Source: Thermoanaerobaculia bacterium
GTDB lineage: Bacteria > Acidobacteriota > Thermoanaerobaculia > Gp7-AA8
Assembly: GCA_036380735.1 (NCBI GenBank)
Contig: DASVEE010000045.1
Coordinates: 77,424-141,423, forward strand
Reading direction: 5' to 3'
Length of the DNA stretch: 64,000 nucleotides
Under the pieces are notes generated by a model that saw nothing but the letters and a program-made list of their open reading frames with translations, ran no database searches and was not told where the DNA came from. A program made the translations under genes and the position numbers. Positions 1 to 64,000 of the stretch are shown one piece after another (positions within the stretch are counted from its first letter, which is position 1; every line of letters starts with the position of its first letter).

Positions 1-528
1 AACCTGTACGTGGCGAGCTACCAGCTCCACTCCACGCTCGACTTCCGCGAGGTCATCCAGATCGTTCAGGAAATCATCATCAACCTGATCGGCGCGGAGT
101 CGTTCGCCATCCTCCTGCTCGATGAAAAGACGAACGAGCTGAAGACCATCGCCTACGAGGGCGACGACGTCATGCCCGGCGTGGACCGCATCTCCATTCG
201 CCTCGGCGAGGGGATCCTCGGCCAGGTCGCCAAGACCGGCGAGAGCTATTACATCAACCAGGACATCGATGCCGGCGTCTCCAGCGTCACCCTCGACAAA
301 CCGCTGGCCGCCGTCCCGCTGAAGATCAAAGAGCACGTCATCGGCCTGATCGTCATCTACAGGCTCCTGCAGCAGAAGGACGCCTTCTCGGCCGTCGACT
401 ACGAGCTCTTCTCACTGCTCGCGGCGCACGCGGCGACGGCCATCTTCTCGTCGAAACTCTATTCGCAGTCGGAGCGGAAGCTGAACACGATCCAGAGCTT
501 CCTCGATCTGCTCACGACTTCGGGTTAA
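1..528 (+). CDS. GAF-domain protein, 5' end outside window (paralog of 45944..46648)
   Basis: Frame +1 is open from base 1 (NLYVASYQLHSTLDF...), so the track ORF 10..528 is an internal piece. By-eye homology to 45944..46648 (shared NLYVASYQLH and D-ELF-LLA-HAATA). Confidence 0.7.
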   Translation, partial: NLYVASYQLHSTLDFREVIQIVQEIIINLIGAESFAILLLDEKTNELKTIAYEGDDVMPGVDRISIRLGEGILGQVAKTGESYYINQDIDAGVSSVTLDKPLAAVPLKIKEHVIGLIVIYRLLQQKDAFSAVDYELFSLLAAHAATAIFSSKLYSQSERKLNTIQSFLDLLTTSG

Positions 529-543
529 GGAGAGGCTCACACC

Positions 544-927
544 TTGGGGATGGAAAACGCGAACTTTCTGGTCGTCGAGGACTCGCCGACCATGCGGCAG
601 TTGATTTCTTTCTCGCTCAAGCGTTTCAAGAACGCGAAGATCATCGAGGCCGTCGACGGCGTCGACGCGCTCAAGAAGCTCTCCGGGCCGGACAGGATCG
701 ATCTCATTCTCACCGACATCAACATGCCGGTCATGGACGGGCTCAAGCTCGTCTCCCTCGTGCGCCAGAACGCGCAGCTCAAGAACATCCCCATCATCAT
801 CATCACGACGGAAGGCGCTGAAGAAGACCGCGAGCGCGGTCTCGCCCTCGGCGCCAACGCTTACATCTCCAAGCCGATCCAGTCGTCGCACCTCATCAAG
901 ACGATCTCGGAGCTCCTCTCGGTGTGA
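544..927 (+). CDS. CheY-like single-domain response regulator
   Basis: Receiver motifs: VVEDS..., LILTDINMPVMDG, ITTEG, NAYISKP. Confidence 0.85.
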   Translation: MGMENANFLVVEDSPTMRQLISFSLKRFKNAKIIEAVDGVDALKKLSGPDRIDLILTDINMPVMDGLKLVSLVRQNAQLKNIPIIIITTEGAEEDRERGLALGANAYISKPIQSSHLIKTISELLSV

Positions 928-2291
928 TGCCGCGCGGCGCGCGGGCTGTTCCACCGGCCGTCGTTGCGCTGCTGCTGTCGCTGCTCTTCCTGGCAGTGCG
1001 TGTGGCCCTGCTGCTCGCGCGCGAGCCGTTCTTCGACGAGCTGTTCACCGTGTGGCTCGCGCGGCAGCCGTACAGCGCCATCCTCCCGGCGCTGCTGCAC
1101 GATTCCGGTCCGCCGCTCTACTACTTCTTCGCGCGCATCCCGTCGGTGACCGCGCTGCGCGTGCTGTCGCTGATGGTGGCGTGCGTTCCTTTCGCGCTGC
1201 TGCTGTGGCGGCGGAAATTCATGGAGGCAGCGCTGCTCGCGGTGTATCCGCCGGCGGTGCTGTTCGCGGTGGATGCGCGCGCGTACGCGCTGTGCGGCGC
1301 GTTGCTGGCCGTGGCCATCGTGCTGCTGGATGCCAGGCGACCGTACGCCGCCGCGGTGGTGATGGCGCTGGCCGCGTACAGCCATTACTACGCGGTGCTG
1401 TTTTTTCCGTTGCTGTTGTTAGGTGTTCCGGCGGACCGCGCCGGCAGCGCCGGTGCCAACGACCGGGCGGGTGGCCACGGGTCCCATTCGTCCTATAGGT
1501 CCTATGGGTCCCATCGTTTCTCTATAGTTCCCGCGCTGACCGCAGCCATTCTGTTTCTGCCCGGCTTCTGGCTGGCCCTGCGCCAACCCCGTGAGGCCAT
1601 GGCGTGGAACCGTGACCAGTCGCTGTTTGCGCCCCTGCTGAATCTGTCCTTCGCCGGCGACTACCCGCACGCGTTGCTGCTGGCCGTGCCCATCGCCGTG
1701 GCCATCATTGCCACCATGCTCCTGGGCATCACGGGCATGCGCGCCACGCGCTACCTGCCGTTCATCGTGGTGCCGCTGATCCTGGCCACGCTGTTCGCGC
1801 TGACCGGGCGCACCGTCTATTACCCGTTGCGCTTCGAAGCGGTGCTGGCGTTCCCGCTGGTCCTGTGGCTCGGCGCGTCACTCGGGCGGTGGTACAAACC
1901 GCCGCGCCGGGTTCTCTTCGTGGCGTTGATGCTGCTCGGTGTGTTCAGCCTGTACCGAGGGACGATTGACCACCTGCGGCGGCCGCTCGACCCGTACCGC
2001 CAGACGGCGCTCGTCCTGAGGGAGCACGCCGGGAATGCAACCGTCGTCGCCTCGGGCTACCTCTACCTCGAGGCCGTCAACCAGCTCGGCGGCCGCGTCA
2101 TCGCCTTTCCTTCAGAGCAGGCTCAGCACCCCGGCTGGCGGGCAACCGCGCTCGTCGACCCCGCCACGCTCCCTCCGGTGTTCCTCTGGGTGGGGGAGCG
2201 GGGAGCGCCCGAGCTCGGCGTCATCAGCCGCGCCCGCCGGACTTCCATACTGTTTGAAAACGACAAGTCGCTCATCGTCCGTGTACACTGA
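924..2291 (+). CDS. Polytopic membrane protein, candidate GT-C (PMT_2/ArnT-like) glycosyltransferase
   Basis: Many hydrophobic helices. Acidic first-loop motif REPFFDELFTVW. Start GTG 924 / ATG 927 overlaps the upstream stop. Carries an in-frame family-B repeat at 1479..1520. Confidence 0.5.
   Translation: MMPRGARAVPPAVVALLLSLLFLAVRVALLLAREPFFDELFTVWLARQPYSAILPALLHDSGPPLYYFFARIPSVTALRVLSLMVACVPFALLLWRRKFMEAALLAVYPPAVLFAVDARAYALCGALLAVAIVLLDARRPYAAAVVMALAAYSHYYAVLFFPLLLLGVPADRAGSAGANDRAGGHGSHSSYRSYGSHRFSIVPALTAAILFLPGFWLALRQPREAMAWNRDQSLFAPLLNLSFAGDYPHALLLAVPIAVAIIATMLLGITGMRATRYLPFIVVPLILATLFALTGRTVYYPLRFEAVLAFPLVLWLGASLGRWYKPPRRVLFVALMLLGVFSLYRGTIDHLRRPLDPYRQTALVLREHAGNATVVASGYLYLEAVNQLGGRVIAFPSEQAQHPGWRATALVDPATLPPVFLWVGERGAPELGVISRARRTSILFENDKSLIVRVH
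1479..1520. repeat. Family-B nonamer repeat, solo arm, inside CDS
   Basis: gggtcccattcgtcctataggtcctatgggtcccatcgtttc, same 9-nt units as 21471..21510. Translated in-frame as GSHSSYRSYGSHRF. Confidence 0.8.
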
Positions 2292-2299
2292 AGGCACAC

Positions 2300-2773
2300 A
2301 TGCCACATTTCATCACCGATAAGTGCATCGGCTGCAGCGTCTGCGAGATCAAGTGTCCGACGAACACGATCTGGGGCGAGAGCAAGGGGCAGTACTACAT
2401 CCACCCCGAGCGTTGCATCGACTGCTCGGTGTGCGGCATCTACTGCCCGGTCGACGCCATCCAGAACCAGCATGGGGACTTCATCCCCCGCATCAAGCCG
2501 AAGGACATCCCGAAGGCGGAAGTCATCAAGGATCTCTGCACCGGCTGCGAGTTCTGCGTCGACATCTGCCCGTTCGAATGCATCGGCATGATCGAGCCGA
2601 ACGACGAAACGCTCGCGAATCACTACAAGATCGCCTTCGTCGAGAAGAACAAATGCGTCGCCTGCCGCCTCTGCGAAAGCGTCTGCGACAAGGACGCGAT
2701 CGTCGTGCCGGAAGCGCCGACGCAGCTCAAGACATATCTGCCGGACTTCGTCGTCGGCGGAACAGGACGCTGA
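2300..2773 (+). CDS. 4Fe-4S ferredoxin-domain protein (four cluster motifs)
   Basis: CIGCSVCEIKCP, CIDCSVCGIYCP, CTGCEFCVDICP, CVACRLCESVCD. Confidence 0.85.
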   Translation: MPHFITDKCIGCSVCEIKCPTNTIWGESKGQYYIHPERCIDCSVCGIYCPVDAIQNQHGDFIPRIKPKDIPKAEVIKDLCTGCEFCVDICPFECIGMIEPNDETLANHYKIAFVEKNKCVACRLCESVCDKDAIVVPEAPTQLKTYLPDFVVGGTGR

Positions 2774-3646
2774 TTGCCGCCGCTCGACTCGACCCCAGGC
2801 CACGAGCCGAATGACGATCTGCCGAAGGAATCGGCACGCACGATCCTTTTCCAGTTCGTGCTCTTCCCTCTCGGGGTCGTCGCCATCGGCGTCGCCATCT
2901 TCCTCCTCTTCGGGAAGCTCGCCGGCAACGAGCAGTCGATCCCCGATTACCTGACCGAGATCCGCTCCGGCGGCAGCCACGAACGGTGGCAGGCCGCATA
3001 TCAGCTCTCCAAAGCCATCAAACGCGGTGAAGCGAAGCAGTACCCCCAACTCGTGCCGCAGGTGGCGAAGCTGTTCAGCGACGCGGTCAACGACGACCCC
3101 CGCGTGCGCCAGTACCTGGCCATGGTCCTGGGCAATCTCGGCGACAAACGCGCCACGCCGGTCCTCGTCGCCGCTCTCACCGACAAGCACCTCGACACGC
3201 GCATCTACGCGCTGCTCGCCCTCGGGCAACTGCACGATCCCGCTGCTGCCCCGCCGCTGCAGAACGCGCTGCAGAACGGAGAAAAGGACGAGCGCAAAGC
3301 CGCCGCGTACGCCCTCGGCGAGCTCGGTCAGCCCGGCGCCGCCGAAGCTCTCGCCGCCGCGCTGAACGATCCCGAAGCGGACGTCCGCTACAACGCCGCA
3401 CTCTCGATGGCGCGTTTCGGCGACGGCCGCAGCATCGGCGTCCTCCGCGAGATGCTCGACCGCAGCCGCCTCGATCGCGTGCAGGGGATGCGCCCCGACC
3501 AGAAGGAAGACGCCATGCTCGCCGCGATCCCCGCGTACGTCCGGGTCGCCGGCGCCGAAGGCGCCCCCACGCTGCAGGCGCTCTCGCAGAGCGATCCGTC
3601 GATGCAGGTAAGGTCGGCCGCAAAAGAAGCGCTGGGCAACCGCTAG
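2774..3646 (+). CDS. HEAT/PBS-lyase-like repeat protein with N-terminal membrane anchor
   Basis: Hydrophobic segment ILFQFVLFPLGVVAIGVAIFLLF. Repeated helical units with the D..VR..AA.ALG pattern. TTG start directly after the ferredoxin stop. Confidence 0.6.
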   Translation: MPPLDSTPGHEPNDDLPKESARTILFQFVLFPLGVVAIGVAIFLLFGKLAGNEQSIPDYLTEIRSGGSHERWQAAYQLSKAIKRGEAKQYPQLVPQVAKLFSDAVNDDPRVRQYLAMVLGNLGDKRATPVLVAALTDKHLDTRIYALLALGQLHDPAAAPPLQNALQNGEKDERKAAAYALGELGQPGAAEALAAALNDPEADVRYNAALSMARFGDGRSIGVLREMLDRSRLDRVQGMRPDQKEDAMLAAIPAYVRVAGAEGAPTLQALSQSDPSMQVRSAAKEALGNR

Positions 3647-3674
3647 GACCTTCCGTCAGGCGGTGCCGGTGCCT

Positions 3675-3737
3675 GGTCTACCGATTGGTCCGATCCGTCC
3701 CATCTGTCCTATTCGTCCCATTCGTCTGATCGATTCG
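3675..3737. repeat. Family-B nonamer repeat, solo arm
   Basis: Seven consecutive 9-nt units (...tccgtccca tctgtccta ttcgtccca ttcgtctga...) just downstream of the HEAT gene. Confidence 0.75.
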
Positions 3738-3778
3738 TGCGCTGCCACGTAAGCCCCCGAATTCCGTCTTTTTTTGCG

Positions 3779-3807
3779 TTGACTTGGTTTCCGAGATCGT
3801 CGATATT
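3779..3807 (+). promoter_or_regulatory. Sigma70-type promoter candidate for the Rieske/cytochrome b operon
   Basis: TTGACT (3779-3784), 17 nt, GATATT (3802-3807), in a locally AT-rich patch ~35 nt upstream of ATG 3842. Confidence 0.4.
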
Positions 3808-3841
3808 AGGCGCACACCGTTAATAGTTTTTGTCCGCCCGA

Positions 3842-4414
3842 ATGTCTGAGCCGATCACGTCATATGAGGTGGCCCCGAAGACTCCTCTCGCGGGGAGTGC
3901 GGCGGCAGAAATTCGTGAGCAGGGTGAGATCACCCGGCGCAAGTTTCCTTTTGTGCTCACGACCGCCTGGCTCGCGCTGACCGCGGCCGTCGGCGGCCTG
4001 GCCGGCATCCTCGGGCGCTTCCTCTTCCCCAACGTTCTGTTCGAGCCCGTCCAGAAGTTCAAGGCGGGCCTTCCGTCCGACTACGCCTCGGGCGAAGTCG
4101 ACGAGCGCTGGAAAGACAAATACGGCATCTGGGTCGTGCGGCAGGAAGACGAGATCTACGCGCTCATCACCACCTGCACGCACCTCGGCTGCACGCCCAA
4201 CTGGCTCCCTTCCCAGAACAAGTTCAAGTGCCCGTGCCACGGCAGCGGTTATTACCGGAACGGCGTCAACTTCGAAGGACCGGCACCCCGCCCCCTGGAA
4301 CGCGCAAAGATCGCCATCGATACGTCCGACGGTCAGATCCTCATCGACAAGTCGGTTCAGTTTCACCATGAACGAGGTGAGTGGACGAATCCCGAGTCGT
4401 TTCTCAAGATCTAG
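3842..4414 (+). CDS. Rieske [2Fe-2S] subunit of a cytochrome bc-type complex
   Basis: CTHLGC ... CPCHGS Rieske boxes. N-terminal TM helix. Alternative TTG start at 3830. Confidence 0.9.
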   Translation: MSEPITSYEVAPKTPLAGSAAAEIREQGEITRRKFPFVLTTAWLALTAAVGGLAGILGRFLFPNVLFEPVQKFKAGLPSDYASGEVDERWKDKYGIWVVRQEDEIYALITTCTHLGCTPNWLPSQNKFKCPCHGSGYYRNGVNFEGPAPRPLERAKIAIDTSDGQILIDKSVQFHHERGEWTNPESFLKI

Positions 4415-4510
4415 CTTTGAGGTCTCAGCTCCTGGCTCTCGGAACCTCAGAGCCAAAAGCTAACACCTGAGAGCTTCACCCGGTTCGAGCGCGTACGTAA
4501 AAGGGGACGC

Positions 4511-5293
4511 ATGACACTGAAGCAGGTTCAGGAAGGCATCGTCAACTCGCAGATCTGGAAGTCCGTCTTCCGAGTCGGCATCCCCAATACCAACCGTAAA
4601 CGCGTCCTCGCCGTTCTCGGCTCGCTCATCCTCCACCTGCATCCCGTCAAGGTCCGCCGCTCCGGCGTGCGCATGTCGTACACCTGGTGCATGGGCGGTA
4701 CGTCGTTCTTCCTCTTCCTCGTCGAAACCGTTACCGGCCTGCTGCTGATGTTCTATTACCGGCCGACGATCGAATACGCCTTCACGGACATCATGGACCT
4801 GCGCGAGCAGGCGCCGTTCGGGATCATGCGCGAGATGCACCGCTGGGGTGCGCACGCCATGGTCATCGCCGTCTGGCTGCACATGTTCCGCGTCTTCATG
4901 ACCGGTTCGTACAAACCGCCCCGTGAGTTCAACTGGAACGTCGGTGTCATTCTCCTCGTGCTGACGCTCCTCCTTTCCTTCACCGGATACCTCCTGCCGT
5001 GGGACCAGCTTGCAATCTGGGCCATCACGGTCGGCTCGAACATGGCGCGCGCAACGCCAGGCATGGGAACGGAGGGGCCGGCTTCGGCCCTCATAAAACT
5101 GGGCGACGTCCCCCTGATTCACGCGGGGGACGACGCCAGATTCGCTCTCATTGCAGGACGTTCGATCGGCGCGGCGACGCTGCTCCGTTTCTACGTGCTG
5201 CACTGCATGGTCATCCCGCTGGCCGCGGGATTCCTGATGGCGATTCACTTCTGGCGCGTGCGTAAAGACGGCGGCATCAGCGGTCCGATGTAG
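4511..5293 (+). CDS. Cytochrome b, N-terminal (b6-like) subunit
   Basis: Four-helix pattern with conserved His-containing helices (LILHLHP, MHRWGAHAMVIAVWLHMFR). Sits next to the Rieske gene. Confidence 0.85.
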   Translation: MTLKQVQEGIVNSQIWKSVFRVGIPNTNRKRVLAVLGSLILHLHPVKVRRSGVRMSYTWCMGGTSFFLFLVETVTGLLLMFYYRPTIEYAFTDIMDLREQAPFGIMREMHRWGAHAMVIAVWLHMFRVFMTGSYKPPREFNWNVGVILLVLTLLLSFTGYLLPWDQLAIWAITVGSNMARATPGMGTEGPASALIKLGDVPLIHAGDDARFALIAGRSIGAATLLRFYVLHCMVIPLAAGFLMAIHFWRVRKDGGISGPM

Positions 5294-5307
5294 GGGAGAG
5301 CGAGCCG

Positions 5308-6531
5308 ATGGAATTCCTCAAGAACTTCGTCAACGTTCTCTCCGTCGCCTCGATCTCGTTCACCCTTCTGTCGGCGGTCTTCGCCTTCATCGTCTACTTC
5401 AATCTGCTCGACGGCCGGCTGAAATCGAAAGGCGGCATCGGCTTCGTCGTGCTCGGCGCCGTGTTCCTCATCGGCGGCATCTTCGCGCAGACGCTCCTGT
5501 ATCTCGGCATCGCCTACTTCCTCTGTCTGTGGGGCTGCGCGAAGCTCGGTCCCCGCATGTGGGACACGAAAGTCGGCGTCTGGCTGCTCATATTCAGCGC
5601 GTTCGCCTTCGCGCTGTCGCTGCTCGACCCGAACTTCTTCCTCATCGCCGCCAAGCCGGACAACGTCCCCATCGGCGCGATGATCTTCCTCCTCGGGATC
5701 TTCACGTGGATCGCGCTGCGGAAGGCGTATCTCAACGACAAGGCGATGGAGCGTGGCGGCATCCCGTGGGAGAAGACCGAGTCGGACGAGAAACTCTTCA
5801 CCTGGCCCGATCTCGTCTACACGGAGCTGCTGTGCATGATCCTTCTGACGATCGTCATGATCGTCTGGTCGATCGGCCTGCGCGCGCCGCTGGAAGAAGC
5901 GGCCAACCCGACCTCGTCTCCCAATCCTGCCAAGGCGCCGTGGTACTTCCTCGGGCTGCAGGAAATGCTCGTCTACTTCGATCCGTGGCTGGCCGGCGTC
6001 GTCCTGCCGACGCTGATCATCGTCGGCCTCATGGCCATCCCGTACATCGATACGAACCCGAAGGGGAACGGCTACTACTCGTTCCGGGAGCGGCGCTGGG
6101 AGATCGGCACCTTCCTCTACGGCTTTCTCGTCCTCTGGTCGTTCCTCATCATCACCGGCACGTTCCTGCGCGGCCCCAACTGGAACTTCTACGGTCCGTA
6201 TGAATTCTGGGATCCGAACAAGCTCGAGCCGCTGGTCAACATCGACCTGTCCGAGCTGATCTGGGTCAAGGCGCTGAACATGCCGCTGCCGCGCCTCTGG
6301 TTCATCCGCGAGCTGTTCGGCCTCCTGCTCGTGCTCGCGTATCTCGGCCTCGCTCCCGCGCTGGCGATGGGCCCTTTCCGACGTTTCTATCTGAAGATGG
6401 GCGCCGCCCGCTATTACGTCGGCGCGTTCCTCTTCCTCTCGATGATGTCACTGCCGATCAAGATGGTTCTGCGGTGGCTGTTCAATCTCAAGTACATCGT
6501 TCACATTCAGGAGATCTTCTTCAACATATGA
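5308..6531 (+). CDS. Cytochrome b C-terminal / subunit-IV-like subunit with extra N-terminal helices
   Basis: PEWY-type motif variant AKAPWYFLGLQEML. Many TM helices. Follows the b6-like gene. Confidence 0.7.
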   Translation: MEFLKNFVNVLSVASISFTLLSAVFAFIVYFNLLDGRLKSKGGIGFVVLGAVFLIGGIFAQTLLYLGIAYFLCLWGCAKLGPRMWDTKVGVWLLIFSAFAFALSLLDPNFFLIAAKPDNVPIGAMIFLLGIFTWIALRKAYLNDKAMERGGIPWEKTESDEKLFTWPDLVYTELLCMILLTIVMIVWSIGLRAPLEEAANPTSSPNPAKAPWYFLGLQEMLVYFDPWLAGVVLPTLIIVGLMAIPYIDTNPKGNGYYSFRERRWEIGTFLYGFLVLWSFLIITGTFLRGPNWNFYGPYEFWDPNKLEPLVNIDLSELIWVKALNMPLPRLWFIRELFGLLLVLAYLGLAPALAMGPFRRFYLKMGAARYYVGAFLFLSMMSLPIKMVLRWLFNLKYIVHIQEIFFNI

Positions 6532-6534
6532 CCC

Positions 6535-6637
6535 GGTTGTTGGTTGTCGGTTTTCGGTTTTCAGTGGAGACCGAAACCCGCAACACAACGTGAGCGACAA
6601 CTACCGACCGAAAACCGACAACCGAAAACCGACAACC
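6535..6637. repeat. Family-A heptamer palindromic repeat (CCGAMAA variant)
   Basis: Left arm ggttgttggttgtcggttttcggttttc, right arm gaccgaaaaccgacaaccgaaaaccgacaacc. Fills the gap between 5308..6531 and 6640..10023. Confidence 0.8.
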
Positions 6638-6639
6638 AA

Positions 6640-9600
6640 ATGAAGCCGCAAGAGCCGATCCCACACAACTACTCGATCAAGAGGCTGAATCTCATCTTCG
6701 CGCTGAGCAGCCTTCTGCTGCTCGGAGTGACGGGCGCGATCGTGCTCTACGACTACGTGCGCGGCTGGAAGTGGTTCCAGATCGAGTTCATGCGCATCCA
6801 GCACGAGCGCATCCAGCAGGAATTGCAGGCCGCGAACGACGGTGAGCTGCGCAAGCAGCTCGCCGCGCTCGACAAGGAGCGCCGCGAGGGGCAGGTCGAG
6901 ATCGCGAAGGACCGGCGCCAGTACATCGCCGCGCAGAAGGACCTCGAGGCGTGGGAAGGGCGCTATTACGCGGCCGACCAGGATTACCGTTTCGCCAAGG
7001 CGCTGCTCGACGCGAAGCGTTACGAGCTCGAGACCTCGGTGCACCACAAGAAAGCGGACGCCAAAACCAAGCAGCGCGAATTCGACGAGCTGGCGGATCG
7101 GGTGCAGCGCACGACGCTGACCCTGCAACAGGTGACCCGGGATCGCGACGCTTCCAAGGCGCGTCTCGATCGCTGGCTCGGCGTCATCAACAAGATCGAA
7201 GACCGGCGCAAGGAGCTGACCGCGTCGATCGAGCTGCTCGAGAAGCAGCTCGCCAGCGTTTCCGCGACGACGCCGAACGTCGTGCTCAACATGCCGATGC
7301 TCGATTTCGTCAACCCGACGTTGAAGATCGATCAGGTCGTGCTGAACGACATGTTCATCGACATGAACTACATGTCGGTGCCGCGCGTCGACCGTTGCCA
7401 GACCTGCCATCGCGCCATCGACCGCCCCGGCTTCGAGTCGAAGAAAGAAGCGACGCGTCTCATCGACGAGCTGAGTCTGCAGCTCGAGCGCAACCAGATC
7501 GTCGGCGACAAACGCCCGGAGGCGGAGGCGCGGATCGAGCAGTTGACGCGGATCAAGAACGCGAAGAAAGAGATCTTCAACCCGTGGCGGACGCACCCGC
7601 GGCTCGACGTCTTCGTCGGCTCCGCCTCGCCGCATCCGCTGCTCGATTACGGCTGCACCGTCTGCCATCGCGGGCAGGATCGCGCCACCGAATTCGGCCG
7701 CGCCGGTCACGTCGCGCCCAACAAGAAGATGGAGAAGCGGTGGAGCAAGCCGTGGCCCGCGCTCACGGCGAGCGGCGTGCTCATGCCGTGGAAGACGCTC
7801 GACGCCAACCGCCAGCAGCGCAACTGGGACTGGGCCGCGAATCCGTACCTCGAGACGCCGATGTATCCGCGCCAGTATTACGAGGCCGGTTGCCTCAAGT
7901 GCCACGCGGGACAGATGGATGTCGAGGAGGGGAGCCGCATCACGAAGGCGACGCAGATGGTCGAGCTGTACGGCTGCCACGCGTGCCACAAGATCGACAA
8001 CTGGCGCTTCCAGGATTTGCGCAAACCGGGGCCGAGCCTCGACGGGATCGCCGAGAAAACCACGCCGGAGTGGACGTTCCGCTGGATTGCGAACCCCTCG
8101 CACTTCCGCTCCACGACGCGTATGCCGTCGTTTTTCTACCAGCGCAACATGACCGATCCGCACGCCGGCCTGTCGGCGAACGAACGGGCGCAGAACACGA
8201 AGGCCCAGGACGCCGAAGTCCACGCCATCGTCACCTACCTCTTCTCCAAGTCGACGCGCCGCCAGTGGAGCGCGCCGGGAGCCGGTGACGCCGGCCGCGG
8301 CAAGCAGCTCGTCGAATCCGTCGGCTGCATGGGCTGCCACATCGCGCAGGACTCGGTCGAGGAGAACGGGAAGGCTCGCGCCGCGAAGCGTGACGATTTC
8401 CCGCTGGAGCGTCACTACGGCTTCAATCTCACCGGCATGGGGACGAAGACCCACGCCAACTGGATCTACAACTGGGTCAAGAACCCGAAGGCGTACTACG
8501 CGAATGCGCCGATGCCGAGCCTCCGCCTCACCGATCAGGAAGCGTCCGACATCACCGCGTACCTCCTGACGCTGCAGAAGCCGCAGTTCATGCAGCAGCC
8601 GGTGCGTCCGCCTGACGCGCGCACGGTCCGCGAGCTCGCCAAGGCTTACCTCATCAACACCATGTCGGACCGCGACGCCGAGCGCCGCCTGAACGAGCTG
8701 CCGCTGAACGCGCAGCTCGTCTACCTCGGGCAGCGCAGCATCGAAAAATACGGCTGCTACTCCTGCCACGACATCAAAGGCTTCGAAGGCCTCAAGCCGA
8801 TCGGCACCGACCTCACGATCGAAGGCTCGAAGAACATCCACCTCTTCGACTTCGGCCTCACGCACGACTACGAGGCGTGGGACGGGAAGCATGAGCACAT
8901 CAACCACACCGTCCCGTCCTGGATCTACAACAAGGTCCGCAGCCCCCGCGTCTACGACGACCATCGCAACAAGCCGTACAACGACAAGCTGAAGATGCCG
9001 AACTTCCACCTCACCCCGAACGAGGCGGAGCTCATCACGAGCGTCGTCGTCGGGCTGACGAAGGAGCGCGTCTCGGCCAACAAGCTCGCGGCGATGGATT
9101 CGCGCGACCGCATCGTGGAAGAAGGGCGCAAGCTCGTCTCGCAGCACAACTGCCGCGGATGCCATGTCGTCAACCGGCAGGGACGCGCCATCGCGCCGCT
9201 CATCGCCGATCCCAACTTCCTGCCGCCCGATCTCAGTCCTGAAGGCGCGCGCGTGCAGTCGCCGTGGCTCTTCAACTTCCTCAAAGACCCGACGGTGATG
9301 CAGATCCGTCCGTGGCTGGCGGTGCGCATGCCGACGTTCCACTTCGACGACGCCGAGGCCGCGCAGCTCGTGTCGTACTTTGCGGCCGAAGGGGAGAAGC
9401 CGCAGTTCGACACGTGGTCCAACCATGAGCCCGACCCGGCGCGCGTCGCCGTCGGGCGCCAGGTCTTCCAGATGCTCCGCTGCCAGCAGTGCCACGCGCT
9501 CAATCCGGTCAATCCCGAGAACCCGCCGCTGCCGGACATCGCGGACACGCAGTCGCTCGCACCGAACCTCACGCTCTCCCGCATCCGTCTGCGCCACGAA

Positions 9601-10023
9601 TGGATCTCCGACTGGATCCGCCGTCCGGACGAAATGATCCCCGGCACGCGCATGCCGACGAACTTCCCCCGCGATCCGCAGACCGGTGGCTTCCAGTCGC
9701 CGCTCGCGCAGGCGATCGACACGCCGCAGTTCGCGTCCTACAAGGCCGCGCTGCTGCCGTACTTCCGCAGCGAGGAAGATCTGCGCAAGACGATGGGCGA
9801 CGCGGTTGCGCTCACGGACTTCATGCGCGACTACATCTGGAGCATCGGCATCCGCGAGATGCGCGCCGCGCGTCGCGATGGAACGCAGTTGCCCGGAACG
9901 ATGACCGATCCACAGCGTCCGCAGGGCACGCCGCCGACCTTACCGCCGGCGACGCAGCCCGGACGGCTCGACGTATCCAAGCCGGTGAGGACAGGGACCA
10001 CCGTCCCGGCCGCTCGGCGATAA
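6640..10023 (+). CDS. Membrane-anchored octaheme c-type cytochrome
   Basis: Eight CxxCH motifs (CQTCH, CTVCH, CLKCH, CHACH, CMGCH, CYSCH, CRGCH, CQQCH). N-terminal TM helix followed by a charged coiled-coil-like region. ATG 6640 chosen because the upstream part of the track ORF is repeat-encoded. Confidence 0.85.
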   Translation: MKPQEPIPHNYSIKRLNLIFALSSLLLLGVTGAIVLYDYVRGWKWFQIEFMRIQHERIQQELQAANDGELRKQLAALDKERREGQVEIAKDRRQYIAAQKDLEAWEGRYYAADQDYRFAKALLDAKRYELETSVHHKKADAKTKQREFDELADRVQRTTLTLQQVTRDRDASKARLDRWLGVINKIEDRRKELTASIELLEKQLASVSATTPNVVLNMPMLDFVNPTLKIDQVVLNDMFIDMNYMSVPRVDRCQTCHRAIDRPGFESKKEATRLIDELSLQLERNQIVGDKRPEAEARIEQLTRIKNAKKEIFNPWRTHPRLDVFVGSASPHPLLDYGCTVCHRGQDRATEFGRAGHVAPNKKMEKRWSKPWPALTASGVLMPWKTLDANRQQRNWDWAANPYLETPMYPRQYYEAGCLKCHAGQMDVEEGSRITKATQMVELYGCHACHKIDNWRFQDLRKPGPSLDGIAEKTTPEWTFRWIANPSHFRSTTRMPSFFYQRNMTDPHAGLSANERAQNTKAQDAEVHAIVTYLFSKSTRRQWSAPGAGDAGRGKQLVESVGCMGCHIAQDSVEENGKARAAKRDDFPLERHYGFNLTGMGTKTHANWIYNWVKNPKAYYANAPMPSLRLTDQEASDITAYLLTLQKPQFMQQPVRPPDARTVRELAKAYLINTMSDRDAERRLNELPLNAQLVYLGQRSIEKYGCYSCHDIKGFEGLKPIGTDLTIEGSKNIHLFDFGLTHDYEAWDGKHEHINHTVPSWIYNKVRSPRVYDDHRNKPYNDKLKMPNFHLTPNEAELITSVVVGLTKERVSANKLAAMDSRDRIVEEGRKLVSQHNCRGCHVVNRQGRAIAPLIADPNFLPPDLSPEGARVQSPWLFNFLKDPTVMQIRPWLAVRMPTFHFDDAEAAQLVSYFAAEGEKPQFDTWSNHEPDPARVAVGRQVFQMLRCQQCHALNPVNPENPPLPDIADTQSLAPNLTLSRIRLRHEWISDWIRRPDEMIPGTRMPTNFPRDPQTGGFQSPLAQAIDTPQFASYKAALLPYFRSEEDLRKTMGDAVALTDFMRDYIWSIGIREMRAARRDGTQLPGTMTDPQRPQGTPPTLPPATQPGRLDVSKPVRTGTTVPAARR

Positions 10024-10043
10024 TCACGACCATGGGAGAAAGA

Positions 10044-10859
10044 ATGTCACTGCGGAAGTACCTCACCATGCTGTTTGCACTCCTGCTCGTCCTCGCCATC
10101 GGCTGCGGGCAGGGGAAGGAAGTCGTCGAGGAGCCGGAAGGGGAGGACGATCAGGTCGAAGCCGCGTCGTCCGAGGGCTCGGGCGAAGGGACTCCGGCGG
10201 CTGCTGCCGCGCCGGTCGTCGCCGACGCCGCCACGATCGGCGGTCTCGTCAAGTTCGAAGGCGCGAAGCCGAACGTCGGCGCGCTCCAGATGGGTGCCGA
10301 TCCCTCCTGCCAGGCGCAGCACTCCGCACCGGTGCCGGATGAGGAAGTCGTCATCGGTCCGGGCGGCGAGCTCGCGAACGTCCTCGTCTACGTCAAGAAC
10401 GTCCAGGGCAACTTCCCGCCGCCGGCGCAGGCCGCGCTGCTCGATCAGAAGGGCTGCCAGTACATCCCGCACGTCAACGCCGTGCAGGTCGGCCAGACCG
10501 TCGACATCCGCAACAGCGACGCGACGCTCCACAACGTCCACGCCATGCCGGAGACCAACCGCCAGTTCAACGAAGGACAGCCGGTGCAGGGCATGGTCTC
10601 CAAGAAGAAGTTCGACAAGGTCGAGATGAAGCCGTTCCGCATCAAGTGCGACGTCCACGGCTGGATGAAGTCGTACATGGCCGTTCTGCCGCACCCGTTC
10701 CACAACGTCTCGCAGATGAACGGTTCGTTCAACATCGCCAACCTGCCGCCGGGCAACTACACGCTCGTCGCGTGGCACGAGAAGTTCGGCCAGCAGGAGC
10801 AGCAGGTGACCGTCGGCCCCAAAGAGCAGAAACAGGTGACGTTCACGTTCAAGGGCTGA
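10044..10859 (+). CDS. Lipoprotein with a C-terminal type-1 copper (cupredoxin, amicyanin-like) site
   Basis: Lipobox LVLAIGC. Candidate ligands are a His in ATLHNVH plus CDVHGWM (C-x2-H-x2-M). GGGAGAA Shine-Dalgarno (SD) sequence before ATG 10044. Confidence 0.6.
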   Translation: MSLRKYLTMLFALLLVLAIGCGQGKEVVEEPEGEDDQVEAASSEGSGEGTPAAAAAPVVADAATIGGLVKFEGAKPNVGALQMGADPSCQAQHSAPVPDEEVVIGPGGELANVLVYVKNVQGNFPPPAQAALLDQKGCQYIPHVNAVQVGQTVDIRNSDATLHNVHAMPETNRQFNEGQPVQGMVSKKKFDKVEMKPFRIKCDVHGWMKSYMAVLPHPFHNVSQMNGSFNIANLPPGNYTLVAWHEKFGQQEQQVTVGPKEQKQVTFTFKG

Positions 10860-10865
10860 CGCCCT

Positions 10866-10946
10866 CGTTGTCCGTTGACCGTTTTCCGTTGTCCGTCTCT
10901 GCACGGGCGGCCGGAACGGAAAACGGACAACGGAAAACGGACAACG
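10866..10946. repeat. Family-A heptamer palindromic repeat
   Basis: cgttgtccgttgaccgttttccgttgtccgt / loop / acggaaaacggacaacggaaaacggacaacg, between the cupredoxin gene and ctaD. Confidence 0.85.
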
Positions 10947-10965
10947 AAGGTTTTCAGGAGGCTCG

Positions 10966-12867
10966 ATGCCGCCGCAACGACAAGTCCGGGTAGGCAACCA
11001 GTGGATGCGCGCGCGTGACGCGCACAAGGCGCTCGAAGAAGCGCTGCGCGTCATGAAAGAGGAAGAGGGGCATGCCTCCGGGCATCACCAGTCCTTCATC
11101 AGCAAATACGTCTTCTCGGTCGACCACAAGTGGATCGGGATCCAGTACGGCTTCACCGCCCTCTGCTTCCTCCTCCTCGGCTTCTCGCTGATGCTGCTCA
11201 TGCGTTGGCAGCTTGCCTATCCGGGCAAGCCGATTCCGTTCATCGGCAACCTCCTCGGCGCGGCCAACGCGCCGGGCGGCATCATGCTCCCCGAGTTCTA
11301 CAACCAGCTCGGCGCGATGCACGGCACGATCATGGTCTTCCTCGCCATCGTGCCGCTTGCCGTCGGCGCGTTCGGCAACTACCTCGTCCCGCTCCAGATC
11401 GGCGCGCCCGACATGGCCTTCCCGAAGCTCAACATGCTGAGCTACTGGATGTACCTGCCGGGCGGCCTGATCATGCTCGCCAGCTTCTTCGTTCCCGGCG
11501 GTGCGGCGAACTCCGGCTGGACGTCGTATCCACCGCTATCGATCATCGCCAGCCACGGACAGACCGTCTGGATCATCGGCATGATCTTCCTGATCACGTC
11601 GTCGCTCCTCGGCTCGGTCAACTTCATCGTCACCATCGTGCAGCTGCGCGCGAAGGGGCTGACGTGGATGCGCCTCCCGTTCTTCGTCTGGGCGCAGCTC
11701 GTCACGTCGTTCCTGCTCCTCCTCGCGTTCCCGCCGCTCGAAGCCGCCGCCGTCATGCAGCTCATGGATCGCGTCGTCGGCACCAGCTTCTTCATGCCCA
11801 GCGGTCTCGTCGTCAGCGGCCAGGCGCTCACCTACGCCGGCGGCGGCAATCCGCTCATGTGGCAGCACCTCTTCTGGTTCCTCGCGCATCCCGAGGTGTA
11901 CGTCCTGATCCTGCCGGGCATGGGGATCATCGCGGAAGTCATCGCCAACAACACCCGCAAGCCGCTCTGGGGCTACAAGTCGCTCGTCTTCGCCTCGGTG
12001 TTCCTCGGCTTCATGTCGTTCGTCGTCTGGGCCCACCACATGTTCCTGACGGGCATGGGGACGATGATCAGCGCCTTCTTCCAGACGACCACGATGATCA
12101 TCTCGATCCCGTCGGTCATCATCCTCACGGCGTTGATCATTTCACTATGGGGCGCGTCGATCCGGTTCACCGTGCCGATGCTCTTCGCGCTGGCGTTCCT
12201 CCCGATGTTCGGCATCGGCGGACTCACCGGCCTCCCGCTCGGCCTCGCCGCGGCGGACATCCACCTCCACGACACCTACTACGTCATCGGCCACTTCCAC
12301 TACGTGGTGGCGCCGGGGACGATCTTCGCCATGTTCGCCGGCATCTACTACTGGTTCCCGAAGATCACTGGGCGGCAGATGAACGAGCGGCTCGGCAAGC
12401 TGCATTTCTGGGGCTCGCTGATTGCCATCAACGGCGTCTTCTTCCCCATGTTCATCCAGGGCCTGGCCGGTGTCTCGCGCCGTCTCTATGACGGCGGCGC
12501 GCAGTACGAGCACGCGAAGCCGGTGCTGCACCTCAACGAGTTCATGTCGATCGCCGCGTGGCTGCTGCTCCTCGCGCAGGTGCCGTTCATCGTCAACTTC
12601 TTCTGGACGATCTTCAAAGGCCAGCGCGTCGGCTCCAACGTCTGGCAGGCCACGACGCTCGAGTGGGCCGCGACGACTTCGCCGCCGCTCGCGCACGGCA
12701 ACTTCCACGTCACGCCGGTCGTCTACCGCGGACCGTACGAATACAGCTCGCCGTCGTACGACGTCGAGGATTACCTGCCGCAGAACTACGACACCGGCGA
12801 GGATCCGGGGCCGACGCATGGCGGCGGCATGCTGCACGGTGAAGCCGTGGCGCAGAAGGAGTCGTGA
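10966..12867 (+). CDS. ctaD: Cytochrome c oxidase subunit I
   Basis: FWFLAHPEVYVLILP, WAHHMFLTG and HDTYYVIGHFHYV motifs. AGGAGG SD sequence 4 nt before ATG 10966 (alternative ATG 11053). Confidence 0.95.
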   Translation: MPPQRQVRVGNQWMRARDAHKALEEALRVMKEEEGHASGHHQSFISKYVFSVDHKWIGIQYGFTALCFLLLGFSLMLLMRWQLAYPGKPIPFIGNLLGAANAPGGIMLPEFYNQLGAMHGTIMVFLAIVPLAVGAFGNYLVPLQIGAPDMAFPKLNMLSYWMYLPGGLIMLASFFVPGGAANSGWTSYPPLSIIASHGQTVWIIGMIFLITSSLLGSVNFIVTIVQLRAKGLTWMRLPFFVWAQLVTSFLLLLAFPPLEAAAVMQLMDRVVGTSFFMPSGLVVSGQALTYAGGGNPLMWQHLFWFLAHPEVYVLILPGMGIIAEVIANNTRKPLWGYKSLVFASVFLGFMSFVVWAHHMFLTGMGTMISAFFQTTTMIISIPSVIILTALIISLWGASIRFTVPMLFALAFLPMFGIGGLTGLPLGLAAADIHLHDTYYVIGHFHYVVAPGTIFAMFAGIYYWFPKITGRQMNERLGKLHFWGSLIAINGVFFPMFIQGLAGVSRRLYDGGAQYEHAKPVLHLNEFMSIAAWLLLLAQVPFIVNFFWTIFKGQRVGSNVWQATTLEWAATTSPPLAHGNFHVTPVVYRGPYEYSSPSYDVEDYLPQNYDTGEDPGPTHGGGMLHGEAVAQKES

Positions 12868-13526
12868 TGACGACGCACGACGTACACGTACCGACGCTTC
12901 ACGCCGCCCACGACGCCGGGCATCACGAGATCGAGATCCCGCATACCGTCCATCCACGGCCGGATACGGGTCTTTACAACGGGAAGCTCGGGATCTGGCT
13001 GTTTCTCGCTTCCGAGGTCATGCTCTTCGGGGCGATGTTCTCGGCGCTGGTGCTGATCCGCACGAGCGCCGCCCCCGGCTCGTGGCCCAAAGCGTGGGAC
13101 ATCCTCAACTGGCCGCTGGCGACGGTGAACACCTTCGTGCTCATCGGCTCGTCCGTCACCGTCGTGCTGGCCTGGGCAAACCTGCGGCTCGGTGATTTGA
13201 AGAAGGGGAAGCTCTACCTCTTCATCACGCTGCTCTGCGGCCTGGCGTTCATGGTCATCAAGAGCTATGAGTACTACGAGAAGTTCCAGCACGGCTACCT
13301 GCCGTCCAAGGGGAACTTCTTCGCGACCTACTTCCTCCTGACCGGCCTCCACGGACTGCACGTCCTCGGCGGGATGGTCGTCTTCGCCTACCTCATCGGA
13401 CCGGGGGCGAAGATGTGGGAGAAAGCGCGCGACCAATACACCAACCGCGTCGAGGTGACGGGCCTGTACTGGCACTTCGTCGACCTCGTGTGGATCTTTC
13501 TTTTCCCGGTTCTGTACCTGCTGTAA
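12864..13526 (+). CDS. ctaE: Cytochrome c oxidase subunit III
   Basis: Typical subunit III helices (LGIWLFLASEVMLFGAMF, TGLHGLHVLGG, YWHFVDLVWIFLF). Overlaps the ctaD stop. Confidence 0.9.
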   Translation: MMTTHDVHVPTLHAAHDAGHHEIEIPHTVHPRPDTGLYNGKLGIWLFLASEVMLFGAMFSALVLIRTSAAPGSWPKAWDILNWPLATVNTFVLIGSSVTVVLAWANLRLGDLKKGKLYLFITLLCGLAFMVIKSYEYYEKFQHGYLPSKGNFFATYFLLTGLHGLHVLGGMVVFAYLIGPGAKMWEKARDQYTNRVEVTGLYWHFVDLVWIFLFPVLYLL

Positions 13527-13532
13527 AGCGAC

Positions 13533-13620
13533 GCGTTGGCCGTTTTCCGTTTCCGTTGTCCGTGCCGCGCTGGTGCACGAGCGGCAGCACGGACAACGGA
13601 AAACGGACAACGGAAAACGC
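13533..13620. repeat. Family-A heptamer palindromic repeat
   Basis: gcgttggccgttttccgtttccgttgtccgtgccgc / loop / gcggcagcacggacaacggaaaacggacaacggaaaacgc, between ctaE and the subunit IV gene. Confidence 0.85.
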
Positions 13621-13639
13621 AACAAGAAACGGAGCGACC

Positions 13640-14074
13640 ATGACCGACCACGCGCATCCCGACGTCGCCGCGCATGACGCCGCGCATGACGCCGCGCACC
13701 ACGGCCACGACAACTCGCCCGAGGCGATCAAGAAAGAAGTGCGCCGCTACATGCTGGTTTTCGGCGCCCTGCTGGTCCTGACGGTCATCACCGTCGCCGT
13801 CAGCCAGTTGCATCTGCCGACCGGGCAGGCCGTCGCGCTGGCGCTCTTCATCGCCGCGATCAAAGGCTCGCTGGTCGCCGGCTTCTTCATGCACCTCATC
13901 TCGGAGCGGAAGTTCGTGCTCTATGTCCTCGTCCTGACGGCCTTCTTCTTCGGCGTGTTGATGTGGGGACCGTGGCACCAGCGCCACAACGCCGCCGAGG
14001 TTTACCCCGGCTACGAGAAGGGCGCCGTCGAGGGAAGCTCGGCTGCACCCGGCGGGGGAGAGGACCACCACTGA
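13640..14074 (+). CDS. Small membrane subunit, bacterial cytochrome oxidase subunit IV-like, His-rich N-terminus
   Basis: KKEVRRYMLVFGALLVLTVITV plus two further helices. Position inside the cta cluster. ATG 13640 chosen because the upstream part of the track ORF is repeat-encoded. Confidence 0.6.
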   Translation: MTDHAHPDVAAHDAAHDAAHHGHDNSPEAIKKEVRRYMLVFGALLVLTVITVAVSQLHLPTGQAVALALFIAAIKGSLVAGFFMHLISERKFVLYVLVLTAFFFGVLMWGPWHQRHNAAEVYPGYEKGAVEGSSAAPGGGEDHH

Positions 14075-14078
14075 CACC

Positions 14079-14279
14079 ATGTCCCTCCGGGTCTTCCATA
14101 TCCTCTTCGTGATCGTCTGCGTCGCCCTGGCGGTTTTCGTCGGCGCGTGGGGGATCGCGCAATACACCCGGGCCGGCAGCACGAGCGGGCTCGCACTTGG
14201 CATCATCTTCCTCGTTTCCGCCGCCGCCCTCGTCGTCTACGGGGTGAAGGTGTTCCGGAAGCTCAAGGAGGTGCCGTGA
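14079..14279 (+). CDS. Small two-helix membrane protein
   Basis: 66 aa with two hydrophobic helices. Its stop overlaps the next in-frame ATG (TGATG). Confidence 0.4.
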   Translation: MSLRVFHILFVIVCVALAVFVGAWGIAQYTRAGSTSGLALGIIFLVSAAALVVYGVKVFRKLKEVP

Positions 14280-14287
14280 TGGACCGT

Positions 14288-14320
14288 GCGTTGTCCATTG
14301 TCCGTTTTCCGTTGTCCGTC
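14288..14320. repeat. Family-A repeat, solo left arm
   Basis: gcgttgtccattgtccgttttccgttgtccgtc with no adjacent right arm. Lies between ATG 14279 and GTG 14321 of the next small ORF. Confidence 0.75.
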
Positions 14321-14560
14321 GTGAGACCCGTCGCTCTCGCGGTGATCGCTGTGCTGCTGATGCCGGTGGTCGCCTGGGCCTGCCCCGTCTGCTATGGTTC
14401 GCCCGACGATCCGCTCGTCAAGGCGACGAATAACGGCATCTGGGTGCTCCTCGGCTTCATCGCCTTCGTGCAGATCGGTTTCGTCGCCCTTTTCATCACC
14501 TTCTGGCGCCGCGCCAAGGCCCAGCAGCGCTTCAAGGAGCAGTTCCACGTCGTCAAATAG
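14321..14560 (+). CDS. Small exported/membrane CxxC protein in the oxidase cluster
   Basis: From GTG 14321 it reads (M)RPVALAVIAVLLMPVVAWA-CPVCYGS, then one TM helix. The alternative ATG 14279 would add a repeat-encoded N-terminus. Confidence 0.4.
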   Translation: MRPVALAVIAVLLMPVVAWACPVCYGSPDDPLVKATNNGIWVLLGFIAFVQIGFVALFITFWRRAKAQQRFKEQFHVVK

Positions 14561-14565
14561 ATAGA

Positions 14566-14627
14566 GTTGTACGGTTCTGTCGTCCGCCGAGCGCAGCACG
14601 GAAAACGGACAACGGAAAACGGACAAC
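14566..14627. repeat. Family-A heptamer palindromic repeat (degenerate left arm)
   Basis: gttgtacggttctgtcgtccg..gcgcagcacggaaaacggacaacggaaaacggacaac, upstream of ctaC. Confidence 0.75.
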
Positions 14628-14645
14628 AGGCAGGGGGGTAGGACA

Positions 14646-15413
14646 ATGAGAGACTTCCTCGCGCAATACATGCCGCCGAACTACTCGGCGCATGGGGACG
14701 AGCTCGACCGGCTGAGTGCGAACGTGCACTGGCTGATGCTCATCCTCTTCATCGGCTGGGGCGCGCTCTTCGTCTTCATGCTCATCCGGTTCAACGCCAA
14801 GCGCCACCCGAAAGCGATCTACCACGGCACCAAGTCGCATCTGTCGACGTATGCCGAGGTCGGCGTTTTCGTCGTGGAGGTCGTCCTGCTGGTCGGCTTC
14901 TCCATTCCCTTGTGGGCGCGCTGGACTCGGACCCCCGAACCGAGTCAGAATCCGCTGGAAATTCGGGTCGTGGGGGAGCAGTTTGCGTGGAACGTCCACT
15001 ACCCCGGTCCGGATAAGATTTTCGGGAAGTCGGACATCAAGCTCGTCTCGTCGGCGAACCCTCTCGGGCTCGACACGAACGACCCCAACGCCAAAGACGA
15101 CATCGTCACACTCAACCAGTTGCATCTCGAGGTGAACCGCGCCACCATCATCCGGCTCACCTCCAAGGACGTCATCCACAGCTTCTCCCTTCCGTACATG
15201 CGCGTGAAACAGGACACGATCCCCGGCATGGATGTGCCGGTCCACTTCCAGCCCACCCGGGTCAAGCCCGCGGGTGAGGTGTGGGAGATTGCCTGCGCGC
15301 AGCTTTGCGGCCTCGGCCACTACCGGATGAAGGGGATGTATTTCGTCCACGACAAAGCGGGCATGGACAAGTTCCTCCGCGAGACCGCCCCGTACGCCAC
15401 CACCTCCGGTTAG
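14646..15413 (+). CDS. ctaC: Cytochrome c oxidase subunit II (CuA, no fused cytochrome c)
   Basis: Two N-terminal TM helices and the CuA site DVIHSF...CAQLCGLGHYRM. Confidence 0.9.
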   Translation: MRDFLAQYMPPNYSAHGDELDRLSANVHWLMLILFIGWGALFVFMLIRFNAKRHPKAIYHGTKSHLSTYAEVGVFVVEVVLLVGFSIPLWARWTRTPEPSQNPLEIRVVGEQFAWNVHYPGPDKIFGKSDIKLVSSANPLGLDTNDPNAKDDIVTLNQLHLEVNRATIIRLTSKDVIHSFSLPYMRVKQDTIPGMDVPVHFQPTRVKPAGEVWEIACAQLCGLGHYRMKGMYFVHDKAGMDKFLRETAPYATTSG

Positions 15414-15426
15414 CCGATCAGTTGCA

Positions 15427-16437
15427 ATGAAGGACACCCTGGAACCCAATCACCTCCGGCTTCGCCACTACACCGAAACCACCCCTGTCTGGCTGCGGCG
15501 GTTCACGAAGTTCGTCGCGGCGTCGACGCTTTTCCTCATCTTCGCCGGCGCGATGGTGACGTCGACCGGCTCGGGTCTCGCGGTGCCGGACTGGCCGACC
15601 ACCTACGGCGAGAACATGTTCACGTTCCCGCTGAGCAAGTGGGTCGGCGGCATCTTCTACGAGCATGGCCACCGCCTGATCGCCTCGATGGTCGGCTTCC
15701 TCACGATCATCCAGGCCCTCTGGCTGCAGCGCCGCGAGCCCAAGCGCTACGTGCGCGTCCTCGGCTGGATCGCGCTCGCCGCCGTCATCGTGCAGGGGCT
15801 CCTCGGCGGACTCACCGTCATCTTCCTTCTGCCGACCGCGATCTCCGTCGCCCACGCCGGGCTGGCCGAGATCTTCTTCTGTCTCAACGTCTCCATCGCC
15901 TTCTTCACCTCGCGCTTCTTCCACCAGCTCCGCGCCATGCCGCGCGGCGACACCCCGGTGACGGGCACGACGGCGCTCCTCGGCATCACTTACGCCCAGA
16001 TCCTCGTCGGAGCGCTGATGCGCCACCTCGGCGCCGGTCTGGCCATCCCTGATTTCCCGCTCGCGTTCGGTCGGATCATCCCCGAGTTCGCCTCGACCGG
16101 GATCATCGTCAACTACGCGCACCGCGTCGGAGCCGCGACCGTGACGGTCGCCATCCTCATCCTGGCGGCACGGCTCCTCCGCTTCGAGCGCAACCATCCG
16201 CTGCGGCTCCTCGCGACGCTGCTCCTCCTCGTCATCCCGGCGCAGATCCTCCTCGGCGGCTACACCGTCTGGAGCGGCAAGCAGCCGGTCATCACCAGCC
16301 TGCACGTCGTGGTCGGCGCGTCGACGCTCGCGCTGACGCTCGTACTCATGCTCTCCGCGCGCACCATCGCCTGGCGCAGTGAGAAAGAGAACGCCGGCCG
16401 CACCATCACTCTGGCGACACCCGAGGCGACGGCATGA
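15427..16437 (+). CDS. ctaA: Heme A synthase (COX15/CtaA)
   Basis: Polytopic protein with conserved His motifs (YEHGHR, VAHAGLA, MRHLGAG, NYAHR). Sits in the cta cluster. Confidence 0.85.
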   Translation: MKDTLEPNHLRLRHYTETTPVWLRRFTKFVAASTLFLIFAGAMVTSTGSGLAVPDWPTTYGENMFTFPLSKWVGGIFYEHGHRLIASMVGFLTIIQALWLQRREPKRYVRVLGWIALAAVIVQGLLGGLTVIFLLPTAISVAHAGLAEIFFCLNVSIAFFTSRFFHQLRAMPRGDTPVTGTTALLGITYAQILVGALMRHLGAGLAIPDFPLAFGRIIPEFASTGIIVNYAHRVGAATVTVAILILAARLLRFERNHPLRLLATLLLLVIPAQILLGGYTVWSGKQPVITSLHVVVGASTLALTLVLMLSARTIAWRSEKENAGRTITLATPEATA

Positions 16438-17345
16438 CGACCATCGCCCTGACGGCAGAGCCGCGCCGCGCCACCGCGCGCGATTACTTCGAGCTCTCCA
16501 AGGGCCGTATCGTGATGATGGTCCTCATCACCACCGCGGCCGGCTTCCTCTTCGCGGCGCAGAACAGCGGCGCGCTGCTGATGGCGCACTCCATCCCCGC
16601 GGTGGCGTTGCTCTTCATGCACACCCTGATCGGCACCGCACTCGTGGCCGCGGGGACGAACGCGCTGAACCAGTACGTCGAGCGCGAGCACGACGCCAAG
16701 ATGCTCCGCACGCGCACCCGGCCGCTCCCCTCGGGGCGCATGTCTCCGCGTGCGGCGCTCCTCTTCTCATCGCTCATCGCCATCGCCGGCACGCTCTACC
16801 TCGGGCTGCTGGTCAACTGGTTGACTGCTTTCCTCGGCGCCTTCACGCTGACCAGCTACATCTTCGTCTACACGCCGCTCAAGCGGATCTCGACCATCTG
16901 CACCGTCATCGGCGCCATCCCCGGCGCGATTCCGCCGCTGATGGGGTGGACGGCCGTGACCGATTCGCTCGACGCCGGCGGCCTCGCCGCGTTCGGCATC
17001 CTCTTCTTCTGGCAGCTCGCGCACTTCATGGCCATCTCCTGGCTCTACCGCCACGACTACGACCTCGGCGGCTATGTCATGCTGGCCGTGCGCGACGAGA
17101 GCGGCACCGCGGTCGCGCGCCACGCCATCTTCTACTCGCTCGCGTTGCTCGCGGTGAGCGTCGCCCCGTTCTTCCTCGGTCTCAGCGGCGTCGTCTACCT
17201 CGCCGGCGCGGTGGTCGGCGGCGCGGCCATGATCGCCCTCTCCGTTCGCTTCTTCTTCGAGCGCAACGCGCGCAACGCCCGTACGCTCTTCATGACGTCC
17301 AACATCTATCTCCTCGCCGTCATGATCCTCCTCGTCGTCGCCTGA
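16434..17345 (+). CDS. ctaB: Protoheme IX farnesyltransferase (heme O synthase)
   Basis: UbiA-family motif NALNQYVEREHDAKMLRTRTRPLPSG. Overlaps the ctaA stop. Confidence 0.9.
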   Translation: MTTIALTAEPRRATARDYFELSKGRIVMMVLITTAAGFLFAAQNSGALLMAHSIPAVALLFMHTLIGTALVAAGTNALNQYVEREHDAKMLRTRTRPLPSGRMSPRAALLFSSLIAIAGTLYLGLLVNWLTAFLGAFTLTSYIFVYTPLKRISTICTVIGAIPGAIPPLMGWTAVTDSLDAGGLAAFGILFFWQLAHFMAISWLYRHDYDLGGYVMLAVRDESGTAVARHAIFYSLALLAVSVAPFFLGLSGVVYLAGAVVGGAAMIALSVRFFFERNARNARTLFMTSNIYLLAVMILLVVA

Positions 17346-17908
17346 TGCACAGACGCCTTTTCCCTCTCCTCGCCGTCCTCGCTGTTGTCGCCTGTCAAAA
17401 GCCGCTCGACCTGCCGAAGCTGTTCCCCGTGCCGGCCGCGCAGCTCGTGAACGAGGAGGGGAAGGGCGTCAACCTCGACGCGATGAAGGGCGGCGTGACC
17501 GTCTACAACTTCATCTTCACCCACTGCACCGGCACCTGCCCGATCATGACGAACAACATGCGCGCCCTGACGCAGAAGGTCGCGAAGGACGCCCCGGTGC
17601 ACTTCGTGTCGATCTCCGTCGACCCCACGCGCGACACGCCGGCAGTGTTGGCGGAGTACGCCAAGCGAGTGCGCAACGACGCCCGCTGGACCTTCCTCAC
17701 CGGCGACCGCAACGCCATCGTCCGCCTCTCCGTCGACGGCTTCAAGCTCTCAGCGGGCGACCCCGTCCCCGGCGGCGAGCCGCTCCTCCACAGCAGCAAG
17801 TTCGCCGTAGCCGACAAAACCGGCACCATCCGCGCCTACTACGACGGCAGCGATGCCCTCAGCATCGACCAGGCGGCGAAAGCGGTTGAGCAACTGCTGG
17901 CAGAGTAG
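17345..17908 (+). CDS. SCO1/SenC copper chaperone
   Basis: Lipoprotein-like LAVVAC. Thioredoxin fold with CTGTCP (CxxxC). ATGA overlap with ctaB. Confidence 0.85.
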   Translation: MHRRLFPLLAVLAVVACQKPLDLPKLFPVPAAQLVNEEGKGVNLDAMKGGVTVYNFIFTHCTGTCPIMTNNMRALTQKVAKDAPVHFVSISVDPTRDTPAVLAEYAKRVRNDARWTFLTGDRNAIVRLSVDGFKLSAGDPVPGGEPLLHSSKFAVADKTGTIRAYYDGSDALSIDQAAKAVEQLLAE

Positions 17909-17910
17909 CG

Positions 17911-17952
17911 GGGACCGATAGGCGCAACGCCTCTGTCCTATTCGTCCCATCC
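17911..17952. repeat. Family-B repeat, short copy with hairpin
   Basis: gggaccgataggcgcaacgcctctgtcctattcgtcccatcc, with internal hairpin AGGCG-caa-CGCCT. Confidence 0.6.
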
Positions 17953-18072
17953 TTCTCCCTAGTCCACCGGTCGTAGAGCCCCCCGCCGAAATCTTCCCTT
18001 CCGAGGAGTTTCGGACGTCATTTCTCCACGGCGTGAAGCGATCCTCGGTCTCACAGAGGTGACCGAGGGACG

Positions 18073-18666
18073 ATGGTCCCCGTGACGAAGACGAATCCTC
18101 GCAGGATCGATGGTCCGTGGGTGGACGGACGTGTCCTCGATCTTCACTCCACCGGCAGCGAGTTTCTCGGGTGCGACGGGTTCGGCCACGAGCAGTTCGA
18201 TACCCATCGGACCGAGGTGGGGGAGTTGCTGTACCGGCTGAAGTATCGGAATGATGCGACGGCGACCGGCCCGCTCGTCGCCGTCGCCGAGGAGTTCATC
18301 CGGCGGTGGCGGATCGACTTCGACGTCATCGTTCCCGTGCCGCCGACACGACTCCGGTGCGTGCAGCCGCTCCATCAGCTCGTCGAGGAACTGGGCCGGC
18401 GGCTCGGCGTTCCGGTGGTGAAAGCGGTGACGAAGAACGCCGCCAGCGCAGCGGAGCTGAAGAACCTGCACGACTACCCCGAACGGGAAGCGGTACTGGA
18501 GGGCGCCCTCTCCGTCGAGAGCGAGTCGATCGTCGAGAAACGCGTGCTGCTCGTGGACGATTTGATCCGTTCCGGTGCTACGCTGAACGCTGTTGCGGCC
18601 GCGCTTTCCAACGCCGGAGCCGCCACTCTTTTTGCATTCGCTTTCACGAGGACGAGACGTCAATGA
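18073..18666 (+). CDS. ComF-like type I phosphoribosyltransferase (candidate ShosT-like toxin)
   Basis: PRPP loop VLLVDDLIRSGATL. VPVPP motif as in ComF/PRTases. No N-terminal Cys4 finger. Confidence 0.7.
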   Translation: MVPVTKTNPRRIDGPWVDGRVLDLHSTGSEFLGCDGFGHEQFDTHRTEVGELLYRLKYRNDATATGPLVAVAEEFIRRWRIDFDVIVPVPPTRLRCVQPLHQLVEELGRRLGVPVVKAVTKNAASAAELKNLHDYPEREAVLEGALSVESESIVEKRVLLVDDLIRSGATLNAVAAALSNAGAATLFAFAFTRTRRQ

Positions 18667-19205
18667 AGAAGGTCTTCCTCTCCGGTTCGCGCCGTCTCAC
18701 CCGGCTTCCAATCGAGGTCAGTCACCGGCTCGACGAGATGATCCGCCGGGAGCTGACGATTTTCGTTGGCGATGCGAACGGTGCGGACAAGGCGATGCAG
18801 ACTTACTTCGCCGCGCGGCAGTACGCGGACGTCCTGGTCTTCTGCAGCGGCGGGCTTTGCCGCAACAATGTCGGACGCTGGCCGGTGCGCACGGTTACGG
18901 CGCCGCATCGGGCCCGCGATTTCGCGTTCTTCACCGCCAAGGACGCGGCGATGGCCCACGAAGCGGACATCGGTCTGGCGCTGTGGGATGGCCAGAGCTT
19001 CGGGACGGTCGTGAACGTCGCGCGTCTCGTGGCGCATGGCAAACGTGCCGTCATCTACATCGCACCCGAACAACGATTCTCGACGGTCAGTACACCAGAG
19101 GACGTGCGCTCCCTGCTGATGAGCGTGTCGTCGGATGTCCGCGTGAAGGCGGAGGCGTACATTCACGAGCACGTCGCCGGGTACACCCAGCCGCCGATGT
19201 TCTGA
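18663..19205 (+). CDS. SLOG/DprA-like Rossmann protein (candidate ShosA-like partner)
   Basis: VFLSGSR...IFVGDANGADKAMQ resembles the DprA/SLOG G-x-G-x-D nucleotide-binding loop. ATGA overlap with the PRTase gene. Confidence 0.55.
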   Translation: MKKVFLSGSRRLTRLPIEVSHRLDEMIRRELTIFVGDANGADKAMQTYFAARQYADVLVFCSGGLCRNNVGRWPVRTVTAPHRARDFAFFTAKDAAMAHEADIGLALWDGQSFGTVVNVARLVAHGKRAVIYIAPEQRFSTVSTPEDVRSLLMSVSSDVRVKAEAYIHEHVAGYTQPPMF

Positions 19206-19210
19206 AGCGG

Positions 19211-19248
19211 CCATCCGGTCCCCCCTCCGACCGTCCCATCCGTCCCAT
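19211..19248. repeat. Family-B repeat, degenerate copy
   Basis: ccatccggtcccccctccgaccgtcccatccgtcccat. Confidence 0.5.
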
Positions 19249-19263
19249 GTTAGGCTGCACCGC

Positions 19264-19695
19264 ATGGTGTCGTACTTCCCCGCCCTGAACGCTTCCCTCA
19301 ACGCGCTCAGCGGCGTCCTTCTCCTGATCGCGTTCGTCTTCATCAAGCAGCGGAACATCGACTGGCACCGGCGGTTCATGCTGGCCGCGTGCTCCACGTC
19401 GGTGCTCTTCCTGATCTCGTACGTCACGTACCACACGCTGCGCGGCGGCGTCGTGACGCGGTTTACCGGCACGGGGACGATCCGGACGGTCTATTTCGCG
19501 ATCCTCACCTCGCACACGATCCTCGCGGTCGTGATCCTGCCGCTGGCCATCATGTCCGTCTACAACGGGCTGAAGATGCGGGTACCGCAGCACCGGCGGG
19601 TGGCGCGGTGGACGTTCCCGCTATGGATGTACGTATCGGTTACCGGCGTGCTCGTCTATTTCTTCCTCTATCATTGGTACCCGTCGCACGGATGA
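19264..19695 (+). CDS. DUF420 membrane protein (oxidase-associated family)
   Basis: Four helices. N-terminus FPALNASLNALSGVLLLIAFVFIK is typical of DUF420. Confidence 0.7.
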   Translation: MVSYFPALNASLNALSGVLLLIAFVFIKQRNIDWHRRFMLAACSTSVLFLISYVTYHTLRGGVVTRFTGTGTIRTVYFAILTSHTILAVVILPLAIMSVYNGLKMRVPQHRRVARWTFPLWMYVSVTGVLVYFFLYHWYPSHG

Positions 19696-20255
19696 CACGT
19701 CACGAATCCCTTTTCGCTCAACTGAAGGCCCACGCCCCGTTCGACCGGGTCGAGGCCGGCCATCGCGCGGCGATGGTCAACCTCCTCACGAACGCAGCCG
19801 ATCCGTTCTCGCGCGGGCACTTCGCGCCGGGGCATTTCACCGCCAGCCTCTACATCGTCGATGACGGCGGACGCCTCCTCCTCCATCACCACCGCCGGCT
19901 GAACCGCTGGCTGCAGATGGGTGGGCACGTCGAAGCCGGCGAGCTCCCCGCGCTCGCCGCGCTGCGCGAGGGGAGGGAGGAGTCGGGGCTCGCCGATCTG
20001 GAGCTCGTCGGCGACCTCTTCGACCTCGACATCCATCCGATTCCCGCTGGCAAGGGTGAGCCCGACCACCACCATTTCGACGTCCGCTATCTCGCCCGGA
20101 CGCGGACGCCGGAGGCGATCGTCCTGGACGAAGCGGAGTCGAAAGAGCTGGCGTGGCTCCCTCTCGACCGTGCGGAGGAGCTGATGCACGCGCCGGAGTC
20201 CTCACGCGTGATTCGTAAAATCGAGCGTATGCTCACGCGCAGGAGTTGGTCGTGA
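19692..20255 (+). CDS. Nudix hydrolase
   Basis: Nudix box GHVEAGELPALAALREGREESGL. ATGA overlap with the upstream gene. Confidence 0.85.
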   Translation: MTRHESLFAQLKAHAPFDRVEAGHRAAMVNLLTNAADPFSRGHFAPGHFTASLYIVDDGGRLLLHHHRRLNRWLQMGGHVEAGELPALAALREGREESGLADLELVGDLFDLDIHPIPAGKGEPDHHHFDVRYLARTRTPEAIVLDEAESKELAWLPLDRAEELMHAPESSRVIRKIERMLTRRSWS

Positions 20256-20860
20256 ACCGAGAGTTGCTCGAGAACGCAGTCGAAGCCAGTCCCTTCGCGC
20301 AGTTCGCGCGATGGTTCGAAGAAGCGAAGCGGCGGCAGCCGGAGCTGCCGGAGGCGATGACGCTGTCCACCTGCGGCGAGGACGGCGTGGTCACGTCACG
20401 CGTCGTGCTGCTCAAGGGCTTCGACGACCACGGCTTCGTCTTCTTCACGAACTACAACAGCCGCAAGGCCTCCCAACTGCGCGAGAACCCCCGTGCCTCG
20501 CTGGCGTTCTTCTGGCCGGTGCTCGAGCGGCAGGTGCGTATCGAAGGGGTGGCGGTGAAGACGACGGAAGAAGAGTCCGACGCCTACTTTGCGACGCGCC
20601 CCCGCGGCAGCCAGCTCGGCGCCTGGGCCTCCTTCCAGAGCAACGTCATCCCCGGCCGCGGCGACCTCGACCAGCGCTTCGCGGAGCTTGAGCGCTGCTA
20701 CCAGGACCGCCCCGTCCCACGCCCCCCGCACTGGGGCGGCTACCGCGTCATCCCCGTCCTGATCGAGTTCTGGCAGGGAAGGTCCGACCGCCTGCACGAT
20801 CGCGTGCGCTACCGCCTGAGGGAGCCGAAGGACTGGATCATCGAGCGGTTGTCGCCGTAG
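20246..20860 (+). CDS. pdxH: Pyridoxamine 5'-phosphate oxidase
   Basis: FVFFTNYNSRKA, RIEG, YFATRPRGSQLGAWAS, WGGYRV, IEFWQGR. Confidence 0.9.
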   Translation: MVVNRELLENAVEASPFAQFARWFEEAKRRQPELPEAMTLSTCGEDGVVTSRVVLLKGFDDHGFVFFTNYNSRKASQLRENPRASLAFFWPVLERQVRIEGVAVKTTEEESDAYFATRPRGSQLGAWASFQSNVIPGRGDLDQRFAELERCYQDRPVPRPPHWGGYRVIPVLIEFWQGRSDRLHDRVRYRLREPKDWIIERLSP

Positions 20861-20911
20861 GGGCGGGGGAGACGATGGCGGCTGGTCCGGCCATTGCTCC
20901 CCGAAACGTCC

Positions 20912-21415
20912 ATGGCAGACGCAACGAAGCTCGACAAGCTCTACGATCTCATCGAGGACATCGAAGTGGCGATGTTCACGACGCGCCGCTCGGACGGCCA
21001 CCTCGTCTCACGCCCCATGGCCACGCAGCGGCGCGCGTCGGGCGCCGATCTCTGGTTCGTCACCGACCGCGCCTCCGGGAAGCTGGAGGAGATCGGCGAT
21101 AACCCTCAGGTCAACCTGGCCTACTACAAGGACCGCACTCGGGAGTGGGTGTCGGTTTCCGGCCGCGCCCGCATCGTCGATGACCGCGACAAGATCGGGG
21201 AGCTCTACGCCCCCGACTGGCGCGCCTGGTTCGGCGACGAAGGCGGCGAAAAGGACGGCACCCCCGAAGATCCGCGCATCGTGCTGATCGCGGTCGACAT
21301 CGACCTAGCGATGTTCCTGCAGATCAACAAACCGCAGCCGGTCGTGCTCTTCGAAGTGGTGAAGGGGATGGTGACGGGCAAGCCGCCGGACGTGGGACAG
21401 GTGGAAAGCCTCTAG
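20912..21415 (+). CDS. PNPOx-like FMN-binding split-barrel protein (general stress protein 26-like)
   Basis: VAMFTTRRSDGHLVSRPM, NLAYYKDRTREWVSVSGRA. Confidence 0.7.
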   Translation: MADATKLDKLYDLIEDIEVAMFTTRRSDGHLVSRPMATQRRASGADLWFVTDRASGKLEEIGDNPQVNLAYYKDRTREWVSVSGRARIVDDRDKIGELYAPDWRAWFGDEGGEKDGTPEDPRIVLIAVDIDLAMFLQINKPQPVVLFEVVKGMVTGKPPDVGQVESL

Positions 21416-21419
21416 AACC

Positions 21420-21510
21420 CATAGGACGAATAGGACGAATGGGACAGATAGGACGGATGGGACTCTCATCGGTCCTATTCGTCCTATAGGTCCCATTCGT
21501 CCTATCGTTC
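21420..21510. repeat. Family-B nonamer palindromic repeat (compact full copy)
   Basis: Left arm cataggacgaataggacgaatgggacagataggacggatgggac, 7-nt loop, right arm ggtcctattcgtcctataggtcccattcgtcctatcgttc. Confidence 0.9.
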
Positions 21511-21541
21511 TCCTTCGCGATCGGTCGGATAGACTTCCCCC

Positions 21542-21958
21542 ATGAAGAAACGCATCCTCTTCCTTTGCACCGGCAACGCGGCCCGTTCCCAGATGGCGGA
21601 AGCGATCGCCAACGCGTTTCATGGCGACGTCGTGGAAGCCGTCTCCGCCGGCTCGCGGCCGACCGGCTGGGTACACCCGCTGGCGATCCGGACGATGGCG
21701 GAGGTTGGCGTCGACATCAACAGCGCCGAATCCAAGTCGGCGGACAAGTTCGTCAACGAGCCGTTCGACGTCGTCGTGACGGTGTGCGACTCCGCGGCGC
21801 AGGACTGCCCCCTCTGGCCCGGCGCCAAACGCATCGAGCACTGGCCCATCGTCGATCCATCCTACGGCCCCGACGATCCCGCCACGCGCCCCGACCGCTT
21901 CGTGGAGACGCGGAAAGAGCTGGAACGCCGCATCGAAGAACTGGTGCAGACGCTTTAG
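21542..21958 (+). CDS. arsC: Arsenate reductase, LMW-PTP type
   Basis: P-loop LCTGNAARS, plus downstream Cys residues. Confidence 0.85.
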   Translation: MKKRILFLCTGNAARSQMAEAIANAFHGDVVEAVSAGSRPTGWVHPLAIRTMAEVGVDINSAESKSADKFVNEPFDVVVTVCDSAAQDCPLWPGAKRIEHWPIVDPSYGPDDPATRPDRFVETRKELERRIEELVQTL

Positions 21959-21971
21959 CCGACGACGTCCG

Positions 21972-22850
21972 CTACAGCGGCGTCACCGTATCCGGCACCA
22001 GTACGCGCAACGACTGCGGCACGATGCGCACGTGCAGCTCTTCGCCGAGGGTGACGGGCTCGCCGTCGAGGTGGGCGGGGCCGGCGGCGGGGCGGCGGAT
22101 CGTGATCTCTTTCGCGTGCAGGTTCGTCACGCCGTTCGCGCGGTGGAACGTGCCGGTGAAGAGGCGCGCGATGAGCAGCGGCGCGGCGAAGAGCGTGGCG
22201 TCGTCGACGATGACCACGTCGAGCAGCCCGTCCTGCAATGACGCCAGCGGTGCGATGCGTGCGTCGTTGCCGTACTGGCTGGAGTTGGCGATGGCGATGA
22301 CGGTGGCGCGCTTGTGCAGCGGCGTGCCGTCGATCGTGAGGTCGTACTCCTCCGCCTTGAACTCGCTGAACGCGCGCAGCCCTTCGCGCACGTACGTCTG
22401 CAGGCCGCGCACGTTGCTGGACGCGAAGCGGTCGGCGACCACGGCGTCGAAGCCGATGCCCATGACGCCGACGAACGGGATCCCGTTCACCTCGGCCGAG
22501 TCGATGGTGACGATGCGGCCGCCATGGCAGCAGGAGATCGACGCCGCCGGCTCGAGCGGCAGCGCGAGGTGCCGCGCGAAACCGTTGCCGCTGCCGATGG
22601 GGAGCACGCCAAGGGCGAGCTTGCGGTGTATGAGGCGCTTGGCGATCTCGTGGACCGTGCCGTCGCCGCCGACCGCGTGCACCACGTCGAAGCCGCGCGC
22701 CTCCGCGTCGTCGAGGATCGCGTCGAGGTCTTCCTTCCGCTGACAGCCGGCGATCTCGTGCTCCCACGAGCAGGAATCGCGGATCAGCGCGTGAATGTCG
22801 TAACCGCGCTTCGCGCCGGAGCGTTCGTTGACCAGGAAGAGGGATTTCAT
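21972..22850 (-). CDS. Diacylglycerol/lipid kinase family protein
   Basis: HAVGGDGTVHEI, GVLPIGSGNGFARHL. ATG at 22850; the longer track ORF upstream is repeat-encoded. Confidence 0.85.
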   Translation of the reverse strand: MKSLFLVNERSGAKRGYDIHALIRDSCSWEHEIAGCQRKEDLDAILDDAEARGFDVVHAVGGDGTVHEIAKRLIHRKLALGVLPIGSGNGFARHLALPLEPAASISCCHGGRIVTIDSAEVNGIPFVGVMGIGFDAVVADRFASSNVRGLQTYVREGLRAFSEFKAEEYDLTIDGTPLHKRATVIAIANSSQYGNDARIAPLASLQDGLLDVVIVDDATLFAAPLLIARLFTGTFHRANGVTNLHAKEITIRRPAAGPAHLDGEPVTLGEELHVRIVPQSLRVLVPDTVTPL

Positions 22851-22856
22851 GCGCAC

Positions 22857-22948
22857 GGCGTTGTCCGTTGACCGTTGTCCGTGGTCCGTGCTGCGCGGTG
22901 CGCCGGGCGCAGCACGGAAAACGGACAACGGAAAACGGACAACGGACC
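22857..22948. repeat. Family-A heptamer palindromic repeat
   Basis: ggcgttgtccgttgaccgttgtccgtggtccgtgctgcgc / loop / gcgcagcacggaaaacggacaacggaaaacggacaacggacc. Confidence 0.85.
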
Positions 22949-22959
22949 TCCGATCGTTC

Positions 22960-23613
22960 TCATGCCACCAACGCCTCCCGGTGCCGGTCGATCCACCACG
23001 CCCACGGCACGAACAGCCACGCCGCCATGGCGCCCCAGGCGATGGCGCGCCAGTCGTTTGGCGGTGTGGTGGTCGCATTGGCGGCGAAGACCACCAGCAG
23101 GAAGATCACGTACGCCCACAGTCCGATCGAGCCGATCTTGTCGCGCGCTCGCGTCGAGCGGAGATAGATGTACGTCGCGGTGAGGAACAGCACGACCTCC
23201 ACGATCACCGTGGCGAACACCGACATCCACAGCCCCATCCCCACCTTACGGCCGCCGGGATAAAGCGGCAGGTCGGGGCGATGGGCGAGGTAGTCGAGGA
23301 ACCAGTGGCTGGCGACGAGGATGCCGACCGCGATCGCGCCGTGCGTGAACTTCGTCTTCAGCCGGTAGGCGAGGGCGAACAGCACGGACCAGAGCACGAC
23401 CAGCGCGAGGCTGTGCGTCCACGGATAGTCGATGAAGTCGAGCGGCGTGAACGCGGTGTTGCCCGGCGCGACGCGCACGCGCTCGACGCCGAGCAGCAGC
23501 AGGATCGGCCACGCCAGATCGAGCAGCGTCGCGGCGGCGATGAGCGTGCCCAGCGAGGTGCGGGGCGTCAGGTTCTTGGCGGCGAGAGCCGCGGCGTGAT
23601 GACCCAGAAACAT
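22960..23613 (-). CDS. Polytopic membrane protein of unknown function
   Basis: MFLGHHAAALAAK start and six or more hydrophobic helices. TAATG overlap with the MarC gene. Confidence 0.55.
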   Translation of the reverse strand: MFLGHHAAALAAKNLTPRTSLGTLIAAATLLDLAWPILLLLGVERVRVAPGNTAFTPLDFIDYPWTHSLALVVLWSVLFALAYRLKTKFTHGAIAVGILVASHWFLDYLAHRPDLPLYPGGRKVGMGLWMSVFATVIVEVVLFLTATYIYLRSTRARDKIGSIGLWAYVIFLLVVFAANATTTPPNDWRAIAWGAMAAWLFVPWAWWIDRHREALVA

Positions 23614-24287
23614 TAGGCGGCCTTGATGATCTCGGTGAGCACCGGTTTCACTCCGTTGATGATGAACTGGATGCCGATCGCACCCAGCAGCAGCGCCATG
23701 ACCTTGGCGAACACGGCGCGCCCGCGGTCGCCCATGACGCGCGACAGCGGCACGGCCGCCAGCAGCACGACGTAGCACACCGCCCCGACCGCGATGATGC
23801 CGGTGATGACAGCGAGCTTCTGTTCGAGCCGCGGATGCAGGTTGACCAGCAGCATGACCGACGTGATGGCGCCGGGGCCGGAGAGCATCGGAATCGCCAG
23901 CGGCACGATCGCGATCGAGGCGGGGTCGAGCTCCGCGCGGTGCGCGTCCTTGTCGTCCACGCGCTTGTCGCCGCCGATGTTGTACGCCCGCCGGTCGTCC
24001 TGCTGCACGAGCGTCTTCAGCGCGTTCGAGAAGAAGATGATCCCGCCCATGATCTGGAACGCGGCGACGGTGATGCCGAAGAACTGAAACACCCAGTTGC
24101 CGGCGATGAGAAAGACGGTGAGCACCACGATGCAGGCGCTCGCCGCGACCAGCGCCACGCGCGCCCGCGTGGCCCGCGACGCGCCATCCGTGAGCGCCAC
24201 GAAGGACGGCACCACGGCCAGCGGGTTGACCATCGTGATCAACGTAACGAAGGAGACCAGGACCACTTCATACAACGGCAGCAGCAC
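23613..24287 (-). CDS. MarC-family (UPF0056) membrane protein
   Basis: FVTLITMVNPLAVVPSFVAL and PLAIPMLSGPGAITS motifs. Confidence 0.8.
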   Translation of the reverse strand: MLLPLYEVVLVSFVTLITMVNPLAVVPSFVALTDGASRATRARVALVAASACIVVLTVFLIAGNWVFQFFGITVAAFQIMGGIIFFSNALKTLVQQDDRRAYNIGGDKRVDDKDAHRAELDPASIAIVPLAIPMLSGPGAITSVMLLVNLHPRLEQKLAVITGIIAVGAVCYVVLLAAVPLSRVMGDRGRAVFAKVMALLLGAIGIQFIINGVKPVLTEIIKAA

Positions 24288-24309
24288 GGCGGCATTCTAT
24301 GCGGCGGAG

Positions 24310-24459
24310 GAACGATGGGACGAATGGGACGAATAGGACCTACAGGACCGATAGGCCTGCGAACGTTGCGCCCTCACCGCGGGTGGGCTCGGTGGTGGGG
24401 TGGGGACCTACCTATCTGTCCTATTCGTCCTATAGGTCCCATTCGTCCCATCGTTTTCC
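24310..24459. repeat. Family-B nonamer palindromic repeat (long-loop copy)
   Basis: Left arm gaacgatgggacgaatgggacgaataggacctacaggaccgataggcc, ~46-nt loop, right arm ggacctacctatctgtcctattcgtcctataggtcccattcgtcccatcgttttcc. Confidence 0.9.
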
Positions 24460-24466
24460 CTGTCCC

Positions 24467-24505
24467 CAAAACAAAAAAGCGGGCGCGCCCTTCGGACGCG
24501 CCCGC
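24467..24505 (-). terminator. Rho-independent terminator of 24530..25084
   Basis: On the minus strand: GCGGGCGCG-tccgaaggg-CGCGCCCGC followed by TTTTTTGTTTT. Confidence 0.7.
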
Positions 24506-24529
24506 TCCACAGTCACTACCTGACGCGCG

Positions 24530-25084
24530 CTACGCCGTCTGCTTCAACGTCCCCTCCGCGGCCTTCTCCGCGGCGCGGCGTGCCAGCGTCTCCGCCGACG
24601 GCTTCCGCCCCCGCCCCAGCGCGCGGCGCATGTCCGCCACGTGCGGCACCAGCTCCGCGCAGTCGCGGCGCTTGGCCAGGCGGCGCGCCAGCGCGTACAC
24701 CGTCAGCGTCTCGACGCCGGCCTTGTGCCGCGCCGCGCGCACGCTGTGGCGTACGAAGTGCGCCAGCGCCTCCAGCTCGTCGGCCAGCGGACCGAAGGCA
24801 TCCGCGTAGCTCATCAGGTCGCGGATCTCGTCTGCCGTGAGGCTTTGGCCGCGGGACAGCGTCTTCTGATGCGTCATCGCCATCGTCACCAGGGCGACGA
24901 ATTCCGGCGGCACCGAGGCCGCGCTGGCCATTTGTTGTGTCGCCAGCGTCTCGGGAACCACAAAGTACGGGATGGCAGCACGCATGGCACGCAACTCCTC
25001 CACGCGCGCCATCGCCAGGGCGGAGTACGGAAGCGGGGACGGTTCCACGACTGCAGACACAACTTTCTCGTTGTTGTTGCTCAT
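24530..25084 (-). CDS. Hypothetical protein (184 aa)
   Basis: AAGGAG SD sequence 6 nt before the ATG, and the terminator sits directly downstream. No family recognised. Confidence 0.6.
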   Translation of the reverse strand: MSNNNEKVVSAVVEPSPLPYSALAMARVEELRAMRAAIPYFVVPETLATQQMASAASVPPEFVALVTMAMTHQKTLSRGQSLTADEIRDLMSYADAFGPLADELEALAHFVRHSVRAARHKAGVETLTVYALARRLAKRRDCAELVPHVADMRRALGRGRKPSAETLARRAAEKAAEGTLKQTA

Positions 25085-25118
25085 AAAAGCTCCTTTTCTT
25101 TTTTCGATTTGCCGGTGG

Positions 25119-25796
25119 TCAGAGAAGGCAGATCGAAGAAAGAGGCGGAGCGCGCCCCTGCGAGGTACGCCTCGGGACCTTGACGGCGGCCGGACGGGGA
25201 GCCCGTCGCCGTCGTTTGAGCAAGACAGAGATGCGATCGCCGACGCGCGGCGTCAGCACCGTGAGGAACGGCCGAATCGCCGTCGGTCGTGGTGTGAGCG
25301 TGATGGTGAGCGGCCGCCGCGCCTCGTTCTCCGGCACCAGCGCGCCCGACTTCAGCCCCGCGAGGACGTTCTCGTGCATCGAGAAGACGGTCCCGGACGC
25401 CTCGTTGAGCGCCACGAGCATCTGGAACCAGCGCGTCGTCGTGGCGAGCATCGCCACCGGCGCGCCGGCGCCGCTCTCCGGCTCACGCACCACGCATGCG
25501 GTCCACTCATCCAGCGCCTCGGAGACGATCGCCAGCCGCGACGCGGCCACGCGCATGCGCGCCTCCGCGTGCTCCAGACTCTTCGAGCTGCGGATCGGCA
25601 GCCACCCCGCCGAGCGCTCCGACTTGGCGGCGGTCCTGAGCGCGGCGGTGATGAGCCGCCTGGAAGAGTCGAGCGCCCGTTGCGCCCGCCGCATCGAACG
25701 CACCCACGCCGCTGCCGGACGCGCCCCCTCGGGGCGTCCCTCCCGGCAGTTTGCGGTGGCGCTCTTGAGCGCCCGGGCATGGTTGCGCTTGCTCAT
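25119..25796 (-). CDS. Hypothetical protein (225 aa)
   Basis: ATG 25796 sits 7 nt after a -10 box. The central part looks protein-like; the ends are Arg-rich. No family recognised. Confidence 0.45.
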   Translation of the reverse strand: MSKRNHARALKSATANCREGRPEGARPAAAWVRSMRRAQRALDSSRRLITAALRTAAKSERSAGWLPIRSSKSLEHAEARMRVAASRLAIVSEALDEWTACVVREPESGAGAPVAMLATTTRWFQMLVALNEASGTVFSMHENVLAGLKSGALVPENEARRPLTITLTPRPTAIRPFLTVLTPRVGDRISVLLKRRRRAPRPAAVKVPRRTSQGRAPPLSSICLL

Positions 25797-25803
25797 CGGA
25801 GAC

Positions 25804-25832
25804 AATATCGGTCAATCATGTGTCGGTGTCAA
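25804..25832 (-). promoter_or_regulatory. Sigma70-type promoter, probably leaderless, for 25796 gene
   Basis: On the minus strand: TTGACA (25832-25827), 17 nt, GATATT (25809-25804), 7 nt, ATG. Confidence 0.5.
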
Positions 25833-25860
25833 GTACCAAGTGAACATTTATGTCGCTGAG

Positions 25861-26421
25861 TTGCTTTCGGGTCGAATGGAGGAGGCTTCAAGGCGTCGCG
25901 CGGACAGATCTTTCTGTCCAGCGAAGGTCTCAATCTCCTCGCCGACGGCAGCGATCTCCTCGCCGAGGGCAGCGATTCCTCGGGTCGAAGGGACATTTCT
26001 GTCCGTCGAGGGTAGCGATCTCCTCGCTGAGGGCAGGTATCCCTCGGATCGAAGGCACATTTCTGTCCGTGGAGGGGAAAGATCTCCTCGCCGAGGGCAG
26101 GTATCCCTCGCATCGAAGGGATTTTTCTGTCCGTGGCGGGGAAAGATCCCTTCGCTCGCAGGGAAACATCCCTCGCGCGAAGGCAAAGATCCCCTCGACG
26201 GGGAGAAACCTCCCTTCGGTCGAACAGAAACGTCCCCTCAAGGAGGAGAAACGTCCCCTCAAGGAGGAGAAACGTCCCCTCAGCGAGGAGAAATGTCACG
26301 TCGAGGCAGGGGATCGGTGCCGTCAACGAGGGGAAACGTCCCCTCAGCGAGGGGAAAGGTGCCTGCGGAGCAGGGGAAACGTGCCTTCGGTGGAGGCAAA
26401 GGTCCGCTCGCCGAACGATTC
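25861..26421. repeat. Array of ~26 tandem 21/22-nt mini-hairpin units (non-coding, not CRISPR)
   Basis: Hand-parsed units, e.g. cgTCCCCTCagcGAGGGGAaa. Three 64-nt higher-order copies at 25953-26144. All six frames are open across the region. Confidence 0.85.
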
Positions 26422-26433
26422 GACGGCCGGCGG

Positions 26434-26679
26434 TCAGGTCTTCAAGCGCCGGATGGCCGAGTCGGTAAAGTCCGCGAGCAGGTCGTGCACGCTGACGTCG
26501 AGCGCACGCGCGAGCCGCACGATTACGCCCAGGCCCGGAGCCTTCAGCCCGCGCTCCATCTCCCCGACGAAATTCGCGCTCAAGCCGGTCGCTTCAGCGA
26601 CGGCCTCCTGCGAGAGTCCCCGTTCGTGCCGCACGCGCCGCAGCGCCTTCCCGAACAGCTCCGCCACGGTTTGCACCAT
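26434..26679 (-). CDS. XRE-family helix-turn-helix regulator
   Basis: LRRVRHERGLSQEAVAEATGLSANFVGEMERG is a classic Cro/C1 HTH. Internal ATG 26679 chosen. Confidence 0.8.
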   Translation of the reverse strand: MVQTVAELFGKALRRVRHERGLSQEAVAEATGLSANFVGEMERGLKAPGLGVIVRLARALDVSVHDLLADFTDSAIRRLKT

Positions 26680-26693
26680 TGCATTCCACGCTA

Positions 26694-26728
26694 AAGTTGT
26701 GGGATGATGCCACCATCTTAAGTTGTGG
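26694..26728. promoter_or_regulatory. Candidate operator: direct repeat AAGTTGTGG x2 in divergent intergenic region
   Basis: AAGTTGTGG at 26694-26702 and 26720-26728. Each is preceded by CCAC, giving CCAC-N9/11-GTGG dyads. Confidence 0.35.
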
Positions 26729-26737
26729 TGCGCACAC

Positions 26738-27013
26738 ATGAGCAACGTGACGAGCTTTCGAGGCAAGGACGATCTGACCGCCCGTCAACCGCTGACGATC
26801 GAGCTGCCGCGCTTCCTCATCCGCGCCTTCGAGCAGCAGCTCGCCGCCGCCAACGCCGACGCGACGGACGAGGACTACGTCACCCTCGAAAACTTCGTCG
26901 AGTTCCACCTCGCCAAACAGCTCTCGATCGCCGACGTCGCCAACCTGGAGCGCCAAGTCCCCGGCATCAGCGAAGCGGTATGGCAGTGGCTGAGCGAGAT
27001 CAAGGGGGAGTGA
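26738..27013 (+). CDS. Hypothetical small acidic protein (91 aa), divergent from XRE
   Basis: ORF in the track. No clear SD sequence and no family recognised. Confidence 0.45.
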   Translation: MSNVTSFRGKDDLTARQPLTIELPRFLIRAFEQQLAAANADATDEDYVTLENFVEFHLAKQLSIADVANLERQVPGISEAVWQWLSEIKGE

Positions 27014-27110
27014 GTGAGCGCATCTAGCGCATTTTCGGGGTCAGCGCTTTCGTCCGCGAGTTGAAGTCAGCCGGGTGTGCGGAGGAGCGTCGGCAGGCGT
27101 CATTCCTCGC

Positions 27111-27254
27111 GGGACAGACAAGAGTGTCTGTCCTCCACTACGCATCGCGAGTGCGTGCTCGTGCGTGCTCCGCGAACGACAGAAGTGAACGATGCAACAG
27201 TGCCGTAGCTCGCGCGACGACCCGCAGTGGAGGACAGACACTCTTGTCTGTCCC
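27111..27254. mobile_element. MITE-like element: 29-bp perfect terminal inverted repeats, each itself a hairpin
   Basis: gggacagacaagagtgtctgtcctccact (27111-27139) and its exact reverse complement (27226-27254), 86 bp apart. No ORF inside. Confidence 0.5.
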
Positions 27255-27675
27255 GCTAAGGCGCTCCGGCGGAGAGCGGTGGATCGTCCAGCGACCGCGG
27301 GCAGTCCAGCTTCGCACTTTGTCCCTCCACATACGGCAGCGTCGTCACGCGTCAAGAGCAGCGGTGACCCTCACGCCATAACCACTGCAGAAATCTGCCA
27401 ATTTGGATCTGGGCGTGGGGAAGTGGCGTCACAGCTTTGCTCTTCGTCTGATCGCGTCTCTTACATCCGCTAATGCCGCTCGCCACCATTCAAGAGAAGC
27501 TCTGCGCCTCACGCCCTGACCCGTAGAATATCGCCGTGTCGAAACGCCGATGGATCACCATCGCCACTGTCCTCGGGGTGACCGTGCTGGCTCTGGCGCT
27601 GTCTGCGCCACGACGCCCGGTGCTGCTCAGCCTCTCGCCCGATCCCACGGAGACCAGACCCGGAACTACTGCATC

Positions 27676-27996
27676 ATGAATCCATTCCGAGATCGTTTGC
27701 CGGAGCGCGCGAGCGAGCGCTACCTGACTGCGCTGCGAGATGGTCGCGTCGAAGTGCTGACGGAGATTCTGTCCGGCGATGTGCAGGATCGCTTCATGGA
27801 GTCCGAGCGCAAATGGCCCGTCCAGAGCTGGCGCATCGGCCGGCGGCAGGACACGGCCGGCACTTCGGAGTTGATGTACTGGGTGAAGCGCGGTAACGGC
27901 TACTCGGAACCTGGCGGTCACGAAGAAGAGGTGTACTTCGGAGTCGTACGCTCTCGCGAAGGTGTACGCGTCGTCGACTTTGGCGCGATCTACTGA
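27676..27996 (+). CDS. Hypothetical protein (106 aa)
   Basis: ATG 27676 overlaps (ATGA) the stop of a 47-codon hydrophobic ORF starting at GTG 27536. No family recognised. Confidence 0.4.
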   Translation: MNPFRDRLPERASERYLTALRDGRVEVLTEILSGDVQDRFMESERKWPVQSWRIGRRQDTAGTSELMYWVKRGNGYSEPGGHEEEVYFGVVRSREGVRVVDFGAIY

Positions 27997-28059
27997 AGCG
28001 ACTCTGACTCCCACGCCGGCCTTTGGCGAACGACGACGCACTCGGACTATAGTCAGTGC

Positions 28060-28770
28060 GTGACATCCGTGTTCATCCGATACGAATTGCGAACCATCGA
28101 GGTTGACGCGGCGCGTGCGTTCTACGCGAAGCTGCTGGGATACGACCGTGCCGTGATCTGGCCGTTGCACGAGCAGGCGCGTGCCCGTGGTGCGATGCCG
28201 CACTGGCTCGGCAGCGTTGGCGTCGCCGGCGTCGAGCAGCTCGACGGGACGGCCGAGGAATTCGTGACGCGCGGCGCGACCGTACTCGGGCCGCGGCATC
28301 CGACGCCGGATGGCCGTCATGCGGCCGTGCTTCGCGATCCCGGTGGCGCGATCCTCGGGTTGACCACAGCCGCGGGGCCGTCCGTCGCTCCGGCGGTCGA
28401 GGTCTCGTGGCGAGTCCTCAATACGAATCACATCGCCGACGCGGTGCGGAACTACGAAACCCTCTTCGGCTGGAAGATCGCGCGCGATGCGGCGGTCGGG
28501 CCGTACGGAACCTTTCATGAGTTCTGGTGGGACACGCTGCAACCGCGAAGCGCCGGCGCGATGGCGGACGTTGCCGGCCGGATGGGGGTGCATCCGCACT
28601 GGCTGTTCTTTTTCGACGTCGAGTCGCTCGACCCGGCTGTCGAGCTCACGCGGCAGGCGGGCGGCACCGCGATCGATGGTGTCGTGACGCCCACGGGCGA
28701 ACGTGTCGCGATCTGTGAAGATCCCCAGCGTGCTGCCTTCGGCCTCGTGGAACGATTCGTCACTCGATGA
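28060..28770 (+). CDS. VOC/glyoxalase-family protein, two tandem modules
   Basis: Two beta-alpha-beta-beta-beta-like halves (FYAKLLGY..., YETLFGWK...) with conserved His/Glu positions. Confidence 0.6.
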   Translation: MTSVFIRYELRTIEVDAARAFYAKLLGYDRAVIWPLHEQARARGAMPHWLGSVGVAGVEQLDGTAEEFVTRGATVLGPRHPTPDGRHAAVLRDPGGAILGLTTAAGPSVAPAVEVSWRVLNTNHIADAVRNYETLFGWKIARDAAVGPYGTFHEFWWDTLQPRSAGAMADVAGRMGVHPHWLFFFDVESLDPAVELTRQAGGTAIDGVVTPTGERVAICEDPQRAAFGLVERFVTR

Positions 28771-28857
28771 CGACACTCAGAACCGTGGGACAGCTGCAGC
28801 CCGAACGCGGCTGGGATCACGACTTCAGGAGCTTGCAAGATTGCTGCGCCGTACGTC

Positions 28858-29391
28858 ATGACTAGCCGGACACACTCGCCGCGCAAGGCGCCAGCGGCCC
28901 CACCTCCCGTTCTGTCCGGGTTTCGGGTCGTCGCCTACGCATCGATCAAGCGGCCGATCACCTACTCGGGGCGGAGTGGCCTCTTCGTCGGTCCACTGTA
29001 CGGAGAAGCGAAGGAAATCGGCCCGGTCCCACGGCTTGCGATCGGGCAGGCGCTTCGCGGGGCGCGAGAGTTCGCTCTGCTGCACTGCAGCCGAAGGTGG
29101 ACCGTGCTGGGAGCTCAGGGCGCGTACCGGAGCTTGGCGGAGGTGAAGCGGCGCGCGAACCGCTCGTATCCGGGAGTGTCGGACGCCTGGGTGGCGACGA
29201 ACGTCACGATTCGTGAGGCGAAGCGGTTCGAGCGTGATCAGTGGCAGCCATGGAAATGCAGCTTCTGCGGCCGCATCCCGCCCGAGCAAGAGACCACGGA
29301 GCAGGCAATCGTCATCACTGTATCGACGGCGTGCATCTGCGGGAGGTGCATTCTCGATTTCGCCGAGGAGATCACTCGTCGCGATTCCTGA
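28858..29391 (+). CDS. Hypothetical protein with C-terminal ClpX-type C4 zinc finger
   Basis: CSFCGR...(20 aa)...CICGRC at the C-terminus. Confidence 0.5.
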   Translation: MTSRTHSPRKAPAAPPPVLSGFRVVAYASIKRPITYSGRSGLFVGPLYGEAKEIGPVPRLAIGQALRGAREFALLHCSRRWTVLGAQGAYRSLAEVKRRANRSYPGVSDAWVATNVTIREAKRFERDQWQPWKCSFCGRIPPEQETTEQAIVITVSTACICGRCILDFAEEITRRDS

Positions 29392-29435
29392 AGGTCGGAC
29401 CTGCACCGGCCGCTGCGCCGCTAAAATGCCCGGTC

Positions 29436-30173
29436 ATGGAGATCTGGATCGAGGCAGAACATGCAGCGCCCGCGACCGACGTGACGAATGACAATTGCGA
29501 CGTCATCGTGACTCTGGATGACGAGAGCCGCTGGGCTGCAACCTTCATCACCCCGCGCAACATCGAGTTTCTTCGGGCAAGCTACGTCGAATCCGGAGAG
29601 TGTCTGAGTGGTCGCTACTTCTGGGCGTCGAGCTCGATCATCGTCGATGAGATCACCAGACCGACGGTTGAAGCAGTGGTGGCGCATCTGCAGGAGACCT
29701 GCGAGTTCGAGCACGCGTTCGAAGAGCTCGTGCCCCCTCATACGATCCGGCTTCAGTTCGACCAAGCCGGCCTGCGCGGTACCTGCTACTTCGAGTTGCT
29801 GCCCGGCAAATATCGAGGTGAATGCTGGAACGAAGGGTCCGCATATATTGCGGAGGAGACGTGGGGCTACATCGAGCCTGTCATCGAAGCGCTCGAGCCA
29901 CGCTACGATCATTATGCGTTCGTCGATGTGCCAGCCGCGAAGTGGCGTGAGATCGTCGACGAGCTTCGTGTCCTCGCTGCGAAGGTCGCAACGGCGCAAA
30001 AGGTTGCGCAACTGCCTGACGGCGTCGGCTTTTTCTACCGCACCTCACGCAGTGACTTCGCGGCGACGTTCACGAACAACCGCAACGCTCTGGTTGCGTT
30101 CATTCGCGAGCTGTGTCTGTGGGTCGAGCGACAACTTCTGAAGCATGAGTTCATTGCCGTCCTGGGAATCTGA
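29436..30173 (+). CDS. Hypothetical protein (245 aa)
   Basis: ORF with acidic, protein-like composition. No family recognised. Confidence 0.5.
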   Translation: MEIWIEAEHAAPATDVTNDNCDVIVTLDDESRWAATFITPRNIEFLRASYVESGECLSGRYFWASSSIIVDEITRPTVEAVVAHLQETCEFEHAFEELVPPHTIRLQFDQAGLRGTCYFELLPGKYRGECWNEGSAYIAEETWGYIEPVIEALEPRYDHYAFVDVPAAKWREIVDELRVLAAKVATAQKVAQLPDGVGFFYRTSRSDFAATFTNNRNALVAFIRELCLWVERQLLKHEFIAVLGI

Positions 30174-30257
30174 CGGGTCAGGCGCCGACCGGCCGCTGCC
30201 CCGGTGGCGCAGGTCCACAGCTTTGTTCCTCGCACGCGATGGGGTAGTCTCCTTTGC

Positions 30258-30452
30258 ATGAAGACACTGGAGATTCGGGTGGCTGACGACGTCGCGTCGA
30301 GGCTCGAACGTGCCGCCGCGGAGAAGGGTGTGTCACTCGACGAGCTGGTACGCCTCAGCGTGGAAGAGAAGCTCGCACGCGATGAGCAGTTGGCGCTCGC
30401 GACCGGCTACGTGCTCGCCAAGAATGCAGAGCTGTACGAGCGGCTGTCGTAG
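30258..30452 (+). CDS. Ribbon-helix-helix type antitoxin (Phd-role partner of Doc)
   Basis: MKTLEIRVADDVASRLERAAAEKGVSLDELV is an RHH-like N-terminus. Its stop overlaps the Doc start. Confidence 0.65.
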   Translation: MKTLEIRVADDVASRLERAAAEKGVSLDELVRLSVEEKLARDEQLALATGYVLAKNAELYERLS

Positions 30453-30838
30453 TGCGGGTTCTCACCGTCGCTGAAGTCCTCGAGTTGCACGGGCGCGTCA
30501 TCGCCCAGTCGGGCGGAGGCGCTGGTCTGCGCGACCGTGGGGGGCTGGAGTCGTCGGTGAACCAGCCGCTCCAGAGCTTCGGCGGACAGGAGCTGTATCC
30601 GTCGATCGACGAAAAGGCCGCGGCGCTCGGCTACTTCCTCATCAGCAATCATCCGTTTGTCGACGGCAACAAACGGATTGGTCACGCGGCCATGGAAGTC
30701 ATGCTGGTGCTGAATGGCCGCGAGATCTCGGCGACTGTCGATGAGCAGGAGCGCATCGTCCTCTCAGTGGCGGCCGGCAGAATGACGCGCGAGGAATTCA
30801 CCCTCTGGGGGGTTGGCCACGTGACGCCGCGGCACTGA
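30452..30838 (+). CDS. doc: Doc (death-on-curing) / Fic-family toxin
   Basis: Fic motif variant HPFVDGNKRIGH. Confidence 0.85.
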   Translation: MRVLTVAEVLELHGRVIAQSGGGAGLRDRGGLESSVNQPLQSFGGQELYPSIDEKAAALGYFLISNHPFVDGNKRIGHAAMEVMLVLNGREISATVDEQERIVLSVAAGRMTREEFTLWGVGHVTPRH

Positions 30839-30840
30839 CT

Positions 30841-31563
30841 TCACGGCTGACTGAGGTACCGCTGCGTCAGCATCATCCGCGCGTTCTTCGTCGCGTTCGT
30901 CGCCGGCGCATGCACGATGCGCATGTCCATGAGGTACACGTCGCCGGCCTTCCCGTGCATTTCGATGACCTGCACGGTGACGCCGCGGACGTCGACGGGG
31001 CTGAGGAAGCGGGTGCGGTTCGAGGTGGCGGGCGTGAAGAGGGCGGCGTAGAGGGGATCGGTCTGCAGGACCTGGTGCGCGCTGACGGCTGCACCGCTTT
31101 TTGCGCGATGCAGCTTGTGGGAGCCGGCGATGGCGACGGTGCCTCCGCCCTGCGGCGCGACGTCGTCCAGGAGGACGAACAGCTGGATGCCGGGGAGCTC
31201 GTCTCGCGACGGTGACTTCACGTCGAGGTGCCACCCGAGGTGGGGGACGGACCAGGGGAGCTTCTGGGGCGGCGTCAGGAGGAGCTGCGGGTGCGGCAGG
31301 GCGGGGCGCAGCTCACGTCCGGCGAGGTCGTTCAGAGAGGGGACCAGCTCCTGCGGAATGACGTCGTCGAATTGAGGCTGGTGGCGCAGCCGCGGCGGCA
31401 GCTTCGAGGTGTGCCATTTGCCACCGGCGCGCGCGCCGAGGCGCGCGAGCTCAGCGAGGATGGCTTCACGCGCGGCGGTGGTTTTACCGCGGGGGATGAG
31501 GCCGCGGAGGTGCAGTAGACCGGTATCGGTGAAGTGGGCGCGGTCTTGATCGGTCAGCTTCAT
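30841..31563 (-). CDS. Phytanoyl-CoA dioxygenase (PhyH) family Fe(II)/2OG oxygenase
   Basis: GWHLD (HxD) and a distal His in IAGSHKL. ATG 31563; the longer track ORF runs through repeat B7. Confidence 0.7.
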   Translation of the reverse strand: MKLTDQDRAHFTDTGLLHLRGLIPRGKTTAAREAILAELARLGARAGGKWHTSKLPPRLRHQPQFDDVIPQELVPSLNDLAGRELRPALPHPQLLLTPPQKLPWSVPHLGWHLDVKSPSRDELPGIQLFVLLDDVAPQGGGTVAIAGSHKLHRAKSGAAVSAHQVLQTDPLYAALFTPATSNRTRFLSPVDVRGVTVQVIEMHGKAGDVYLMDMRIVHAPATNATKNARMMLTQRYLSQP

Positions 31564-31591
31564 GGGCGTGCCTTGCGGAGGGTGGCGTGGG

Positions 31592-31703
31592 GGAACGATG
31601 GGACGGATAGGACCTATAGGACAAATAGGACGAATGGGACGGATACGGTTTTCTGTCCCATAGGTCCTATTGGTCCTATAGGTCCTATCCGTCCCATCGT
31701 TCC
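31592..31703. repeat. Family-B nonamer palindromic repeat
   Basis: ggaacgatgggacggataggacctataggacaaataggacgaatgggacggatac / ggttttc / tgtcccataggtcctattggtcctataggtcctatccgtcccatcgttcc. Abuts the addA stop. Confidence 0.9.
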
Positions 31704-34700
31704 TATTGATCCCACTCCACCACCCGGTCGTTATCCAGATCGATGTACCACAGCAGGCCGCCGCAGGGGCGGCCCGTGATCGCGGAAACGGCGGCGCAGT
31801 AGCTGGCGACCTGGTCGCGGTGCGTGTCGGTGGGCGTGCCGCTCTTGTAGTCGATGACGACGTCGCGGCCGTTTTCGCGGATGAGGCGGTCGAGGCGGCG
31901 CTCCACCACTTCACCATCCTTTTCGTAGCGCACGATGAGCTCACGGCCGAGGGTCTGCGCTCGGGCGAGGCGCGCGCGCATGGGGGAGCGCGCCACCGTC
32001 GCCAGGCGGGAGCGCACACGGGTGATGGTGTCGTCGTCCGCTGCGACTTCGAGCGCGAGGCGGCGCAGCAGCGGCTCGGGGTCGGCGTTGCCATCCCAGC
32101 GCTCCAGCACGCGGTGCAGCAGGACGCCCGCGGTGCGGTGGCGCGAGCCGGAACGCCGCATGGCGATGTCCGACGGCGCCAGCGGCTCGGTGGAGAACTG
32201 CGGCGCGGGGATCGACGACTCCACGATCGGCGACGATGCGAGTTGCGCTTCCAGCGCCGCATCGCGCAGGCGGCGCCGCGTGTGCTGCTCGGTGTCCGAC
32301 AGCGCGAGGCGCTCGTAGGCCACCGTGCCCAGCGGAAGAGTAAGCAACGTGCGGCCGGTCTCCTGAGGCGCTTCGAAGGCGAACGCCTCCCGCACGTATT
32401 TCGCGAAGCCGACGTTCTTCGCTTCAGGGTTCCAGACGAAGACGACTTCCGACTTGGCGCGCGTGACGGCGACGTAGAACAGGCGCCGCGTTTCCGCTTC
32501 GTCGCGCGTGGCGCGCAGCTTCTTGAGCTTCTCCTCGCTGCCGCACGTGCGGAAGTTCGCGGAGATGGATTCGGCGCGGCCGGCCATGACCAGGCTGCGC
32601 GGCTCTTCCACGGTGAACAGTTGCAGCGTGTCGTTGGACGACGCGGGGAAGGCGAGGTCGGGGAGGATCACGCTCTCGAACTCCAGCCCCTTCGCCGCGT
32701 GCACCGACAGGATGCGGACGGCGTTGCGCGATTCGTCGGCGAGGCTCGGCTCCATCTCGTCCGGCTCGCTGCGGCGGCGCGTGATCTCGTCGACGAACTG
32801 CCGCACGGATCCGCCCGTGGTCTGGTCGAACTCGAAGGCGATGGCGCGGAGATGCTCGAGGTGCCGCTTGTGGCGCACCCCGTCCGCCGCCGCGTCGTAC
32901 ACCGCCTCGATGCCCGAGGTGGCGACGACGAGGTCGATGAGCCCGGAGACGGTGAGGTGCGTCGAGGCTTCCCGATAGCGCGTGAGCGTCTCGCGGAACG
33001 TCTGCCAGACTGTCGGCGGCGTGGTCCGTTGTTCGTTGTCCGTGGTCCGTTCCGTGGAGCCGCCGGCGATCTCCGCATCGGTGAGCGCAAAGTACGGCGT
33101 GCGCGCGGCGGAGTACTCCGCGCCGGGATCGAACGGAAAGGCGATGGCGCGCAGCACGGCGAGGAGGTCGACCGGCGCGCGGCGGTCGAGGAACAGCCGC
33201 GTCGGCGGCAGCACGTAGTCGATGCCGTAGCGCTCCAGCGTGTCGAGGTAGTCGTCCAGCTTCGTCAGGCGGCGGAAGAGGATGGCGAAGCGCTGCAGGT
33301 CGCGCTCGCCGCCGTCGCGATTCGCGCGGATCCACTCGGCGATGACCTCGCCCTCACGGAAGAAACGATCGGCGCGGTCCTCATGATCCGCATGCAGGAA
33401 CGTGACGCGCGCCTCGAGCTCGCGCGCCGGTTTGCTCTTGCCGGCGCGCAACGGGAGATACGCCGGGCGGAAGACGTTCGGATCGTGCGGCATCTCGGGG
33501 AAGAGCTGCGTGAACAGCGCGTTGATCGTGGCCAGCAACTCGGGATCGCTGCGGTACTGATCCTCGATCCTCCGCCGTTCCGCCCCCGCCGCGATCAGCT
33601 CCTCGGTCATCTGGTAATACGTCTCGGGATCGGCGCGCCGGAAGCCGTAGATCGACTGCTTCGGATCGCCGACGACGATGGTGCGGCCCGGCACGTACGT
33701 TCCCGAAGCGTCGCGCGCGAGCCGCTCGATGATGCGCGCCTGCGTGCGGTCGGTGTCCTGGAACTCGTCGACGAAGATGTAGTCGAACTGCGCGCGCGCC
33801 CGTTCGAGCACGCTCTCGTCGTCGAGCACCGCCAGCGTGCGCAGGAGCAGATCATCGAAGTCGACGACGCCGAGCTTCCGCTTCTCCTGATCGAGGTAGT
33901 CGACGAAGCGGCGCCCCATCGAGACGAGCGCCATCGCCGCGCGGTGGCTGGCCAGGCGGTCGTGGATCGAGCGGCCCTTGTCGCCGCAGCGGAGGTAGCG
34001 CAGCGCTTCCTTGAGCACGCCGGTCCGCGGCAGGTTCGCTTCGCGGATCGACGCGGCGATCGGCTGCAGGTAGTCGATCCACGCATCGATCGATCCGCGC
34101 GGCGGCTCCTCCGACTGCAGGTATTCGAAGACGCGGCGGGCGTCGACGTCCTTCACCTCAATCGCGTTTGTCTTCCGGATGACGGCGATGGTTTCGACGA
34201 GATCGGGCTCCACCTCGTCGAAGCTGCCGAACTCGTATTGGTCCTCGTTGAGCAGGTCGCGCCGATCGAGCAGCGCGAAGACGAGGTCGCGGATCTGGAA
34301 CAGGTAGCCGACGTGCGCAAACAGGATCTCCCACTCGCGCACGATCTCCTCGGTCGGATGGACGCGCGTCTCCTCGTCCACCCAGGCGTCGTAGAGCTGC
34401 CCGTAGAGCAGCGTGCGCTCGAAGCCTTCGATGATCTTGAACTGCGGATCGAGGCCGGCCTCGATGGGGAAGAGCCGGAGCAGCGATTGGCAGAAGGAGT
34501 GGATCGTCTGCGACCGCAGCGAGTCGATGCGCGAGAGCTGCTTCGCGCACGCGCGGCGCCACTGCTCGCGTTTCTCCTCCGGCATCTCGACGAGCGGGCG
34601 CGGCGAGCCGATCGGCCAGACGACGCGCTGCCCTGCGAGAGCATCATCAAGATGTGCGTCGAGCTCCTGCAGCGCGTCGTGGATGCGGTCGGCGATCTCG

Positions 34701-34888
34701 CCCGCGGCCTTCTCCGTGAAGGTGACGAGGACGATGCGCTCAGGCGACAGCTCCTCGTCCCCGAGCATCAGCTTCAACACCTCGGCCACGATCGCCGTGG
34801 TCTTCCCGGTGCCGGCGCCGGCTTCGATGACGACGTTGCGCCGCGCGCTCGTCGGCTTCGGGGCGAAGTCGAACGACTGCTGCATCAC
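31703..34888 (-). CDS. addA: UvrD-type helicase / PD-(D/E)XK nuclease, AddA-like
   Basis: Walker A GAGTGKT, FTEKAA, DEFQDT, and C-terminal nuclease motif VVIDYKSG. Confidence 0.8.
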   Translation of the reverse strand: MMQQSFDFAPKPTSARRNVVIEAGAGTGKTTAIVAEVLKLMLGDEELSPERIVLVTFTEKAAGEIADRIHDALQELDAHLDDALAGQRVVWPIGSPRPLVEMPEEKREQWRRACAKQLSRIDSLRSQTIHSFCQSLLRLFPIEAGLDPQFKIIEGFERTLLYGQLYDAWVDEETRVHPTEEIVREWEILFAHVGYLFQIRDLVFALLDRRDLLNEDQYEFGSFDEVEPDLVETIAVIRKTNAIEVKDVDARRVFEYLQSEEPPRGSIDAWIDYLQPIAASIREANLPRTGVLKEALRYLRCGDKGRSIHDRLASHRAAMALVSMGRRFVDYLDQEKRKLGVVDFDDLLLRTLAVLDDESVLERARAQFDYIFVDEFQDTDRTQARIIERLARDASGTYVPGRTIVVGDPKQSIYGFRRADPETYYQMTEELIAAGAERRRIEDQYRSDPELLATINALFTQLFPEMPHDPNVFRPAYLPLRAGKSKPARELEARVTFLHADHEDRADRFFREGEVIAEWIRANRDGGERDLQRFAILFRRLTKLDDYLDTLERYGIDYVLPPTRLFLDRRAPVDLLAVLRAIAFPFDPGAEYSAARTPYFALTDAEIAGGSTERTTDNEQRTTPPTVWQTFRETLTRYREASTHLTVSGLIDLVVATSGIEAVYDAAADGVRHKRHLEHLRAIAFEFDQTTGGSVRQFVDEITRRRSEPDEMEPSLADESRNAVRILSVHAAKGLEFESVILPDLAFPASSNDTLQLFTVEEPRSLVMAGRAESISANFRTCGSEEKLKKLRATRDEAETRRLFYVAVTRAKSEVVFVWNPEAKNVGFAKYVREAFAFEAPQETGRTLLTLPLGTVAYERLALSDTEQHTRRRLRDAALEAQLASSPIVESSIPAPQFSTEPLAPSDIAMRRSGSRHRTAGVLLHRVLERWDGNADPEPLLRRLALEVAADDDTITRVRSRLATVARSPMRARLARAQTLGRELIVRYEKDGEVVERRLDRLIRENGRDVVIDYKSGTPTDTHRDQVASYCAAVSAITGRPCGGLLWYIDLDNDRVVEWDQ
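33018..33057. repeat. Family-A repeat, solo arm inside addA CDS
   Basis: ggcgtggtccgttgttcgttgtccgtggtccgttccgtgg, translated (minus strand) as STERTTDNEQRTTP. Confidence 0.75.
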
Positions 34889-37833
34889 GATCTCGTTGCG
34901 CCCTCGACCGTTGCGCCTTCAGCCGCGAGGAGCGTGCGCGGATCCTTCTTCTGCTGCACCGCGTAGCGCTCGTCCAGGTCGTGCTTTGTCCGGCAGGAGT
35001 GGTTCACCGGGCAGTACTTGCACGAGTTGAAGTCTTCGTCGCGGTCGTTCGGGAACGCGGGGAAGACGCCGTTGCGGATCGACGTGACGAACAGCTCGAG
35101 CGTCTCCAGCAGTGCTTCGCGCTTCTCGGCGAGATCGAAGGCGAAGGCGCCGTTCTGCTCCCCGATGACGAGCGGCTTGATCGTGCCGCTGACGTCGGTC
35201 GACTCGAAGAAGTCGGAGACGGCCATCGCGTACAGCGCGAGCTGCAGGCGCACGCCGCGGTCGATCTTCTTCGCGAGGTTCTTGTGGCGCAGCGCTTTCC
35301 CCGACTTGTAGTCCACGATGCGGAAGCGTGTCGGACCGCGATCGATGCGGTCGATGGTGCCGTCGACGCGGAGCGTGATGCCGCGCGTGTCGAGGATGAA
35401 CGGCTCGGGGTGGTCGATCTGCTCGGGCCTGCGGTGGCGCTGGCCGAAGCGGTACTCGAAGTGGGAGGGGAGCAGCCCTTCGTCGGCCAGCTCGCCGAGG
35501 TCGTGGGTGACGAAGTCGCGGAGGATGCGCTTGGTGGCGCGCCGCTCGATGTCGCGCACCGTGCGGTTGAACGGCGGCGCATCGGCCTCGAGCTGATCGA
35601 ACGCCTGGTCGATGAGCTGCTCCAGCAGATCGACGAGGTACTGCGGCAATCGCGGCAACGCGGCCGCCGCCTCGGCGATGTCGTTCGGCTTCAGGCGGCG
35701 GTAGAACTGCTCGAGGATCTGGTGGTCGAGCGTCCCCTTGTCGCGGTGATGGATCTGGAGCTCGCGTTCGGGGTCGTCGAGGTCTTTGACGCCGAGGATC
35801 CATTTGACGAGGAACTTGTGCGGACACTCGCCAAAGTCTTCGAGCTGAGTCGGGGTGACGGATTCCAGCGTCTTCGCCACGCGATCGCGCAGGAGGTCCG
35901 GTCCCAGGTAGCCGTCGAAGACCGATTGCGTACCGGCCATGGTGAGCATCTGCAGCGCGCGCAGGCGTCCCGGGGGGACGATGGGACTGGGGCTGGCGGC
36001 GGAGTCATCGTGCGCCACCGCGGGCATGTCCCGCACGAGGCGTGACCGGCGCAGGATCTTGCCGAAGCCGTCAGACGCGGCGTAGCTGAAGCGCAGCTCA
36101 TCGGTGGCGTCGTACAGCAGTTGAAACAGCAACTGCTCTTCATCGCGGCCGTCGCCGATCTCGCGGACGCCGAGGGCGCGGCGGTCGGCGTCGGGGACCA
36201 GTGGGTCTTCGTTGCGGCGCTGCGGGAACACGTCGTCCTGCATGCGCAGCGCGAACAGATGCTGGAACGACCGGCCGCGGAAGCGGAGGATCTCGCCGGC
36301 GAAGACGCGTGGTGTTTTTTCGGGCTGCGGTTTGCGCTCTTCGAGCTCGACGTTCTCGATCGCGTCGACGACGGCGTTGAGGTCGAAGCCGCGGTTCCAG
36401 ACCTGTGTCCGGCGGAAAAGGTCCGCGATGGCGTCCAGCTCCTCGGCCGCCGCGACGTCGAGCTTCGTCTCGATGCGGAAGAGGCCGGGCAGCTTGCCGA
36501 GGAAGGGGACGTCGATGCTGGCGGTGAGCTCTTCGAGCTCGGCGACCAGCTTCACGTAGTCTTCGATGACGGGCGATTTGCGGCGCACGGTGCGCAGCTC
36601 GGCGCTGGTGCCGCCGGCGATGCGCGCCACGCGCGTCTCGGCGTCGGCCTTGTCGGCGTTGATGTTGGTCTTCGTCCGCAGGCCATCGCGCACGAGCTCC
36701 AGCACCTCGGCCCGCGGATAGCCGCGATCCCTCAGGCGGAGCAGCGTGATGACGCCGCGCCCGAGGCGGTGCGCCTTGAGGGGAATTATCTCGGCCAGGG
36801 TGGTGCGGAATCCGTGCTCCGCCGCAAAGCGATGAAGGAGCTGCTTGTCGTAAGCATCCATCGAGCGCGCGACGATGCCGATGTCATGGGCATCCACCCC
36901 CGCGGCGAGTAAGTCACTGACGGTGCGGCAGGTTTCCCGCAGTTCATCATGGCGAGTGGGATACACGGTTAGATGAACGCCCGGCCTATCATTTCGTGTC
37001 ATCCCGAGCGTAGCGAGGGACCTGGGTGGGAGGGGCTGCGTGAATGGCGTTTTTGCGTGCCCCTCCCGCCCAGTTCCCTCGCTACGCTCGGGATGACACA
37101 CCTCATCAGTCCTATCGGTCCCATCGTCCCCCAGCCTCTCCGCCAGCGGCCTGGAAAAGGGATGGTCGATGGGCATCCACACCGCGGCCAGCTTTTGCGT
37201 TTCACGCAAGGCGTCGACCACGGCGAACTGCACGCCGGTCATGTCGTAGAAGCCGGCCAGCAATTGCGGCGGGACGGCGGCGCCGCGACGGATGCGCTCG
37301 GCCGCGCGGACGAAGAGGTCGGCCGGGTCGATGGCGCCGAGGCGGGCGATGAGGCGCTCGTACTCCTCCCAGGCGCGGATGATGAGCTTCGTGCGGCCGG
37401 GATTGCGGAGCGGACGCCGCTGCGCGCGGGCGCGGAACTCCTCGAGCGTCAGCCCGGAATCGCGCACGTCGCGATAGGCGCGCTCGAGCATCGAGGCGAC
37501 GCCGCGGCTCTCCATCATCGGATGGTCGATCGTGCGGACGGCGGTGCGCATGGCCAGGCGGCGCTCGCCGTCGCTGGCGATGTGGGGGTAGTCGCCGGCA
37601 TCGTTGAGGATGCGCCGGGAGAGGGATTCGAGGGTGTCGATGGCCACCGCGGCGACGCCGCTCCTCGTTTTCAGCAGTTCGCGGACGATGGCCTCGGCCA
37701 TCGCCGACGACGGAACGATGACCCCTTCGGCCCACGGAGCGAGCGGATCGGGGGCGGAATCGCGTCCTCCGGCGAGACGCTGTGCTGTTTCGAGGGCAAT
37801 TTCACGATAACGGGCGAACCGGAGGAGGGACAT
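34885..37833 (-). CDS. addB: AddB-like helicase-nuclease subunit
   Basis: C-terminal RIVDYKSGK nuclease motif and Cys cluster CKYCPVNHSC. Stop overlaps the addA start. ATG 37833. Confidence 0.75.
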   Translation of the reverse strand: MSLLRFARYREIALETAQRLAGGRDSAPDPLAPWAEGVIVPSSAMAEAIVRELLKTRSGVAAVAIDTLESLSRRILNDAGDYPHIASDGERRLAMRTAVRTIDHPMMESRGVASMLERAYRDVRDSGLTLEEFRARAQRRPLRNPGRTKLIIRAWEEYERLIARLGAIDPADLFVRAAERIRRGAAVPPQLLAGFYDMTGVQFAVVDALRETQKLAAVWMPIDHPFSRPLAERLGDDGTDRTDEVCHPERSEGTGREGHAKTPFTQPLPPRSLATLGMTRNDRPGVHLTVYPTRHDELRETCRTVSDLLAAGVDAHDIGIVARSMDAYDKQLLHRFAAEHGFRTTLAEIIPLKAHRLGRGVITLLRLRDRGYPRAEVLELVRDGLRTKTNINADKADAETRVARIAGGTSAELRTVRRKSPVIEDYVKLVAELEELTASIDVPFLGKLPGLFRIETKLDVAAAEELDAIADLFRRTQVWNRGFDLNAVVDAIENVELEERKPQPEKTPRVFAGEILRFRGRSFQHLFALRMQDDVFPQRRNEDPLVPDADRRALGVREIGDGRDEEQLLFQLLYDATDELRFSYAASDGFGKILRRSRLVRDMPAVAHDDSAASPSPIVPPGRLRALQMLTMAGTQSVFDGYLGPDLLRDRVAKTLESVTPTQLEDFGECPHKFLVKWILGVKDLDDPERELQIHHRDKGTLDHQILEQFYRRLKPNDIAEAAAALPRLPQYLVDLLEQLIDQAFDQLEADAPPFNRTVRDIERRATKRILRDFVTHDLGELADEGLLPSHFEYRFGQRHRRPEQIDHPEPFILDTRGITLRVDGTIDRIDRGPTRFRIVDYKSGKALRHKNLAKKIDRGVRLQLALYAMAVSDFFESTDVSGTIKPLVIGEQNGAFAFDLAEKREALLETLELFVTSIRNGVFPAFPNDRDEDFNSCKYCPVNHSCRTKHDLDERYAVQQKKDPRTLLAAEGATVEGATRS
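36996..37099. repeat. ~104-bp palindromic element (40-bp arms) inside addB CDS
   Basis: gtgtcatcccgagcgtagcgagggacctgggtgggagggg / 24-nt loop / near-perfect reverse complement. Translated as CHPERSEG...SLATLGMT. Confidence 0.85.
37104..37131. repeat. Family-B repeat, solo arm inside addB CDS
   Basis: catcagtcctatcggtcccatcgtcccc, translated (minus strand) as GDDGTDRTDE. Confidence 0.65.
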
Positions 37834-37929
37834 GAAGTTGTTTCGATTGTAAGGGATCGGTGGCGTGCATGGATCTCGCAAATGCGCCGCGTTGGGCAAT
37901 GAGCTTCCGAATCGGGATAATGCGCGCAC

Positions 37930-38403
37930 ATGGGAAAGCCGCACGTGCGCGTCATCAGGGTGAGCAAACGGGTAACGGTCGCGTTACTCGTGCTCGTCAG
38001 CGGCGCCATGGCGGCGCTGATCTGGTATCTCTCCGGCAAAGCGTACGTCGGCGGGAACACGGTGCCGGAAGTGCTGTCGAAGGCGGTCACGGAGCGGCGC
38101 GGCCTCTCCCGCGACGCTTTCTTCGCCGTGCTCATGCCCATCCTCGGCAACGTGATGCTGTTTCTGCCGTGGGGGTTCCTCTTCTTCCTGGCCATCGACA
38201 GGCCGGAGCGTTCGCGGCCGCGCAGCTACGTCATGACATTCGTGGCGGGACTCGTCTTCGCGGGCTTTCTCTACGGTTGGCAATACTTGCTGCCGACGCG
38301 CGTGACGACGCTCGCCGACGCCGCTTCCAACGGCGTGGGCGCGCTGGGCGGCGCCTGGCTGGGGCACATGCGCAAGCAGGTGCGCGTGAGATTCAATTAC
38401 TGA
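37930..38403 (+). CDS. VanZ-like membrane protein
   Basis: NVMLFLPWGFLF and NGVGALGGAWLG motifs, four helices. Confidence 0.65.
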   Translation: MGKPHVRVIRVSKRVTVALLVLVSGAMAALIWYLSGKAYVGGNTVPEVLSKAVTERRGLSRDAFFAVLMPILGNVMLFLPWGFLFFLAIDRPERSRPRSYVMTFVAGLVFAGFLYGWQYLLPTRVTTLADAASNGVGALGGAWLGHMRKQVRVRFNY

Positions 38404-38413
38404 GGTTGATGCC

Positions 38414-38785
38414 GTGATTCTGGTAGTCGAAGACGATGCGCAGGTCGCGCGCCTCATTTCGCTCGTGCTGAAGCGGAGCGGTTATGAGTCCGAGATCGTT
38501 GCCGACGGACAGAGCGCGCTGGCGAAGGCGCGACAGTTGCGTCCGGCGATGATCTTCGCCGACCTCACCATCAAGGGGATGGGCGGCGAAGCGCTCTGCA
38601 GCGCGCTCAAGGCACTTCCCGAAACGAAAGAGATTCCATACGTCGTGGTCTCAGGCGATGCCGACATCGCCGAAAAAGCGCGCGTCTGCGGGGCCGACGA
38701 CTACATGGGCAAGCCATTTGAATTCGACGATCTCATCCGTCTCGTCAATAAATATGCAAGAGCTGAAAGCCGAAAAGCCGACTGA
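38414..38785 (+). CDS. Single-domain response regulator
   Basis: ILVVEDD, MIFADLTIKGMGG, VVSGD, DYMGKP. Confidence 0.8.
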   Translation: MILVVEDDAQVARLISLVLKRSGYESEIVADGQSALAKARQLRPAMIFADLTIKGMGGEALCSALKALPETKEIPYVVVSGDADIAEKARVCGADDYMGKPFEFDDLIRLVNKYARAESRKAD

Positions 38786-39374
38786 GTCTCCCGCCGACAG
38801 CGATCCTGTCGAACGTCTCATGAACCGCCTCGCGGAGGAGGGGTTCGAGTCCGAAATGAGTCCCTCGGAGTTCGAGGAGTATGGCGAGATCATTTTTCGC
38901 CGTCCCGAAAAACTCCCGATGGCCGCGGGCGAGACCGTCTTCATCTTCACCCGCATCTCCGAGCTCAACGAGCGCATCCTCCGGCAGACGTCGGAGTCGG
39001 TCGTGAACACGTACAAGGCGAAGAGCGCCGGACAGAAGGTCCTGTCCGTGCTTCAGTCGACGACGGTCTACCACTGCCTCGTCACCACGAGCGAACAGCC
39101 GCACAACGAGCTCCTCAACGAGTTCATCGTCCGCAGCGGCGGCGCGACGTTCATCCCCGTGGTGATCGTCCCCGGCATCAATCAGGTGCTCTATCCGAAC
39201 CTGGAAGACAAGGTGGGCACCATCCGCCCCCGCGTCGAGTACCTCCAGTTCCTCCTGAACGAGCGCCGCGAACCGGTCAACATGCACCGCCAGACGGTGC
39301 AGGCGTTCTGGGTCTCCATGGCCGTCGTGGCCCTGCTGATCCTGGCGGTCGGGTTTTCGTTCATCACCCGATAG
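38754..39374 (+). CDS. Hypothetical C-terminally anchored protein
   Basis: ATG 38754 overlaps the response regulator gene by 32 nt. C-terminal TM helix MAVVALLILAVGFSFI. Confidence 0.45.
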   Translation: MQELKAEKPTESPADSDPVERLMNRLAEEGFESEMSPSEFEEYGEIIFRRPEKLPMAAGETVFIFTRISELNERILRQTSESVVNTYKAKSAGQKVLSVLQSTTVYHCLVTTSEQPHNELLNEFIVRSGGATFIPVVIVPGINQVLYPNLEDKVGTIRPRVEYLQFLLNERREPVNMHRQTVQAFWVSMAVVALLILAVGFSFITR

Positions 39375-39500
39375 ACGAATAGGACCTATAGGACGGATGG
39401 GACTGCGGACCGTGCAGCCGAGTAGCCTGTAGTCACCGGCATCCCGCATCCAGGGTCCGCCAGGCCTATCTGTCCTATAGGTCCTATGCGTCCTATTTCC
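39371..39500. repeat. Family-B nonamer palindromic repeat (long-loop copy)
   Basis: atagacgaataggacctataggacggatgggac / ~58-nt loop with its own tgcggacc...ggtccgcc stem / ggcctatctgtcctataggtcctatgcgtcctatttcc. Confidence 0.85.
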
Positions 39501-39581
39501 GCGCGCACCAGTGGCCGCTACCACCGCTTAGAATCCCCTGCGCTATCGGCCGGATCACATTGCCGGTCCACACCGCCTCGT

Positions 39582-39752
39582 TCATTCGCGGCTGCGCATC
39601 TCGCGGAGCAGCGCTTCGCCGGAAATCGTTTCGCCACGCTCACACTGCGCGATTGACTCGAGCAGCACAGCCTTCAGTTCAGCGCTGACTTCGAAGGTTT
39701 CCTCGTCGCCGGCGGCGGTACCGTGCACGACCTTGCCCGAGGAGATTCTCAT
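39582..39752 (-). CDS. Possible small ORF (56 aa), antitoxin-like C-terminus
   Basis: Hand translation: MRISSGKVVHGTAAGDEETFEVSAELKAVLLESIAQCERGETISGEALLREMRSRE. Below the track cutoff and no partner gene seen. Confidence 0.25.
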   Translation of the reverse strand: MRISSGKVVHGTAAGDEETFEVSAELKAVLLESIAQCERGETISGEALLREMRSRE

Positions 39753-39828
39753 ATGAGTATTCTAGTCCGGGACGAACCATCCCGCCTCGCCGACCGACGT
39801 GGCGCCATCGCGTACAATCCCCCGCGCT

Positions 39829-40908
39829 ATGGAAGCTTTTCCCCTGCGGCCGCGTGACATCTATGACGAGCTTCGCAAGACGATCGTCGGGCAGGAAGAT
39901 GCCATTCGGGAGATTGCCGTTGCGCTGGTGAAGCATCTGGTCGGGCATCCGGCGCCGAACATCCTCCTCATCGGGAACTCGGGGACGGGGAAAACGACGC
40001 TCATGCGCGCGGTGGAGCTCTACCTCGCGGCGCATCCGGAGACGAAGGAATTCGGCAACGTCGTGCGCATCAACGCGAACGTGCTGGCCGAGGAGCATCA
40101 GGGCTACGGCCGGGTCGTGCTGGGGCGGCTGTTCGAGAACGCCAGGAAGATCCATGGTCCCGGCGCGGGGCTCGACCGCCTCATCAAGAGCGTGGAGCAC
40201 GGCATCGTCTTCATCGACGAAGTCGACAAGATCCGCACGACGGTCGGCGGCGGCGCGAACGTGCGCGGCATCGTGGCGCAGGAAGCGCTGCTGACGCTGA
40301 TGGAGAACGAGAACGTCACCTTCGAAGCGGACGGCATGACGCTCGGGCTCAACTCGTCGCACATCCTGTTCGTCGCCGGCGGCGCGTTCGAGGAGCTGTA
40401 CGACAGCGTCCTCCGGCGCGCCACCATCGGTCAGGACGTCGCGCCGATGAAGCCGGTCGTCGTCGTCTCCTCGACCGGCGAAGTGCGCGAAGAGCTGCCG
40501 TTCCACCTCCGCGACTACCTGAAGTACGACGATCTGTTCCGCTACGGGATGACGCCGCAGTTCGTCTCCCGCTTCGAGTCGATCGTCGTGCTGAACGATC
40601 TCACCGAGCCCGATCTCGCGCGCATCTTCGTCGAGCCCGAAGCATCGATCTTCCGCACCTCGCGCGAATACTTCCGCCGCTTCGGCATCGACCTGCAGAT
40701 CACGCGCGGTGCCCTCACCGCCATCGCCTGGGATGCCGCCCGGCAGAAACGCCTCGGCGCCCGTGCCCTCCGCGAAACCTACCGCCGCATCATCCGCAAC
40801 CTCGAATTTGAGCCCAGCAACGGCTCCGGCCCCGGCACGATCACCGTCGATGAAGAGATGGTGAAACACGCGATCGCGAATCGCGAACAGGGGTCGGGCC
40901 GGCGCTGA
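39829..40908 (+). CDS. AAA+ ATPase, ClpX/HslU-like, without zinc finger
   Basis: Walker A GNSGTGKT, Walker B IVFIDEVDK, ClpX-like IVGQEDAIREIAVAL. Confidence 0.75.
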   Translation: MEAFPLRPRDIYDELRKTIVGQEDAIREIAVALVKHLVGHPAPNILLIGNSGTGKTTLMRAVELYLAAHPETKEFGNVVRINANVLAEEHQGYGRVVLGRLFENARKIHGPGAGLDRLIKSVEHGIVFIDEVDKIRTTVGGGANVRGIVAQEALLTLMENENVTFEADGMTLGLNSSHILFVAGGAFEELYDSVLRRATIGQDVAPMKPVVVVSSTGEVREELPFHLRDYLKYDDLFRYGMTPQFVSRFESIVVLNDLTEPDLARIFVEPEASIFRTSREYFRRFGIDLQITRGALTAIAWDAARQKRLGARALRETYRRIIRNLEFEPSNGSGPGTITVDEEMVKHAIANREQGSGRR

Positions 40909-40926
40909 TCCGCTTTCGCAAACCTT

Positions 40927-41859
40927 ATGGCCGAACAACCTAAGAAATCACTCTTCGACAAGCTGAAACGCGGCTTGTTCATGACGCATACCGAGATCAT
41001 CGAGAAGGTGAAGGAGTCGCTGACGCCCGAGCTTCCGGTGAGCAAAGCCGCCATCGACGGGCTGGAGGAAGGACTCCTCGGCGCCGACATCGGGGCGGAG
41101 CTGACGATGTCGCTCATCGAGCGCATCGAGGAGCGCGTCCGCAGCGAGAACATCACCAGCATCGAGCGGCTCACCGCCGTGCTGCGCGAGGAAACGCGCG
41201 CGCTGATCCCGCAGCGGACCGCGGCGACGATCGACATCGGACGGCACAAGCCGTTCGTCATCCTCGTCGTCGGCGTCAACGGCACCGGCAAGACCACGAC
41301 GATCGCGAAGCTCGCCTCACGCTGGAAGGGCGAAGGGAAGTCGGTGATGCTCGGCGCTGCCGATACGTTCCGCGCCGCCGCGATCGAGCAACTCCAGATG
41401 TGGGCCGACCGCGTCGGTGTGCCGCTCGTGAAGCACCGCGCCGGCTCCGACCCGGCCGCCGTCGCGCACGACGCGGTCACCGCGGCGAAGTCGCGCGGCG
41501 CCGACGTCGTCATCATCGACACCGCCGGACGCCTGCAGAACAAGACGGGCCTCATGAACGAGCTGACGAAGATCCGCCGGGTGATCGAGAAGGAGCTGCC
41601 CGGCGCACCGCACGAAACGTTGCTCGTCCTCGACGGCACCACGGGACAGAACGGCGTCAGTCAGGCCGCGGCGTTCCTCGAAGCGGCGAAGATCACCGGC
41701 ATGGTCGTCACGAAGCTCGACGGCACCGCGAAGGGCGGCGTGATCCTCTCGATCATGCGCCAGTTCGACATCCCGGTGAAGTTCGTCGGGGTGGGAGAGG
41801 CGGCGGAGGATCTGATTCCGTTCGACCCGCAGGCCTACGTCGACACTCTGTTCGAGTAA
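40927..41859 (+). CDS. ftsY: Signal recognition particle receptor
   Basis: GVNGTGKTTTIAKLA, DTAGR, TKLDGTAKGG. Confidence 0.95.
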   Translation: MAEQPKKSLFDKLKRGLFMTHTEIIEKVKESLTPELPVSKAAIDGLEEGLLGADIGAELTMSLIERIEERVRSENITSIERLTAVLREETRALIPQRTAATIDIGRHKPFVILVVGVNGTGKTTTIAKLASRWKGEGKSVMLGAADTFRAAAIEQLQMWADRVGVPLVKHRAGSDPAAVAHDAVTAAKSRGADVVIIDTAGRLQNKTGLMNELTKIRRVIEKELPGAPHETLLVLDGTTGQNGVSQAAAFLEAAKITGMVVTKLDGTAKGGVILSIMRQFDIPVKFVGVGEAAEDLIPFDPQAYVDTLFE

Positions 41860-41886
41860 AGCATCAGCCCCAGCTAAACAAAAACA

Positions 41887-41929
41887 GAAAGACGCGCGCC
41901 GTCGCAGCCGGCGCGCGTCTTTCGTTTTT
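41887..41929. terminator. Bidirectional rho-independent terminator between ftsY and 41928..42347
   Basis: GAAAGACGCGCGCCG-tcgcagc-CGGCGCGCGTCTTTC, flanked by an A-run upstream and GTTTTT downstream. Confidence 0.7.
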
Positions 41930-42347
41930 ACTTCACCACCAGCGTCTTGGTTCCAGTCGCATCGGCTGTATCTGAGACGTACGCGATCGCTCCGGCGTTA
42001 GCTTTGACGAACGCGATGGCCTGGGCGTCGGACGCTTTCTCCACCGGCGGGACGTCGCGGCCGGAGAAGATCTGCTGCTGCCAGTAGCTCTTCACTGCTG
42101 ACACGCTCTTGCCGTGCACGTCCGTCGTGAAGCCGGCGCGTGCCGCGGATTTGTCGTTCTGGTCGACCGGCACGACGGGCGTGCCGTGCTCCCACTTCGC
42201 GGTCTTCTTCATGAAGATCGAAGCGAGCTCTTTTTTCGTTAGTGAATCGGTCGGATTCGCCGTGTTGACGATGACCTTCCAGCCGGCCGCGTAGGCCACG
42301 CTGTGGGTCATCGTCACGAGGGCGAGTGCGACGAGAAACTTCTTCAT
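41928..42347 (-). CDS. Small periplasmic PstS-like substrate-binding domain protein
   Basis: Signal peptide MKKFLVALALVTMTHSVAYA. The PBP-like motif SYWQQQIFSG is common next to TonB receptors. Confidence 0.55.
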   Translation of the reverse strand: MKKFLVALALVTMTHSVAYAAGWKVIVNTANPTDSLTKKELASIFMKKTAKWEHGTPVVPVDQNDKSAARAGFTTDVHGKSVSAVKSYWQQQIFSGRDVPPVEKASDAQAIAFVKANAGAIAYVSDTADATGTKTLVVK

Positions 42348-42359
42348 CGGTACCTCCAG

Positions 42360-44420
42360 TTAGAACCGGAACTCGGTGGTGAGCACGAAACGGCGGCCGG
42401 GGTGCGCCGTGTTGGTGAAGCGGGGGATGTAGCGCTCGTTCGTGAGGTTCTCGCCGCTGACGGCGATGCGCAGCCAGTCGGTGGGATTGAAGCCGGCACG
42501 CAGCTTCACCTCGTCGGAGGCGGGCGTCAGTTCCACGCCATTCGACTCGTACGGCTGGTTGAACGAGTAGATCGCCTCGGCCCACGGCGAGAAGCGGCCG
42601 CGGAACGACGTCTTCACGCCGAGCGCGCCGTACGGCGGCGGGACGCGCTGGACGAACGCGACCTGGTCGGTGTCGTCGGTCTCGCCCGAGGTCGAGGTGT
42701 AGTTGGCGAAGAGCGACAGCCAGGTGGCCGGGCGCACCGCGAGCTCGAGTTCGTAGCCGTCGATCGTTGCGTCGCCGAGGTTGCGGTTCTGGCGCACGGT
42801 GGGCTCGCCGGCGTCGCGCGTCCCGTTGCCGTTGAAGTCGATGAACGAAAGACCGTTCCAGGTGGACGCCGTCACGACCAGCAGGTTCGAGAGGCTGTTG
42901 TGGAAGTAGAACGCGGAAGCCGACAGCAGCTCGTTCTCGAACTTGACGCCGCCCTCGTAGCTGATCATCTCTTCCGCGTCCGCGTTCGGATTCGGGATGG
43001 TGGCCGTGGTGGCGCTGAAGCTCGCGGCGGAAACGTCGCGGAGGTTCGGCGCGCGGAAGCCGCGCATGACGTTGCCGATGATGTTGAAGTTGGACGTGGC
43101 GTGGAAGATGAGGTTGACCGCGCCGGTGAGATCGCTCTTGGTGGAGTCGAGATCGACCGGACCGCTGGGCAGCGTCTCGCTGCCGCTGGTGCGGAAGAAG
43201 CCGTAGCGCAGGCCGGCCGACGCCGTGAGGCGGTTCGTCAGCTTCACGTGATCCTGCACGTACACGCCGACGGTGTCGTACGTGGTGCCGTCGGTATAGC
43301 GGCCGCGGACGTTGCGGATCGCGCCGGTGCTCAGCGTGAGGTCCTCACGCGAAGAATCGACGGCGTCGCGCGTGGCGTCGGCGCCGTAGACGAGATGGTG
43401 CTTGCCGAAGAACGACCCGAGCTCGACGTTCAGGCCGAGGAGCGTGTCGCGCTCGTTGAACGTCGTCTGCAGATCGGGCGTCGTCCGCGAGATGCCGATC
43501 GAGCCGGTGCTCTGGCGGTTCCAGTAGCCGGTCGCGCGGATGGACTGCGCCCAGCCGCGATCGGTGAGGTCCTGGTAGGCGAGAGTGGCGAGCTGCAGAT
43601 CGATCGGCGTGGTGTCCGCGCGCAGCGCCGAGCCGCTGACCAGCGTGGAGTTGGTGCGTACGTCATCCTGCTCCGAGCCGCGATAGGAGAACGTCAGCGT
43701 CTTCTCGGTGGAGACGAAGTAGTCGAACCCGAGGTGTGCGGAGCGCTGCGAGTAGTCGGTGAAGCGCTGCGTGCCGACGCCTTCGCCGCCGCGCATCTCG
43801 CCGAAGCTCTGGTAGTTCGCGCCGACGATCCAGCGCATCTTCTCGCTCTGGCCGTACACCTGGAAAGGCGTGGAGAACGCTTCGGCGGCGCTCGAGTACT
43901 GCATGCCGAGGCTCGCGCCGAAGTTGCCGCTGGTCGAGGAGCCTTTGCGCGTGATGATGTTGATCACGCCGCCGAGCGATTCCGTTCCGAAGACGGAGAC
44001 GGCGCCGCGGACGATCTCGATGCGCTCGATCTGGCTGATGTCGATGAGGTCGAGGTTCGGCGTGTCGCCATAGAGGGCGTTGTTGACCTTCACGCCGTCG
44101 ATGAGCACCAGTACCTGCCGGCCGAGGAGGCCGCGCACCACGGGCGCCGCGTTGCTCGACGAGGTGCGGTACTTCACGAACCCCGTTTCATCGCTGAGGA
44201 TGTCGCTGAGCGAGGTGGCGTTCTTGCGCCAGATCTCCTCACGAGTGATGACTTCGACGGCGCGTGCCGTATCAAAGGTGCGTTCCGGGACGCGGTTCAC
44301 CGAGTAAATGAGGTGCTCACTGAGGGCGCGGGCATCTTCCTGCGTCGCTGGCTCGTCCGCGCGGGAAACGGGTGCCAGCGCGAGCAGCAGAACAGACGCC
44401 GCGAAAATCGCGTGTTTCAT
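42360..44420 (-). CDS. TonB-dependent outer-membrane receptor
   Basis: Signal peptide from ATG 44420, plug-domain motifs (IEIVRGAVSVFG), C-terminal ...TTEFRF. Confidence 0.9.
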   Translation of the reverse strand: MKHAIFAASVLLLALAPVSRADEPATQEDARALSEHLIYSVNRVPERTFDTARAVEVITREEIWRKNATSLSDILSDETGFVKYRTSSSNAAPVVRGLLGRQVLVLIDGVKVNNALYGDTPNLDLIDISQIERIEIVRGAVSVFGTESLGGVINIITRKGSSTSGNFGASLGMQYSSAAEAFSTPFQVYGQSEKMRWIVGANYQSFGEMRGGEGVGTQRFTDYSQRSAHLGFDYFVSTEKTLTFSYRGSEQDDVRTNSTLVSGSALRADTTPIDLQLATLAYQDLTDRGWAQSIRATGYWNRQSTGSIGISRTTPDLQTTFNERDTLLGLNVELGSFFGKHHLVYGADATRDAVDSSREDLTLSTGAIRNVRGRYTDGTTYDTVGVYVQDHVKLTNRLTASAGLRYGFFRTSGSETLPSGPVDLDSTKSDLTGAVNLIFHATSNFNIIGNVMRGFRAPNLRDVSAASFSATTATIPNPNADAEEMISYEGGVKFENELLSASAFYFHNSLSNLLVVTASTWNGLSFIDFNGNGTRDAGEPTVRQNRNLGDATIDGYELELAVRPATWLSLFANYTSTSGETDDTDQVAFVQRVPPPYGALGVKTSFRGRFSPWAEAIYSFNQPYESNGVELTPASDEVKLRAGFNPTDWLRIAVSGENLTNERYIPRFTNTAHPGRRFVLTTEFRF

Positions 44421-44464
44421 ACGTGCTTCTCCTATCTGAACGACTTGGACAGAGCGGCCCTTGC

Positions 44465-44479
44465 GCAACGGATGTGCCA
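44465..44479 (-). promoter_or_regulatory. Sigma54 (-24/-12) promoter for the TonB receptor operon
   Basis: Minus strand TGGCAC-ATCCG-TTGC(G). ~33-nt leader containing an AGGAGAAG SD sequence before ATG 44420. Confidence 0.65.
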
Positions 44480-44548
44480 CGCGTCTGTAGAGAGGAAGCA
44501 CGTCTCTCCGTGTCTGGAGTCTGGATTTCAGTCTGAGATCTGGAGTGC

Positions 44549-44642
44549 GCGCGTTGTCCGTTTCCCGTTGTCCGTTGTCCGTGCTGCGCGCGGCGTACAG
44601 CACCAGCACGGACAACGGACAAGGGAAGACGGACAACGAACG
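44549..44642. repeat. Family-A heptamer palindromic repeat between two divergent sigma54 promoters
   Basis: gcgcgttgtccgtttcccgttgtccgttgtccgtgctg / loop / cagcacggacaacggacaagggaagacggacaacgaacg. Confidence 0.85.
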
Positions 44643-44658
44643 AAGCCACTCTCCGGGA

Positions 44659-44679
44659 TTCAGACAATCACTGTCTGAA
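44659..44679. promoter_or_regulatory. Perfect 8-bp dyad TTCAGACA-N5-TGTCTGAA, candidate enhancer/activator site
   Basis: Lies 81-101 bp upstream of the -24 element at 44760. Related GTCTGGA / TTTCAGTCTGA motifs mirror it at 44508-44545. Confidence 0.3.
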
Positions 44680-44759
44680 ATCGGGAATCCAGACTGCCGG
44701 CCAACGCGCTCAAATCGCGTAACTCCAGTGCCGCCAGTATTTAGCGCGCTGCCATCTCA

Positions 44760-44774
44760 TGGCACTTCCGTTGC
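44760..44774 (+). promoter_or_regulatory. Sigma54 (-24/-12) promoter for the EAL-che operon
   Basis: TGGCAC-TTCCG-TTGC(G), 20 nt upstream of ATG 44794 (very short leader). Confidence 0.6.
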
Positions 44775-44793
44775 GCTAGGGCCACTCATTCAA

Positions 44794-45552
44794 ATGATCC
44801 ACGACACTCTCGACCGCTGGTTCCATGACGACGCCGTCACGGTGCTTTTTCAACCGATCGTCCAAACCGATGCATCGCTGGCGCTGCATTCGGTCGAGGC
44901 GCTGACGCGTGGTCCGCGGGGAACGCAATTCGAGGACGCGGGCGTCTTCTTCGAATACCTGCGCCAGACCAAGCAGGAGATCCGCGCCGACCGCCGCTGC
45001 GTCGCCGCCGCCATCAAGGCGGTCGCGGAGCACGGCGGCGTCGAGCACGTGTCGATCAACATTCATCCGACCACACTGGAGCGCGACACGCAGTTCGCCG
45101 GCTTCCTGGAAAGCGTCCTGGCGCGTGAGTCGTTCGACGCGCACCGCATCACGCTCGAGATCATCGAAGAGTCGCGCTACTGGAGCTCGCAGGCTCTCGG
45201 CGCGGCCGTGCAGGACGTCCGCTCGCTCGGCGTCACGATCGCGCTCGACGACGTCGGCGTCGGCCGCTGCAACTACCGGACGATCCTCGACGTCGCTCCC
45301 GACGTCCTGAAGATCGACCGCTGCTTCATCGACGGCTGCGCCGGCGACGTACGCCGCCGCGCCATCGTCGATTCCATCCGCCGCCTGGCGTCCGACATCG
45401 GCGCGGTCGTCGTCGCCGAAGGCGTCGAGCGCGAGGAGGACTTCGCCGTCGTCCGGGAGCTCCGCATCCCGTACGCCCAGGGCTATCTCTTCAGCCGTCC
45501 ACGCCCGCTCGCCGAAGTCATTCCACCCTACAAACAGCTCATCACCGCATGA
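44794..45552 (+). CDS. Stand-alone EAL-domain c-di-GMP phosphodiesterase
   Basis: LFQPIV, VEALTRG, IALDDVGVG, VVAEGVE, QGYLFSRP. Confidence 0.85.
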   Translation: MIHDTLDRWFHDDAVTVLFQPIVQTDASLALHSVEALTRGPRGTQFEDAGVFFEYLRQTKQEIRADRRCVAAAIKAVAEHGGVEHVSINIHPTTLERDTQFAGFLESVLARESFDAHRITLEIIEESRYWSSQALGAAVQDVRSLGVTIALDDVGVGRCNYRTILDVAPDVLKIDRCFIDGCAGDVRRRAIVDSIRRLASDIGAVVVAEGVEREEDFAVVRELRIPYAQGYLFSRPRPLAEVIPPYKQLITA

Positions 45553-45566
45553 AGGAGAGAAGTGCA

Positions 45567-45938
45567 ATGTCCCGAAAGAAGATCCTCCTCGTCGACGACT
45601 CCAACACCATCCTGATGATGGAACGGATGATCCTCACGAAAGGACCCTACGACCTTCTGACCGCCAGCAACGGCGAAGAGGCCGTCGCCAAAGCCCTCAC
45701 CGAACGCCCCGACCTCATCCTGATGGACGTCGTCATGCCGAAGATGAACGGCTTCGACGCGTGCCGGAAGATCCGCAGCGAAGCCACCATCAAAGACACG
45801 CCCGTGATCATGGTCACGACGCGCGGCGAGGTGCAGAACGTCGAGACGGGCTTCGAGTCCGGCTGCAACGACTACGTCACCAAGCCGATCAACGGCGCCG
45901 AGCTGATGGCGAAGCTGAAGACGTTCCTGGGGGATTGA
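45567..45938 (+). CDS. CheY-like response regulator
   Basis: ILLVDDS, LILMDVVMPKMNG, VTTRG, DYVTKP. GAAGGAGAG SD sequence upstream. Confidence 0.85.
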   Translation: MSRKKILLVDDSNTILMMERMILTKGPYDLLTASNGEEAVAKALTERPDLILMDVVMPKMNGFDACRKIRSEATIKDTPVIMVTTRGEVQNVETGFESGCNDYVTKPINGAELMAKLKTFLGD

Positions 45939-45943
45939 CGCCG

Positions 45944-46648
45944 ATGAGCAACGAGACGAACCACACCTCGTACGTCGACCGCGTCCGCGAGGACACGCAG
46001 AAATACGTTCGCCGTCTCCTCGGCGAGAACGAACAGCTTCGCGTCACCATCGCGCAGCTCGAGTCCGAGATCGGCCGCGTCAAGCAGGAGCTGACGCAGC
46101 GCCAGGTCGTCGAGCACGAGCTGCAGCTCGCGGTCGAGCGCATCCGCGCCGAGAGCGAGCAGTACATGGCGCAGTTCGCCGAAGTCGAGATGCACAACGC
46201 CAATCTGGCGAACCTCTACGTCGCCAGCTACCAGCTCCACGGCACGCTCGAGCGTGACACGGTGCTCAACTCCATGCAGGAGATCATCGTCAACCTCGTC
46301 GGCTCGGAAGAGTTCGCGATCTGCGAGATCGAGGACGAGGCGCTGACGCTGCTCGCCTCGGTCGGTCTCGAGGACCGTAGCGTGACGATGGCCACGCCGT
46401 GCGTGCGCGATGCCGTGACCAGCGGCGTGCCGCACATCACCAGCCCGATCGACCGCAATCCCACCGAGCCGCTCGTCTGCCTGCCGCTCAAGCTCGACGG
46501 CCGCGTCATCGGCGTCATCGTCATCATCAGCCTCCTGTCGCACAAAATGCAGCTCGAGCCGCTCGACCACGAGCTGTTCGACCTCCTCGCCACGCACGCC
46601 GCCACCGCCCTCTACTGCACCTCGCTCCACGAACGGGTCGCCGGATGA
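45944..46648 (+). CDS. Coiled-coil + GAF-domain protein
   Basis: N-terminal heptad-rich region (LRVTIAQLESEIGRVKQEL) followed by a GAF-like domain. Paralog of 1..528. Confidence 0.7.
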   Translation: MSNETNHTSYVDRVREDTQKYVRRLLGENEQLRVTIAQLESEIGRVKQELTQRQVVEHELQLAVERIRAESEQYMAQFAEVEMHNANLANLYVASYQLHGTLERDTVLNSMQEIIVNLVGSEEFAICEIEDEALTLLASVGLEDRSVTMATPCVRDAVTSGVPHITSPIDRNPTEPLVCLPLKLDGRVIGVIVIISLLSHKMQLEPLDHELFDLLATHAATALYCTSLHERVAG

Positions 46649-47148
46649 CGAGCATCGAGGAACTGCTGAAGACGTCGGGGCTCCCCCGCGGCGAAGAGGC
46701 GAACGCGCGCAAGGTCTACCTGCACGCCGGCCAGCTCTACGCCTCGGCCGAGCCTACGGAGATCGTCACGATCCTCGGGTCGTGCGTCGCCGTCTGCATG
46801 TTCGACCGCGCACGCGGCGTCGGCGGCCTGAACCACTTCATGCTCCCGACCGAGAGCGCCACGCCGAGCCCTCGCTACGCCCGTCACGCCAATGAAATGC
46901 TCATCAAGCAGCTCGTCGCCCTCGGCGCGAGCAGGTCGCGCCTCGAAGCCAAGATCTTCGGCGGCGCTTCCGTCCTGAAGATGGGCGGCGACACCGGCAG
47001 CGACCTCGGCATGCGCAACATCGAAGCGGCGCGGCTCCACCTCGCCAACGAAAAGATTCCCATCCTCGGCGAAGACGTCGGCGGTCTGCGCGGGCGCAAG
47101 CTCGTGTTCCTCACCGGCGACGGCACCGCCCTGATCAAGCAGGTGTAA
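46645..47148 (+). CDS. cheD: Chemoreceptor glutamine deamidase CheD
   Basis: ILGSCVAVCMFD, GGLNHFMLP, KIFGGAS. ATGA overlap upstream. Confidence 0.85.
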   Translation: MTSIEELLKTSGLPRGEEANARKVYLHAGQLYASAEPTEIVTILGSCVAVCMFDRARGVGGLNHFMLPTESATPSPRYARHANEMLIKQLVALGASRSRLEAKIFGGASVLKMGGDTGSDLGMRNIEAARLHLANEKIPILGEDVGGLRGRKLVFLTGDGTALIKQV

Positions 47149-47150
47149 CC

Positions 47151-48782
47151 ATGAGCGAGTTCGAGATCGACAGAGACGACATCGTCCGCGTGTTCCTCGC
47201 GGAAGCCGAGGAGAGCCTCACGCTCCTCGACGAGATGCTCGTCATCCTCGAGACGCGTCCGAATGACGATGAAGTCATCAACGCGATCTTTCGCGCGGCG
47301 CACACGCTCAAAGGCAACGCGGCAACCCTCGGCTTCGACGCGCTGACGAGCCTCGCTCACGCGATGGAGGACGTCCTCGACGAGACGCGCGCCAAACGCT
47401 TCAGCGTCACCAGCGGCCTCATTACGCTGCTCCTCCGTTCCGGCGACGCGTTCCGCCAGATGATCCCGGCCGCGGTCGCGGGCTCGAACGAGCTCACCGC
47501 CACGGCCACGCAGATCATCGAAGCACTCGAAGCCGCCCGGAAAGTCGGCTTCGTCACGGAGACGGCGTCCTACGTGGTCGAGCAGGAGACGACCGACACG
47601 GCGAATGTGAACGCGCGGCGCAAACTGCGCGTCGACCTCGACCGCCTGGACGTCATCCTCAATCTCACGAGCGAGCTCTCCATCGCCTCCGGCCGTCTGT
47701 CCGACGGACTGGCGTCGCTGCCGGAGCGCGAGCGCGAGCGCATCGATTCCGCGTTCGTCGACGTGGAGCGCATCCTCGGCGAGCTGCAGGAGCAGGTCAC
47801 CCGCGTGCGCATGGTGCCGATCGGCCCGCGCTTCGAACAGCAGCGCCGCACGATCCGCGACCTCGCGCAGTCGGCCGGCAAGCCGATCCGGCTCGTCATC
47901 GAAGGGCGCGACGTCGAAGTCGACGCCTCGCTCGTCGATCAGCTCAAGGATCCGCTCACGCACATCCTCCGCAACGCCGTCGATCACGGCATCGAGAAGC
48001 CGGAAGTGCGCCGGGAGCGCGGCAAGGATCCGATTGCCACGATCACGCTGCGTGCGCGCCACGACGGCGGCAGCGTCGTCGTCGACGTCATCGACGACGG
48101 CGGCGGCTTCGATCGCGAGCGCATCCTCGCCCGTGCCCGCGAGCGCGGCATGATCGCCCCGAACGCCACGCCTGCGGACGACGAGATCTTCGGCTGCGTC
48201 TTCGCGCCGGGGTTCTCGACGGCAGATGTCGTCACCGAGATCTCCGGACGCGGTGTGGGCATGGACGTCGTGAGCCGCGGCATCGCGGCGATGCGCGGTA
48301 CCGTCCAGGTGTCGAGCGTGGCCGGCTACGGCGCGACGATCACCATGCGCCTGCCGCTCACGCTGGCGATGCTGAGCGGCCTCGTGGTTGCGGCGGCAGG
48401 GGAGCGCTTCGTCGTTCCGATCGGCGCGATCCGGCAGTGCCTGGTCGTTCCGAAGAGTGAAGCGCGCGAGGCCGCGTACGGACTGCTCGACGTGAACGAC
48501 AGCGTCGTCCCGTACATCCGGCTGGCGCCGTTCTTCGCACTTGACGCCGCGGCCGTCACGCGCGTCGAGCAGATGGTGCTGGTCGAGGCCGAGGGGATGA
48601 CTGTGGGCCTCGTGGCCGACGATCTCGTCGGCGAAATGCAGGCGGTCATCAAACCGCTCGGCAAAGTCTTCCGCCAGTTGTCGGGCGTTACTGCATCAAC
48701 GATTTTTCCGGATGGACGGGTGGGGCTGATTCTCGACGTCGCGGCTCTGGTGCGCAGTGCGACGAGAGGAGCCGCGGCGTGA
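47151..48782 (+). CDS. cheA: Chemotaxis histidine kinase CheA
   Basis: HPt domain [14 protein letters not shown]. Kinase boxes DHGIE, DDGGGF, GRGVGMD. C-terminal CheW-like domain. Confidence 0.9.
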
Positions 48783-50485
48783 AACCGAATTCGAAAGAGA
48801 GACAAACCATGGTCGAGTCGCGAGGAGCGAACTTCGGAGCGAAGTTCCTCAACAACCTGAAATTCCGTCACAAGCTGCTGCTGCTGCCGCTCCTGGCCGC
48901 CGTCGGCTTCGTCGTCGTGCTCTGCGTGAGCATCTTCTTCAGCATGAAGAACAGCAACCTGCTGACGCTCGTGCAGACCGGCTATTACCCCGCCCTCAAA
49001 GGCTCCGAAGTGCTGACGCAGGACCTGGCCGCCATCCAGCGCGGACTGCAGGATGCCGTCGCCGCCGCGGACGTCGCGGCGGTCGAAGAGGTCGACAAGA
49101 TCCGCGATCAGTACAACGCGCAGATCGCCGAGTCGCTGAAGAACCCCGTAGTCGACGCGGAAGAGCACAACGCCCTGAAGAAGGCGCTGGACGACTATTA
49201 CGCCATTGCACGTCCGACCACGCTGCGCATGATCAACGGCGAATCGGGCGACGCCATGCTCGCCGCGATGCAGACGATGAAGGCGCGCTACAACAACGTC
49301 GAGCAACTGCTCGCGGCCGACCTGGCGGCCGACACCAAGGCCATCGACGCCGCGTTCGCGACGACGCGCCGCACCCAGAACATGACCACGATCATCATGT
49401 CGTCGGTCGTCCTCGTCTGCATCATCGGCCTCGTCTTCGTCTCGATGCACGTGGCGAAGCTCGTGACCCGCTCGCTCGACCGCGTCGTCACCGTCGCGCA
49501 GTCGGTCGCCGGAGGCGATCTCTCCAGCCGCATCGAGGTCGAATCGGCCGACGAGACCGGCCAGCTCATGAGCGCGATGCAGGAGATGTCGGACAAGCTG
49601 TCGATGATCATCGGCCAGGTCCGCGGCGGCGCCAACACGCTCGCCTCGGCCGCCGGCCAGCTCTTCTCCTCCGCCACGGAAGTGTCACAGGCCACGGGCC
49701 AGCAGGCGTCGAGCGTCGAAGAGACGACGGCCAGCCTCGAAGAGATGTCCGCCTCGATCGCCCAGAACGCCGAGAACAGCCGGATCATGGAGCAGATCGC
49801 CATCAAGGCCGCGCGCGACGCGGAGCAGAGCGGCAAGGCCGTCACCGAGACCGTCGTGGCGATGAAGTCGATCGCCGAGCGCATCTCCATCGTCGAGGAG
49901 ATCGCCTTCCAGACGAACCTCCTCGCGCTCAACGCCGCGATCGAAGCGGCGCGCGCCGGCGAGATGGGACGCGGCTTCGCCGTCGTCGCCTCGGAAGTCC
50001 GCAAGCTCGCCGAGCGCAGCCAGAGCGCCGCGAAAGAGATCCGCAACCTCGCCGGCTCCAGCGTCGAAGTGGCGGAGCGTTCCGGCACGCTGATGCAGGA
50101 GCTCGTCGGCACCACGAAGAAAACGTCCGATCTGTTGCAGGAAGTCGCCGCCGCTTCGAGCGAGCAGGCCTCCGGCGTCTCGCAGATCAACCGCGCGATG
50201 TCGCAGCTCGATCAGGTCACGCAGCGCAATGCTGCTGCGGCCGAGGAGCTGTCGAGCACCGCTGAAGAAATGAACTCCCAGGCGACCACATTGCAGGATG
50301 CGATCGCCTTCTTTACCGTCAATGGCGCGGGCGAAGAGCTGCCTTCTTCTACCTCCGTTCCCGCTGGTCCGCGCCTCACCACCACCCCCAGGGCAAAGAC
50401 GCCCGCTGCACGCCTGGCCGCGTCGGCGGGCGTCTTTCAGCCGCCCCATCCCACCGGTGACACGAGTGAGTACAAGAGGTTCTGA
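48779..50485 (+). CDS. Methyl-accepting chemotaxis protein (two TM helices, periplasmic helical sensor, HAMP)
   Basis: Signalling hairpin [41 protein letters not shown]. Confidence 0.9.
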
Positions 50486-50488
50486 CCG

Positions 50489-50821
50489 ATGACGGCCGAG
50501 ATGCTCATCGTCACGATCGGCGGCCTGCGATGCGCGGTGCCAATGGAGCGCGTGCTCGAAGTGCGCGTGCACCAGGGCTCCACGCGCATCCCGGGCTCGC
50601 CCGATTGGGTGTGCGGGGTGATCGAGCGTGAGGGCGTCGCGACGCAGGTCGTCGATGCCGCCCGCCGCCACGGCCGCCAGCTCACCTTCGACGAGCGCAA
50701 CTGCCTCGTGTTCGTCGAAGGACGCGGCGCGATGCTCGTCGACGGCGTCGAGGGCATTGCCGAGGTGTCGGACGACTCGGTCGTCATCGATCTCGACCAG
50801 ATGTTTGGAGGTGCGGCATGA
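50489..50821 (+). CDS. cheW: CheW-like coupling protein (short)
   Basis: CheW-like fold pattern (GGLRCAVPMERVLEV, GVIEREG). Sits in the che operon. Confidence 0.7.
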   Translation: MTAEMLIVTIGGLRCAVPMERVLEVRVHQGSTRIPGSPDWVCGVIEREGVATQVVDAARRHGRQLTFDERNCLVFVEGRGAMLVDGVEGIAEVSDDSVVIDLDQMFGGAA

Positions 50822-51285
50822 ACACCGCCTACGTGACGCTCCGCGTCGGAGCGGAGCTGTACGCTGTGCCGGCATCGACGGTCAGCGAGATCGTGTTGCT
50901 GCAGCCGCTGACGCGGGTGCCGACGATGCCGCCGTCGATCCGCGGCCTGATGAATCTCCGCGGCACCGTCATTCCCGTCGTCGATCTCGCCCGTCAGCTC
51001 GGCCTCGGCGAAACGCCCACGTCGATGCATACGTGCGCGGTCGTCGTCGACATCGACGCGGACGGCGTGCGCGCGCCGATGGGCATCATCACGGACGAGG
51101 TGCAGGACGTGCTGATGCTCTCGCCGAAGGACATCGAGCCGGCGCCGGCGTTCGGCGCCGCCGTCGAAGCGGCGTATCTCTCCGGCATGACGCGCATCGC
51201 CGGACGCTACACGCTCATTCTCGATCTCACGCGCATTCTCACGCCCGACGAGCTGCTCGCGGCGATCGAAGAGACCCATGACTAA
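50818..51285 (+). CDS. cheW: CheW coupling protein
   Basis: LYAVPASTVSEIV, IRGLMNLRGTVIPVVDL. Confidence 0.85.
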   Translation: MNTAYVTLRVGAELYAVPASTVSEIVLLQPLTRVPTMPPSIRGLMNLRGTVIPVVDLARQLGLGETPTSMHTCAVVVDIDADGVRAPMGIITDEVQDVLMLSPKDIEPAPAFGAAVEAAYLSGMTRIAGRYTLILDLTRILTPDELLAAIEETHD

Positions 51286-52108
51286 CAACCTGACCGAGGC
51301 GGAGTTCGTCCGCTTTCAACAGCTCATCGAGCAGGAGATCGGCATCCACCTGTCGGACGCCAAGAAACCGCTGCTCGTGGCACGCCTGTCGAAGCGGCTC
51401 CGCCACCTCGGTCTCGGCTCGTTCGGCGCTTACTACGACCACGTCGTGGCAGGCAACGATCCGGACGAGCGCATCCGCATGTTCGACGCGATCTCGACGA
51501 ACGAGACGCGCTTCTTCCGCGAGCCGAAGCACTTCGAGTTCCTCGACAGCGAAGTCTTCCCGAGGCTCAAGATGGAAGCGGCGAACGGAGAGCGTGCGAA
51601 GAAGCTGCGGATCTGGAGTGCCGGCTGCTCGTCGGGGGAGGAGCCGTATTCGCTGGCGATGCTGCTGCTCTACCACTTCGATCCGGGCGAGTGGGACATG
51701 CGCATCGACGCCACCGACATCTCCACGCGCGTGCTCGACACCGCGCGCCGTGGCACGTGGCCGATGCGCAAGACGGCGGAGATTCCGCGCGAATACCTCC
51801 GCCGCTACATGCTGCGTGGAACGCAGTCGCAGGAAGGCTACTTCAAGGCCAGCGACGAGCTGCGCCGCATCATCCGCTTCGGCCGTGTCAATCTCACGGA
51901 CGATGCGTATCCGGTCGACGGTCCGTACGACTTCGTCCTCTGCCGCAACGTGCTGATCTACTTCAACCATGCGCTCCGCGTGCGCGTGGTCAACAATCTG
52001 CTCGCGCAGGTCGCGCCCGGGGGCTACTTCTTCCTCGGGCACGCCGAAACGCTCAGCGGACTCGCGGACGGCCCACGCACCGTCATGCCCACCGTCTATG
52101 CCAAGTAA
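51278..52108 (+). CDS. cheR: Chemotaxis methyltransferase CheR
   Basis: NETRFFREPKHF, IWSAGCSSGEEPYSLAM, CRNVLIYF. Confidence 0.9.
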   Translation: MTNNLTEAEFVRFQQLIEQEIGIHLSDAKKPLLVARLSKRLRHLGLGSFGAYYDHVVAGNDPDERIRMFDAISTNETRFFREPKHFEFLDSEVFPRLKMEAANGERAKKLRIWSAGCSSGEEPYSLAMLLLYHFDPGEWDMRIDATDISTRVLDTARRGTWPMRKTAEIPREYLRRYMLRGTQSQEGYFKASDELRRIIRFGRVNLTDDAYPVDGPYDFVLCRNVLIYFNHALRVRVVNNLLAQVAPGGYFFLGHAETLSGLADGPRTVMPTVYAK

Positions 52109-53129
52109 CCTGCACGTCCTCGTGGTCGATGACTCCGCCGTAGTCCGGCAGACGATTCAGGCCATTCTCAAGACGCAGCCGGACATCACCACGTCCGCGG
52201 CGGCCGATCCGTTCATCGCGATGGACAAGATGAAGAAGGATCGTCCGGACGTGATCATCCTCGACCTCGAGATGCCGCGCATGGACGGACTCACGTTCCT
52301 GCGCAAGCTGATGAAAGAGGATCCGCTGCCGGTGATCGTCTGCTCCGGTCACGTCGGCGACGCGAGCCGCGAAGCGGTGCGTGCCCTCGAAGCGGGCGCG
52401 GTGGAGCTCATCGCCAAGCCGAACCTCGGCGTGCAGAGCTTCCTCACGGACTCCGCGGTGATCCTGGTGGACGCCGTGCGCGCGGCCTCGGAGTACCGCC
52501 TCCCGGTGCGCCGGAACGCCGGCATCGTGCCGACACGTCCTCCGGCGATCGGCCGTCGTGCGCCGCGCGTCATCGCGCTGGGTGCTTCCACCGGCGGCAC
52601 GGAAGCGATCCGCGAGATCCTCGAGCCGCTGCCGGTCTCGACGTGCGGCATCGTCATCGTCCAGCACATGCCGGCGCCGTTCACGCGATCGTTCGCGAAT
52701 CGCCTGAACGAGCTTTGCGCGATCGAAGTGAAGGAAGCCGAGGCGGGCGACGAGATCCACCCCGGCCGCGCCCTCGTGGCGCCCGGCAACCGCCACATGA
52801 CCGTGCACACGCACGGCCCGCGCATGTTCGTCGAGCTGCACGACGCCCCGCTGGTCTCCCGCCACCGCCCGAGCGTGGACGTGCTGTTCCGCTCCGTGGC
52901 GGAGAGCTTCGGCGCCGACGCCATCGGCGTCCTGCTGACTGGCATGGGCGCCGACGGCGCCGCCGGCCTGCTGGACATGCGCACCGCGCGAGCGACGACC
53001 ATCGCCCAGGACGAATCCACCAGCGCCGTCTTCGGCATGCCCCGCGAAGCCATTCGCAAAGGCGCCGTGGAGGCAGTGCTGCCGCTGCCCCAGATCGCTT
53101 CAGCGCTACTGAGGATGATGCAGGGGTAG
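52098..53129 (+). CDS. cheB: Chemotaxis methylesterase/response regulator CheB
   Basis: Receiver domain (VLVVDDS, DLEMPRMDG) plus esterase motifs (GASTGG, QHMP, GMGADG). Confidence 0.9.
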   Translation: MPSNLHVLVVDDSAVVRQTIQAILKTQPDITTSAAADPFIAMDKMKKDRPDVIILDLEMPRMDGLTFLRKLMKEDPLPVIVCSGHVGDASREAVRALEAGAVELIAKPNLGVQSFLTDSAVILVDAVRAASEYRLPVRRNAGIVPTRPPAIGRRAPRVIALGASTGGTEAIREILEPLPVSTCGIVIVQHMPAPFTRSFANRLNELCAIEVKEAEAGDEIHPGRALVAPGNRHMTVHTHGPRMFVELHDAPLVSRHRPSVDVLFRSVAESFGADAIGVLLTGMGADGAAGLLDMRTARATTIAQDESTSAVFGMPREAIRKGAVEAVLPLPQIASALLRMMQG

Positions 53130-53186
53130 GCGGCGCACCGTGCGTGGGTGTCGTTGGCGCGCGGAGTATCGTGGCTTTTAGCGCGT

Positions 53187-53287
53187 GGTTGTTGTCGGTT
53201 TTCGGTTTTTGGTTTTCGGTGCTGCGCCCTGCGAGGATCTACGCGTAGCGCAGCACCGACAACCGACAACCGACAACCGAAAACAAC
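53187..53287. repeat. Family-A palindromic repeat (CCGAMAA variant) between convergent cheB and 53287..53652
   Basis: ggttgttgtcggttttcggtttttggttttcggtgctgcgc / loop / gcgcagcaccgacaaccgacaaccgacaaccgaaaacaac. Confidence 0.85.
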
Positions 53288-53652
53288 TACCGCCGCGCCC
53301 CCAACAGTTCATTCACCGTCGCGGCGATCTCCGGCAGCCTTTTCGGTTTCTGCAGCAGGACGTCCGCGCCGCGGGCGTCGGCCTGGACGGCGGATGCGCG
53401 GTAGGCGGTCAGCACGACGATCACCATCGTTTCGCTTTGGCCTCGCGCGAAGCGCACCACCTCCAGCCCTTCCGCTTCCTCGGAACCGGTGAGGCGCACG
53501 TCGGCGATCAGCACGTCGTACGTGCGCGTCGACAGCAGCTCGATCGCTTCGTCGCGGCGCGAGGCGGTGTCGACTTCGAAGCCCGTCAGCGTGAAGTAGC
53601 TGCGGCACGCGAAGGTGATGACATCTTCGTCGTCGACGACGAGCATACGCAT
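53287..53652 (-). CDS. Single-domain response regulator
   Basis: MLVVDDED, VLIADVRLTG, LTAY, LQKP. Confidence 0.8.
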   Translation of the reverse strand: MRMLVVDDEDVITFACRSYFTLTGFEVDTASRRDEAIELLSTRTYDVLIADVRLTGSEEAEGLEVVRFARGQSETMVIVVLTAYRASAVQADARGADVLLQKPKRLPEIAATVNELLGARR

Positions 53653-53659
53653 CGGTGGA

Positions 53660-55345
53660 TTATCCGCCGCGGGCCTGTGAAGACAAAGCCACGGGTGGTG
53701 CGACCGTCCGCAGCATCGGCGTGGACGCGCCGACCGCGCGGTTGCGGCCCCGCCGTTTTGCCTCGTAGAGTGCCCGATCGGCGCGGGCGATCCAGGCGTC
53801 GAGCGTGGACGCGTCGTCGACGCTCGCGACGCCGGCGCTGAATGTGACGCGCCGGCTCTCATCCAGGATCGCCCCATGCCCCAGCGCGGCGAACTCGGAG
53901 CGCAAGCGGTCCGCCAGACGAATGGCATCTGCCTCGGTCACGTCATGAATAAGCAGTGCGAGCTCCTCACCACCGAAGCGGCACACGGCGTCGGAGGGGC
54001 GCACGCGCTCGCGCAGCAGCGACGCGAGGCTGATCAGCACCGCGTCGCCCGCGGCGTGGCCGTAGCCGTCGTTCACGGCCTTGAAATGGTCGACGTCGAT
54101 CAGGACCAGCGCCGAGGCCGTGTCGCTTTTGCGGCGGGCGGCCGAGGCCGCGGAGAGGCGGCGGCTGAAGGCCGCGCGATTCAAGAGACCGGTGAGGCTG
54201 TCGCAGTCGAGCGACTGCCGCAGGAGCTTCGCGCGCGAAAGCCGCGCACGCACGACCGGAAGGAGCACGGCCGGATCGATCGGCTTCACGAGATGATCGT
54301 CGCCGCCGGCCAGCGTTGCATCGAGGCGCGCGTCGATGGCTCCTTCCGTCGTCAGAAAGATGATCGGCGTCGCGCGAAAGTCGTCCTGCTGCCTGGCGAA
54401 GCGCGCCAGCTCATAGCCGCTGACCCCCGGCAGGAGAATGTCCATCAGGACGAGATCGGGCGTGCACTCTTCGAGTGCAACCTGGAACTCTTCGCCGTTG
54501 CGGCAGCTCGTCACCTCGTAACCTTCGCCTTCGAGCAACGTGCGCAGGAAGAGCGTCTGGTGCACGTCGTCCTCCACACACAGGATGCGCGAGCCGGTGG
54601 CCCGCCGCGCTTTGATCGAGCTTCTGAGTCTCGCCGCGAGCGTGGCTGCGTCCACCGGCTTCTCGACATAGAAGTCAATGCCGGCGCGGATCGCGTCCAC
54701 CTTGTCGATGAAGTCGTCCAGGGCGCTCGCAGCGACAGCGACGACGCTGGCACCGTCCGGCGACTTGCGGATCGCGGCGATGAGCTCGAGGCCGGAGCCG
54801 TCCGGGAGGCAGATGTCGGCGACGATCGCTTCCGGCAGGCGGGCGAGCACTTCAGACCGTGCCTCCGCCAGGTTCGAGGCCGTGCGGACCGCGAACCCGT
54901 GCTGGCGCAGCTCCGTGGCGAGCCACGTCCGCTGCAGTGGATTGTCTTCGATGAGCAGCAGGTCGTGCTCTCTCGCCGACCGCGGTTCCGGTCGTGAAGG
55001 AACAACGACCGCACCGCGAGTGGCGATGCCGCCGACTTCATCGGTCACGACGTCGAGCAGGTTGCGTAGCCGGACCAGATCCGCGGCGGCCGGTGCGTCG
55101 CCCGAGGAGGCGAGGCGCCGGCATGCATGTTCACCGCGCGAGGCTACCATGACCAGGAGCTCGGCTCCCGGCACGCCGCTCACTCCGGCGAACGAGTGAA
55201 AGCCGCGCAGCAGGTTCTCGACCGCTTCGCGGGAGCCGGGGCTCGTCTCCAGCAGCAGCGTGTCCTCACGCATCGACGCGAGCCGCTGCGCTGCTTCTTC
55301 GAGGAACGTGGCCAGCAGGAGAGCCGTGTGTTCCGCGGTCATCAT
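53660..55345 (-). CDS. HPt-like / REC / REC / GGDEF diguanylate cyclase
   Basis: N-terminal helical domain with HSFAGVSG. Two receiver domains (IEDNPL..., VEDDVH...DILLPGVSG). Active site RFGGEELAL. Confidence 0.8.
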   Translation of the reverse strand: MMTAEHTALLLATFLEEAAQRLASMREDTLLLETSPGSREAVENLLRGFHSFAGVSGVPGAELLVMVASRGEHACRRLASSGDAPAAADLVRLRNLLDVVTDEVGGIATRGAVVVPSRPEPRSAREHDLLLIEDNPLQRTWLATELRQHGFAVRTASNLAEARSEVLARLPEAIVADICLPDGSGLELIAAIRKSPDGASVVAVAASALDDFIDKVDAIRAGIDFYVEKPVDAATLAARLRSSIKARRATGSRILCVEDDVHQTLFLRTLLEGEGYEVTSCRNGEEFQVALEECTPDLVLMDILLPGVSGYELARFARQQDDFRATPIIFLTTEGAIDARLDATLAGGDDHLVKPIDPAVLLPVVRARLSRAKLLRQSLDCDSLTGLLNRAAFSRRLSAASAARRKSDTASALVLIDVDHFKAVNDGYGHAAGDAVLISLASLLRERVRPSDAVCRFGGEELALLIHDVTEADAIRLADRLRSEFAALGHGAILDESRRVTFSAGVASVDDASTLDAWIARADRALYEAKRRGRNRAVGASTPMLRTVAPPVALSSQARGG

Positions 55346-56019
55346 GCTGTCGCCCTCACGTCCGCCGGTGCTGCTTCGATCAGGAACCGGACCACGGCCG
55401 CGCGCAGCTTCGCCACGTCGACCGGTTTGGCCAGGTACTCGTCCACACCGAAACTTTTCCGCGCTTCGGTGCTGTAGCGCGCGGCCGTGTAGAGACCGCT
55501 CATGATGATGACGCGTGTGGCGGAGAGCTCCGGGTCGCGCTTCATCGCTTCGCACATTTCGCGGCCGTCCATCTTCGGCATGAAGGCGTCGGAGATCACG
55601 ACGACCGGTTTGTGCACGCGCGCCAGCTCCAGGGCTTCCTGGCCGTTGCCGGCTTCGATGAAGCGGCAGTCGAAGTCCTTCAGCGACTGGCGGACGGCCA
55701 TGCGCACGGTGCGGGAATCGTCGACCAGCAGCAGCACCGGGCGTGCGTCGGCGGCGGCGGCTTCTTCAGCCGCGCCGCCCTTCTGCCGCTCGTCGCGGAG
55801 GCGGCGCAGCTTCTCCTCCCAAAGGACCTGTGGTGCGTTGGCCCAGAACTCCGAACGGCGGGCCGGCGTCACGCGGCAGAGGCAGTTGCAGCAGTGGGGA
55901 CAGACCACGGAGTGCTCGCGGCTGAGGCATTTGCACCACATCACGTCGGCGGCGGAGAAAGGGACGCGGCAGGTGACACAGGTGACGGGCGAAGCGGGAG
56001 CATTCATCGCTGGATTCAT
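55342..56019 (-). CDS. Response regulator with novel N-terminal Cys-rich (9 Cys) domain
   Basis: CVTC...CKC...CPHCCNCLC, then a receiver domain (LLVDDS...SDAFMPKMDG...LAKP). ATGA overlap with the kinase gene. Confidence 0.75.
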   Translation of the reverse strand: MNPAMNAPASPVTCVTCRVPFSAADVMWCKCLSREHSVVCPHCCNCLCRVTPARRSEFWANAPQVLWEEKLRRLRDERQKGGAAEEAAAADARPVLLLVDDSRTVRMAVRQSLKDFDCRFIEAGNGQEALELARVHKPVVVISDAFMPKMDGREMCEAMKRDPELSATRVIIMSGLYTAARYSTEARKSFGVDEYLAKPVDVAKLRAAVVRFLIEAAPADVRATA

Positions 56020-58817
56020 GAGCAGACCTCCGTGCAGGCGACGGGAGTGGCGACGCGAGCGATCGCGCCGATGAGCGAATCGAGACGGTACGGCTTGAGC
56101 AGGGACGTGGTGCGGGGCGTCGTGAGTTGCGGCTCGAGCATCCGCTCGTCGCCGTGGCCGGTGGAGAACACGATCGGGAGGTTGGGGTACTGCCGGCGGA
56201 TGATCTCGAACAGCTCGATACCGTTCATGTCCGGCAGTCCGACGTCGAGGATGGCGACGTCCGGTGGGCCGCCCGCCAGGAGCGCCAGCGCCTCGGCGCC
56301 CGATTCGACACTTTCGACTCGCAGGTGCTGCGCTTCGAGAAGGTGGCAGATGCCCTGGGCGACGAACACGTCGTCCTCGACGAGCAGCACGCGGTTCACG
56401 TGCGCCGGCACGACAGGCACGCTCACCGGAGCGGCGGCCGCGACGCTGTTCGGATCGGCCGTGGGGAGCAGCAGATGGAAGGTGGTGCCTTTTCCCGGCG
56501 TGCTCTCCACGAAAATGCGTCCGCCGTGCTTCGTCACGATCTGGTGGACGATCGTCAGCCCAAGGCCGGTGCCGGTGTTCCGCTTCGTGCTGAAGAGAGG
56601 CTCGAAGATGCGGTCGAGCAGCTCCGGTGCGATTCCGCAGCCGGTGTCCGTGACGGAGAAGTGCAGCATGCCCGCCGGAGTCTCGTGGTGGGATGCCGCC
56701 GGGAACCCGCCGCCGGTGTATCGGCGTACGGCAACGCGGACGGTACCGTTTGCGGTCATCGCGTCGCGTGCGTTGGCCACCAGGTTGACGAAGACCTGCT
56801 GCAACTGCCACGCGTCGGCGGAGACGGGAGGCAGATCGTCGGCGATGGAGATGGAGAGCTCGACGGCGCGGCCGCCGATCGACTGCAGCTCCGGCGCGAG
56901 ATCGGCGAACCACTCGGCCACCGAAAGAGGACGCAGGACCGGCTCGCTCGCACGGGCGAAACGGAGAATCTCGTGCGTTACCCGTTTGCCACGCTCCACC
57001 GCGGCGATGATCCGCGTAGCCGCGTCGGCCATGGACGCTTCGCCGCGGCGGCGAATCAGCTCCGCAAACGGCTGGATGCCCATCAGCACGTTGTTCATTT
57101 CGTGGGCGATGGTCGCGGCGAGGCGGCCGAGGCCGGAGAGACGCTGTTCGTTCTCGAGCTGGCGCTCCAGGCGGCGCACGTCCGTCAGATCGAAGGTGAT
57201 CCCGATGTAGCCGATGTAGCGGCCGGAGGCGTCGAATCGGGGAGCGGCGTTCGTCAGCGTCTCGCGCAGCTCGCCGTTGCGGTCGCGCAGCCGGTACTCG
57301 ACGGTGTACGCGTCCCGGCGCCCGGTTGCATTGCGTACGGTGGCGCGCATCCGCTCGATGTCGGACGGCTCCAGACAGTCGAGCCACCCGAGGCCGCGCG
57401 CCTCCTCGACGGTCTGGCCGGTGGTGCTGGTCCACTGGCGGTTGATGAACTGGCAGACGCCCGCGTCCGAGGTGGTCCAGATGATCACCGGGGCGTTGTC
57501 GGCCATGTAGCGGAATCGTTCTTCGCTCTCGCGCAGCAGCGCTTCGTTGCCTTTGCGCTCCTCCACGTCGACCAGGACACCGCGCATGCCGCAGGGGAGC
57601 CCTTCCTCGTCGAGGATGACGCTGCAGTGCGCTTCGCACCACACCGCACCGCGATGCGGCGTGACCATGCGGAACTCGATGCGGCAGCTTCTGCCGGCGG
57701 TGTAGCTCGCGTCGAGCTCCTGCAGCACACGCTCGCGATCGTCGCGGTGGATCGCCCGTTCGTAGGAGCCGGTGTAGACGGTCTCCACATCCGCGCCGAC
57801 GAGGTGCGTGACGTAGGGGCTGACGTACGCGACCTTCGCTCCGCTCTTCGCGGGATTCCCGAGGATCTCCCAGACCACGCCGGGAACGTTCTCGATGATG
57901 TCGTTGAGGCGCGCACGCTCGCGCTCGAGATCGCGCAGCAGCTCCGCGTTCCGCCGCGCCGCTTCCTGCTCCGTCGTGATGTCGCGGGCGATGCCGCCGG
58001 TGCCGATGATCCGTCCCGACTCATCGGTAATCGGCGCTTTCACCGTCTCGATCCAACGTTCTTCACCCGCGTGCGAGCGGATCGCCTCCACGAGTCTGTG
58101 CGCTTTGCGCGACTGGCGGACCTGCTGGTCGAGCGCCCGGTACGCGGTCCCGTATTCGGGCGGGAACAGGTCGAGGTCCGTACGCCCGACGATCTCCGCG
58201 GGAGTCCGTCCCATGAAATTGGCCAGCGCCGTGTTCACGGCGACGAACCGCGACTCCTCATCCTTGATCCACGCGAGATCCGGCATGTTGTCCAGCAGCG
58301 CCTGCAGCCGCAGGTGCGCCAGCTTCAGCGCCCGTTCGGTTTCGTGCTGCTGAACGACGTGCATCGCGGGACCGCGGCGGCTGTTGACCAGTTCCGCGGC
58401 CTGGCGCGCCGAGAGCTCCAGCATCGATTCGACCACTGCTCCCCATTCGCGCGGTGCGGCGTCGAGCAGCACGACATGGGCCTTGCCGCCATCGGCCGTG
58501 TGCTCGCACACCGACGCAAACGCCTGCAGCGGCGTGCCGCTATGGCTGCGAAGGTGCAGATCGCGCGGCGAGCCGGCGCGGAACACCCGCTCTTTCGGCA
58601 GTACCTGACTCCAGAGCTGCGTCGCGGCCGCCATCTGCGACAGCTCGACGCCCGTCGCAGCTTTCAGCCGCGCTTCGTCGCCGCTGAGGACGAGTATGGC
58701 CACGGCGGCATCGCACGACAGTGCAATCAGATCGGCGAGCGATTCGTAAGCGGCGTCGCGCGCAGCGATCACGACGGGAAATGGCTGGACTGCGTGCAGC
58801 GACTCGGACTTGGGCAT
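56016..58817 (-). CDS. Hybrid sensor histidine kinase (GAF-like, multiple PAS, HisKA, HATPase, REC)
   Basis: H-box IAHEMNNVLMGI, G-boxes DTGCGI and GTGLGL, C-terminal receiver domain LLVEDD...DVGLPDMNG. Confidence 0.85.
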   Translation of the reverse strand: MPKSESLHAVQPFPVVIAARDAAYESLADLIALSCDAAVAILVLSGDEARLKAATGVELSQMAAATQLWSQVLPKERVFRAGSPRDLHLRSHSGTPLQAFASVCEHTADGGKAHVVLLDAAPREWGAVVESMLELSARQAAELVNSRRGPAMHVVQQHETERALKLAHLRLQALLDNMPDLAWIKDEESRFVAVNTALANFMGRTPAEIVGRTDLDLFPPEYGTAYRALDQQVRQSRKAHRLVEAIRSHAGEERWIETVKAPITDESGRIIGTGGIARDITTEQEAARRNAELLRDLERERARLNDIIENVPGVVWEILGNPAKSGAKVAYVSPYVTHLVGADVETVYTGSYERAIHRDDRERVLQELDASYTAGRSCRIEFRMVTPHRGAVWCEAHCSVILDEEGLPCGMRGVLVDVEERKGNEALLRESEERFRYMADNAPVIIWTTSDAGVCQFINRQWTSTTGQTVEEARGLGWLDCLEPSDIERMRATVRNATGRRDAYTVEYRLRDRNGELRETLTNAAPRFDASGRYIGYIGITFDLTDVRRLERQLENEQRLSGLGRLAATIAHEMNNVLMGIQPFAELIRRRGEASMADAATRIIAAVERGKRVTHEILRFARASEPVLRPLSVAEWFADLAPELQSIGGRAVELSISIADDLPPVSADAWQLQQVFVNLVANARDAMTANGTVRVAVRRYTGGGFPAASHHETPAGMLHFSVTDTGCGIAPELLDRIFEPLFSTKRNTGTGLGLTIVHQIVTKHGGRIFVESTPGKGTTFHLLLPTADPNSVAAAAPVSVPVVPAHVNRVLLVEDDVFVAQGICHLLEAQHLRVESVESGAEALALLAGGPPDVAILDVGLPDMNGIELFEIIRRQYPNLPIVFSTGHGDERMLEPQLTTPRTTSLLKPYRLDSLIGAIARVATPVACTEVCS

Positions 58818-58854
58818 TCTGGGGCGGCTCCCTCTTGGACCGAGCCCTATTACC

Positions 58855-58869
58855 GCAACGCCGGTGCCA
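58855..58869 (-). promoter_or_regulatory. Sigma54 (-24/-12) promoter for the hybrid-HK/DGC operon
   Basis: Minus strand TGGCAC-CGGCG-TTGC(G). ~26-nt leader containing a GAGGGAG SD sequence before ATG 58817. Confidence 0.65.
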
Positions 58870-58966
58870 TAACAGGCCTAATGAAATCAATGGTTTACAA
58901 GGAGGCGGCAGCCGTCAGTCTGAAGCTGGGACGACACTGTTCGAATTCTGAACGGACGGCACGAAC

Positions 58967-59099
58967 GGGCCCTGGGTGTGCGGGGAAGGGAAATAGGACG
59001 TATGGGACCTCTAGGACGGATGGGTCTGCGGACCCTGGGTGCCGTGCGGGAACGGGTGTGAACAGGCCCTTGGGTGTGCGGGGAATGGGAAATAGGACG
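58967..59099. repeat. Family-B-related region with direct repeats CYTGGGTGTGCGGGGAAKGGGAAATAGGACG x2
   Basis: Copies at 58967-59000 and 59064-59099, with a partial copy at 59031-59060. A family-B arm (ataggacgtatgggacctctaggacggatgggt) lies between them. Confidence 0.7.
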
Positions 59100-59122
59100 C
59101 GGCCTACAGCGGCCGCCGCGGG

Positions 59123-60483
<1,361 letters not shown>

Positions 60484-60487
<4 letters not shown>

Positions 60488-63400
60488 TGGGTCTCCTCCG
60501 CGCAGGGCAGCGTGACGGTGATCGAGGCTCCGCCGCCCTCGCGATTGCGGGCGCTGATCGCGCCGTTATGGTCGTCGATGATGCGCTGCACGAGCGAGAG
60601 CCCGAGCCCCGTGCCGCCGCGGCGCCGGGTGAAGAACGGCTCGAAGATGCGCCCGAGGTCCTGTTCGCGGAAGCCGGGTCCGCGGTCGTCCACCGTGACC
60701 ACGATTGCGTTCTCCGCTGCCGCGCGGGCCGCATGAATCTCGACCTGCGCTCCCTTCGGCGAATGCTGGATGGCGTTTTTGAGGAGGTTCTCGAACACCT
60801 GCAGGATGTGGTGGCGGTCGATGCGCACGTTCGGCAGCTCCTGCGGCACGTCGATCGTGATGGTCACGTCTGCCTGTTGCGCCAGCGCGCGTACGGACGT
60901 GCGTGCGCTCACCAGCACCGGACCGATCGCGCCGGCGGTGAGCACCGTCGGCATCGGTCTGCCGAATTCGAGCAGGTCGTGCATCAGCTCGTTCATCCGA
61001 TCGAGCTGTTCGCGCAGCGCGGACGTGTAGGGGCGGAACTGCTCCTCGCCGTAGACGGCCTCGAAGGCGTCGAGCGTCGCGGAGATGCCGAACAGCGGAT
61101 TGCGCACCTCGTGCGCGACGCCCGCGACGAGCGCACCGACGGCGGACATTCGCTCGCTGCGCTGCAGCTTCTCCTGCATGCGGGCGATGTCGGTGACGTC
61201 CGAGGCGACGACGGTGGTGCGCTCGCCGCTCTTCCACGGACTGCCGACGACGTCCCACTGGCGCCCGTCCTCGGTCACGACGCGCGTGGCGAACGGCCCT
61301 TCGGCATCCGCGATGTGTCCCCACAGCCACGAGCCGCTGAGCGAGCCGACCGGCTGGCCGATGACGTCGCGGAAATGCGCCGCGTCGGTGTGGGCGAGCG
61401 CGGCGCGGTTCAGGCGCGCGATGGTGCGGTCGTGGTGGAGGATGATGATGGGGGAGGAGATCGAGTCGAACGTCTCGCTCCACTCCGCCGCGGCGCGGTG
61501 CACGATGTCGAGCAGGTCGCGCTGCGCGCGCTCGGCGGCGTTGCGCTCCGTCACGTCGAACGCAATCCCGACGGTGCCGACGATGTCGCCGCGGTCGTCG
61601 CGCAGCGGCTCGATGTGCACGCGCAGATCGCGGTCGTCGCGCGTGGTCTCGAACGTCAGAGGGTGTCCCTGCAGCGCGCCCGCCGGATCGGCGCCTGAGG
61701 TGACGGCACCGAAGAGGTCCTCGACGGATAGATCGAGATCGATCGCGGTGAGGTTCGCCTCCGCGCCGGCGCCGATCATCGAGGTGATGCGCAGCTCCGC
61801 ATCGCTCGACCAGAGGATGACGGGAAGGTGCGAGACGATGAGGCGGAGGCGCGCTTCGCGATCGAGCAGCTCCTGCTGTGCCGCGCGCTCTTCCGTGATG
61901 TCCTGCACCGTGCCGACGATGCGGCGGCGCCCGGTGAGGAAGTCGGTCACGATGCGGGCCTGGACGCGGACGAAGCGGCGGGCGCGGTCGACGCGCGTCA
62001 GCTCGTGGCGCATGTCGATCGTCTCGCGGCGGTCGAGCAGCACGCGGATGCTCTCCGGCAGGATCGTGCGGAACACGAAGTCGCGCGTGAGCGGCTGCGA
62101 TTGCGGCTCGAGGCCGACGATGCGATACAGCTCGTCCGACCACAAGAGGCCCTCTTCGCTGTCGTCGAGGTCGAGCTCGAAGCTGCCGAGGTGGGCGAGG
62201 GCCTGCGCTTCGCGAAGCTGCGTTTCGCTGCGCCGCAGGAACTGCTCCGCGCGCACGCGGTCCGTGATGTCGCTGATGAGCATCAGCACGCCCGATACTT
62301 CCGTGTTGTCGCCGTAGACCGGACTCGCCGCGACGGTGGTGTTGAGGATGGCGCCGTCGGGACGGCGGAGGCGGACCTCGTATTTGGTGGCGCGCCCGTC
62401 GAGCTGCATGTATGCGTTGCGCAGCAGCTCCGGCCGGTCCTCGGAGCTGACGAGCTGCAGGAACGAGAGTCCCGCGAGCGTGGGCGGCGTCAGGCCGAGC
62501 AGCTCGCCCGCTTTGGCGTTGGCGAAGGAGATCGTGCCGTCGATGTTGACGACCACGACGCCTTCCTGGGCGATCTCGATGAGCGCTTCGTAGTCGCGGC
62601 GCGCGCGGAACGTCTCGTCTTCCGCGGCCCGGCGGGCCATGGCGGCGCCGAGGAAGTTCGCGATGGAGCGGATCGTCGAAACGTCGCGATCGGAGAAGGC
62701 CGCGCGGCGCGACGACGCGATGACGAGCACGCCGTACGGTGCGTACGGTCCGTTGACGGCCATCGACACGCTGCTCACGAAGCCGGCGGCTTTCAGCCCC
62801 GGCGCGGTCAGCAGCGGCTCGGAGTCGATGTCGTCGATGACGATCGGCTCGTGGGAGTCGAGTGCCTCGCGGGCCACTCGGCCCGGCTCGTCGGCGATGA
62901 TGAGATCCGCGAACGCTTCGGTGTCGCCGACGGCGGCTTCGATGTCGAAGCGCTGCTCCTCCGGCACGTGACGGAGCATGAAGACTGCTTCGCTGTTCGT
63001 CAGCCGCTTGATCGTGCGGCAGGCCTCGGCCACGAGGGCGTCGATGTCGTGCTCGGTGAGCGCGCTGAAGCCGAAGTCGGCGATCGCGACCTGTTCTTCC
63101 TCCGCCAGCTTGCGGCCGGTGATGTCCTGGGTGATGCCGTCGGCGAGGAGGACGCCGTTGACCGCGTAGGTGCCGGCGGCGCGGTCCGAGAGCCAGATCC
63201 AGTCGCCGTCCTTCCGGCGGAAGCGGTACTCCGCGTTGTACGGCTTCCCTTCCTGGAAGAGGGCGATGAAGTTCTGGTTGACCGCGGCGACGTCGTCGGG
63301 GTGGATCTGGTCGAACCAGAAGGTCGGGCCGCGCGCGACGATCTCCTCGCCGGTGAAGCCGTAGACCTCTTCCACTTTCGCGCTGAGCATGTGCACGGTG

Positions 63401-64000
63401 CCGGTTGCGTCGACGATCCAGAGGAGGTCGGGGACGTTCTCCACGACGCTGCGGTATTTCCGCTCGCTGTCGCGCAGAGCGTCGAGCGTCGCGAGCTGCG
63501 CGGTCACGTCGCGGTTGACCGAGAGGATGGCGTCGCGGCCGAAGTAGTCGATGCGGGAGGCGCGGACCTGCAGGTGAAGGAGCGTGCCGTCGGCGCGGCG
63601 CTGCGTCGTGTCGAACTCCACGACGCCGCGCTCGAAGAGGCGGGCGACGACGGGGGCCAGCTCTTCGGGATTGGTGGAGAAATCGAGCATCGACGTGCCG
63701 AGAAGCTGGTCGAGCGTGACGCCGTAGAGCTCACAGGCACGGGCGTTGGCTTCCAGGACCCGCTCGGTGACCGGATCGAGGACGAGGATCGCGTCGTGGG
63801 AGTTGTCGAAGATGCTGCGGAAGTGCTGTTCCGACTCCCACAGTTGCTGTTCGCCGGTGACGTCGGCGCCGGTGACGACGATGCGGCCGGCGTCGTCGGT
63901 GGCGAAGAGCCAGTCGATGGTGCGGGTCTCACCGCCGGCGATGACGATGGAGCTCCGGAGGGCGCCGGCCGGCGCTTCGCCGCGCGCGACGGTCTCGCGG
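60484..64000 (-). CDS. Multi-PAS/GAF sensor histidine kinase, 5' end outside window
   Basis: H-box AHEVRNPLFGI and HATPase GTGLGL. My translation shows the frame upstream of the track ORF start (63690) stays open to base 64000 (PAS-like ...SEQHFRSIFDNSHDAILVLD...). Confidence 0.85.

Follow-up and report, generated by a model that had tools for sequence, protein, structure and literature searches.

A phased tandem repeat array upstream of an orphan two-gene operon in Thermoanaerobaculia may act as an operator-like platform of double-stranded DNA

What is the function of a tandem array of short, dyad-symmetric repeats that occupies the space between an XRE gene and the promoter of two orphan genes? 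This question was raised by a stretch of 64,000 nucleotides from a Thermoanaerobaculia bacterium (contig DASVEE010000045.1), which is called the window throughout and always means the whole stretch. An initial annotation, made from the sequence alone, had described the array as a chain of about 26 mini-hairpins with covarying arms and had proposed three roles, namely a nucleoprotein platform, a transcribed chain of hairpins and recombinogenic DNA. Here, we report which of these ideas agree with computational analyses of the array, of its neighbouring genes and of related loci. The repeats comprise the following features.

25890..26421, unstranded: tandem array of about 24 to 25 units of 21/22 nt (TRF, unit parse, unit alignment)
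25902..25919, unstranded: perfect inverted repeat GGACAGA-tctt-TCTGTCC, at the array edge that faces the promoter (inverted-repeat scan)
25953..26155, unstranded: promoter-proximal sub-array with a 64-nt higher-order repeat, built from three different subunits of 21, 21 and 22 nt (TRF)
26188..26400, unstranded: distal sub-array of simple 21/22-nt units of the CGTCCCCTCAGCGAGGGGAAA type (TRF, repeat search)

Presence of the tandem array was confirmed by TRF, which reported a period of 21, and by our own segmentation, which yielded 24 units over 511 bp with a mean period of 21.29 bp. The annotated unit number was slightly too high: the 21/22-nt array is real, but about 24 units are recognisable and positions 25861-25889 are not repeat-like. 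Alignment of the units gave the dyad-symmetric consensus TCCCCTC-nnn-GAGGGGA within the unit nnTCCCCTCGnCGAGGGGAAA, in agreement with the annotated symmetry. The postulated 64-nt higher-order repeat was also recovered; at 25953-26155, TRF reported a period of 64 with 3.2 copies, 87% matches and a score of 294 alongside a period of 21, and autocorrelation of the array peaked at lag 64. In the distal sub-array, a period of 21 with 7.9 copies was reported by TRF for 26190-26357, and a repeat search identified identical unit copies at 26231 and 26252. The inverted repeat at 25902..25919 has 7-bp arms, spans -123..-106 relative to the start codon and repeats in more perfect form the dyad of the subunit junctions; it might serve for high-affinity binding or nucleation.

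Several simple identities of the array were rejected. The units abut head to tail in the window and in the other arrays described below, so that the annotated lack of unique spacers holds; spacers of a CRISPR are absent, and no cas domains were found in Pfam scans of the 10 ORFs flanking the array. The array lies within a 628-nt gap without codon-position GC signal, which supports its annotation as non-coding. A coding repeat was dismissed because this signal is missing, because none of the periods 22, 43 and 64 is divisible by 3 and because stops occur in three frames. The claim that all six frames are open was incorrect: three of the six are stop-free, and the other three contain 2, 5 and 3 stops. 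A dispersed palindrome of the REP/BIME type was rejected as well, since nine of the ten matches of the unit pattern in the whole window fall inside the array and the remaining one, at 198, is at chance level. Other short-period repeats are abundant across the genome.

Downstream of the promoter-proximal edge, the following features were identified.

25804..25832, minus strand: sigma-70-like promoter TTGACA-17 nt-GATATT of the two-gene operon (motif scan)
25119..25796, minus strand: gene 1, encoding a 225-aa orphan protein (GC codon-position pattern, homologs, AF2)
24530..25084, minus strand: gene 2, encoding an all-helical orphan protein of 184 aa, whose C-terminal tail is rich in Ala and Lys (homologs, AF2)
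24476..24508, minus strand: intrinsic terminator closing the operon, with a 15-bp stem and a T run (terminator scan)

The promoter predicted upstream of the ATG at 25796 was thus located at 25832-25804 on the minus strand. It matches the consensus at 10 of 12 positions, and one such promoter was found as compared to 0.3 expected. The ATG at 25796 lies 7 nt past the -10 hexamer; hence, the operon mRNA is probably leaderless. An equivalent promoter is located between array and gene at the related loci L001, L003 and L012. Scans of the window and of these three loci revealed no terminator between array and gene, and such a terminator is absent from most loci. A stem resembling the window terminator, GGGCGCGTCCG...CGC, follows gene 2 in L001, L006 and L012.

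At its other end, the array is separated by 13 nt from the stop codon of the XRE gene, as annotated, without another terminator between them. The suggested partnership of array and XRE protein could not be upheld. An XRE gene is located near only three related loci, at varying orientation and distance, and the intergenic region of the XRE gene itself contains the operator-like repeat AAGTTGTGG twice, at 26694 and 26720, a motif which is absent from the array. XRE was therefore rejected as the array-binding protein.

Judged from the related loci, the operon of the two orphan genes is conserved in Thermoanaerobaculia. The two genes are neighbours at every gene 1 homolog found (18 loci) and at three further loci picked via gene 2 alone, and comparison of the neighbourhoods identified no other conserved gene. 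Upstream DNA was usable at 22 distinct homologous loci; at 21 of these, a tandem array is present just upstream of the operon promoter and ends 24-245 nt before the start codon. The exception, L027, lies on a 1.2-kb contig and shows only about two degenerate units. Linkage of the array to the two downstream ORFs, which the initial annotation had proposed as a test, was thereby strongly confirmed. Arrays persist even at loci whose gene 1 products share only about 40% identity. They comprise 10-27 copies per locus (206-584 bp), and the period of the 20 segmented arrays ranges from 20.6 to 22.2 bp without exception, with a mean of 21.46 bp corresponding to two helical turns. Higher-order units of 42-44 or 64-65 nt are frequent.

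In contrast to the period, the sequence of the arrays is not conserved. Array sequences are mutually unrelated by BLAST except for one paralog pair, and one MAG with four loci (L007, L008, L009, L012) harbors four different units. The array sequences turn over faster than the proteins, and the arrays are composites of locally amplified sub-arrays. Short-read assemblies which are about 99.5% identical differ by whole units (129, 84, 132 and 88 nt). All loci stem from metagenome assemblies, in which repeats can be mis-assembled.

The loci are found on contigs of 20-300 kb, surrounded by housekeeping genes and in four or more copies per genome. The orphan proteins had no tblastn match among 72,556 plasmids and no match among viral contigs, and neighbourhood comparison revealed no conserved integrase or transposase near the loci. 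Hence, an origin from a mobile element, plasmid or phage was rejected.

The arrays were also compared for shared sequence properties. Among 19 arrays, 13, 10 and 7 contain the cores ATCG, CGATC and ATCGAT, respectively, once per one to two units, as compared to 3, 0 and 0 control regions; the cores are concentrated in one protein clade. Such a recurring core with variable flanks would have the look of a shared recognition core. GATC is more frequent than expected in 15 of 19 arrays; a GATC- or Dam-type epigenetic switch would not apply to all of them, since the arrays of L001, L003, L013 and L029 contain only 0-1 copies. Intrinsic curvature, estimated by a wedge model, was predicted for L003, the window, L016 and L022 and for none of the period-22 arrays; it was rejected as a conserved property. 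Long perfect palindromes are present in every unit of several arrays, and several arrays consist of 41-44 bp units each containing one palindrome of 16-22 bp. The arrays of L023, L025 and L029 have no dyad of at least 6 bp within the repeats beyond the 6-bp ATCGAT. As in the window, the best palindrome is located at the promoter-proximal edge in L001, L006, L016 and L030; this arrangement was found at about five to six of 19 loci in all and was rejected as a general rule.

Both operon products carry basic tails. The gene 1 product has a net charge of about +24. In its AF2 model, residues 30-150 form three long helices; the Arg-rich tail behind them is modelled at low confidence and contains the invariant motif RRRR-x-PRP...GRAPP. 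Its homologs form 147 clusters at 50% identity. The gene 2 product is the better conserved partner with more than 629 homologs (clusters) at about 55% identity. No match to the gene 1 product was obtained in Pfam, PADLOC, PHROG, NCBIfam or PDB, and none to the gene 2 product in structure and family searches. For both proteins, Pfam at E=10 and NCBIfam at E=1 gave no match, and Foldseek searches against PDB and BFVD as well as PDB sequence profiles gave nothing significant. Family and fold searches related neither protein to Rep, ParB, ParR, HTH or RHH proteins, and no DNA-binding fold was recognised in either. The statement that no element with such an architecture has been described stands as far as checked in family, fold and defence databases.

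An H-NS- or AT-hook-like reading of the ...SQGRAPP motif of gene 1, which resembles TGQGRTP, was rejected because no Histone_HNS Pfam match was obtained at E<=10. Only 9-10 residues follow the QGRAPP motif, and L028-L030 carry L, T or R in place of its Q. Furthermore, the gene 1 products of L003 and L012 are 97% identical while their arrays are unrelated; thus, the gene 1 product is unlikely to read the array sequence specifically. The N-terminal part of gene 2 differs between L003 and L012. This region is generally variable, and comparison of paralog pairs revealed gene 2 differences in the variable N-terminus whether or not the arrays differ.

Does the array act as RNA or as DNA? Local folding of the window array is better than that of shuffled sequences, with z-scores of -7.0 and -11.6 for the whole gap, and the energies of both pairing registers are similar, in line with the two competing registers of the initial annotation. 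Its claim of covarying arms and compensatory change failed. When the 3' arms were dealt among the units, 69.4 +/- 1.9% of cells paired as compared to 70.1% in the native array, 214 of 500 shuffles performing as well, and the covariation score was 0.219 as compared to 0.217 for swapped arms. In an alignment-free comparison, own-unit hairpins reached -4.6/-5.1 kcal/mol and two-unit chimeras -5.4/-5.2 kcal/mol (P = 0.97 and 0.55). A test of 16 arrays likewise revealed no covariation; in about 30 tests, the smallest P was 0.03. Caution is called for, since compensatory RNA covariation can be mimicked by the consensus of a palindromic repeat.

Strand preference was likewise absent; the sense strand folds better in 9 of 19 arrays and the antisense strand in 10. 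Four arrays have little or no hairpin potential, and the array of L017 consists of two 204-nt arms in opposite orientation. Many dyads have a centre of 0-1 nt, for example between CCATCAAC and GTTGATGG or between CCTCCTTCTCC and GGAGAAGGAGG. The hairpin loops of the window array are GCT, CCT or CAT, the A(N)GGA loop motif is absent from them, and the whole window contains no Rfam match at gathering threshold. GGAGG/CCTCC is peculiar to the window array among the arrays compared. An RNA hairpin chain with covariation was rejected, since three covariation tests and the strand-asymmetry test gave no support. The inverted halves of L017, the loopless dyads, the hairpin-poor arrays and the lack of strand bias and covariation thus point to DNA rather than RNA.

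The array is real, its linkage to the operon is strict, and conservation applies to period and position while the sequence turns over; orientation is irrelevant and RNA-type signals are absent. Conservation of period and position, but not of hairpin potential, strand or sequence, favours a nucleoprotein or operator platform. Hence, the first of the three annotated ideas, a platform with a site every two helical turns, is favoured by 21 independent arrays. The second, a transcribed chain serving as SD/anti-SD sponge, found no support, as covariation, strand asymmetry and an Rfam match are absent and some arrays are hairpin-free. Overall, the initial interpretation is partly supported.

There is about an even chance that array and operon constitute an operator- or iteron-like platform of double-stranded DNA, helically phased and fast-evolving, within an undescribed module. 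The array would be a cis-acting element working as double-stranded DNA and would offer about 24 operator-like dyad-symmetric sites, one per two helical turns. Array, sigma-70-like promoter, gene 1, gene 2 and terminator would form a self-contained module, several copies of which are scattered around Thermoanaerobaculia chromosomes, each with its own array sequence. Many copies of a DNA-binding protein, probably one or both of the adjacent operon products, would be loaded on the phased lattice beside the operon promoter. The extended complex may then autoregulate or titrate the operon, following the logic of iteron, parC or sopC arrays. Linkage, period, the promoter between array and gene, the recurring core and the basic charge of the gene 1 product and of both tails speak for this reading; the lack of a recognised DNA-binding fold, the unrelated arrays of L003 and L012, the dyad-poor arrays of L023, L025 and L029 and the degenerate units of L027 speak against it.

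Iteron origins of theta plasmids (R6K, pPS10, F, P1) carry tandem direct repeats of about 17-22 bp with a spacing of about 22 bp beside the promoter of the binder gene; a more perfect inverted version of the iteron at the promoter serves as operator, and the repeats are replicon-specific. The partition sites sopC of F, parC of R1 and tubC of pBtoxis are arrays of phased repeats that seed a large nucleoprotein complex; parC and tubC are located upstream of a two-gene operon, which they autoregulate. The arrays described here resemble plasmid iterons in that direct repeats (17-22 bp) are phased at about two helical turns; the period amounts to 21.29 bp for the window array and lies between 20.6 and 22.2 bp among 20 arrays. 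Unlike iterons, they have no Rep_3, RepA, pi or TrfA winged-helix initiator beside them, their setting is chromosomal without plasmid context, and neither DnaA box nor unwinding element was seen on inspection. Moreover, plasmid iterons occur in 3-9 copies, whereas the arrays comprise 10-27 copies of mostly palindromic units, with four or more modules per chromosome. Iteron plasmids have been reviewed (PMC4980987).

The sopC site of F is built from 12 repeats of 43 bp, and an inverted repeat of 16 bp is found in every one of them (PMC3177203). The arrays resemble sopC, parC and tubC in being phased, and several have units of 41-44 bp with a palindrome of 16-22 bp. They differ in lacking an NTPase motor (ParA, ParM, TubZ) as well as a binder of the ParB, RHH or TubR type and in that the modules are chromosomal, multi-copy and subject to much faster sequence turnover. 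In tandem operators such as MetJ met-boxes, the omega heptads of pSM19035 and BldC direct repeats, short tandem sites in variable number are bound cooperatively by small repressors, which control the promoter beside them. Their units of 7-9 bp in 2-10 copies are bound by RHH or MerR-like proteins, whereas the units described here span two turns and are far more numerous, and the candidate binders are without known fold. For pSM19035, the parS site has been described (PMC9499535).

A more far-reaching version of the platform reading is tentative and clearly less probable. The modules might represent a new class of chromosomal system, in which two orphan basic helical proteins form a filament on a private, diversifying two-turn array and four to five paralogous modules per genome are kept orthogonal by array divergence. 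It could act, for example, as an addiction or defence module or as a chromatin-like insulator or anchor. DNA would be read by a fold not previously known to bind DNA, and the system would be neither a replicon, a partition system nor a known TA or defence type.

It is improbable that the arrays are functionless by-product satellites, in which a persistent mutational driver (replication slippage, or stalling of forks where protein occupies a palindromic operator beside the promoter) regenerates copies and the period is inherited. The whole-unit differences between nearly identical assemblies, the composite structure of the arrays, their turnover in excess of that of the proteins and a genome full of other short-period repeats would be expected from such a process. 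The whole-unit differences also fit the third annotated idea, recombinogenic DNA, which leaves the conservation of the arrays unexplained. Retention of arrays of 206-584 bp in 21 of 22 loci, even at about 40% gene 1 identity, is hard to reconcile with neutral sequence. Furthermore, the period is held at 20.6-22.2 bp although indels are visibly tolerated, and long perfect palindromes are kept in every unit of several arrays.

An insulator or contingency element is somewhat more doubtful still. Such an array would shield the often leaderless promoter from read-through, by weak terminators or as a roadblock, or would tune output as a phase-variable spacer. The window array follows the XRE stop at 13 nt without another terminator, and four units on its minus strand score as hairpin-plus-T-run terminators; a co-directional gene ends just upstream of the array in L001, L003, L006 and L028, and copy number is polymorphic. 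However, the T run after the dyad is missing in most arrays, the upstream gene is divergent in L029 and L030, a single terminator would suffice, and the two-turn period is left unexplained.

An element acting at the RNA level has little to recommend it, whether as a transcribed mini-hairpin chain titrating a protein or ribosomes or as an RNA antitoxin resembling type III, which the neighbouring protein would process. Type III TA systems (toxIN, cptIN, tenpIN) are recognised by the order promoter, tandem repeats, terminator palindrome and toxin gene (PMC3401426). Their outline is matched by repeats directly upstream of a small protein gene, by locus-specific sequences differing between homologs and by dispersed multi-copy loci (PMC3401426); the Arg-rich tail of the gene 1 product and the good folding of the window array would also suit an RNA. 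However, the promoter is located between array and gene rather than upstream of the array, mostly no terminator separates the two, and the array of L017 is half inverted, whereas repeats transcribed as antitoxin RNA would all have to lie in sense orientation. Type III repeats measure 34-45 nt in 2-6 copies as compared to 21-22 nt in 10-27 copies here. Their toxin is an endoribonuclease (ToxN/AbiQ, CptN, TenpN), whereas the gene 1 product is modelled as an all-helical three-helix bundle with a disordered tail, has no Pfam or PADLOC match and does not match the ToxN, CptN or TenpN models. The missing strand bias and covariation and the hairpin-free arrays likewise speak against RNA, and sponge RNAs of the CsrB/RsmZ type differ in that no Rfam family matches and the loops of the window array contain no GGA motifs.

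Equally slight is the chance that the arrays are iterons or the centromere of an integrated or cryptic replicon, with genes 1 and 2 as divergent initiator or centromere-binding pair: the 21-22 bp spacing of iteron origins, units of 42-44 bp with one inverted repeat of 16-19 bp in several arrays, as in F sopC, and an order of array, promoter and genes resembling parC-parMR and tubC-tubRZ are outweighed by the lack of any Rep, ParA, ParM, TubZ or ParB homolog, by large contigs with housekeeping genes and four or more copies per genome, by the absence of the proteins from 72,556 plasmids and from viral contigs, and by inspection by eye, on which neither DnaA box nor AT-rich unwinding element was seen.

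If the reading as an operator-like platform is true, hundreds of copies of a compact module are present in Thermoanaerobaculia, a class of soil Acidobacteriota that is abundant but has hardly been studied. In this module, the association of a long, helically phased array with two orphan proteins would have outlasted repeated replacement of the array sequence. Conservation of the repeat period but not of the sequence would separate structural constraint from sequence constraint. The two protein families without known fold relatives would be candidates for a new mode of DNA binding, and the modules would provide a natural series of orthogonal array-and-protein sets for the evolution and specificity of multi-site nucleoprotein platforms.

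The array is flanked on both sides by minus-strand genes and lies directly upstream of two orphan genes, gene 1 and gene 2. The features of the locus are (window coordinates):

25806-26433: intergenic gap of 628 nt between two minus-strand genes, holding the array
26434-26766, minus strand: XRE-type gene upstream of the gap, start probably at 26679 (Pfam HTH_31, E=1e-14)
25832-25804, minus strand: sigma-70-like promoter TTGACA-17-GATATT, between array and gene 1
25119-25796, minus strand: gene 1, a 225-aa ORF downstream of the gap
24530-25084, minus strand: gene 2, a 184-aa ORF after gene 1
24508-24476, minus strand: strong intrinsic terminator after gene 2

A GC codon-position plot revealed a clear coding signal in the XRE gene, gene 1 and gene 2 and none at 25800-26400; Rfam families and tRNAs were not found in the window. 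Tandem Repeats Finder detected a period of 21 with a 64-nt higher-order repeat at 25953-26155 (3.2 copies, 87% matches, score 294) and a second 21-nt array at 26190-26357 (7.9 copies). Our own segmentation yielded 24 units over 511 bp with a mean period of 21.29. The initial annotation was correct about the tandem array and its place, the 21/22-nt period, the 64-nt higher-order repeat and the lack of unique spacers, as well as the distances of 13 nt to the XRE stop codon and about 30 nt to the -35 box. All six reading frames had been described as open; only three are free of stop codons across the array.

Alignment of the window units gave the consensus nnTCCCCTCGnCGAGGGGAAA, in which a pyrimidine run stands opposite a purine run; apart from one chance-level match, this pattern was confined to the array in a scan of the 64 kb. 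As reported before, the units are dyad-symmetric and can pair in two registers. The arms had furthermore been said to covary by compensatory change, and this was not borne out. Pairing was found for 70.1% of cells as compared to 69.4 +/- 1.9% after redistribution of the 3' arms (214 of 500 shuffles matched or exceeded the value), and the covariation score of the aligned units was 0.219 as compared to 0.217 for shuffles. Without alignment, a unit's own hairpin reached -4.6 and -5.1 kcal/mol on the two strands, and chimeras with the 5' arm of one unit and the 3' arm of another reached -5.4 and -5.2 kcal/mol. The arms pair because all units vary one palindromic consensus, not because of compensatory change.

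All homologs of the gene 1 protein came from soil metagenomes or from MAGs of Thermoanaerobaculia (Acidobacteriota): 17 were obtained by a word-indexed search, and an exhaustive profile search gave 147 clusters (50% identity). For the gene 2 protein, the number of homologs exceeded 629, with an identity of about 55%. From metagenome assemblies throughout, 21 distinct loci were recovered via gene 1 and three further ones via gene 2 alone (handles L001-L030). Gene 1 and gene 2 were co-directional neighbours in every recovered locus, which agrees with the proposed linkage to the two downstream ORFs. No further neighbour gene was conserved across these loci, and the suggested link to the XRE gene was not upheld. 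The original observation is real yet partly over-read, covariation and XRE link being absent.

Upstream DNA was usable in 22 loci, and in 21 of these a tandem array directly preceded gene 1; the distance from array end to start codon was 24-245 nt. The 20 segmented arrays (L003 and L004 are one locus in two assemblies) comprised 10-27 units and 206-584 bp with a period of 20.6-22.2 bp (mean 21.46); higher-order repeats were frequent, built either from two subunits (41-44 nt) or from three (64-65 nt). The exception, L027, a 1.2-kb contig with about two degenerate units, may represent a minimal or decayed state. Its positions 1-461 carry, next to the gene 1 homolog and in place of a proper array, two or three sites that contain TGATCGA, spaced by about 22 nt and located ahead of the promoter.

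Array sequences were locus-specific, e.g. GGATTTCCCGGTTCACGCACT in L001, TCAGTTTGAGGCCGCCGCACC in L003, CATCGATCCCAGCCTCGTCTAC in L023, CCTTCTCCGGAGAAGG... in L020 and CGATGTCAAtTTGACATCG... in L028. BLAST revealed clearly similar arrays for one paralog pair only and no more than a short match of 25-40 nt for two other pairs; the four loci of MAG SMAG_U3390 had four different units. Proteins of L010 and L019 were 87% and 88% identical and their arrays unrelated (BLAST), and those of L023 and L025 were 87% and 86% identical with arrays still alike. L003 and L012, from the same MAG, share a 1.38-kb segment of 89% identity that begins 36 nt before the start codon and ends shortly after the terminator; the gene 1 products were 97% and the gene 2 products 76% identical, and arrays and -35 regions were unrelated. 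Judged from these comparisons, the arrays change faster than the proteins. Homology between L003 4965-6334 and L012 3952-5325 (both SMAG_U3390) was mosaic, with about 98% nucleotide identity in gene 1, 72-87% in the 5' half of gene 2 and unrelated arrays, which suggests gene conversion between paralogous modules halting at the array. Furthermore, array length differed by whole units (129, 84, 132 and 88 nt) between near-identical (~99.5%) independent assemblies (L003/L004/L007, L011/L023, L014/L025); this could reflect a copy number that truly changes fast, or repeats collapsed during assembly of short reads.

With such turnover in view, a satellite that has no function and is formed anew by a mutational driver at the site was considered and appears unlikely. 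An insulator or contingency element, considered with the whole-unit length differences on the one side and the conserved spacing on the other, seems slightly less likely still.

Of 19 arrays, 13, 10 and 7 contained the cores ATCG, CGATC and ATCGAT, respectively, once per 1-2 units; among control regions, the counts were 3, 0 and 0. The ATCG-type core was concentrated in one protein clade (L006-L025); the window clade has idiosyncratic palindromes. GATC exceeded expectation in 15 of 19 arrays (L017, 16 vs 1.2 expected; L025, 13 vs 1.2; window, 7 vs 1.8) and was not enriched in four (none in L001, one copy each in L003, L013 and L029). This excess may bear on a putative methylation-dependent binding.

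A chain of RNA hairpins or a type III-like antitoxin is improbable. The period of two helical turns and the promoter-side position are conserved, and hairpin potential is not. The better-folding strand was sense in 9 and antisense in 10 of 19 arrays, four arrays (L023, L025, L010, L030) folded no better than shuffles with pair span limited to one unit, and within-unit covariation was absent in the 16 arrays tested. Many units are perfect palindromes with a centre of 0-1 nt, the arms being 8-11 bp in L013, L015, L020 and L028 and 15 bp beside the -35 box in L006; such a geometry suits binding of duplex DNA by a dimeric protein and is a poor match to a hairpin loop. In L017, the array (3464-3875) is made up of two 204-nt arms that are 71% complementary, run in opposite directions and are separated by 4 nt; therefore, it is not essential how the units are oriented towards the gene. 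The L017 array could form a large cruciform, and a perfect palindrome of 20 bp, TTGAGCGATCGATCGCTCAA (3649-3668), adjoins the junction of its arms. A sigma-70-like promoter was found between array and gene, and none at the distal array end, in the window, L001, L003 and L012. In type III toxin-antitoxin loci, a promoter is followed by the repeats, a terminator and then the gene for an endoribonuclease toxin (PMC3401426); by the criteria published there, the module was rejected as such a locus. The result of a curvature calculation was not relied on.

Many operon mRNAs appear leaderless, as implied by a gene 1 start codon 7-9 nt past the -10 element in the window (25794-25832, minus strand), L010, L011, L013, L015, L016 and L027. 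A leader with a GAGG-type Shine-Dalgarno sequence was seen in L001, L003, L012, L017 and L022, and in several loci the -10 hexamer is GCACCG-like instead of TAnnnT.

The gene 1 product contains 33 Arg (net charge +24) and three long helices at residues 30-150 (AF2, pLDDT above 90). Its C-terminal tail (window 25119-25300) showed the lowest AF2 confidence yet is the most conserved part, with the motif PRIILAPRP..RRRR.PRP....GRAPP, in which RRRR, PRP and GRAPP are invariant in the homolog alignment. The C-terminus (...SSICLL) usually has a Cys 2-3 residues before its end. There is a loose resemblance between ...SQGRAPP and the H-NS hook TGQGRTP; a search for an H-NS-type domain there gave no match. 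The gene 2 product is all-helical with an Ala/Lys-rich tail. Meaningful matches of either product to Pfam, NCBIfam, PADLOC or PHROG models, to PDB sequence profiles or to PDB or BFVD structures were not obtained, and both were absent from plasmid and viral collections.

Additional repeats and a further control region were also noted:

6534-6637, 10866-10946, 13540-13619, 14289-14627, 22859-22947, 33020-33051, 44552-44638, 53191-53284: tandem-7-mer palindromes
21421-21505, 24315-24448, 31597-31714, also 1490, 3688, 19231, 39472, and L003 4253-4330: tandem-9-mer palindromes
26680-26737: control region of 58 nt shared by XRE and an orphan ORF
26723/26738-27013, plus strand: this orphan ORF, 96 aa, divergent from XRE

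The first are composite intergenic palindromes in which a central GC-rich hairpin is flanked by (CGTTGTC)n and, on its opposite side, by (ACGGAAA/ACGGACA)n; they look like a REP-like family made from short tandem repeats. In the second family, ATAGGACGA / ATGGGACGA stand opposite GTCCTATNG / GTCCCATTC; a copy is present shortly after the operon terminator, and another shortly before the L003 21-nt array. The direct repeat AAGTTGTGG occurs twice in the XRE control region (26694 and 26720, 26 nt apart) and nowhere else in the window; XRE probably uses it as operator. In L001 and L005/L009, an XRE homolog accompanied by a small divergent ORF is located near the array module.

In the best-supported reading, to which we give an even chance, the array would be a platform of many helically phased sites on double-stranded DNA, and together with the promoter, gene 1, gene 2 and the terminator that follow it would form a self-contained module. 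The conserved period and promoter-side position favour this nucleoprotein or operator platform with one site per two helical turns, an idea already put forward in the initial annotation. Most likely, the array would load many copies of a DNA-binding protein beside the operon promoter, following the logic of iterons, parC and sopC; candidate binders are the operon's own basic proteins. That a protein binds the array, which one it is and how this affects regulation are inferred. Gene 1 product as a sequence-specific reader is disfavoured because it is near-identical in L003 and L012, where the arrays are unrelated.

In spacing, position relative to the operon and locus-specific sequence, the array resembles iterons (reviewed in PMC4980987) and sopC/parC-type centromeres; sopC comprises 12 x 43 bp with a 16-bp inverted repeat per unit (PMC3177203). 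Rep, NTPase, known centromere-binding protein and replicon context were all missing, and membership in either class was rejected; a true replication or partition element is as improbable as the RNA reading.

In the literature covered by full-text searches, arrays of this kind were not described for Thermoanaerobaculia or Acidobacteria. In its comparative form, the finding is more interesting than a lone odd repeat: a conserved, undescribed three-part module with private arrays and a two-turn period, tied to two orphan protein families.

Follow-up and report, generated by a model that had tools for sequence, protein, structure and literature searches.

A mobile palindrome probably inserted in frame into the interdomain linker of an addB-like gene of Thermoanaerobaculia

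How does a gene for a recombination enzyme stay open through two different repeats, and did both of them enter it as insertions? These questions are raised by an addB-like gene in a 64-kb stretch of a Thermoanaerobaculia (Acidobacteriota) genome, hereafter the window, in which a palindrome and a single arm of a second repeat family (family B) lie close together within the reading frame. The ORF scan of the window gave a single unbroken ORF of 1019 aa on the reverse strand (34885..37944). An earlier sequence-only reading had taken all 1019 codons as the gene. The ORF is indeed present, but the true start is probably M38 (MSLLRF...), as in the gene call of the database and in the consensus of the orthologues, which gives a product of 982 aa (34885..37833, −). 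The claim that the gene stays open through both repeats held. The coding-strand translation of 36996-37131 (GDDGTDRTDEVCHPERSEGTGREGHAKTPFTQPLPPRSLATLGMT) contained no stops, and the gene was not split into two ORFs. The other two frames of this segment contained 1 and 4 stops, so the gene uses its sole stop-free frame.

The encoded protein resembles a degenerate helicase in its N-terminal part, and its C-terminal part is a PD-(D/E)XK nuclease with four cysteines. Its nuclease domain matched the Pfam family PDDEXK_1 (PF12705) with an E-value of 1.2e-31 at residues 696-985 of the 1019-aa ORF, and a profile of its orthologues searched against PDB sequences matched AddB of Bacillus subtilis (3U44_B, E = 3e-12). 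The nuclease motif D841-Y842-K843 was invariant among 116 orthologues, as were C670, C938, C941 and C947, which bracket the nuclease domain. In Bacillus AddB, the equivalent four cysteines are the ligands of an Fe-S cluster; by this likeness, those of the window protein are putative Fe-S ligands. The score against the NCBIfam AddB equivalog model TIGR02773 was 63.1 bits, below the cut-off of 903.7, and the protein is a distant AddB-type subfamily. With B. subtilis AddB (PDB 3U44, 3U4Q and 4CEJ, chain B) it has in common the fold, the four-Cys RecB-type nuclease and an operon with AddA, but the sequence identity is merely ~15-17%. The neighbouring addA-like gene (31703..34888, −) encodes a UvrD-type helicase with a C-terminal PD-(D/E)XK nuclease. 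The two genes are co-oriented and adjoining, with a 4-nt overlap between addA and the addB stop, and their order was the same in three related loci (L001, L122 and L123). In the sources, the addB product is named merely 'PD-(D/E)XK nuclease family protein'. The intact nuclease motif, the four cysteines and the 4-nt overlap were counted toward a functional gene.

The palindrome was detected as an inverted repeat of 104 bp (36996-37099), with arms of 41 nt each (36996-37036 and 37059-37099) that are 95% complementary and separated by a 22-nt spacer. The element proper comprises 102 nt (36997..37098), or 34 codons, and is read as CHPERSEG...LGMT (CHPERSEGTGREGHAKTPFTQPLPPRSLATLGMT, residues 246-279 of protein P0001). 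It is built like a REPIN: a conserved outer unit of 27 nt on the left (36997..37023, +; TGTCATCCCGAGCGTAGCGAGGGACCT) and its inverted copy on the right (37072..37098, −) enclose a lineage-specific inner stem and loop (37024..37071; CTGGGYGGGAGGGGC and its complement). The predicted RNA fold of 36960-37140 (−) had an energy of −105 kcal/mol (z = −9.0), and the 102-nt unit folded as ssDNA reached −52 kcal/mol (z = −13.8). Excision of the 102 nt leaves the linker in frame, with ...RLGDDGTDRTDEV joined to RNDRPGVHLTVYPTRHDEL. There was no target-site duplication at the palindrome, the coding-strand flanks (GAGGTG before and CGAAAT after the element) being without a direct repeat. An internal terminator or a promoter for an internal restart at the element was rejected as nothing was found in a promoter/terminator scan of 36700-37400. 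The predicted tryptic peptides derived from the insert are TPFTQPLPPR, EGHAKTPFTQPLPPR and SLATLGMTR.

Next to the palindrome lies the family-B arm (37102..37131, −), which has a 9-nt periodicity, comprises approximately three units and is translated as GDDGTDRTDE (P0001 residues 235-244). At 37109-37127 (−), it matched the family-B pattern ACGATGGGACNNATAGGAC without mismatches. This pattern occurred eight times in the window (0.01 expected), and the other seven matches sit in hairpins at 1499, 17935, 21490, 24312/24436 and 31595/31682. A complete family-B hairpin with 52-nt arms (31592..31703; 92% complementary), directly downstream of the addA stop, served as the reference for the arm inside addB. 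A second family-B arm left of the palindrome (36960-36995) is not claimed, as the resemblance of CCTATCATTTC to CCTATCGTTTC is only weak. The addA-like gene carries in frame a segment derived from a third, 7-nt-periodic family, family C (33019..33063, −; TERTTDNEQRTT). Since AddA of the closest relative, L001, has this segment as well (ERTTDNGQPTT), it predates the palindrome insertion.

Both repeats of addB fall into a hypervariable interdomain linker (36964..37137, −; P0001 residues 233-290), bounded by a conserved '...PF(S/A)xP(L/F)..' helix and a 'Y(D/P)TRxDEL' strand. The linker was compared in MAFFT alignments of 70 and 116 Thermoanaerobaculia orthologues. It measured 58 aa in the window against a median of 25 aa among the 116 orthologues (IQR 22-26, range 9-150), of which 15 had linkers of at least 36 aa. 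Non-repeat sequence homologous to the 34 residues of the palindrome was found in none of 115 orthologues, and the flanks of the insert were collinear with the orthologues on both sides, with the frame kept. An empty site was found in L001 (ERZ27253094 k141_253009), whose AddB-like protein (P0002) is 82% identical and which lacks the palindrome. With the 102 nt excised, the window linker is of ordinary length (24 aa), so that the family-B arm is either older or replaced linker sequence. Of the two repeats, only the palindrome can clearly be called a recent insertion. The sequence-only reading had proposed that two elements were inserted and that they added 45-50 residues. Both are read in frame, and the linker holds 45 repeat-derived residues in all, but the net gain over the orthologues is only ~33-34 aa since the family-B arm is accommodated within the normal length.

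The same linker is occupied by repeats in other orthologues. Palindromes related to that of the window were present in L122, L123 and L124, as checked on DNA, and peptides of the family-B and family-C types were found in further orthologues. At least three unrelated repeat families recur in the linker across lineages, which makes it a recurrent, permissive hot spot. In L001, a frameshift in a (CCGCCAA)x3 tract of this linker breaks addB into two ORFs; the shift may be an artefact of metagenome assembly in the 7-nt tandem repeat.

The AlphaFold2 model of the AddB-like protein (pLDDT 86.6, pTM 0.81) contained one long low-confidence stretch, residues 240-278 (pLDDT below 50), which coincided with the insert and mapped it to the linker. 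This stretch, flanked by a helix (228-235) and a strand (285-291), follows the last helix of domain 1A and precedes the first strand of 2A. The five top Foldseek matches of the model were all AddB chains (4CEJ_B, E = 4e-28; 3U44_B, TM 0.68), the best PDB matches, 4CEJ_B and 3U44_B, having E-values of about 1e-28 to 1e-26 and TM scores of 0.65-0.68. An HMM alignment placed a Bacillus-specific expansion of ~50 residues in B. subtilis AddB at the same junction, where it is structured, in contrast to the short variable linker of the window's family.

The earlier reading had also treated the palindrome as a repeat. Within the window it is a single copy, a 23-mer of the arm having two sites only, both in the palindrome arms (0.00 expected from shuffles). 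Its repeat nature was nevertheless apparent from other genomes: the 22-mer core of the outer unit (pattern TCATCCCGAGCGNAGCGAGGGA) was matched exactly at 120 or more loci of many phyla, compared with ~0.3 chance matches by our own estimate (~1.2e12 positions searched, 21 specified bases). An inverted partner was present within 140 nt for 84 of 145 arms. The 27-nt unit was nearly identical in at least eight phyla, and its conservation ended sharply at positions −2 and +24, with no conserved flank around the unit in 143 arms. It begins with the tag TGTC in 78% of copies, including that of the window, and with CGTC in 16%. Phyla other than Acidobacteriota matched just the outer 27 nt of the arm. 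The extended arm of 40-42 nt matched Thermoanaerobaculia/Acidobacteriota loci only (L026, 97.6%; L037, 95%; L088, 92.7%), and several copies per MAG were found in other Thermoanaerobaculia (DASVLC01 with L004, L038 and L047; DASYLL01 with L026 and L037). Approximately 13% of the arms (19/145) lay within long open frames and fewer within verified genes. A DnaE-like gene from a Verrucomicrobiota MAG reads in frame through one doublet of the unit.

The predicted stem of the unit is (A)TCCC/GGGA(T) plus GC/GC, with a GNA loop, two mismatches and a YCT tail. Nearest-neighbour energies did not support a self-folding REP unit, as the 27-nt unit alone folded as DNA no better than shuffles (−3.1 to −3.5 kcal/mol, z = −0.6). 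The nearest-neighbour model lacks the extra stability of d(GCGNAGC) mini-hairpins. A gene encoding a Y1_Tnp (RAYT-like) protein is located near addA in L001 and is flanked by other repeats. It was dropped as the element's transposase because a tblastn search with this single query gave no match in the window or in the 8-kb neighbourhoods of the 120 REP-bearing loci. Given the lack of a target-site duplication and of an associated transposase in the window and these loci, we infer the mechanism of mobilization from the architecture only, which would be consistent with the transposition of ssDNA hairpins. The element had no BLASTN match among 72,556 plasmids. A protein search with a 40-aa repeat-derived peptide gave no candidate with three shared words. 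In Rfam (30000-40000, E ≤ 1), only sub-threshold matches were obtained, mostly to miRNA-precursor and other hairpin models and to no bacterial family. The 12-mers of the unit retrieved only unrelated primer coincidences from the full-text literature.

Repeats read in frame within genes are known from other bacteria (see PMC3184786 for a review of in-frame repeat fusions), and the published REPs in recBCD, uvrD and dnaE, together with the Rickettsia palindromic elements (RPEs), place the insert within a known phenomenon. REPs occur in frame inside recB/recC/recD, uvrD/rep, uvrA/B and dnaE/dnaE2, where they add 20-80 residues, and Xanthomonas recB carries different REPs at about the same site (Di Nocera et al. 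2013, PMC3733652). The addB-like gene resembles these cases in that a single site of AddB, which is analogous to RecBCD, holds a dimer-like palindrome and other repeats. Its unit resembles the CGTC REPs in architecture without strictly matching their definition: it has a 4-nt (T/C)GTC tag followed by a predicted stem beginning with AT. The CGTC REPs, however, have a stem of 8-9 bp, a loop of 4-5 nt and a CCA tail, whereas the window unit has its two mismatches, a 3-nt loop and the YCT tail. The REPs of PMC3733652 are also lineage-restricted, in contrast to the window's unit, which is common to many phyla. Neither Acidobacteriota nor addB is among the phyla and host genes described there.

The parallel with RPEs drawn by the sequence-only reading is supported, as repeat-derived DNA is read in frame in an AddB-type gene. 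RPEs are palindromic repeats of ~100-150 bp in frame in genes (Ogata et al. 2000, as cited in PMC3184786 and PMC3733652). Experiments have shown that RPE-bearing proteins are expressed. The window element is of comparable length (102 nt) and likewise an in-frame palindrome that would add a peptide segment. RPEs are confined to Rickettsia, whereas the outer unit of the window element occurs in at least eight phyla, and no relationship in sequence is expected. Since the host belongs to the Acidobacteriota, the likeness is an analogy and not membership. REPINs mobilized by RAYTs share with the element the two inverted conserved units that end a hairpin with a variable, self-complementary interior. 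Copies of the unit in other genomes appear mostly extragenic and dispersed. REPINs differ in their GTAG tag, where the window units begin with (T/C)GTC, and in the RAYT gene flanked by REPs, where the single-query tblastn search gave no RAYT/Y1 gene in the window or in the 8-kb neighbourhoods of the 120 loci. MITEs have terminal inverted repeats and a target-site duplication, which the window element lacks.

These observations led us to favour, with good though not complete confidence, a recent insertion of a mobile palindrome that is tolerated in a still-functional AddAB. A non-autonomous palindromic element, a 102-nt REPIN-like doublet of two inverted 27-nt REP-type units with a lineage-specific inner stem, would have landed in the short disordered linker between the 1A-like and the 2A-like domain in the degenerate helicase half of AddB. 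The linker would already have held a fragment of a family-B hairpin. Two properties would have kept the gene unbroken: the element has a length of exactly 34 codons, and of its three frames it was inserted in the only one free of stops. The product would gain a surface loop of ~34 residues, essentially a neutral 'decoration', and the addB mRNA would gain, as a side effect, a long near-perfect stem of 41 bp. Retention of AddB function and neutrality of the insertion are, like mobility, inferred. Both the structure model and dN/dS speak for a tolerated insert rather than a crippled AddB. Relative to L001, dN/dS was 0.28 for the N-terminal part of addB, 0.17 for its C-terminal part and 0.18 for addA, values that average the whole divergence from L001 and are blind to a recent loss of function. 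The 41-bp stem may lower AddB expression, in which case 'neutral' would be too generous.

The insertion might instead be in frame and yet damaging, with addB becoming a pseudogene or being strongly down-regulated, either through the extra loop or through the 41-bp mRNA/DNA hairpin by RNase III-type cleavage, ribosome stalling or replication slippage. The frameshift within the same linker of L001 indicates that repeat occupation of this site can be harmful, the hairpin is highly stable in its RNA context, and dN/dS is somewhat higher in the N-terminal part. We regard damage as unlikely, however, because the window gene has neither a stop nor a frameshift, its catalytic and putative Fe-S residues are all intact, and the insert lies in a predicted disordered linker of very variable length at which many full-length orthologues carry comparable inserts; the L001 frameshift itself may stem from assembly. 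An assembly chimera, or a native linker resembling repeats by chance, is very improbable. The window is apparently metagenome-assembled, with P0001 on a single contig of ~170 kb, all relatives are from metagenome sources and repeats are classic places of assembly error, but the collinear flanks with the frame kept, the near-perfect arms with their core at so many other loci, and the related elements at the same site in independent assemblies argue against it.

Conversely, the repeats could have been co-opted, the hairpin setting the AddB:AddA ratio or coupling addAB expression to hairpin processing, or the peptide forming a new functional loop. Co-option would explain the recurrence of repeats in the AddB linker and, more generally, in genes of recombination and replication: unrelated families occupy the linker in different lineages, addA carries a second repeat-derived segment, the Verrucomicrobiota DnaE-like gene holds a doublet in frame, and replication and repair genes often carry intragenic REPs (PMC3733652). 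The inserts are, however, of different families, sequences and lengths and differ in their exact position. Approximately 100 of the 116 orthologues have no insert, and no peptide or RNA motif is conserved. A membrane-protein ORF of the window also reads through a family-B arm, so repair genes are not the only ones that repeats occupy. Greater permissiveness may simply be a property of long, weakly expressed multidomain proteins with disordered linkers. Co-option therefore appears to us even less probable than damage.

The insertion offers a clean and well-delimited natural experiment in protein tolerance: the element spans exactly 34 codons, its site is empty in the closest relative, and the host loop is modelled as disordered. 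The AddB linker has been colonized repeatedly by different repeat families. To the published, unexplained accumulation of REPs within genes of recombination and repair, the case adds a new phylum and AddAB. A more interesting lead, if really undescribed, is the cross-phylum 27-nt unit. The insert could be one case of an undescribed pan-bacterial REP system that persists preferentially in disordered linkers of recombination and replication enzymes, a reading to which we give little credence. The unit of such a system would be TGTCATCCCGAGCGNAGCGAGGGAYCT with the core GCGNAGC, the hairpin interior diversifying within lineages, and its examples would be the AddB 1A/2A linker (several independent hits), AddA and the Verrucomicrobiota DnaE-like polymerase. 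If true, it would imply a widely shared mobilizing or binding protein, and the preference for these linkers could stem from a functional connection of hairpin repeats with the very enzymes that act on breaks induced by hairpins.

For practical purposes, the analysis pinpoints an insertion-tolerant site that could be used for engineering tags into AddB. For annotation, the linker repeats account for the length variation of AddB orthologues, and the repeat families explain odd peptides of Acidobacteriota such as CHPERSEG..., ...LGMT, VIPS.ARDL, VPRYARDD, GPIGPI and TTDNRQ.

On the minus strand, the addB-like gene is one uninterrupted open reading frame (34885..37944), and the 1019 codons counted in the sequence-only reading are correct for the maximal open frame. 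The gene itself is probably shorter: since M38 (MSLLRF...) is the start in both the database gene call (P0001, the window's AddB-type protein, 982 aa) and the 116-orthologue consensus, it most likely extends over 34885..37833. Pfam detected a PD-(D/E)XK nuclease domain at the C-terminus (E = 1e-31). The downstream gene, addA, overlaps addB by 4 nt and encodes a UvrD-type helicase that carries a PD-(D/E)XK domain as well (Pfam). The NCBIfam AddB equivalog scored 63 bits, far under its cut-off of 903.7, and the orthologues (Thermoanaerobaculia/Acidobacteriota) are publicly named just 'PD-(D/E)XK nuclease family protein'. The 116-orthologue profile matched Bacillus subtilis AddB (3U44_B; E = 3e-12). 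An AlphaFold2 model of the window protein (mean pLDDT 86.6, pTM 0.81) had as its top PDB matches five AddB chains of AddAB crystal structures (E 4e-28 to 4e-26, TM 0.62–0.68), with AdnA and RecC ranking behind them. C670, C938, C941, C947 and a D-Y-K nuclease motif, invariant in the 116 orthologues, were present in the window protein. These results warrant classing the product as an AddB-type subunit that belongs to a divergent subfamily.

Within this frame lies an inverted repeat with 41-nt arms at 36996–37036 and 37059–37099 (95% complementary, 22-nt spacer). Its 23-nt arm core occurred at two window positions, both within the palindrome (0.00 expected from shuffles). The mRNA-strand context folded at −105 kcal/mol (z = −9.0), and the 102-nt unit by itself, as single-stranded DNA, at −52 kcal/mol (z = −13.8). 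Since TGTCA opens the conserved unit in this family of repeats, the element spans 36997–37098, i.e. 102 nt or exactly 34 codons (CHPERSEG...LGMT). It adjoins the arm core of a family-B repeat (9-nt-periodic hairpins) at 37109–37127 on the minus strand, which matches ACGATGGGACNNATAGGAC with 0 mismatches. This pattern had 8 matches in the window vs 0.01 expected; the remaining 7 were all in family-B hairpins, including a complete hairpin at 31592–31703 just downstream of addA. In the addB frame, 36996–37131 translates without stops to GDDGTDRTDEVCHPERSEGTGREGHAKTPFTQPLPPRSLATLGMT, while the other two frames contain 1 and 4 stops. The palindrome has one stop-free frame in either orientation, and addB uses that frame. 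The earlier observation that addB stays open through both repeats was therefore confirmed, and the gene is not split into two ORFs.

Orthologue alignments made with MAFFT (70 and 116 sequences) delimited the insertion to a hypervariable linker, preceded by a conserved helix (WVPTExPFAQPF...) and followed by a conserved strand (YDTRxDELRxVC...). The linker is 58 aa long in the window protein and has a median of 25 aa in the orthologues (IQR 22–26, range 9–150). Excision of the 102 nt gives ...PLAERLGDDGTDRTDEV|RNDRPGVHLTVYPTRHDEL..., keeping the frame and leaving a linker of 24 aa. The closest relative available, the AddB protein P0002 on contig L001 (ENA ERZ27253094 k141_253009; 82% identical, synteny conserved), has a linker of ordinary length with no palindrome at this site. 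Nothing homologous to the 34 inserted residues was found in the other 115 orthologues, bar a few with related palindromes of their own, so the proposal of an insertion stands. The insertion of 45–50 residues originally estimated was too large as a net gain: the family-B arm falls inside the ordinary-length linker, and the net gain is therefore about 34 aa. Either the arm is older, or it took the place of linker sequence.

In the AlphaFold2 model, residues 240–278 (P0001 numbering) formed the one long low-confidence segment, flanked by a helix (228–235) and a strand (285–291); the repeat-derived residues, 235–279, overlap it. By the established layout of the UvrD-like fold, and by the typical '...IGIVARS...' strand that follows, the linker is the domain 1A to 2A transition. 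An HMM alignment to Bacillus AddB placed a Bacillus-specific expansion of ~50 residues at exactly the 1A/2A junction, so that changes in length are tolerated there throughout the AddB family.

When insertions of at least 10 aa were surveyed in the 116 AddB-type sequences, the linker (profile positions 234–246) was the busiest hot spot by far; others were positions 563–579, 786 and the termini. A second hot spot coincides with a second low-confidence stretch of the model, 613–623. Linkers of at least 36 aa were present in 15/116 sequences. In all three of these orthologues that were examined at the DNA level, the linker held palindromes from a related family that end in TGTCATCCTGAGC...GCTCAGGATGACA: P0024 (L122; linker segment fold −132 kcal/mol), P0066 (L123; one and a half copies) and P0047 (L124). 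Linkers of other orthologues contained peptides of family-B type (GPIGPISRIGPI, SYRTYGTYRTY), of the 7-nt-periodic family-C type (DNRQPTTDN, PTNQQPATSN) and of further palindrome types (AEGR...LPSALCAL, GNSQLATRN). In P0099 and P0007, palindrome arms were read in other, partly open frames (VIPS..RDL, VPR..ARDD). The presence of several unrelated repeat families at one protein site suggests a selective filter, in the form of a loop that is permissive, and not a preference for a DNA target; insertion of repeats beside repeats may contribute. P0002 itself carries an apparent complete family-B hairpin in frame at the second AddB hot spot (L001 ~6850–6970, residues ~285–325; KDMGQMGPMGPMG...SHLSHESHQSHQSH), which is absent from the window protein.

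A lineage-specific palindromic unit of a dispersed family thus sits in frame in a disordered, length-variable interdomain linker. We infer that a hairpin-forming element was transposed into this site, and that the insertion would have survived because its length is a multiple of three, it fell in the single frame free of stops (a chance of about 1 in 3) and it entered a loop where extra residues spare folding. The frame and the catalytic and Fe-S residues of the window addB are intact and its translational coupling to addA is retained; judged from these sequence features, the enzyme probably still works with the insert. Also in favour of a working gene, the dN/dS ratios against L001, a measure blind to a recent event, were 0.28 before the linker, 0.17 after it and 0.18 for addA, and no terminator- or promoter-like signal was found at the element. 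By analogy to published work on other bacterial repeats, RNase III might plausibly act on the 41-bp mRNA stem, which could lower AddB output. In L001 the addB frame is broken inside the linker, within TCCCATCCA(CCGCCAA)x3 (5860–5900), giving two ORFs (5123–6097 and 6001–8043); with one more 7-nt unit the gene would be back in frame. This frameshift is either a real repeat- or slippage-mediated inactivation or an assembly error.

The outer 27-nt units of the element, TGTCATCCCGAGCGNAGCGAGGGAYCT (36997–37023 and 37072–37098), recur nearly identically at at least 120 loci (L002–L121) in at least eight bacterial phyla. They were found by scanning one genome per species for TCATCCCGAGCGNAGCGAGGGA, for which chance predicts ~0.3 matches, a rough estimate from ~1.2e12 positions and 21 fixed bases. 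The matches listed include Acidobacteriota (Terriglobia, Thermoanaerobaculia), Gemmatimonadota, Verrucomicrobiota, Alpha-, Beta- and Gammaproteobacteria, Myxococcota, Bacteroidota, Armatimonadota and one Clostridiales MAG, with Luteimonas, Reyranella, Vineibacter and Legionella yabuuchiae as isolates. Among these matches, 84/145 arms had an inverted partner within 140 nt, and the conserved unit, (T)GTCATCCCGAGCGNAGCGAGGGAYCT, had sharp edges with no conservation outside; the hairpin interior varied by lineage and kept its self-complementarity. The window's extended 40–42-nt arm was matched at 92–98% solely in Thermoanaerobaculia/Acidobacteriota loci among those listed, and other phyla matched the outer 27 nt, some at 100%. 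A REP family is usually confined to one lineage, and the cross-phylum conservation of this unit merits separate study. The centre of each unit is GCGNAGC (37006–37016, GAGCGTAGCGA, and its inverted copy), a motif that forms a DNA mini-hairpin of unusual stability around a GNA loop. By nearest-neighbour energies the 27-nt unit folded weakly (−3.1 to −3.5 kcal/mol, z = −0.6), which leaves self-folding of the unit putative. Neither an Rfam family nor a plasmid matched the element, and its sequence string was in no paper found by a literature text search, which a consensus printed only in figures would escape.

The element is built like a REPIN, as an inverted REP doublet that forms a hairpin, but lacks the GTAG tag of that class, and no Y1 transposase was associated with it in the window or the 120 loci listed. 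It resembles the CGTC-tagged REPs, which lack a dedicated transposase (Di Nocera et al., PMC3733652), in having a tag and then a stem that starts with AT, but falls outside their strict definition. Precedents for palindromic repeats read in frame include the RPEs of Rickettsia and several MITE and REP families (PMC3184786). Genes for replication and repair (recBCD, uvrD/rep, uvrA/B, dnaE/dnaE2) frequently contain REPs, whose dimers encode 20–30 aa and whose clusters encode 43–82 aa, and in Xanthomonas recB different REPs sit at roughly the same position (PMC3733652). The addB case fits this picture, with a new phylum and host gene; it is a solid example, not a categorically new one, and what it adds is to demonstrate that AddB has a recurrent hot spot.

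A DnaE-like Pol III alpha ORF in a Chthoniobacterales MAG (L039, JBJMWW010000068.1, 3396–6539; PHP, pol3_alpha, finger, HHH_6 and OB domains) contains an in-frame doublet of the 27-nt unit between HHH_6 and the OB fold (PERSEGPL...VPRSARDD), matching the published repair/replication-gene pattern. The window ORF 924–2291(+), a hydrophobic membrane protein of 455 aa with coding-like GC3 and no Pfam match, reads through a family-B arm at 1477–1531 (GHGSHSSYRSYGSHRFS). It may be another in-frame repeat decoration outside repair genes, in which case the pattern is not exclusive to them.

Window addA reads in frame through a family-C segment at 33019–33063 (TERTTDNEQRTT); L001 AddA carries the corresponding segment (ERTTDNGQPTT), which therefore predates their split. 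Downstream of addA, L001 has a Y1_Tnp (IS200/RAYT-like) gene (12005–12961) preceded by an array of other short repeats (GTGAGGGTCAGAGCTTCG...); no homologue of it was found in the window. A further palindrome family with GGACAGACA..GAGTGTCTGTCC arms (39 nt, 92% complementary) is present at window 27109–27256, and L001 has a comparable element a short way downstream of its addA (11360–11490). Dense tandem arrays with periods of 21 and 64 nt (e.g. GGAGAAACGTCCCCTCAAGGA) occupy window 25911–26392. Intergenic family-C hairpins, with a 7-nt period (CGGACAA/CGGAAAA) and GTGCTGCGC at the centre, occur at 10865–10945, 13573–13618, 14288–14641, 22858–22957, 44551–44637 and 53185–53290, and families B and C together give this genome an unusual abundance of periodic hairpin repeats.

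Follow-up and report, generated by a model that had tools for sequence, protein, structure and literature searches.

The 373-bp spacer between a TonB-dependent receptor gene and an EAL-domain gene in a Thermoanaerobaculia bacterium raises the question of how the two units diverging from it are controlled, and whether this occurs from one common site or from two. The window analysed here is the whole 64,000-nucleotide stretch of DNA that contains this spacer (GCA_036380735.1 DASVEE010000045.1:77424-141423); its best protein matches are found in metagenome-assembled genomes of Thermoanaerobaculia (Acidobacteriota). Sequence comparisons suggest, with a probability of roughly 0.78, that the spacer consists of two complete and separate sigma-54 control modules, standing back to back and belonging to the same regulon. 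In each module, a TGGCAC-N5-TTGC core promoter would have a CAGAC/GTCTG activator site upstream and a GTCCAA-type element shortly past the predicted start. The paired region is of an ordinary regulatory kind, and is unusually well supported by conservation in relatives.

The genes around the spacer are listed below.

41928..42347, minus strand: gene of a small periplasmic PBP_like_2 protein (PBP) of 139 aa (Pfam PBP_like_2, E 9e-9), assigned as co-transcribed with the receptor gene.
42360..44420, minus strand: TonB-dependent receptor gene, 686 aa with a signal peptide (Pfam Plug and TonB_dep_Rec_b-barrel).
44427..44433, minus strand: Shine-Dalgarno sequence AGGAGAA of the receptor gene, assigned from the sequence, with a leader of about 33 nt.
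44794..45552, plus strand: gene of an EAL-domain protein of 252 aa (Pfam EAL, E 1.5e-46), the first gene of its operon.
45549..53129, plus strand: rest of the che operon (Pfam), with the gene order as in relatives.
53287..58817, minus strand: unit behind a third promoter, P3 (Pfam).
59123..60487, minus strand: gene of an NtrC-type activator with receiver, AAA+, and Fis-type HTH domains (Pfam Sigma54_activat, E 6e-61; HTH_8).
60484..64000, minus strand: PAS/GAF histidine kinase gene (Pfam), which overlaps the activator gene; its frame runs past the window end.

The receptor gene starts at ATG 44420, and the nearest NCBIfam subfamily of its product is a heme/hemoglobin receptor, with a score below the cutoff. 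The PBP gene is paired with an outer-membrane protein gene in all relatives examined. The EAL protein contains the catalytic-motif residues and, as judged from its sequence, is probably a c-di-GMP phosphodiesterase. The rest of its operon encodes a CheY-like response regulator, a GAF protein, CheD, CheA, an MCP, CheR, and CheB; two CheW genes are predicted between the MCP and CheR genes from the gene order in relatives. The P3 unit encodes a hybrid PAS histidine kinase with a receiver, a response regulator, an Hpt-receiver-receiver-GGDEF protein, and another response regulator.

Three exact matches to the sigma-54 consensus were found in the window.

44465..44479, minus strand (read from 44479 to 44465): P1, a sigma-54 -24/-12 element, TGGCAC-ATCCG-TTGC (TGGCACATCCGTTGC), an exact consensus match assigned to the TonB-receptor/PBP unit.
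44760..44774, plus strand: P2, a sigma-54 -24/-12 element, TGGCAC-TTCCG-TTGC (TGGCACTTCCGTTGC), an exact match assigned to the EAL-che operon.
58855..58869, minus strand (read from 58869 to 58855): P3, a sigma-54 element, TGGCAC-CGGCG-TTGC (TGGCACCGGCGTTGC), the third exact match in the window.

P1, P2, and P3 each agree with TGGCAC-N5-TTGC at 10/10 positions, with a spacing of exactly ten bases between the GG (-24) and the GC (-12); all are intergenic and oriented toward a gene start. The 100 dinucleotide-preserving shuffles of the window gave an expectation of 0.11 matches, and none of them (0/100) reached three, so that the observed count is 27x the chance expectation. A preliminary description of this DNA, made from the sequence alone, had reported three intergenic, correctly oriented matches with about 0.1 expected, and these figures are confirmed. 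A relaxed scan of the 64 kb (at most one mismatch, with GG and GC fixed) added just one site, at 1458..1444, which reads CTGC; the two reading frames flanking it had no Pfam match.

The same description had taken P1 and P2 to be sigma-54 promoters. This identity is strongly supported: the motifs are kept at orthologous places, the distance to an activator site is constant, a GAFTGA-containing activator is encoded nearby, and a scan of 44300-44900 found no sigma-70-like promoter. The Rfam scan of the whole window matched no family. If transcription starts 12 nt past the GC, as was assumed for estimates of leader length, the predicted starts lie at about 44453 for P1 and 44786 for P2. An ECF-type reading, with GTTGC as the -35 and TCCAAT as the -10 element, was rejected: its spacer would be only 13-14 nt, it would place the start within EAL coding sequence, and it would not account for the invariant TGGCA.

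P1 and P2 resemble each other well beyond the consensus. The repeat finder aligned 44445-44479 with 44760-44794, where 29/35 positions agree; outside the ten consensus bases the agreement is 19/25 (binomial p 6e-7). The spacer as a whole consists of nested inverted repeats (I2, I4, and I1) around ~44600, and forms a rough palindrome. The following elements were assigned upstream of the core promoters.

44511..44545, minus strand: putative activator site (UAS) of P1, with four CAGA(C/T) half-sites.
44659..44696, plus strand: putative activator site (UAS) of P2, TTCAGAC-N7-GTCTGAAATC-N5-TCCAGACTG.
44720..44744, plus strand: partly conserved spacer blocks TAAC ... CAG-N4-TTAG, between the activator site and P2.
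58916..58952, minus strand: possible degenerate activator site of P3, TTCAGAA ... CTTCAGACTG (alignment A3).

The core of the P1 site is centred about 70 nt upstream of the predicted start. The P2 site contains the dyad TTCAGACA-N5-TGTCTGAA (44659-44679) as its left part, and the centre of its second dyad lies about 103 nt upstream of the predicted start. The two sites are inverted copies of each other, with 22/28 matches between 44512-44539 and 44667-44694 (p 3e-8), and at about 180-250 bp they are near enough to act on either promoter. Of the four [TC]CAGACTG octamers that the window contains, three are located upstream of the three promoters, each on the strand of its promoter. The region upstream of P3 fits the activator-site consensus only partly. 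The dyad and the mirrored GTCTGGA/TTTCAG motifs (placed here at 44511-44545) had already been pointed out as activator-site material; both are present, and both are kept in relatives.

The conservation of P2 and its site was analysed using the EAL-operon heads of nine other Thermoanaerobaculia lineages (L005, L003, L020, L007, L009, L016, L013, L018, and L021), whose EAL identity to the window ranges from 84% down to 48%. Alignment A5 contains nine sequences, the window and eight lineages; L021 was examined separately. TGGCA-N6-TTGC stands directly before the EAL start in 9/9 of the other lineages, and its TGGCA and TTGC columns are invariant in A5 and also hold in L021. The upstream motif has the consensus TCCAGAC-N4-7-GTCTGRAWTC-N3-5-(GA)ATCCAGAC. 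Its invariant central GTCTG begins 87-89 nt upstream of TGGCA in all nine sequences measured, namely the window and eight lineages; L021, whose GTCTG-TGGCA distance is outside the nine measured, has the same type of site. The sequence between GTCTG and TGGCA has largely diverged among the nine lineages, and constancy of distance despite such drift is expected of a functional enhancer-promoter pair. With dyad half-sites, a constrained distance, and drifting flanks, the clusters have the features of an NtrC-type activator site. At the spacer blocks, the AA and A..TT columns of A5 are invariant, with the counterparts ATCAATGACTTG in L018 and ATCAACTACTTC in L021. In some lineages these blocks, ATCAATGACTTG of L018 for example, resemble the IHF core, and the resemblance is weak in the window; they are possibly a site for a bending (IHF-like) protein.

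The wider searches gave a similar picture. In about 278 kb of non-redundant related sequence, 17/20 sites with at most one mismatch are located at gene heads with half-sites upstream, defined as at least two CAGAC/GTCTG within 130 nt; the exception to this definition is P3, which has one. The search of metagenome contigs with the EAL alignment added one useful short locus, L013. The search of genome contigs with the receptor identified three loci of about 60% identity, all of the in-operon type and without an intergenic counterpart.

The closest relative, L005 (84% identity in EAL and 92% in FtsY), has the same neighbourhood beside ftsY, and shows what becomes of the two modules when they are separated. 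There, the greater part of the receptor gene is deleted, as is the start of the PBP gene, which leaves P1, the ribosome-binding site, a 53-codon receptor N-terminus, and the C-terminal 104 PBP codons. The P1 activator site of L005 matches that of the window over 29 bases without a break, with diverged flanks, and the P1 core promoter is nearly identical. The stretch between site and core is unalignable, with a length difference of 22 nt, or about two helical turns. The P1 and P2 modules of L005 are 4.3 kb apart, with two unrelated genes and other repeats between them, and both retain their own half-site cluster. The promoters are therefore not dependent on one common site.

This result bears on the model of the preliminary description, in which one mid-spacer site, the dyad at 44659-44679 and perhaps the family-A palindrome with it, would serve both promoters. 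Such a model would fit the ability of enhancer-binding proteins to act from afar and irrespective of orientation, and the presence of every half-site cluster of the window within about 250 bp of both promoters. We consider it quite unlikely all the same: two clusters were found instead of a single shared site, one to each promoter, and they are mutually inverted copies that both persist in L005 across the 4.3-kb separation. In addition, the dyad keeps a fixed distance from P2 in all nine measured lineages, the majority of them without a divergent partner gene, and the palindrome is a dispersed repeat missing from the L005 spacer. The claim of one shared activator site is thus not upheld. Some cross-activation or sharing is possible in the window, where the clusters are near enough to both promoters.

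The palindrome itself lies between the two modules.

44552..44638, no strand assigned: family-A hairpin of CGTTGTC/CGTTTTC heptads, a REP-like insertion between the two modules.

Its 35-nt arms are 91% complementary and contain four 7-nt tandem heptads each, and the predicted RNA fold has an energy of -70 kcal/mol. The window contains six or more copies of family A, most of them in short gaps between genes. Other copies are found at 10866-10946, 13534-13619, 22859-22944, and 33020-33050 (one arm only), and the arms of the copy at 14289..14628 are about 280 nt apart. Matches to the heptad decamer number 43, in six clusters, against 6.4 expected. The family is present in L011/L012 and was found nowhere in L005, this spacer position included. 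It fits the description of REP/REPIN-like repeats, short imperfect palindromes in many intergenic copies, being itself short, near-perfect, multi-copy, and mostly intergenic; it differs from them in its arms of four 7-nt tandem units and in the one copy with widely separated arms. The hairpin had been counted as part of the control region; its dispersal over the window and its absence at this position in L005 do not bear this out. Roles as an operator or a terminator were likewise rejected, given its location between divergent promoters and its absence from the L005 site. The hairpin is a REP-like passenger repeat that lies outside the control region, and the middle of the P1-P2 spacer appears to tolerate insertions.

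The nested symmetry of the spacer also brings up a reading in which the promoter motifs are chance matches or belong to a mobile element, a composite palindrome at 44445-44794 with inverted terminal repeats and a REP core, with transcription from unrecognised promoters. The roughly palindromic spacer, with I2, I4, and I1 nested around its centre, would fit such an element, and an independent assembly of the same sequence (L004) breaks inside the hairpin. Against this, the right arm, whose end is the EAL start codon, is kept at that place in nine other lineages that have no left arm; the window contains no other copy of the arms, and the number of consensus matches far exceeds chance. This reading is extremely improbable, and its MITE/composite-palindrome form was rejected on the conservation of the right arm alone at the orthologous place in relatives.

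The two-module reading extends past the predicted starts, where a further element was found at P1 and P2.

44445..44450, minus strand: GTCCAA element of P1, 14 nt past TTGC, at about +3 to +8.
44788..44793, plus strand: ATTCAA, the P2 variant of GTCCAA in the window, which abuts the EAL ATG and aligns with GTCCAA/GTCCGA of relatives.

P3 has GTCCAAG at 58840..58834 on the minus strand. GTCC[AG][AG] occurs 13-16 nt past TTGC at all CAGAC-type promoters examined, including P1, P3, and the porin promoter of L021 and with ATTCAA at P2 of the window, except for three response-regulator heads: that of L021 has a TTCCAA variant at 9 nt, and those of L013 and L018 are without the element. GTCCAA, at about +2 to +9 and confined to promoters of the CAGAC type, might be a second control element, foreign to canonical sigma-54 promoters.

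The leader of the EAL gene was expected to be only about 8 nt long, and this was borne out. The EAL start is ATG 44794, 19 nt past TTGC, with a predicted leader of about 7-8 nt and no Shine-Dalgarno sequence. A leader of this kind is unusual for the first gene of an operon. The short spacing is conserved: seven lineages have 18-19 nt from TTGC to the EAL ATG, L013 has 24 nt, and L018 has 26 nt. Nearly all of 22 EAL orthologues share the N-terminus M[IV][HQ][DE], starting with the first codon. The spacing is tighter still at the response-regulator heads of L018 and L013, with 16 nt from TTGC to ATG. The leader of P3 is about 26 nt. At P1, P2, and P3 the predicted start lies upstream of the start codon, P2 being only just compatible.

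If P1 and P2 are sigma-54 promoters, an activator would be needed to bind the half-site clusters, and the gene at 59123..60487, 14 kb from the P1/P2 region, encodes a candidate with an intact GAFTGA motif in its translation. The kinase is paired with the activator in all relatives. Activator orthologues of 65-74% identity stand beside the che operon in four other lineages. The kinase and activator orthologues are convergent with cheB in L010; the order in contig P0136 is kinase, activator, two regulators, and EAL; and in L018/L019 and L021 it is kinase, activator, regulator, and then the EAL operon, with the pair upstream on the same strand. L011/L012 contain the closest activator orthologue (81%), with no che operon in the remaining 3.7 kb of contig downstream. 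A sigma-54 promoter with CAGAC half-sites precedes a response-regulator gene in L013, L018, and L021. In L018 and L021 this gene comes immediately after the activator gene, and the P0136-type gene order suggests the same for L013; in the window, P3 is placed likewise, immediately downstream of the activator gene. CAGAC-type sites also co-occur with orthologues of 59123..60487 in L010 (with L007), L018, and L021. This covariation makes 59123..60487 the best candidate, and its product is most probably the activator of P1 and P2, the link between protein and site resting on synteny. No RpoN-box motif was found in a six-frame search of the window and loci L001-L012.

Alternatively, the sigma-54 promoters might depend on another enhancer-binding protein whose gene lies elsewhere, and the kinase-activator pair nearby might be an output of the che system rather than its controller. 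A precedent is the NtrC-like activator CrdA of Myxococcus xanthus, which is a target of Che3 signalling, and a second, unrelated kinase-activator pair is located beside related genes in L010 and L002. The promoters of this second pair (L010:4975 and L002:6624) have a different palindromic site of the CCCGAGATCTCGGG type and are without GTCCAA, which argues against its acting at CAGAC sites. The co-occurrence described above, and the CAGAC-bearing promoter before the response-regulator gene in three lineages and at the position of P3, argue in the same direction. An activator other than the product of 59123..60487 is unlikely.

The position of the receptor/PBP pair varies among relatives. In L001-3, L007-10, L016, and L020, the che operon itself contains the two genes, placed between cheA and mcp; a position divergent from EAL is seen in the window, in contig P0010 (58% EAL identity), and, as a remnant, in L005. 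In L021, a porin-like protein and a PBP are encoded convergently after cheB, and this unit has its own sigma-54 promoter (CGGCAC-N5-TTGC) with CAGAC half-sites and GTCCAA. From these comparisons, the pair of an outer-membrane channel and a PBP is a constant companion of the che system and, as a separate unit, carries the same control module. As both modules of the window have the same kind of site, we infer that the receptor/PBP pair and the EAL-che operon are switched on together; the joint control suggested by the preliminary description is in this respect very probable. Since the pair is inside the che operon in most relatives, co-regulation in the window would preserve an old functional unit.

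How P1 arose is a separate matter, which concerns origin only and is compatible with two independent modules. P1 could be a recent copy of the P2 regulatory region, made as the receptor-PBP pair left the operon for its divergent position, so that the likeness would reflect ancestry beyond shared constraint. The agreement of P1 with P2 at 19/25 non-consensus positions and of their activator sites at 22/28 would be explained in this way. Furthermore, TTGCGC[AT][AT]GGG is common to P1 and P2 of the window and L005, with TTGCCCAT or TTGCCTT in other lineages, and P1 of L005 retains GATTTCAC-TAACCAAC ... CACTTAC, spacer blocks that are found before P2 elsewhere. The in-operon position of the pair in most relatives points the same way. 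Promoter reuse, in the form of putative mobile promoters, has been documented in prokaryotes by Nijveen, Matus-Garcia and van Passel 2012 (PMC3575422). Similar promoter regions stand there before different genes of one genome, and P1, P2, and P3 likewise share sequence beyond the consensus; the copies here differ in serving genes that already belong to one functional unit. On the other side, three observations favour P1 as an old and independent member of the regulon: the divergent arrangement is also present in the P0010 contig, L021 has a separate unit with its own promoter, and the cheA-mcp junction of the window resembles the insert-free junction of L018. P1 and P2 could likewise be kept alike by gene conversion or shared constraint. 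Given these arrangements, the receptor-PBP move may have gone in either direction, and a recent copy is a tentative explanation with somewhat less than even chances.

In the mechanism proposed for the two modules, both core promoters would be occupied by sigma-54 RNA polymerase in closed complexes. The half-site clusters at about -70 (P1) and -103 (P2) would be bound by an NtrC-type activator in its phosphorylated form, which would loop to the polymerase and open the promoter using ATP. This activator is most probably encoded by 59123..60487, and would be driven by the PAS/GAF kinase encoded next to it. The receptor/PBP pair and the EAL-che operon would then be induced together, keeping the co-expression that relatives obtain from one operon. 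P3 is probably in the same regulon, and would drive a phosphorelay ending in a diguanylate cyclase.

Several known systems have features in common with this region. In promoters of the glnAp2 type, a GG-N10-GC core is accompanied by an activator site at about -100 and, in many cases, by a site for a bending protein. The modules resemble these NtrC-family promoters in TGGCAC-N5-TTGC and in dyad half-site clusters about 70-105 nt upstream, and the candidate activator, with receiver, AAA+ (GAFTGA), and Fis-type HTH domains, is encoded beside a sensor kinase as in NtrC-family systems. They differ in the half-sites (TCCAGAC/GTCTGGA), the target genes, the conserved GTCCAA past the start, and the first-cistron leader of about 8 nt without a Shine-Dalgarno sequence. 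The Che3-CrdA system of M. xanthus is similar in having a che-like cluster in genomic linkage with the genes of a sigma-54 activator and a sensor kinase; here, a sigma-54 promoter stands before the che operon itself, and the unit includes an outer-membrane channel along with a small binding protein and an EAL protein. ZraR of E. coli binds between zraP and zraSR. Both of these divergent units are targets of the RpoN holoenzyme (PMC8743547). The likeness lies in two divergent units with one short spacer under the control, here predicted, of an NtrC-type activator. The differences are that each promoter here has its own copy of the site, that the modules are separable by 4.3 kb in L005, and that the activator gene is in neither divergent unit.

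A literature search for the combination of sigma-54, a chemosensory operon, and a TonB receptor found no paper, and no mapped promoters were found for Thermoanaerobaculia, a class represented here only by metagenome assemblies. For this class of Acidobacteriota, the analyses provide a sigma-54 regulon that is well footprinted by conservation, and that is defined by a core promoter, a half-site (TCCAGAC/GTCTGGA) at a fixed position, and a candidate kinase-activator pair. The region shows that co-regulation may be kept when genes leave an operon, with the departed unit having its own copy of the control module. A more speculative proposal, which we regard as rather doubtful, is that the GTCCAA control element, the short leaders, and the channel/PBP companions together mark a new acidobacterial pathway gated by sigma-54. 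If this is true, a substrate would be imported across the outer membrane and sensed by the MCP via the binding protein, with c-di-GMP turnover as the output. The association of an outer-membrane uptake pair with a chemosensory/c-di-GMP system offers a testable lead on what this system senses.

In most of the related Thermoanaerobaculia lineages (loci with L handles), the genes for a TonB-dependent receptor and a PBP_like_2 protein of about 140 amino acids are located within the chemosensory operon, with cheA and the chemoreceptor (MCP) gene on either side.

Receptor-PBP_like_2 gene pairs in the window and in related loci
Window 41928-44420: receptor and PBP_like_2 genes
L007:6451-8935: in-operon pair, cheA-MCP interval
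L009:10029-12529: in-operon pair, cheA-MCP interval
L016:5978-8472: in-operon pair, cheA-MCP interval
L010:16010-18494: in-operon pair, cheA-MCP interval

This position within the operon suggests a role for the receptor-PBP pair in delivering or presenting the ligand that the che system senses. Where relatives have the pair inside the operon, their cheA 3' end (CCGTTCGCGAGAGCGGCGCATTCAAA; L003:9925-9975 and equivalents) resembles window 44768-44793, which covers P2, the sigma-54 promoter of the EAL-che operon, from the -12 element to the ATG. About 21 of 27 positions match, with one gap. The likeness could be due to chance; it could also be a microhomology used during rearrangement.

The closest relative (L005) retains P1, the promoter of the receptor/PBP unit, together with its activator site and the ribosome-binding site, ahead of a receptor-gene remnant (L005:1072-1604). 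The remnant consists of 53 codons, and a deletion has fused it with what is left of the PBP gene, its final 104 codons. The repeats at the corresponding places in L005 (1700-2100 and 940-1010) differ from those of the window.

Repeats in L005, within 1700-2100 / 940-1010
Palindromic GTGGGACAGACACTCTTGTCTGTCC... element, two copies
Tandem array of GGTCA(C/T)CGATGACTGAATTTC units

L004, a contig assembled independently from the short reads of a different sample, represents the same sequence and has an identical receptor gene. Its position 1 corresponds to window 44581, and it ends midway through the family-A (REP-like) hairpin, the usual picture when an assembly breaks at a repeat. Another family-A copy (window 14289-14319 and 14598-14628) has its heptad arms about 280 nt apart, compared with the usual 20 nt or so. 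A ribosome-binding site and a start codon immediately precede its left arm (14289-14319); thus, part of this repeat may be translated. A second repeat family, GTCCTATTTCCC(A/T)TTCCCCGCACACCCA(A)GGGCC, forms a direct repeat separating the NtrC-type activator gene from P3, the third sigma-54 promoter (window 58985-59100), and a related motif, GGGACCCATAGGACCTATAGGAC, is found near 1500 (window 1495-1540).

One further sigma-54-like site was identified in the window.

Window 1444-1458, minus strand: sigma-54-like site with one mismatch, TGGCACCGGCGCTGC

This site has no upstream CAGAC half-sites (the activator-site units) and no downstream GTCCAA, and the reading frames around it gave no Pfam match. 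The second kinase-activator pair of the relatives adjoins sigma-54 promoters whose upstream palindrome is of another kind, CCCGAGATCTCGGG / GAAATCTCGGGAATCCCG (L010:4870-5006, L002:6500-6680). In L002, a che operon without the EAL gene is headed by a promoter of this type, not of the CAGAC type. Response-regulator genes start only 16 nt past the TTGC of a sigma-54 promoter (L018:9444-9477, L013:208-240); this distance agrees with the annotated start for L018, and we inferred it for L013. Judged from this spacing, the leaders would be about 5 nt, and the lineage may often produce sigma-54 transcripts that are nearly leaderless.

The unit behind P3 (window 53287-58817) contains phosphorelay genes, the last component being a GGDEF diguanylate cyclase, whereas the first gene of the P2 operon encodes an EAL phosphodiesterase. 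Sigma-54 appears to control both arms of c-di-GMP turnover, EAL (P2) and GGDEF (P3).
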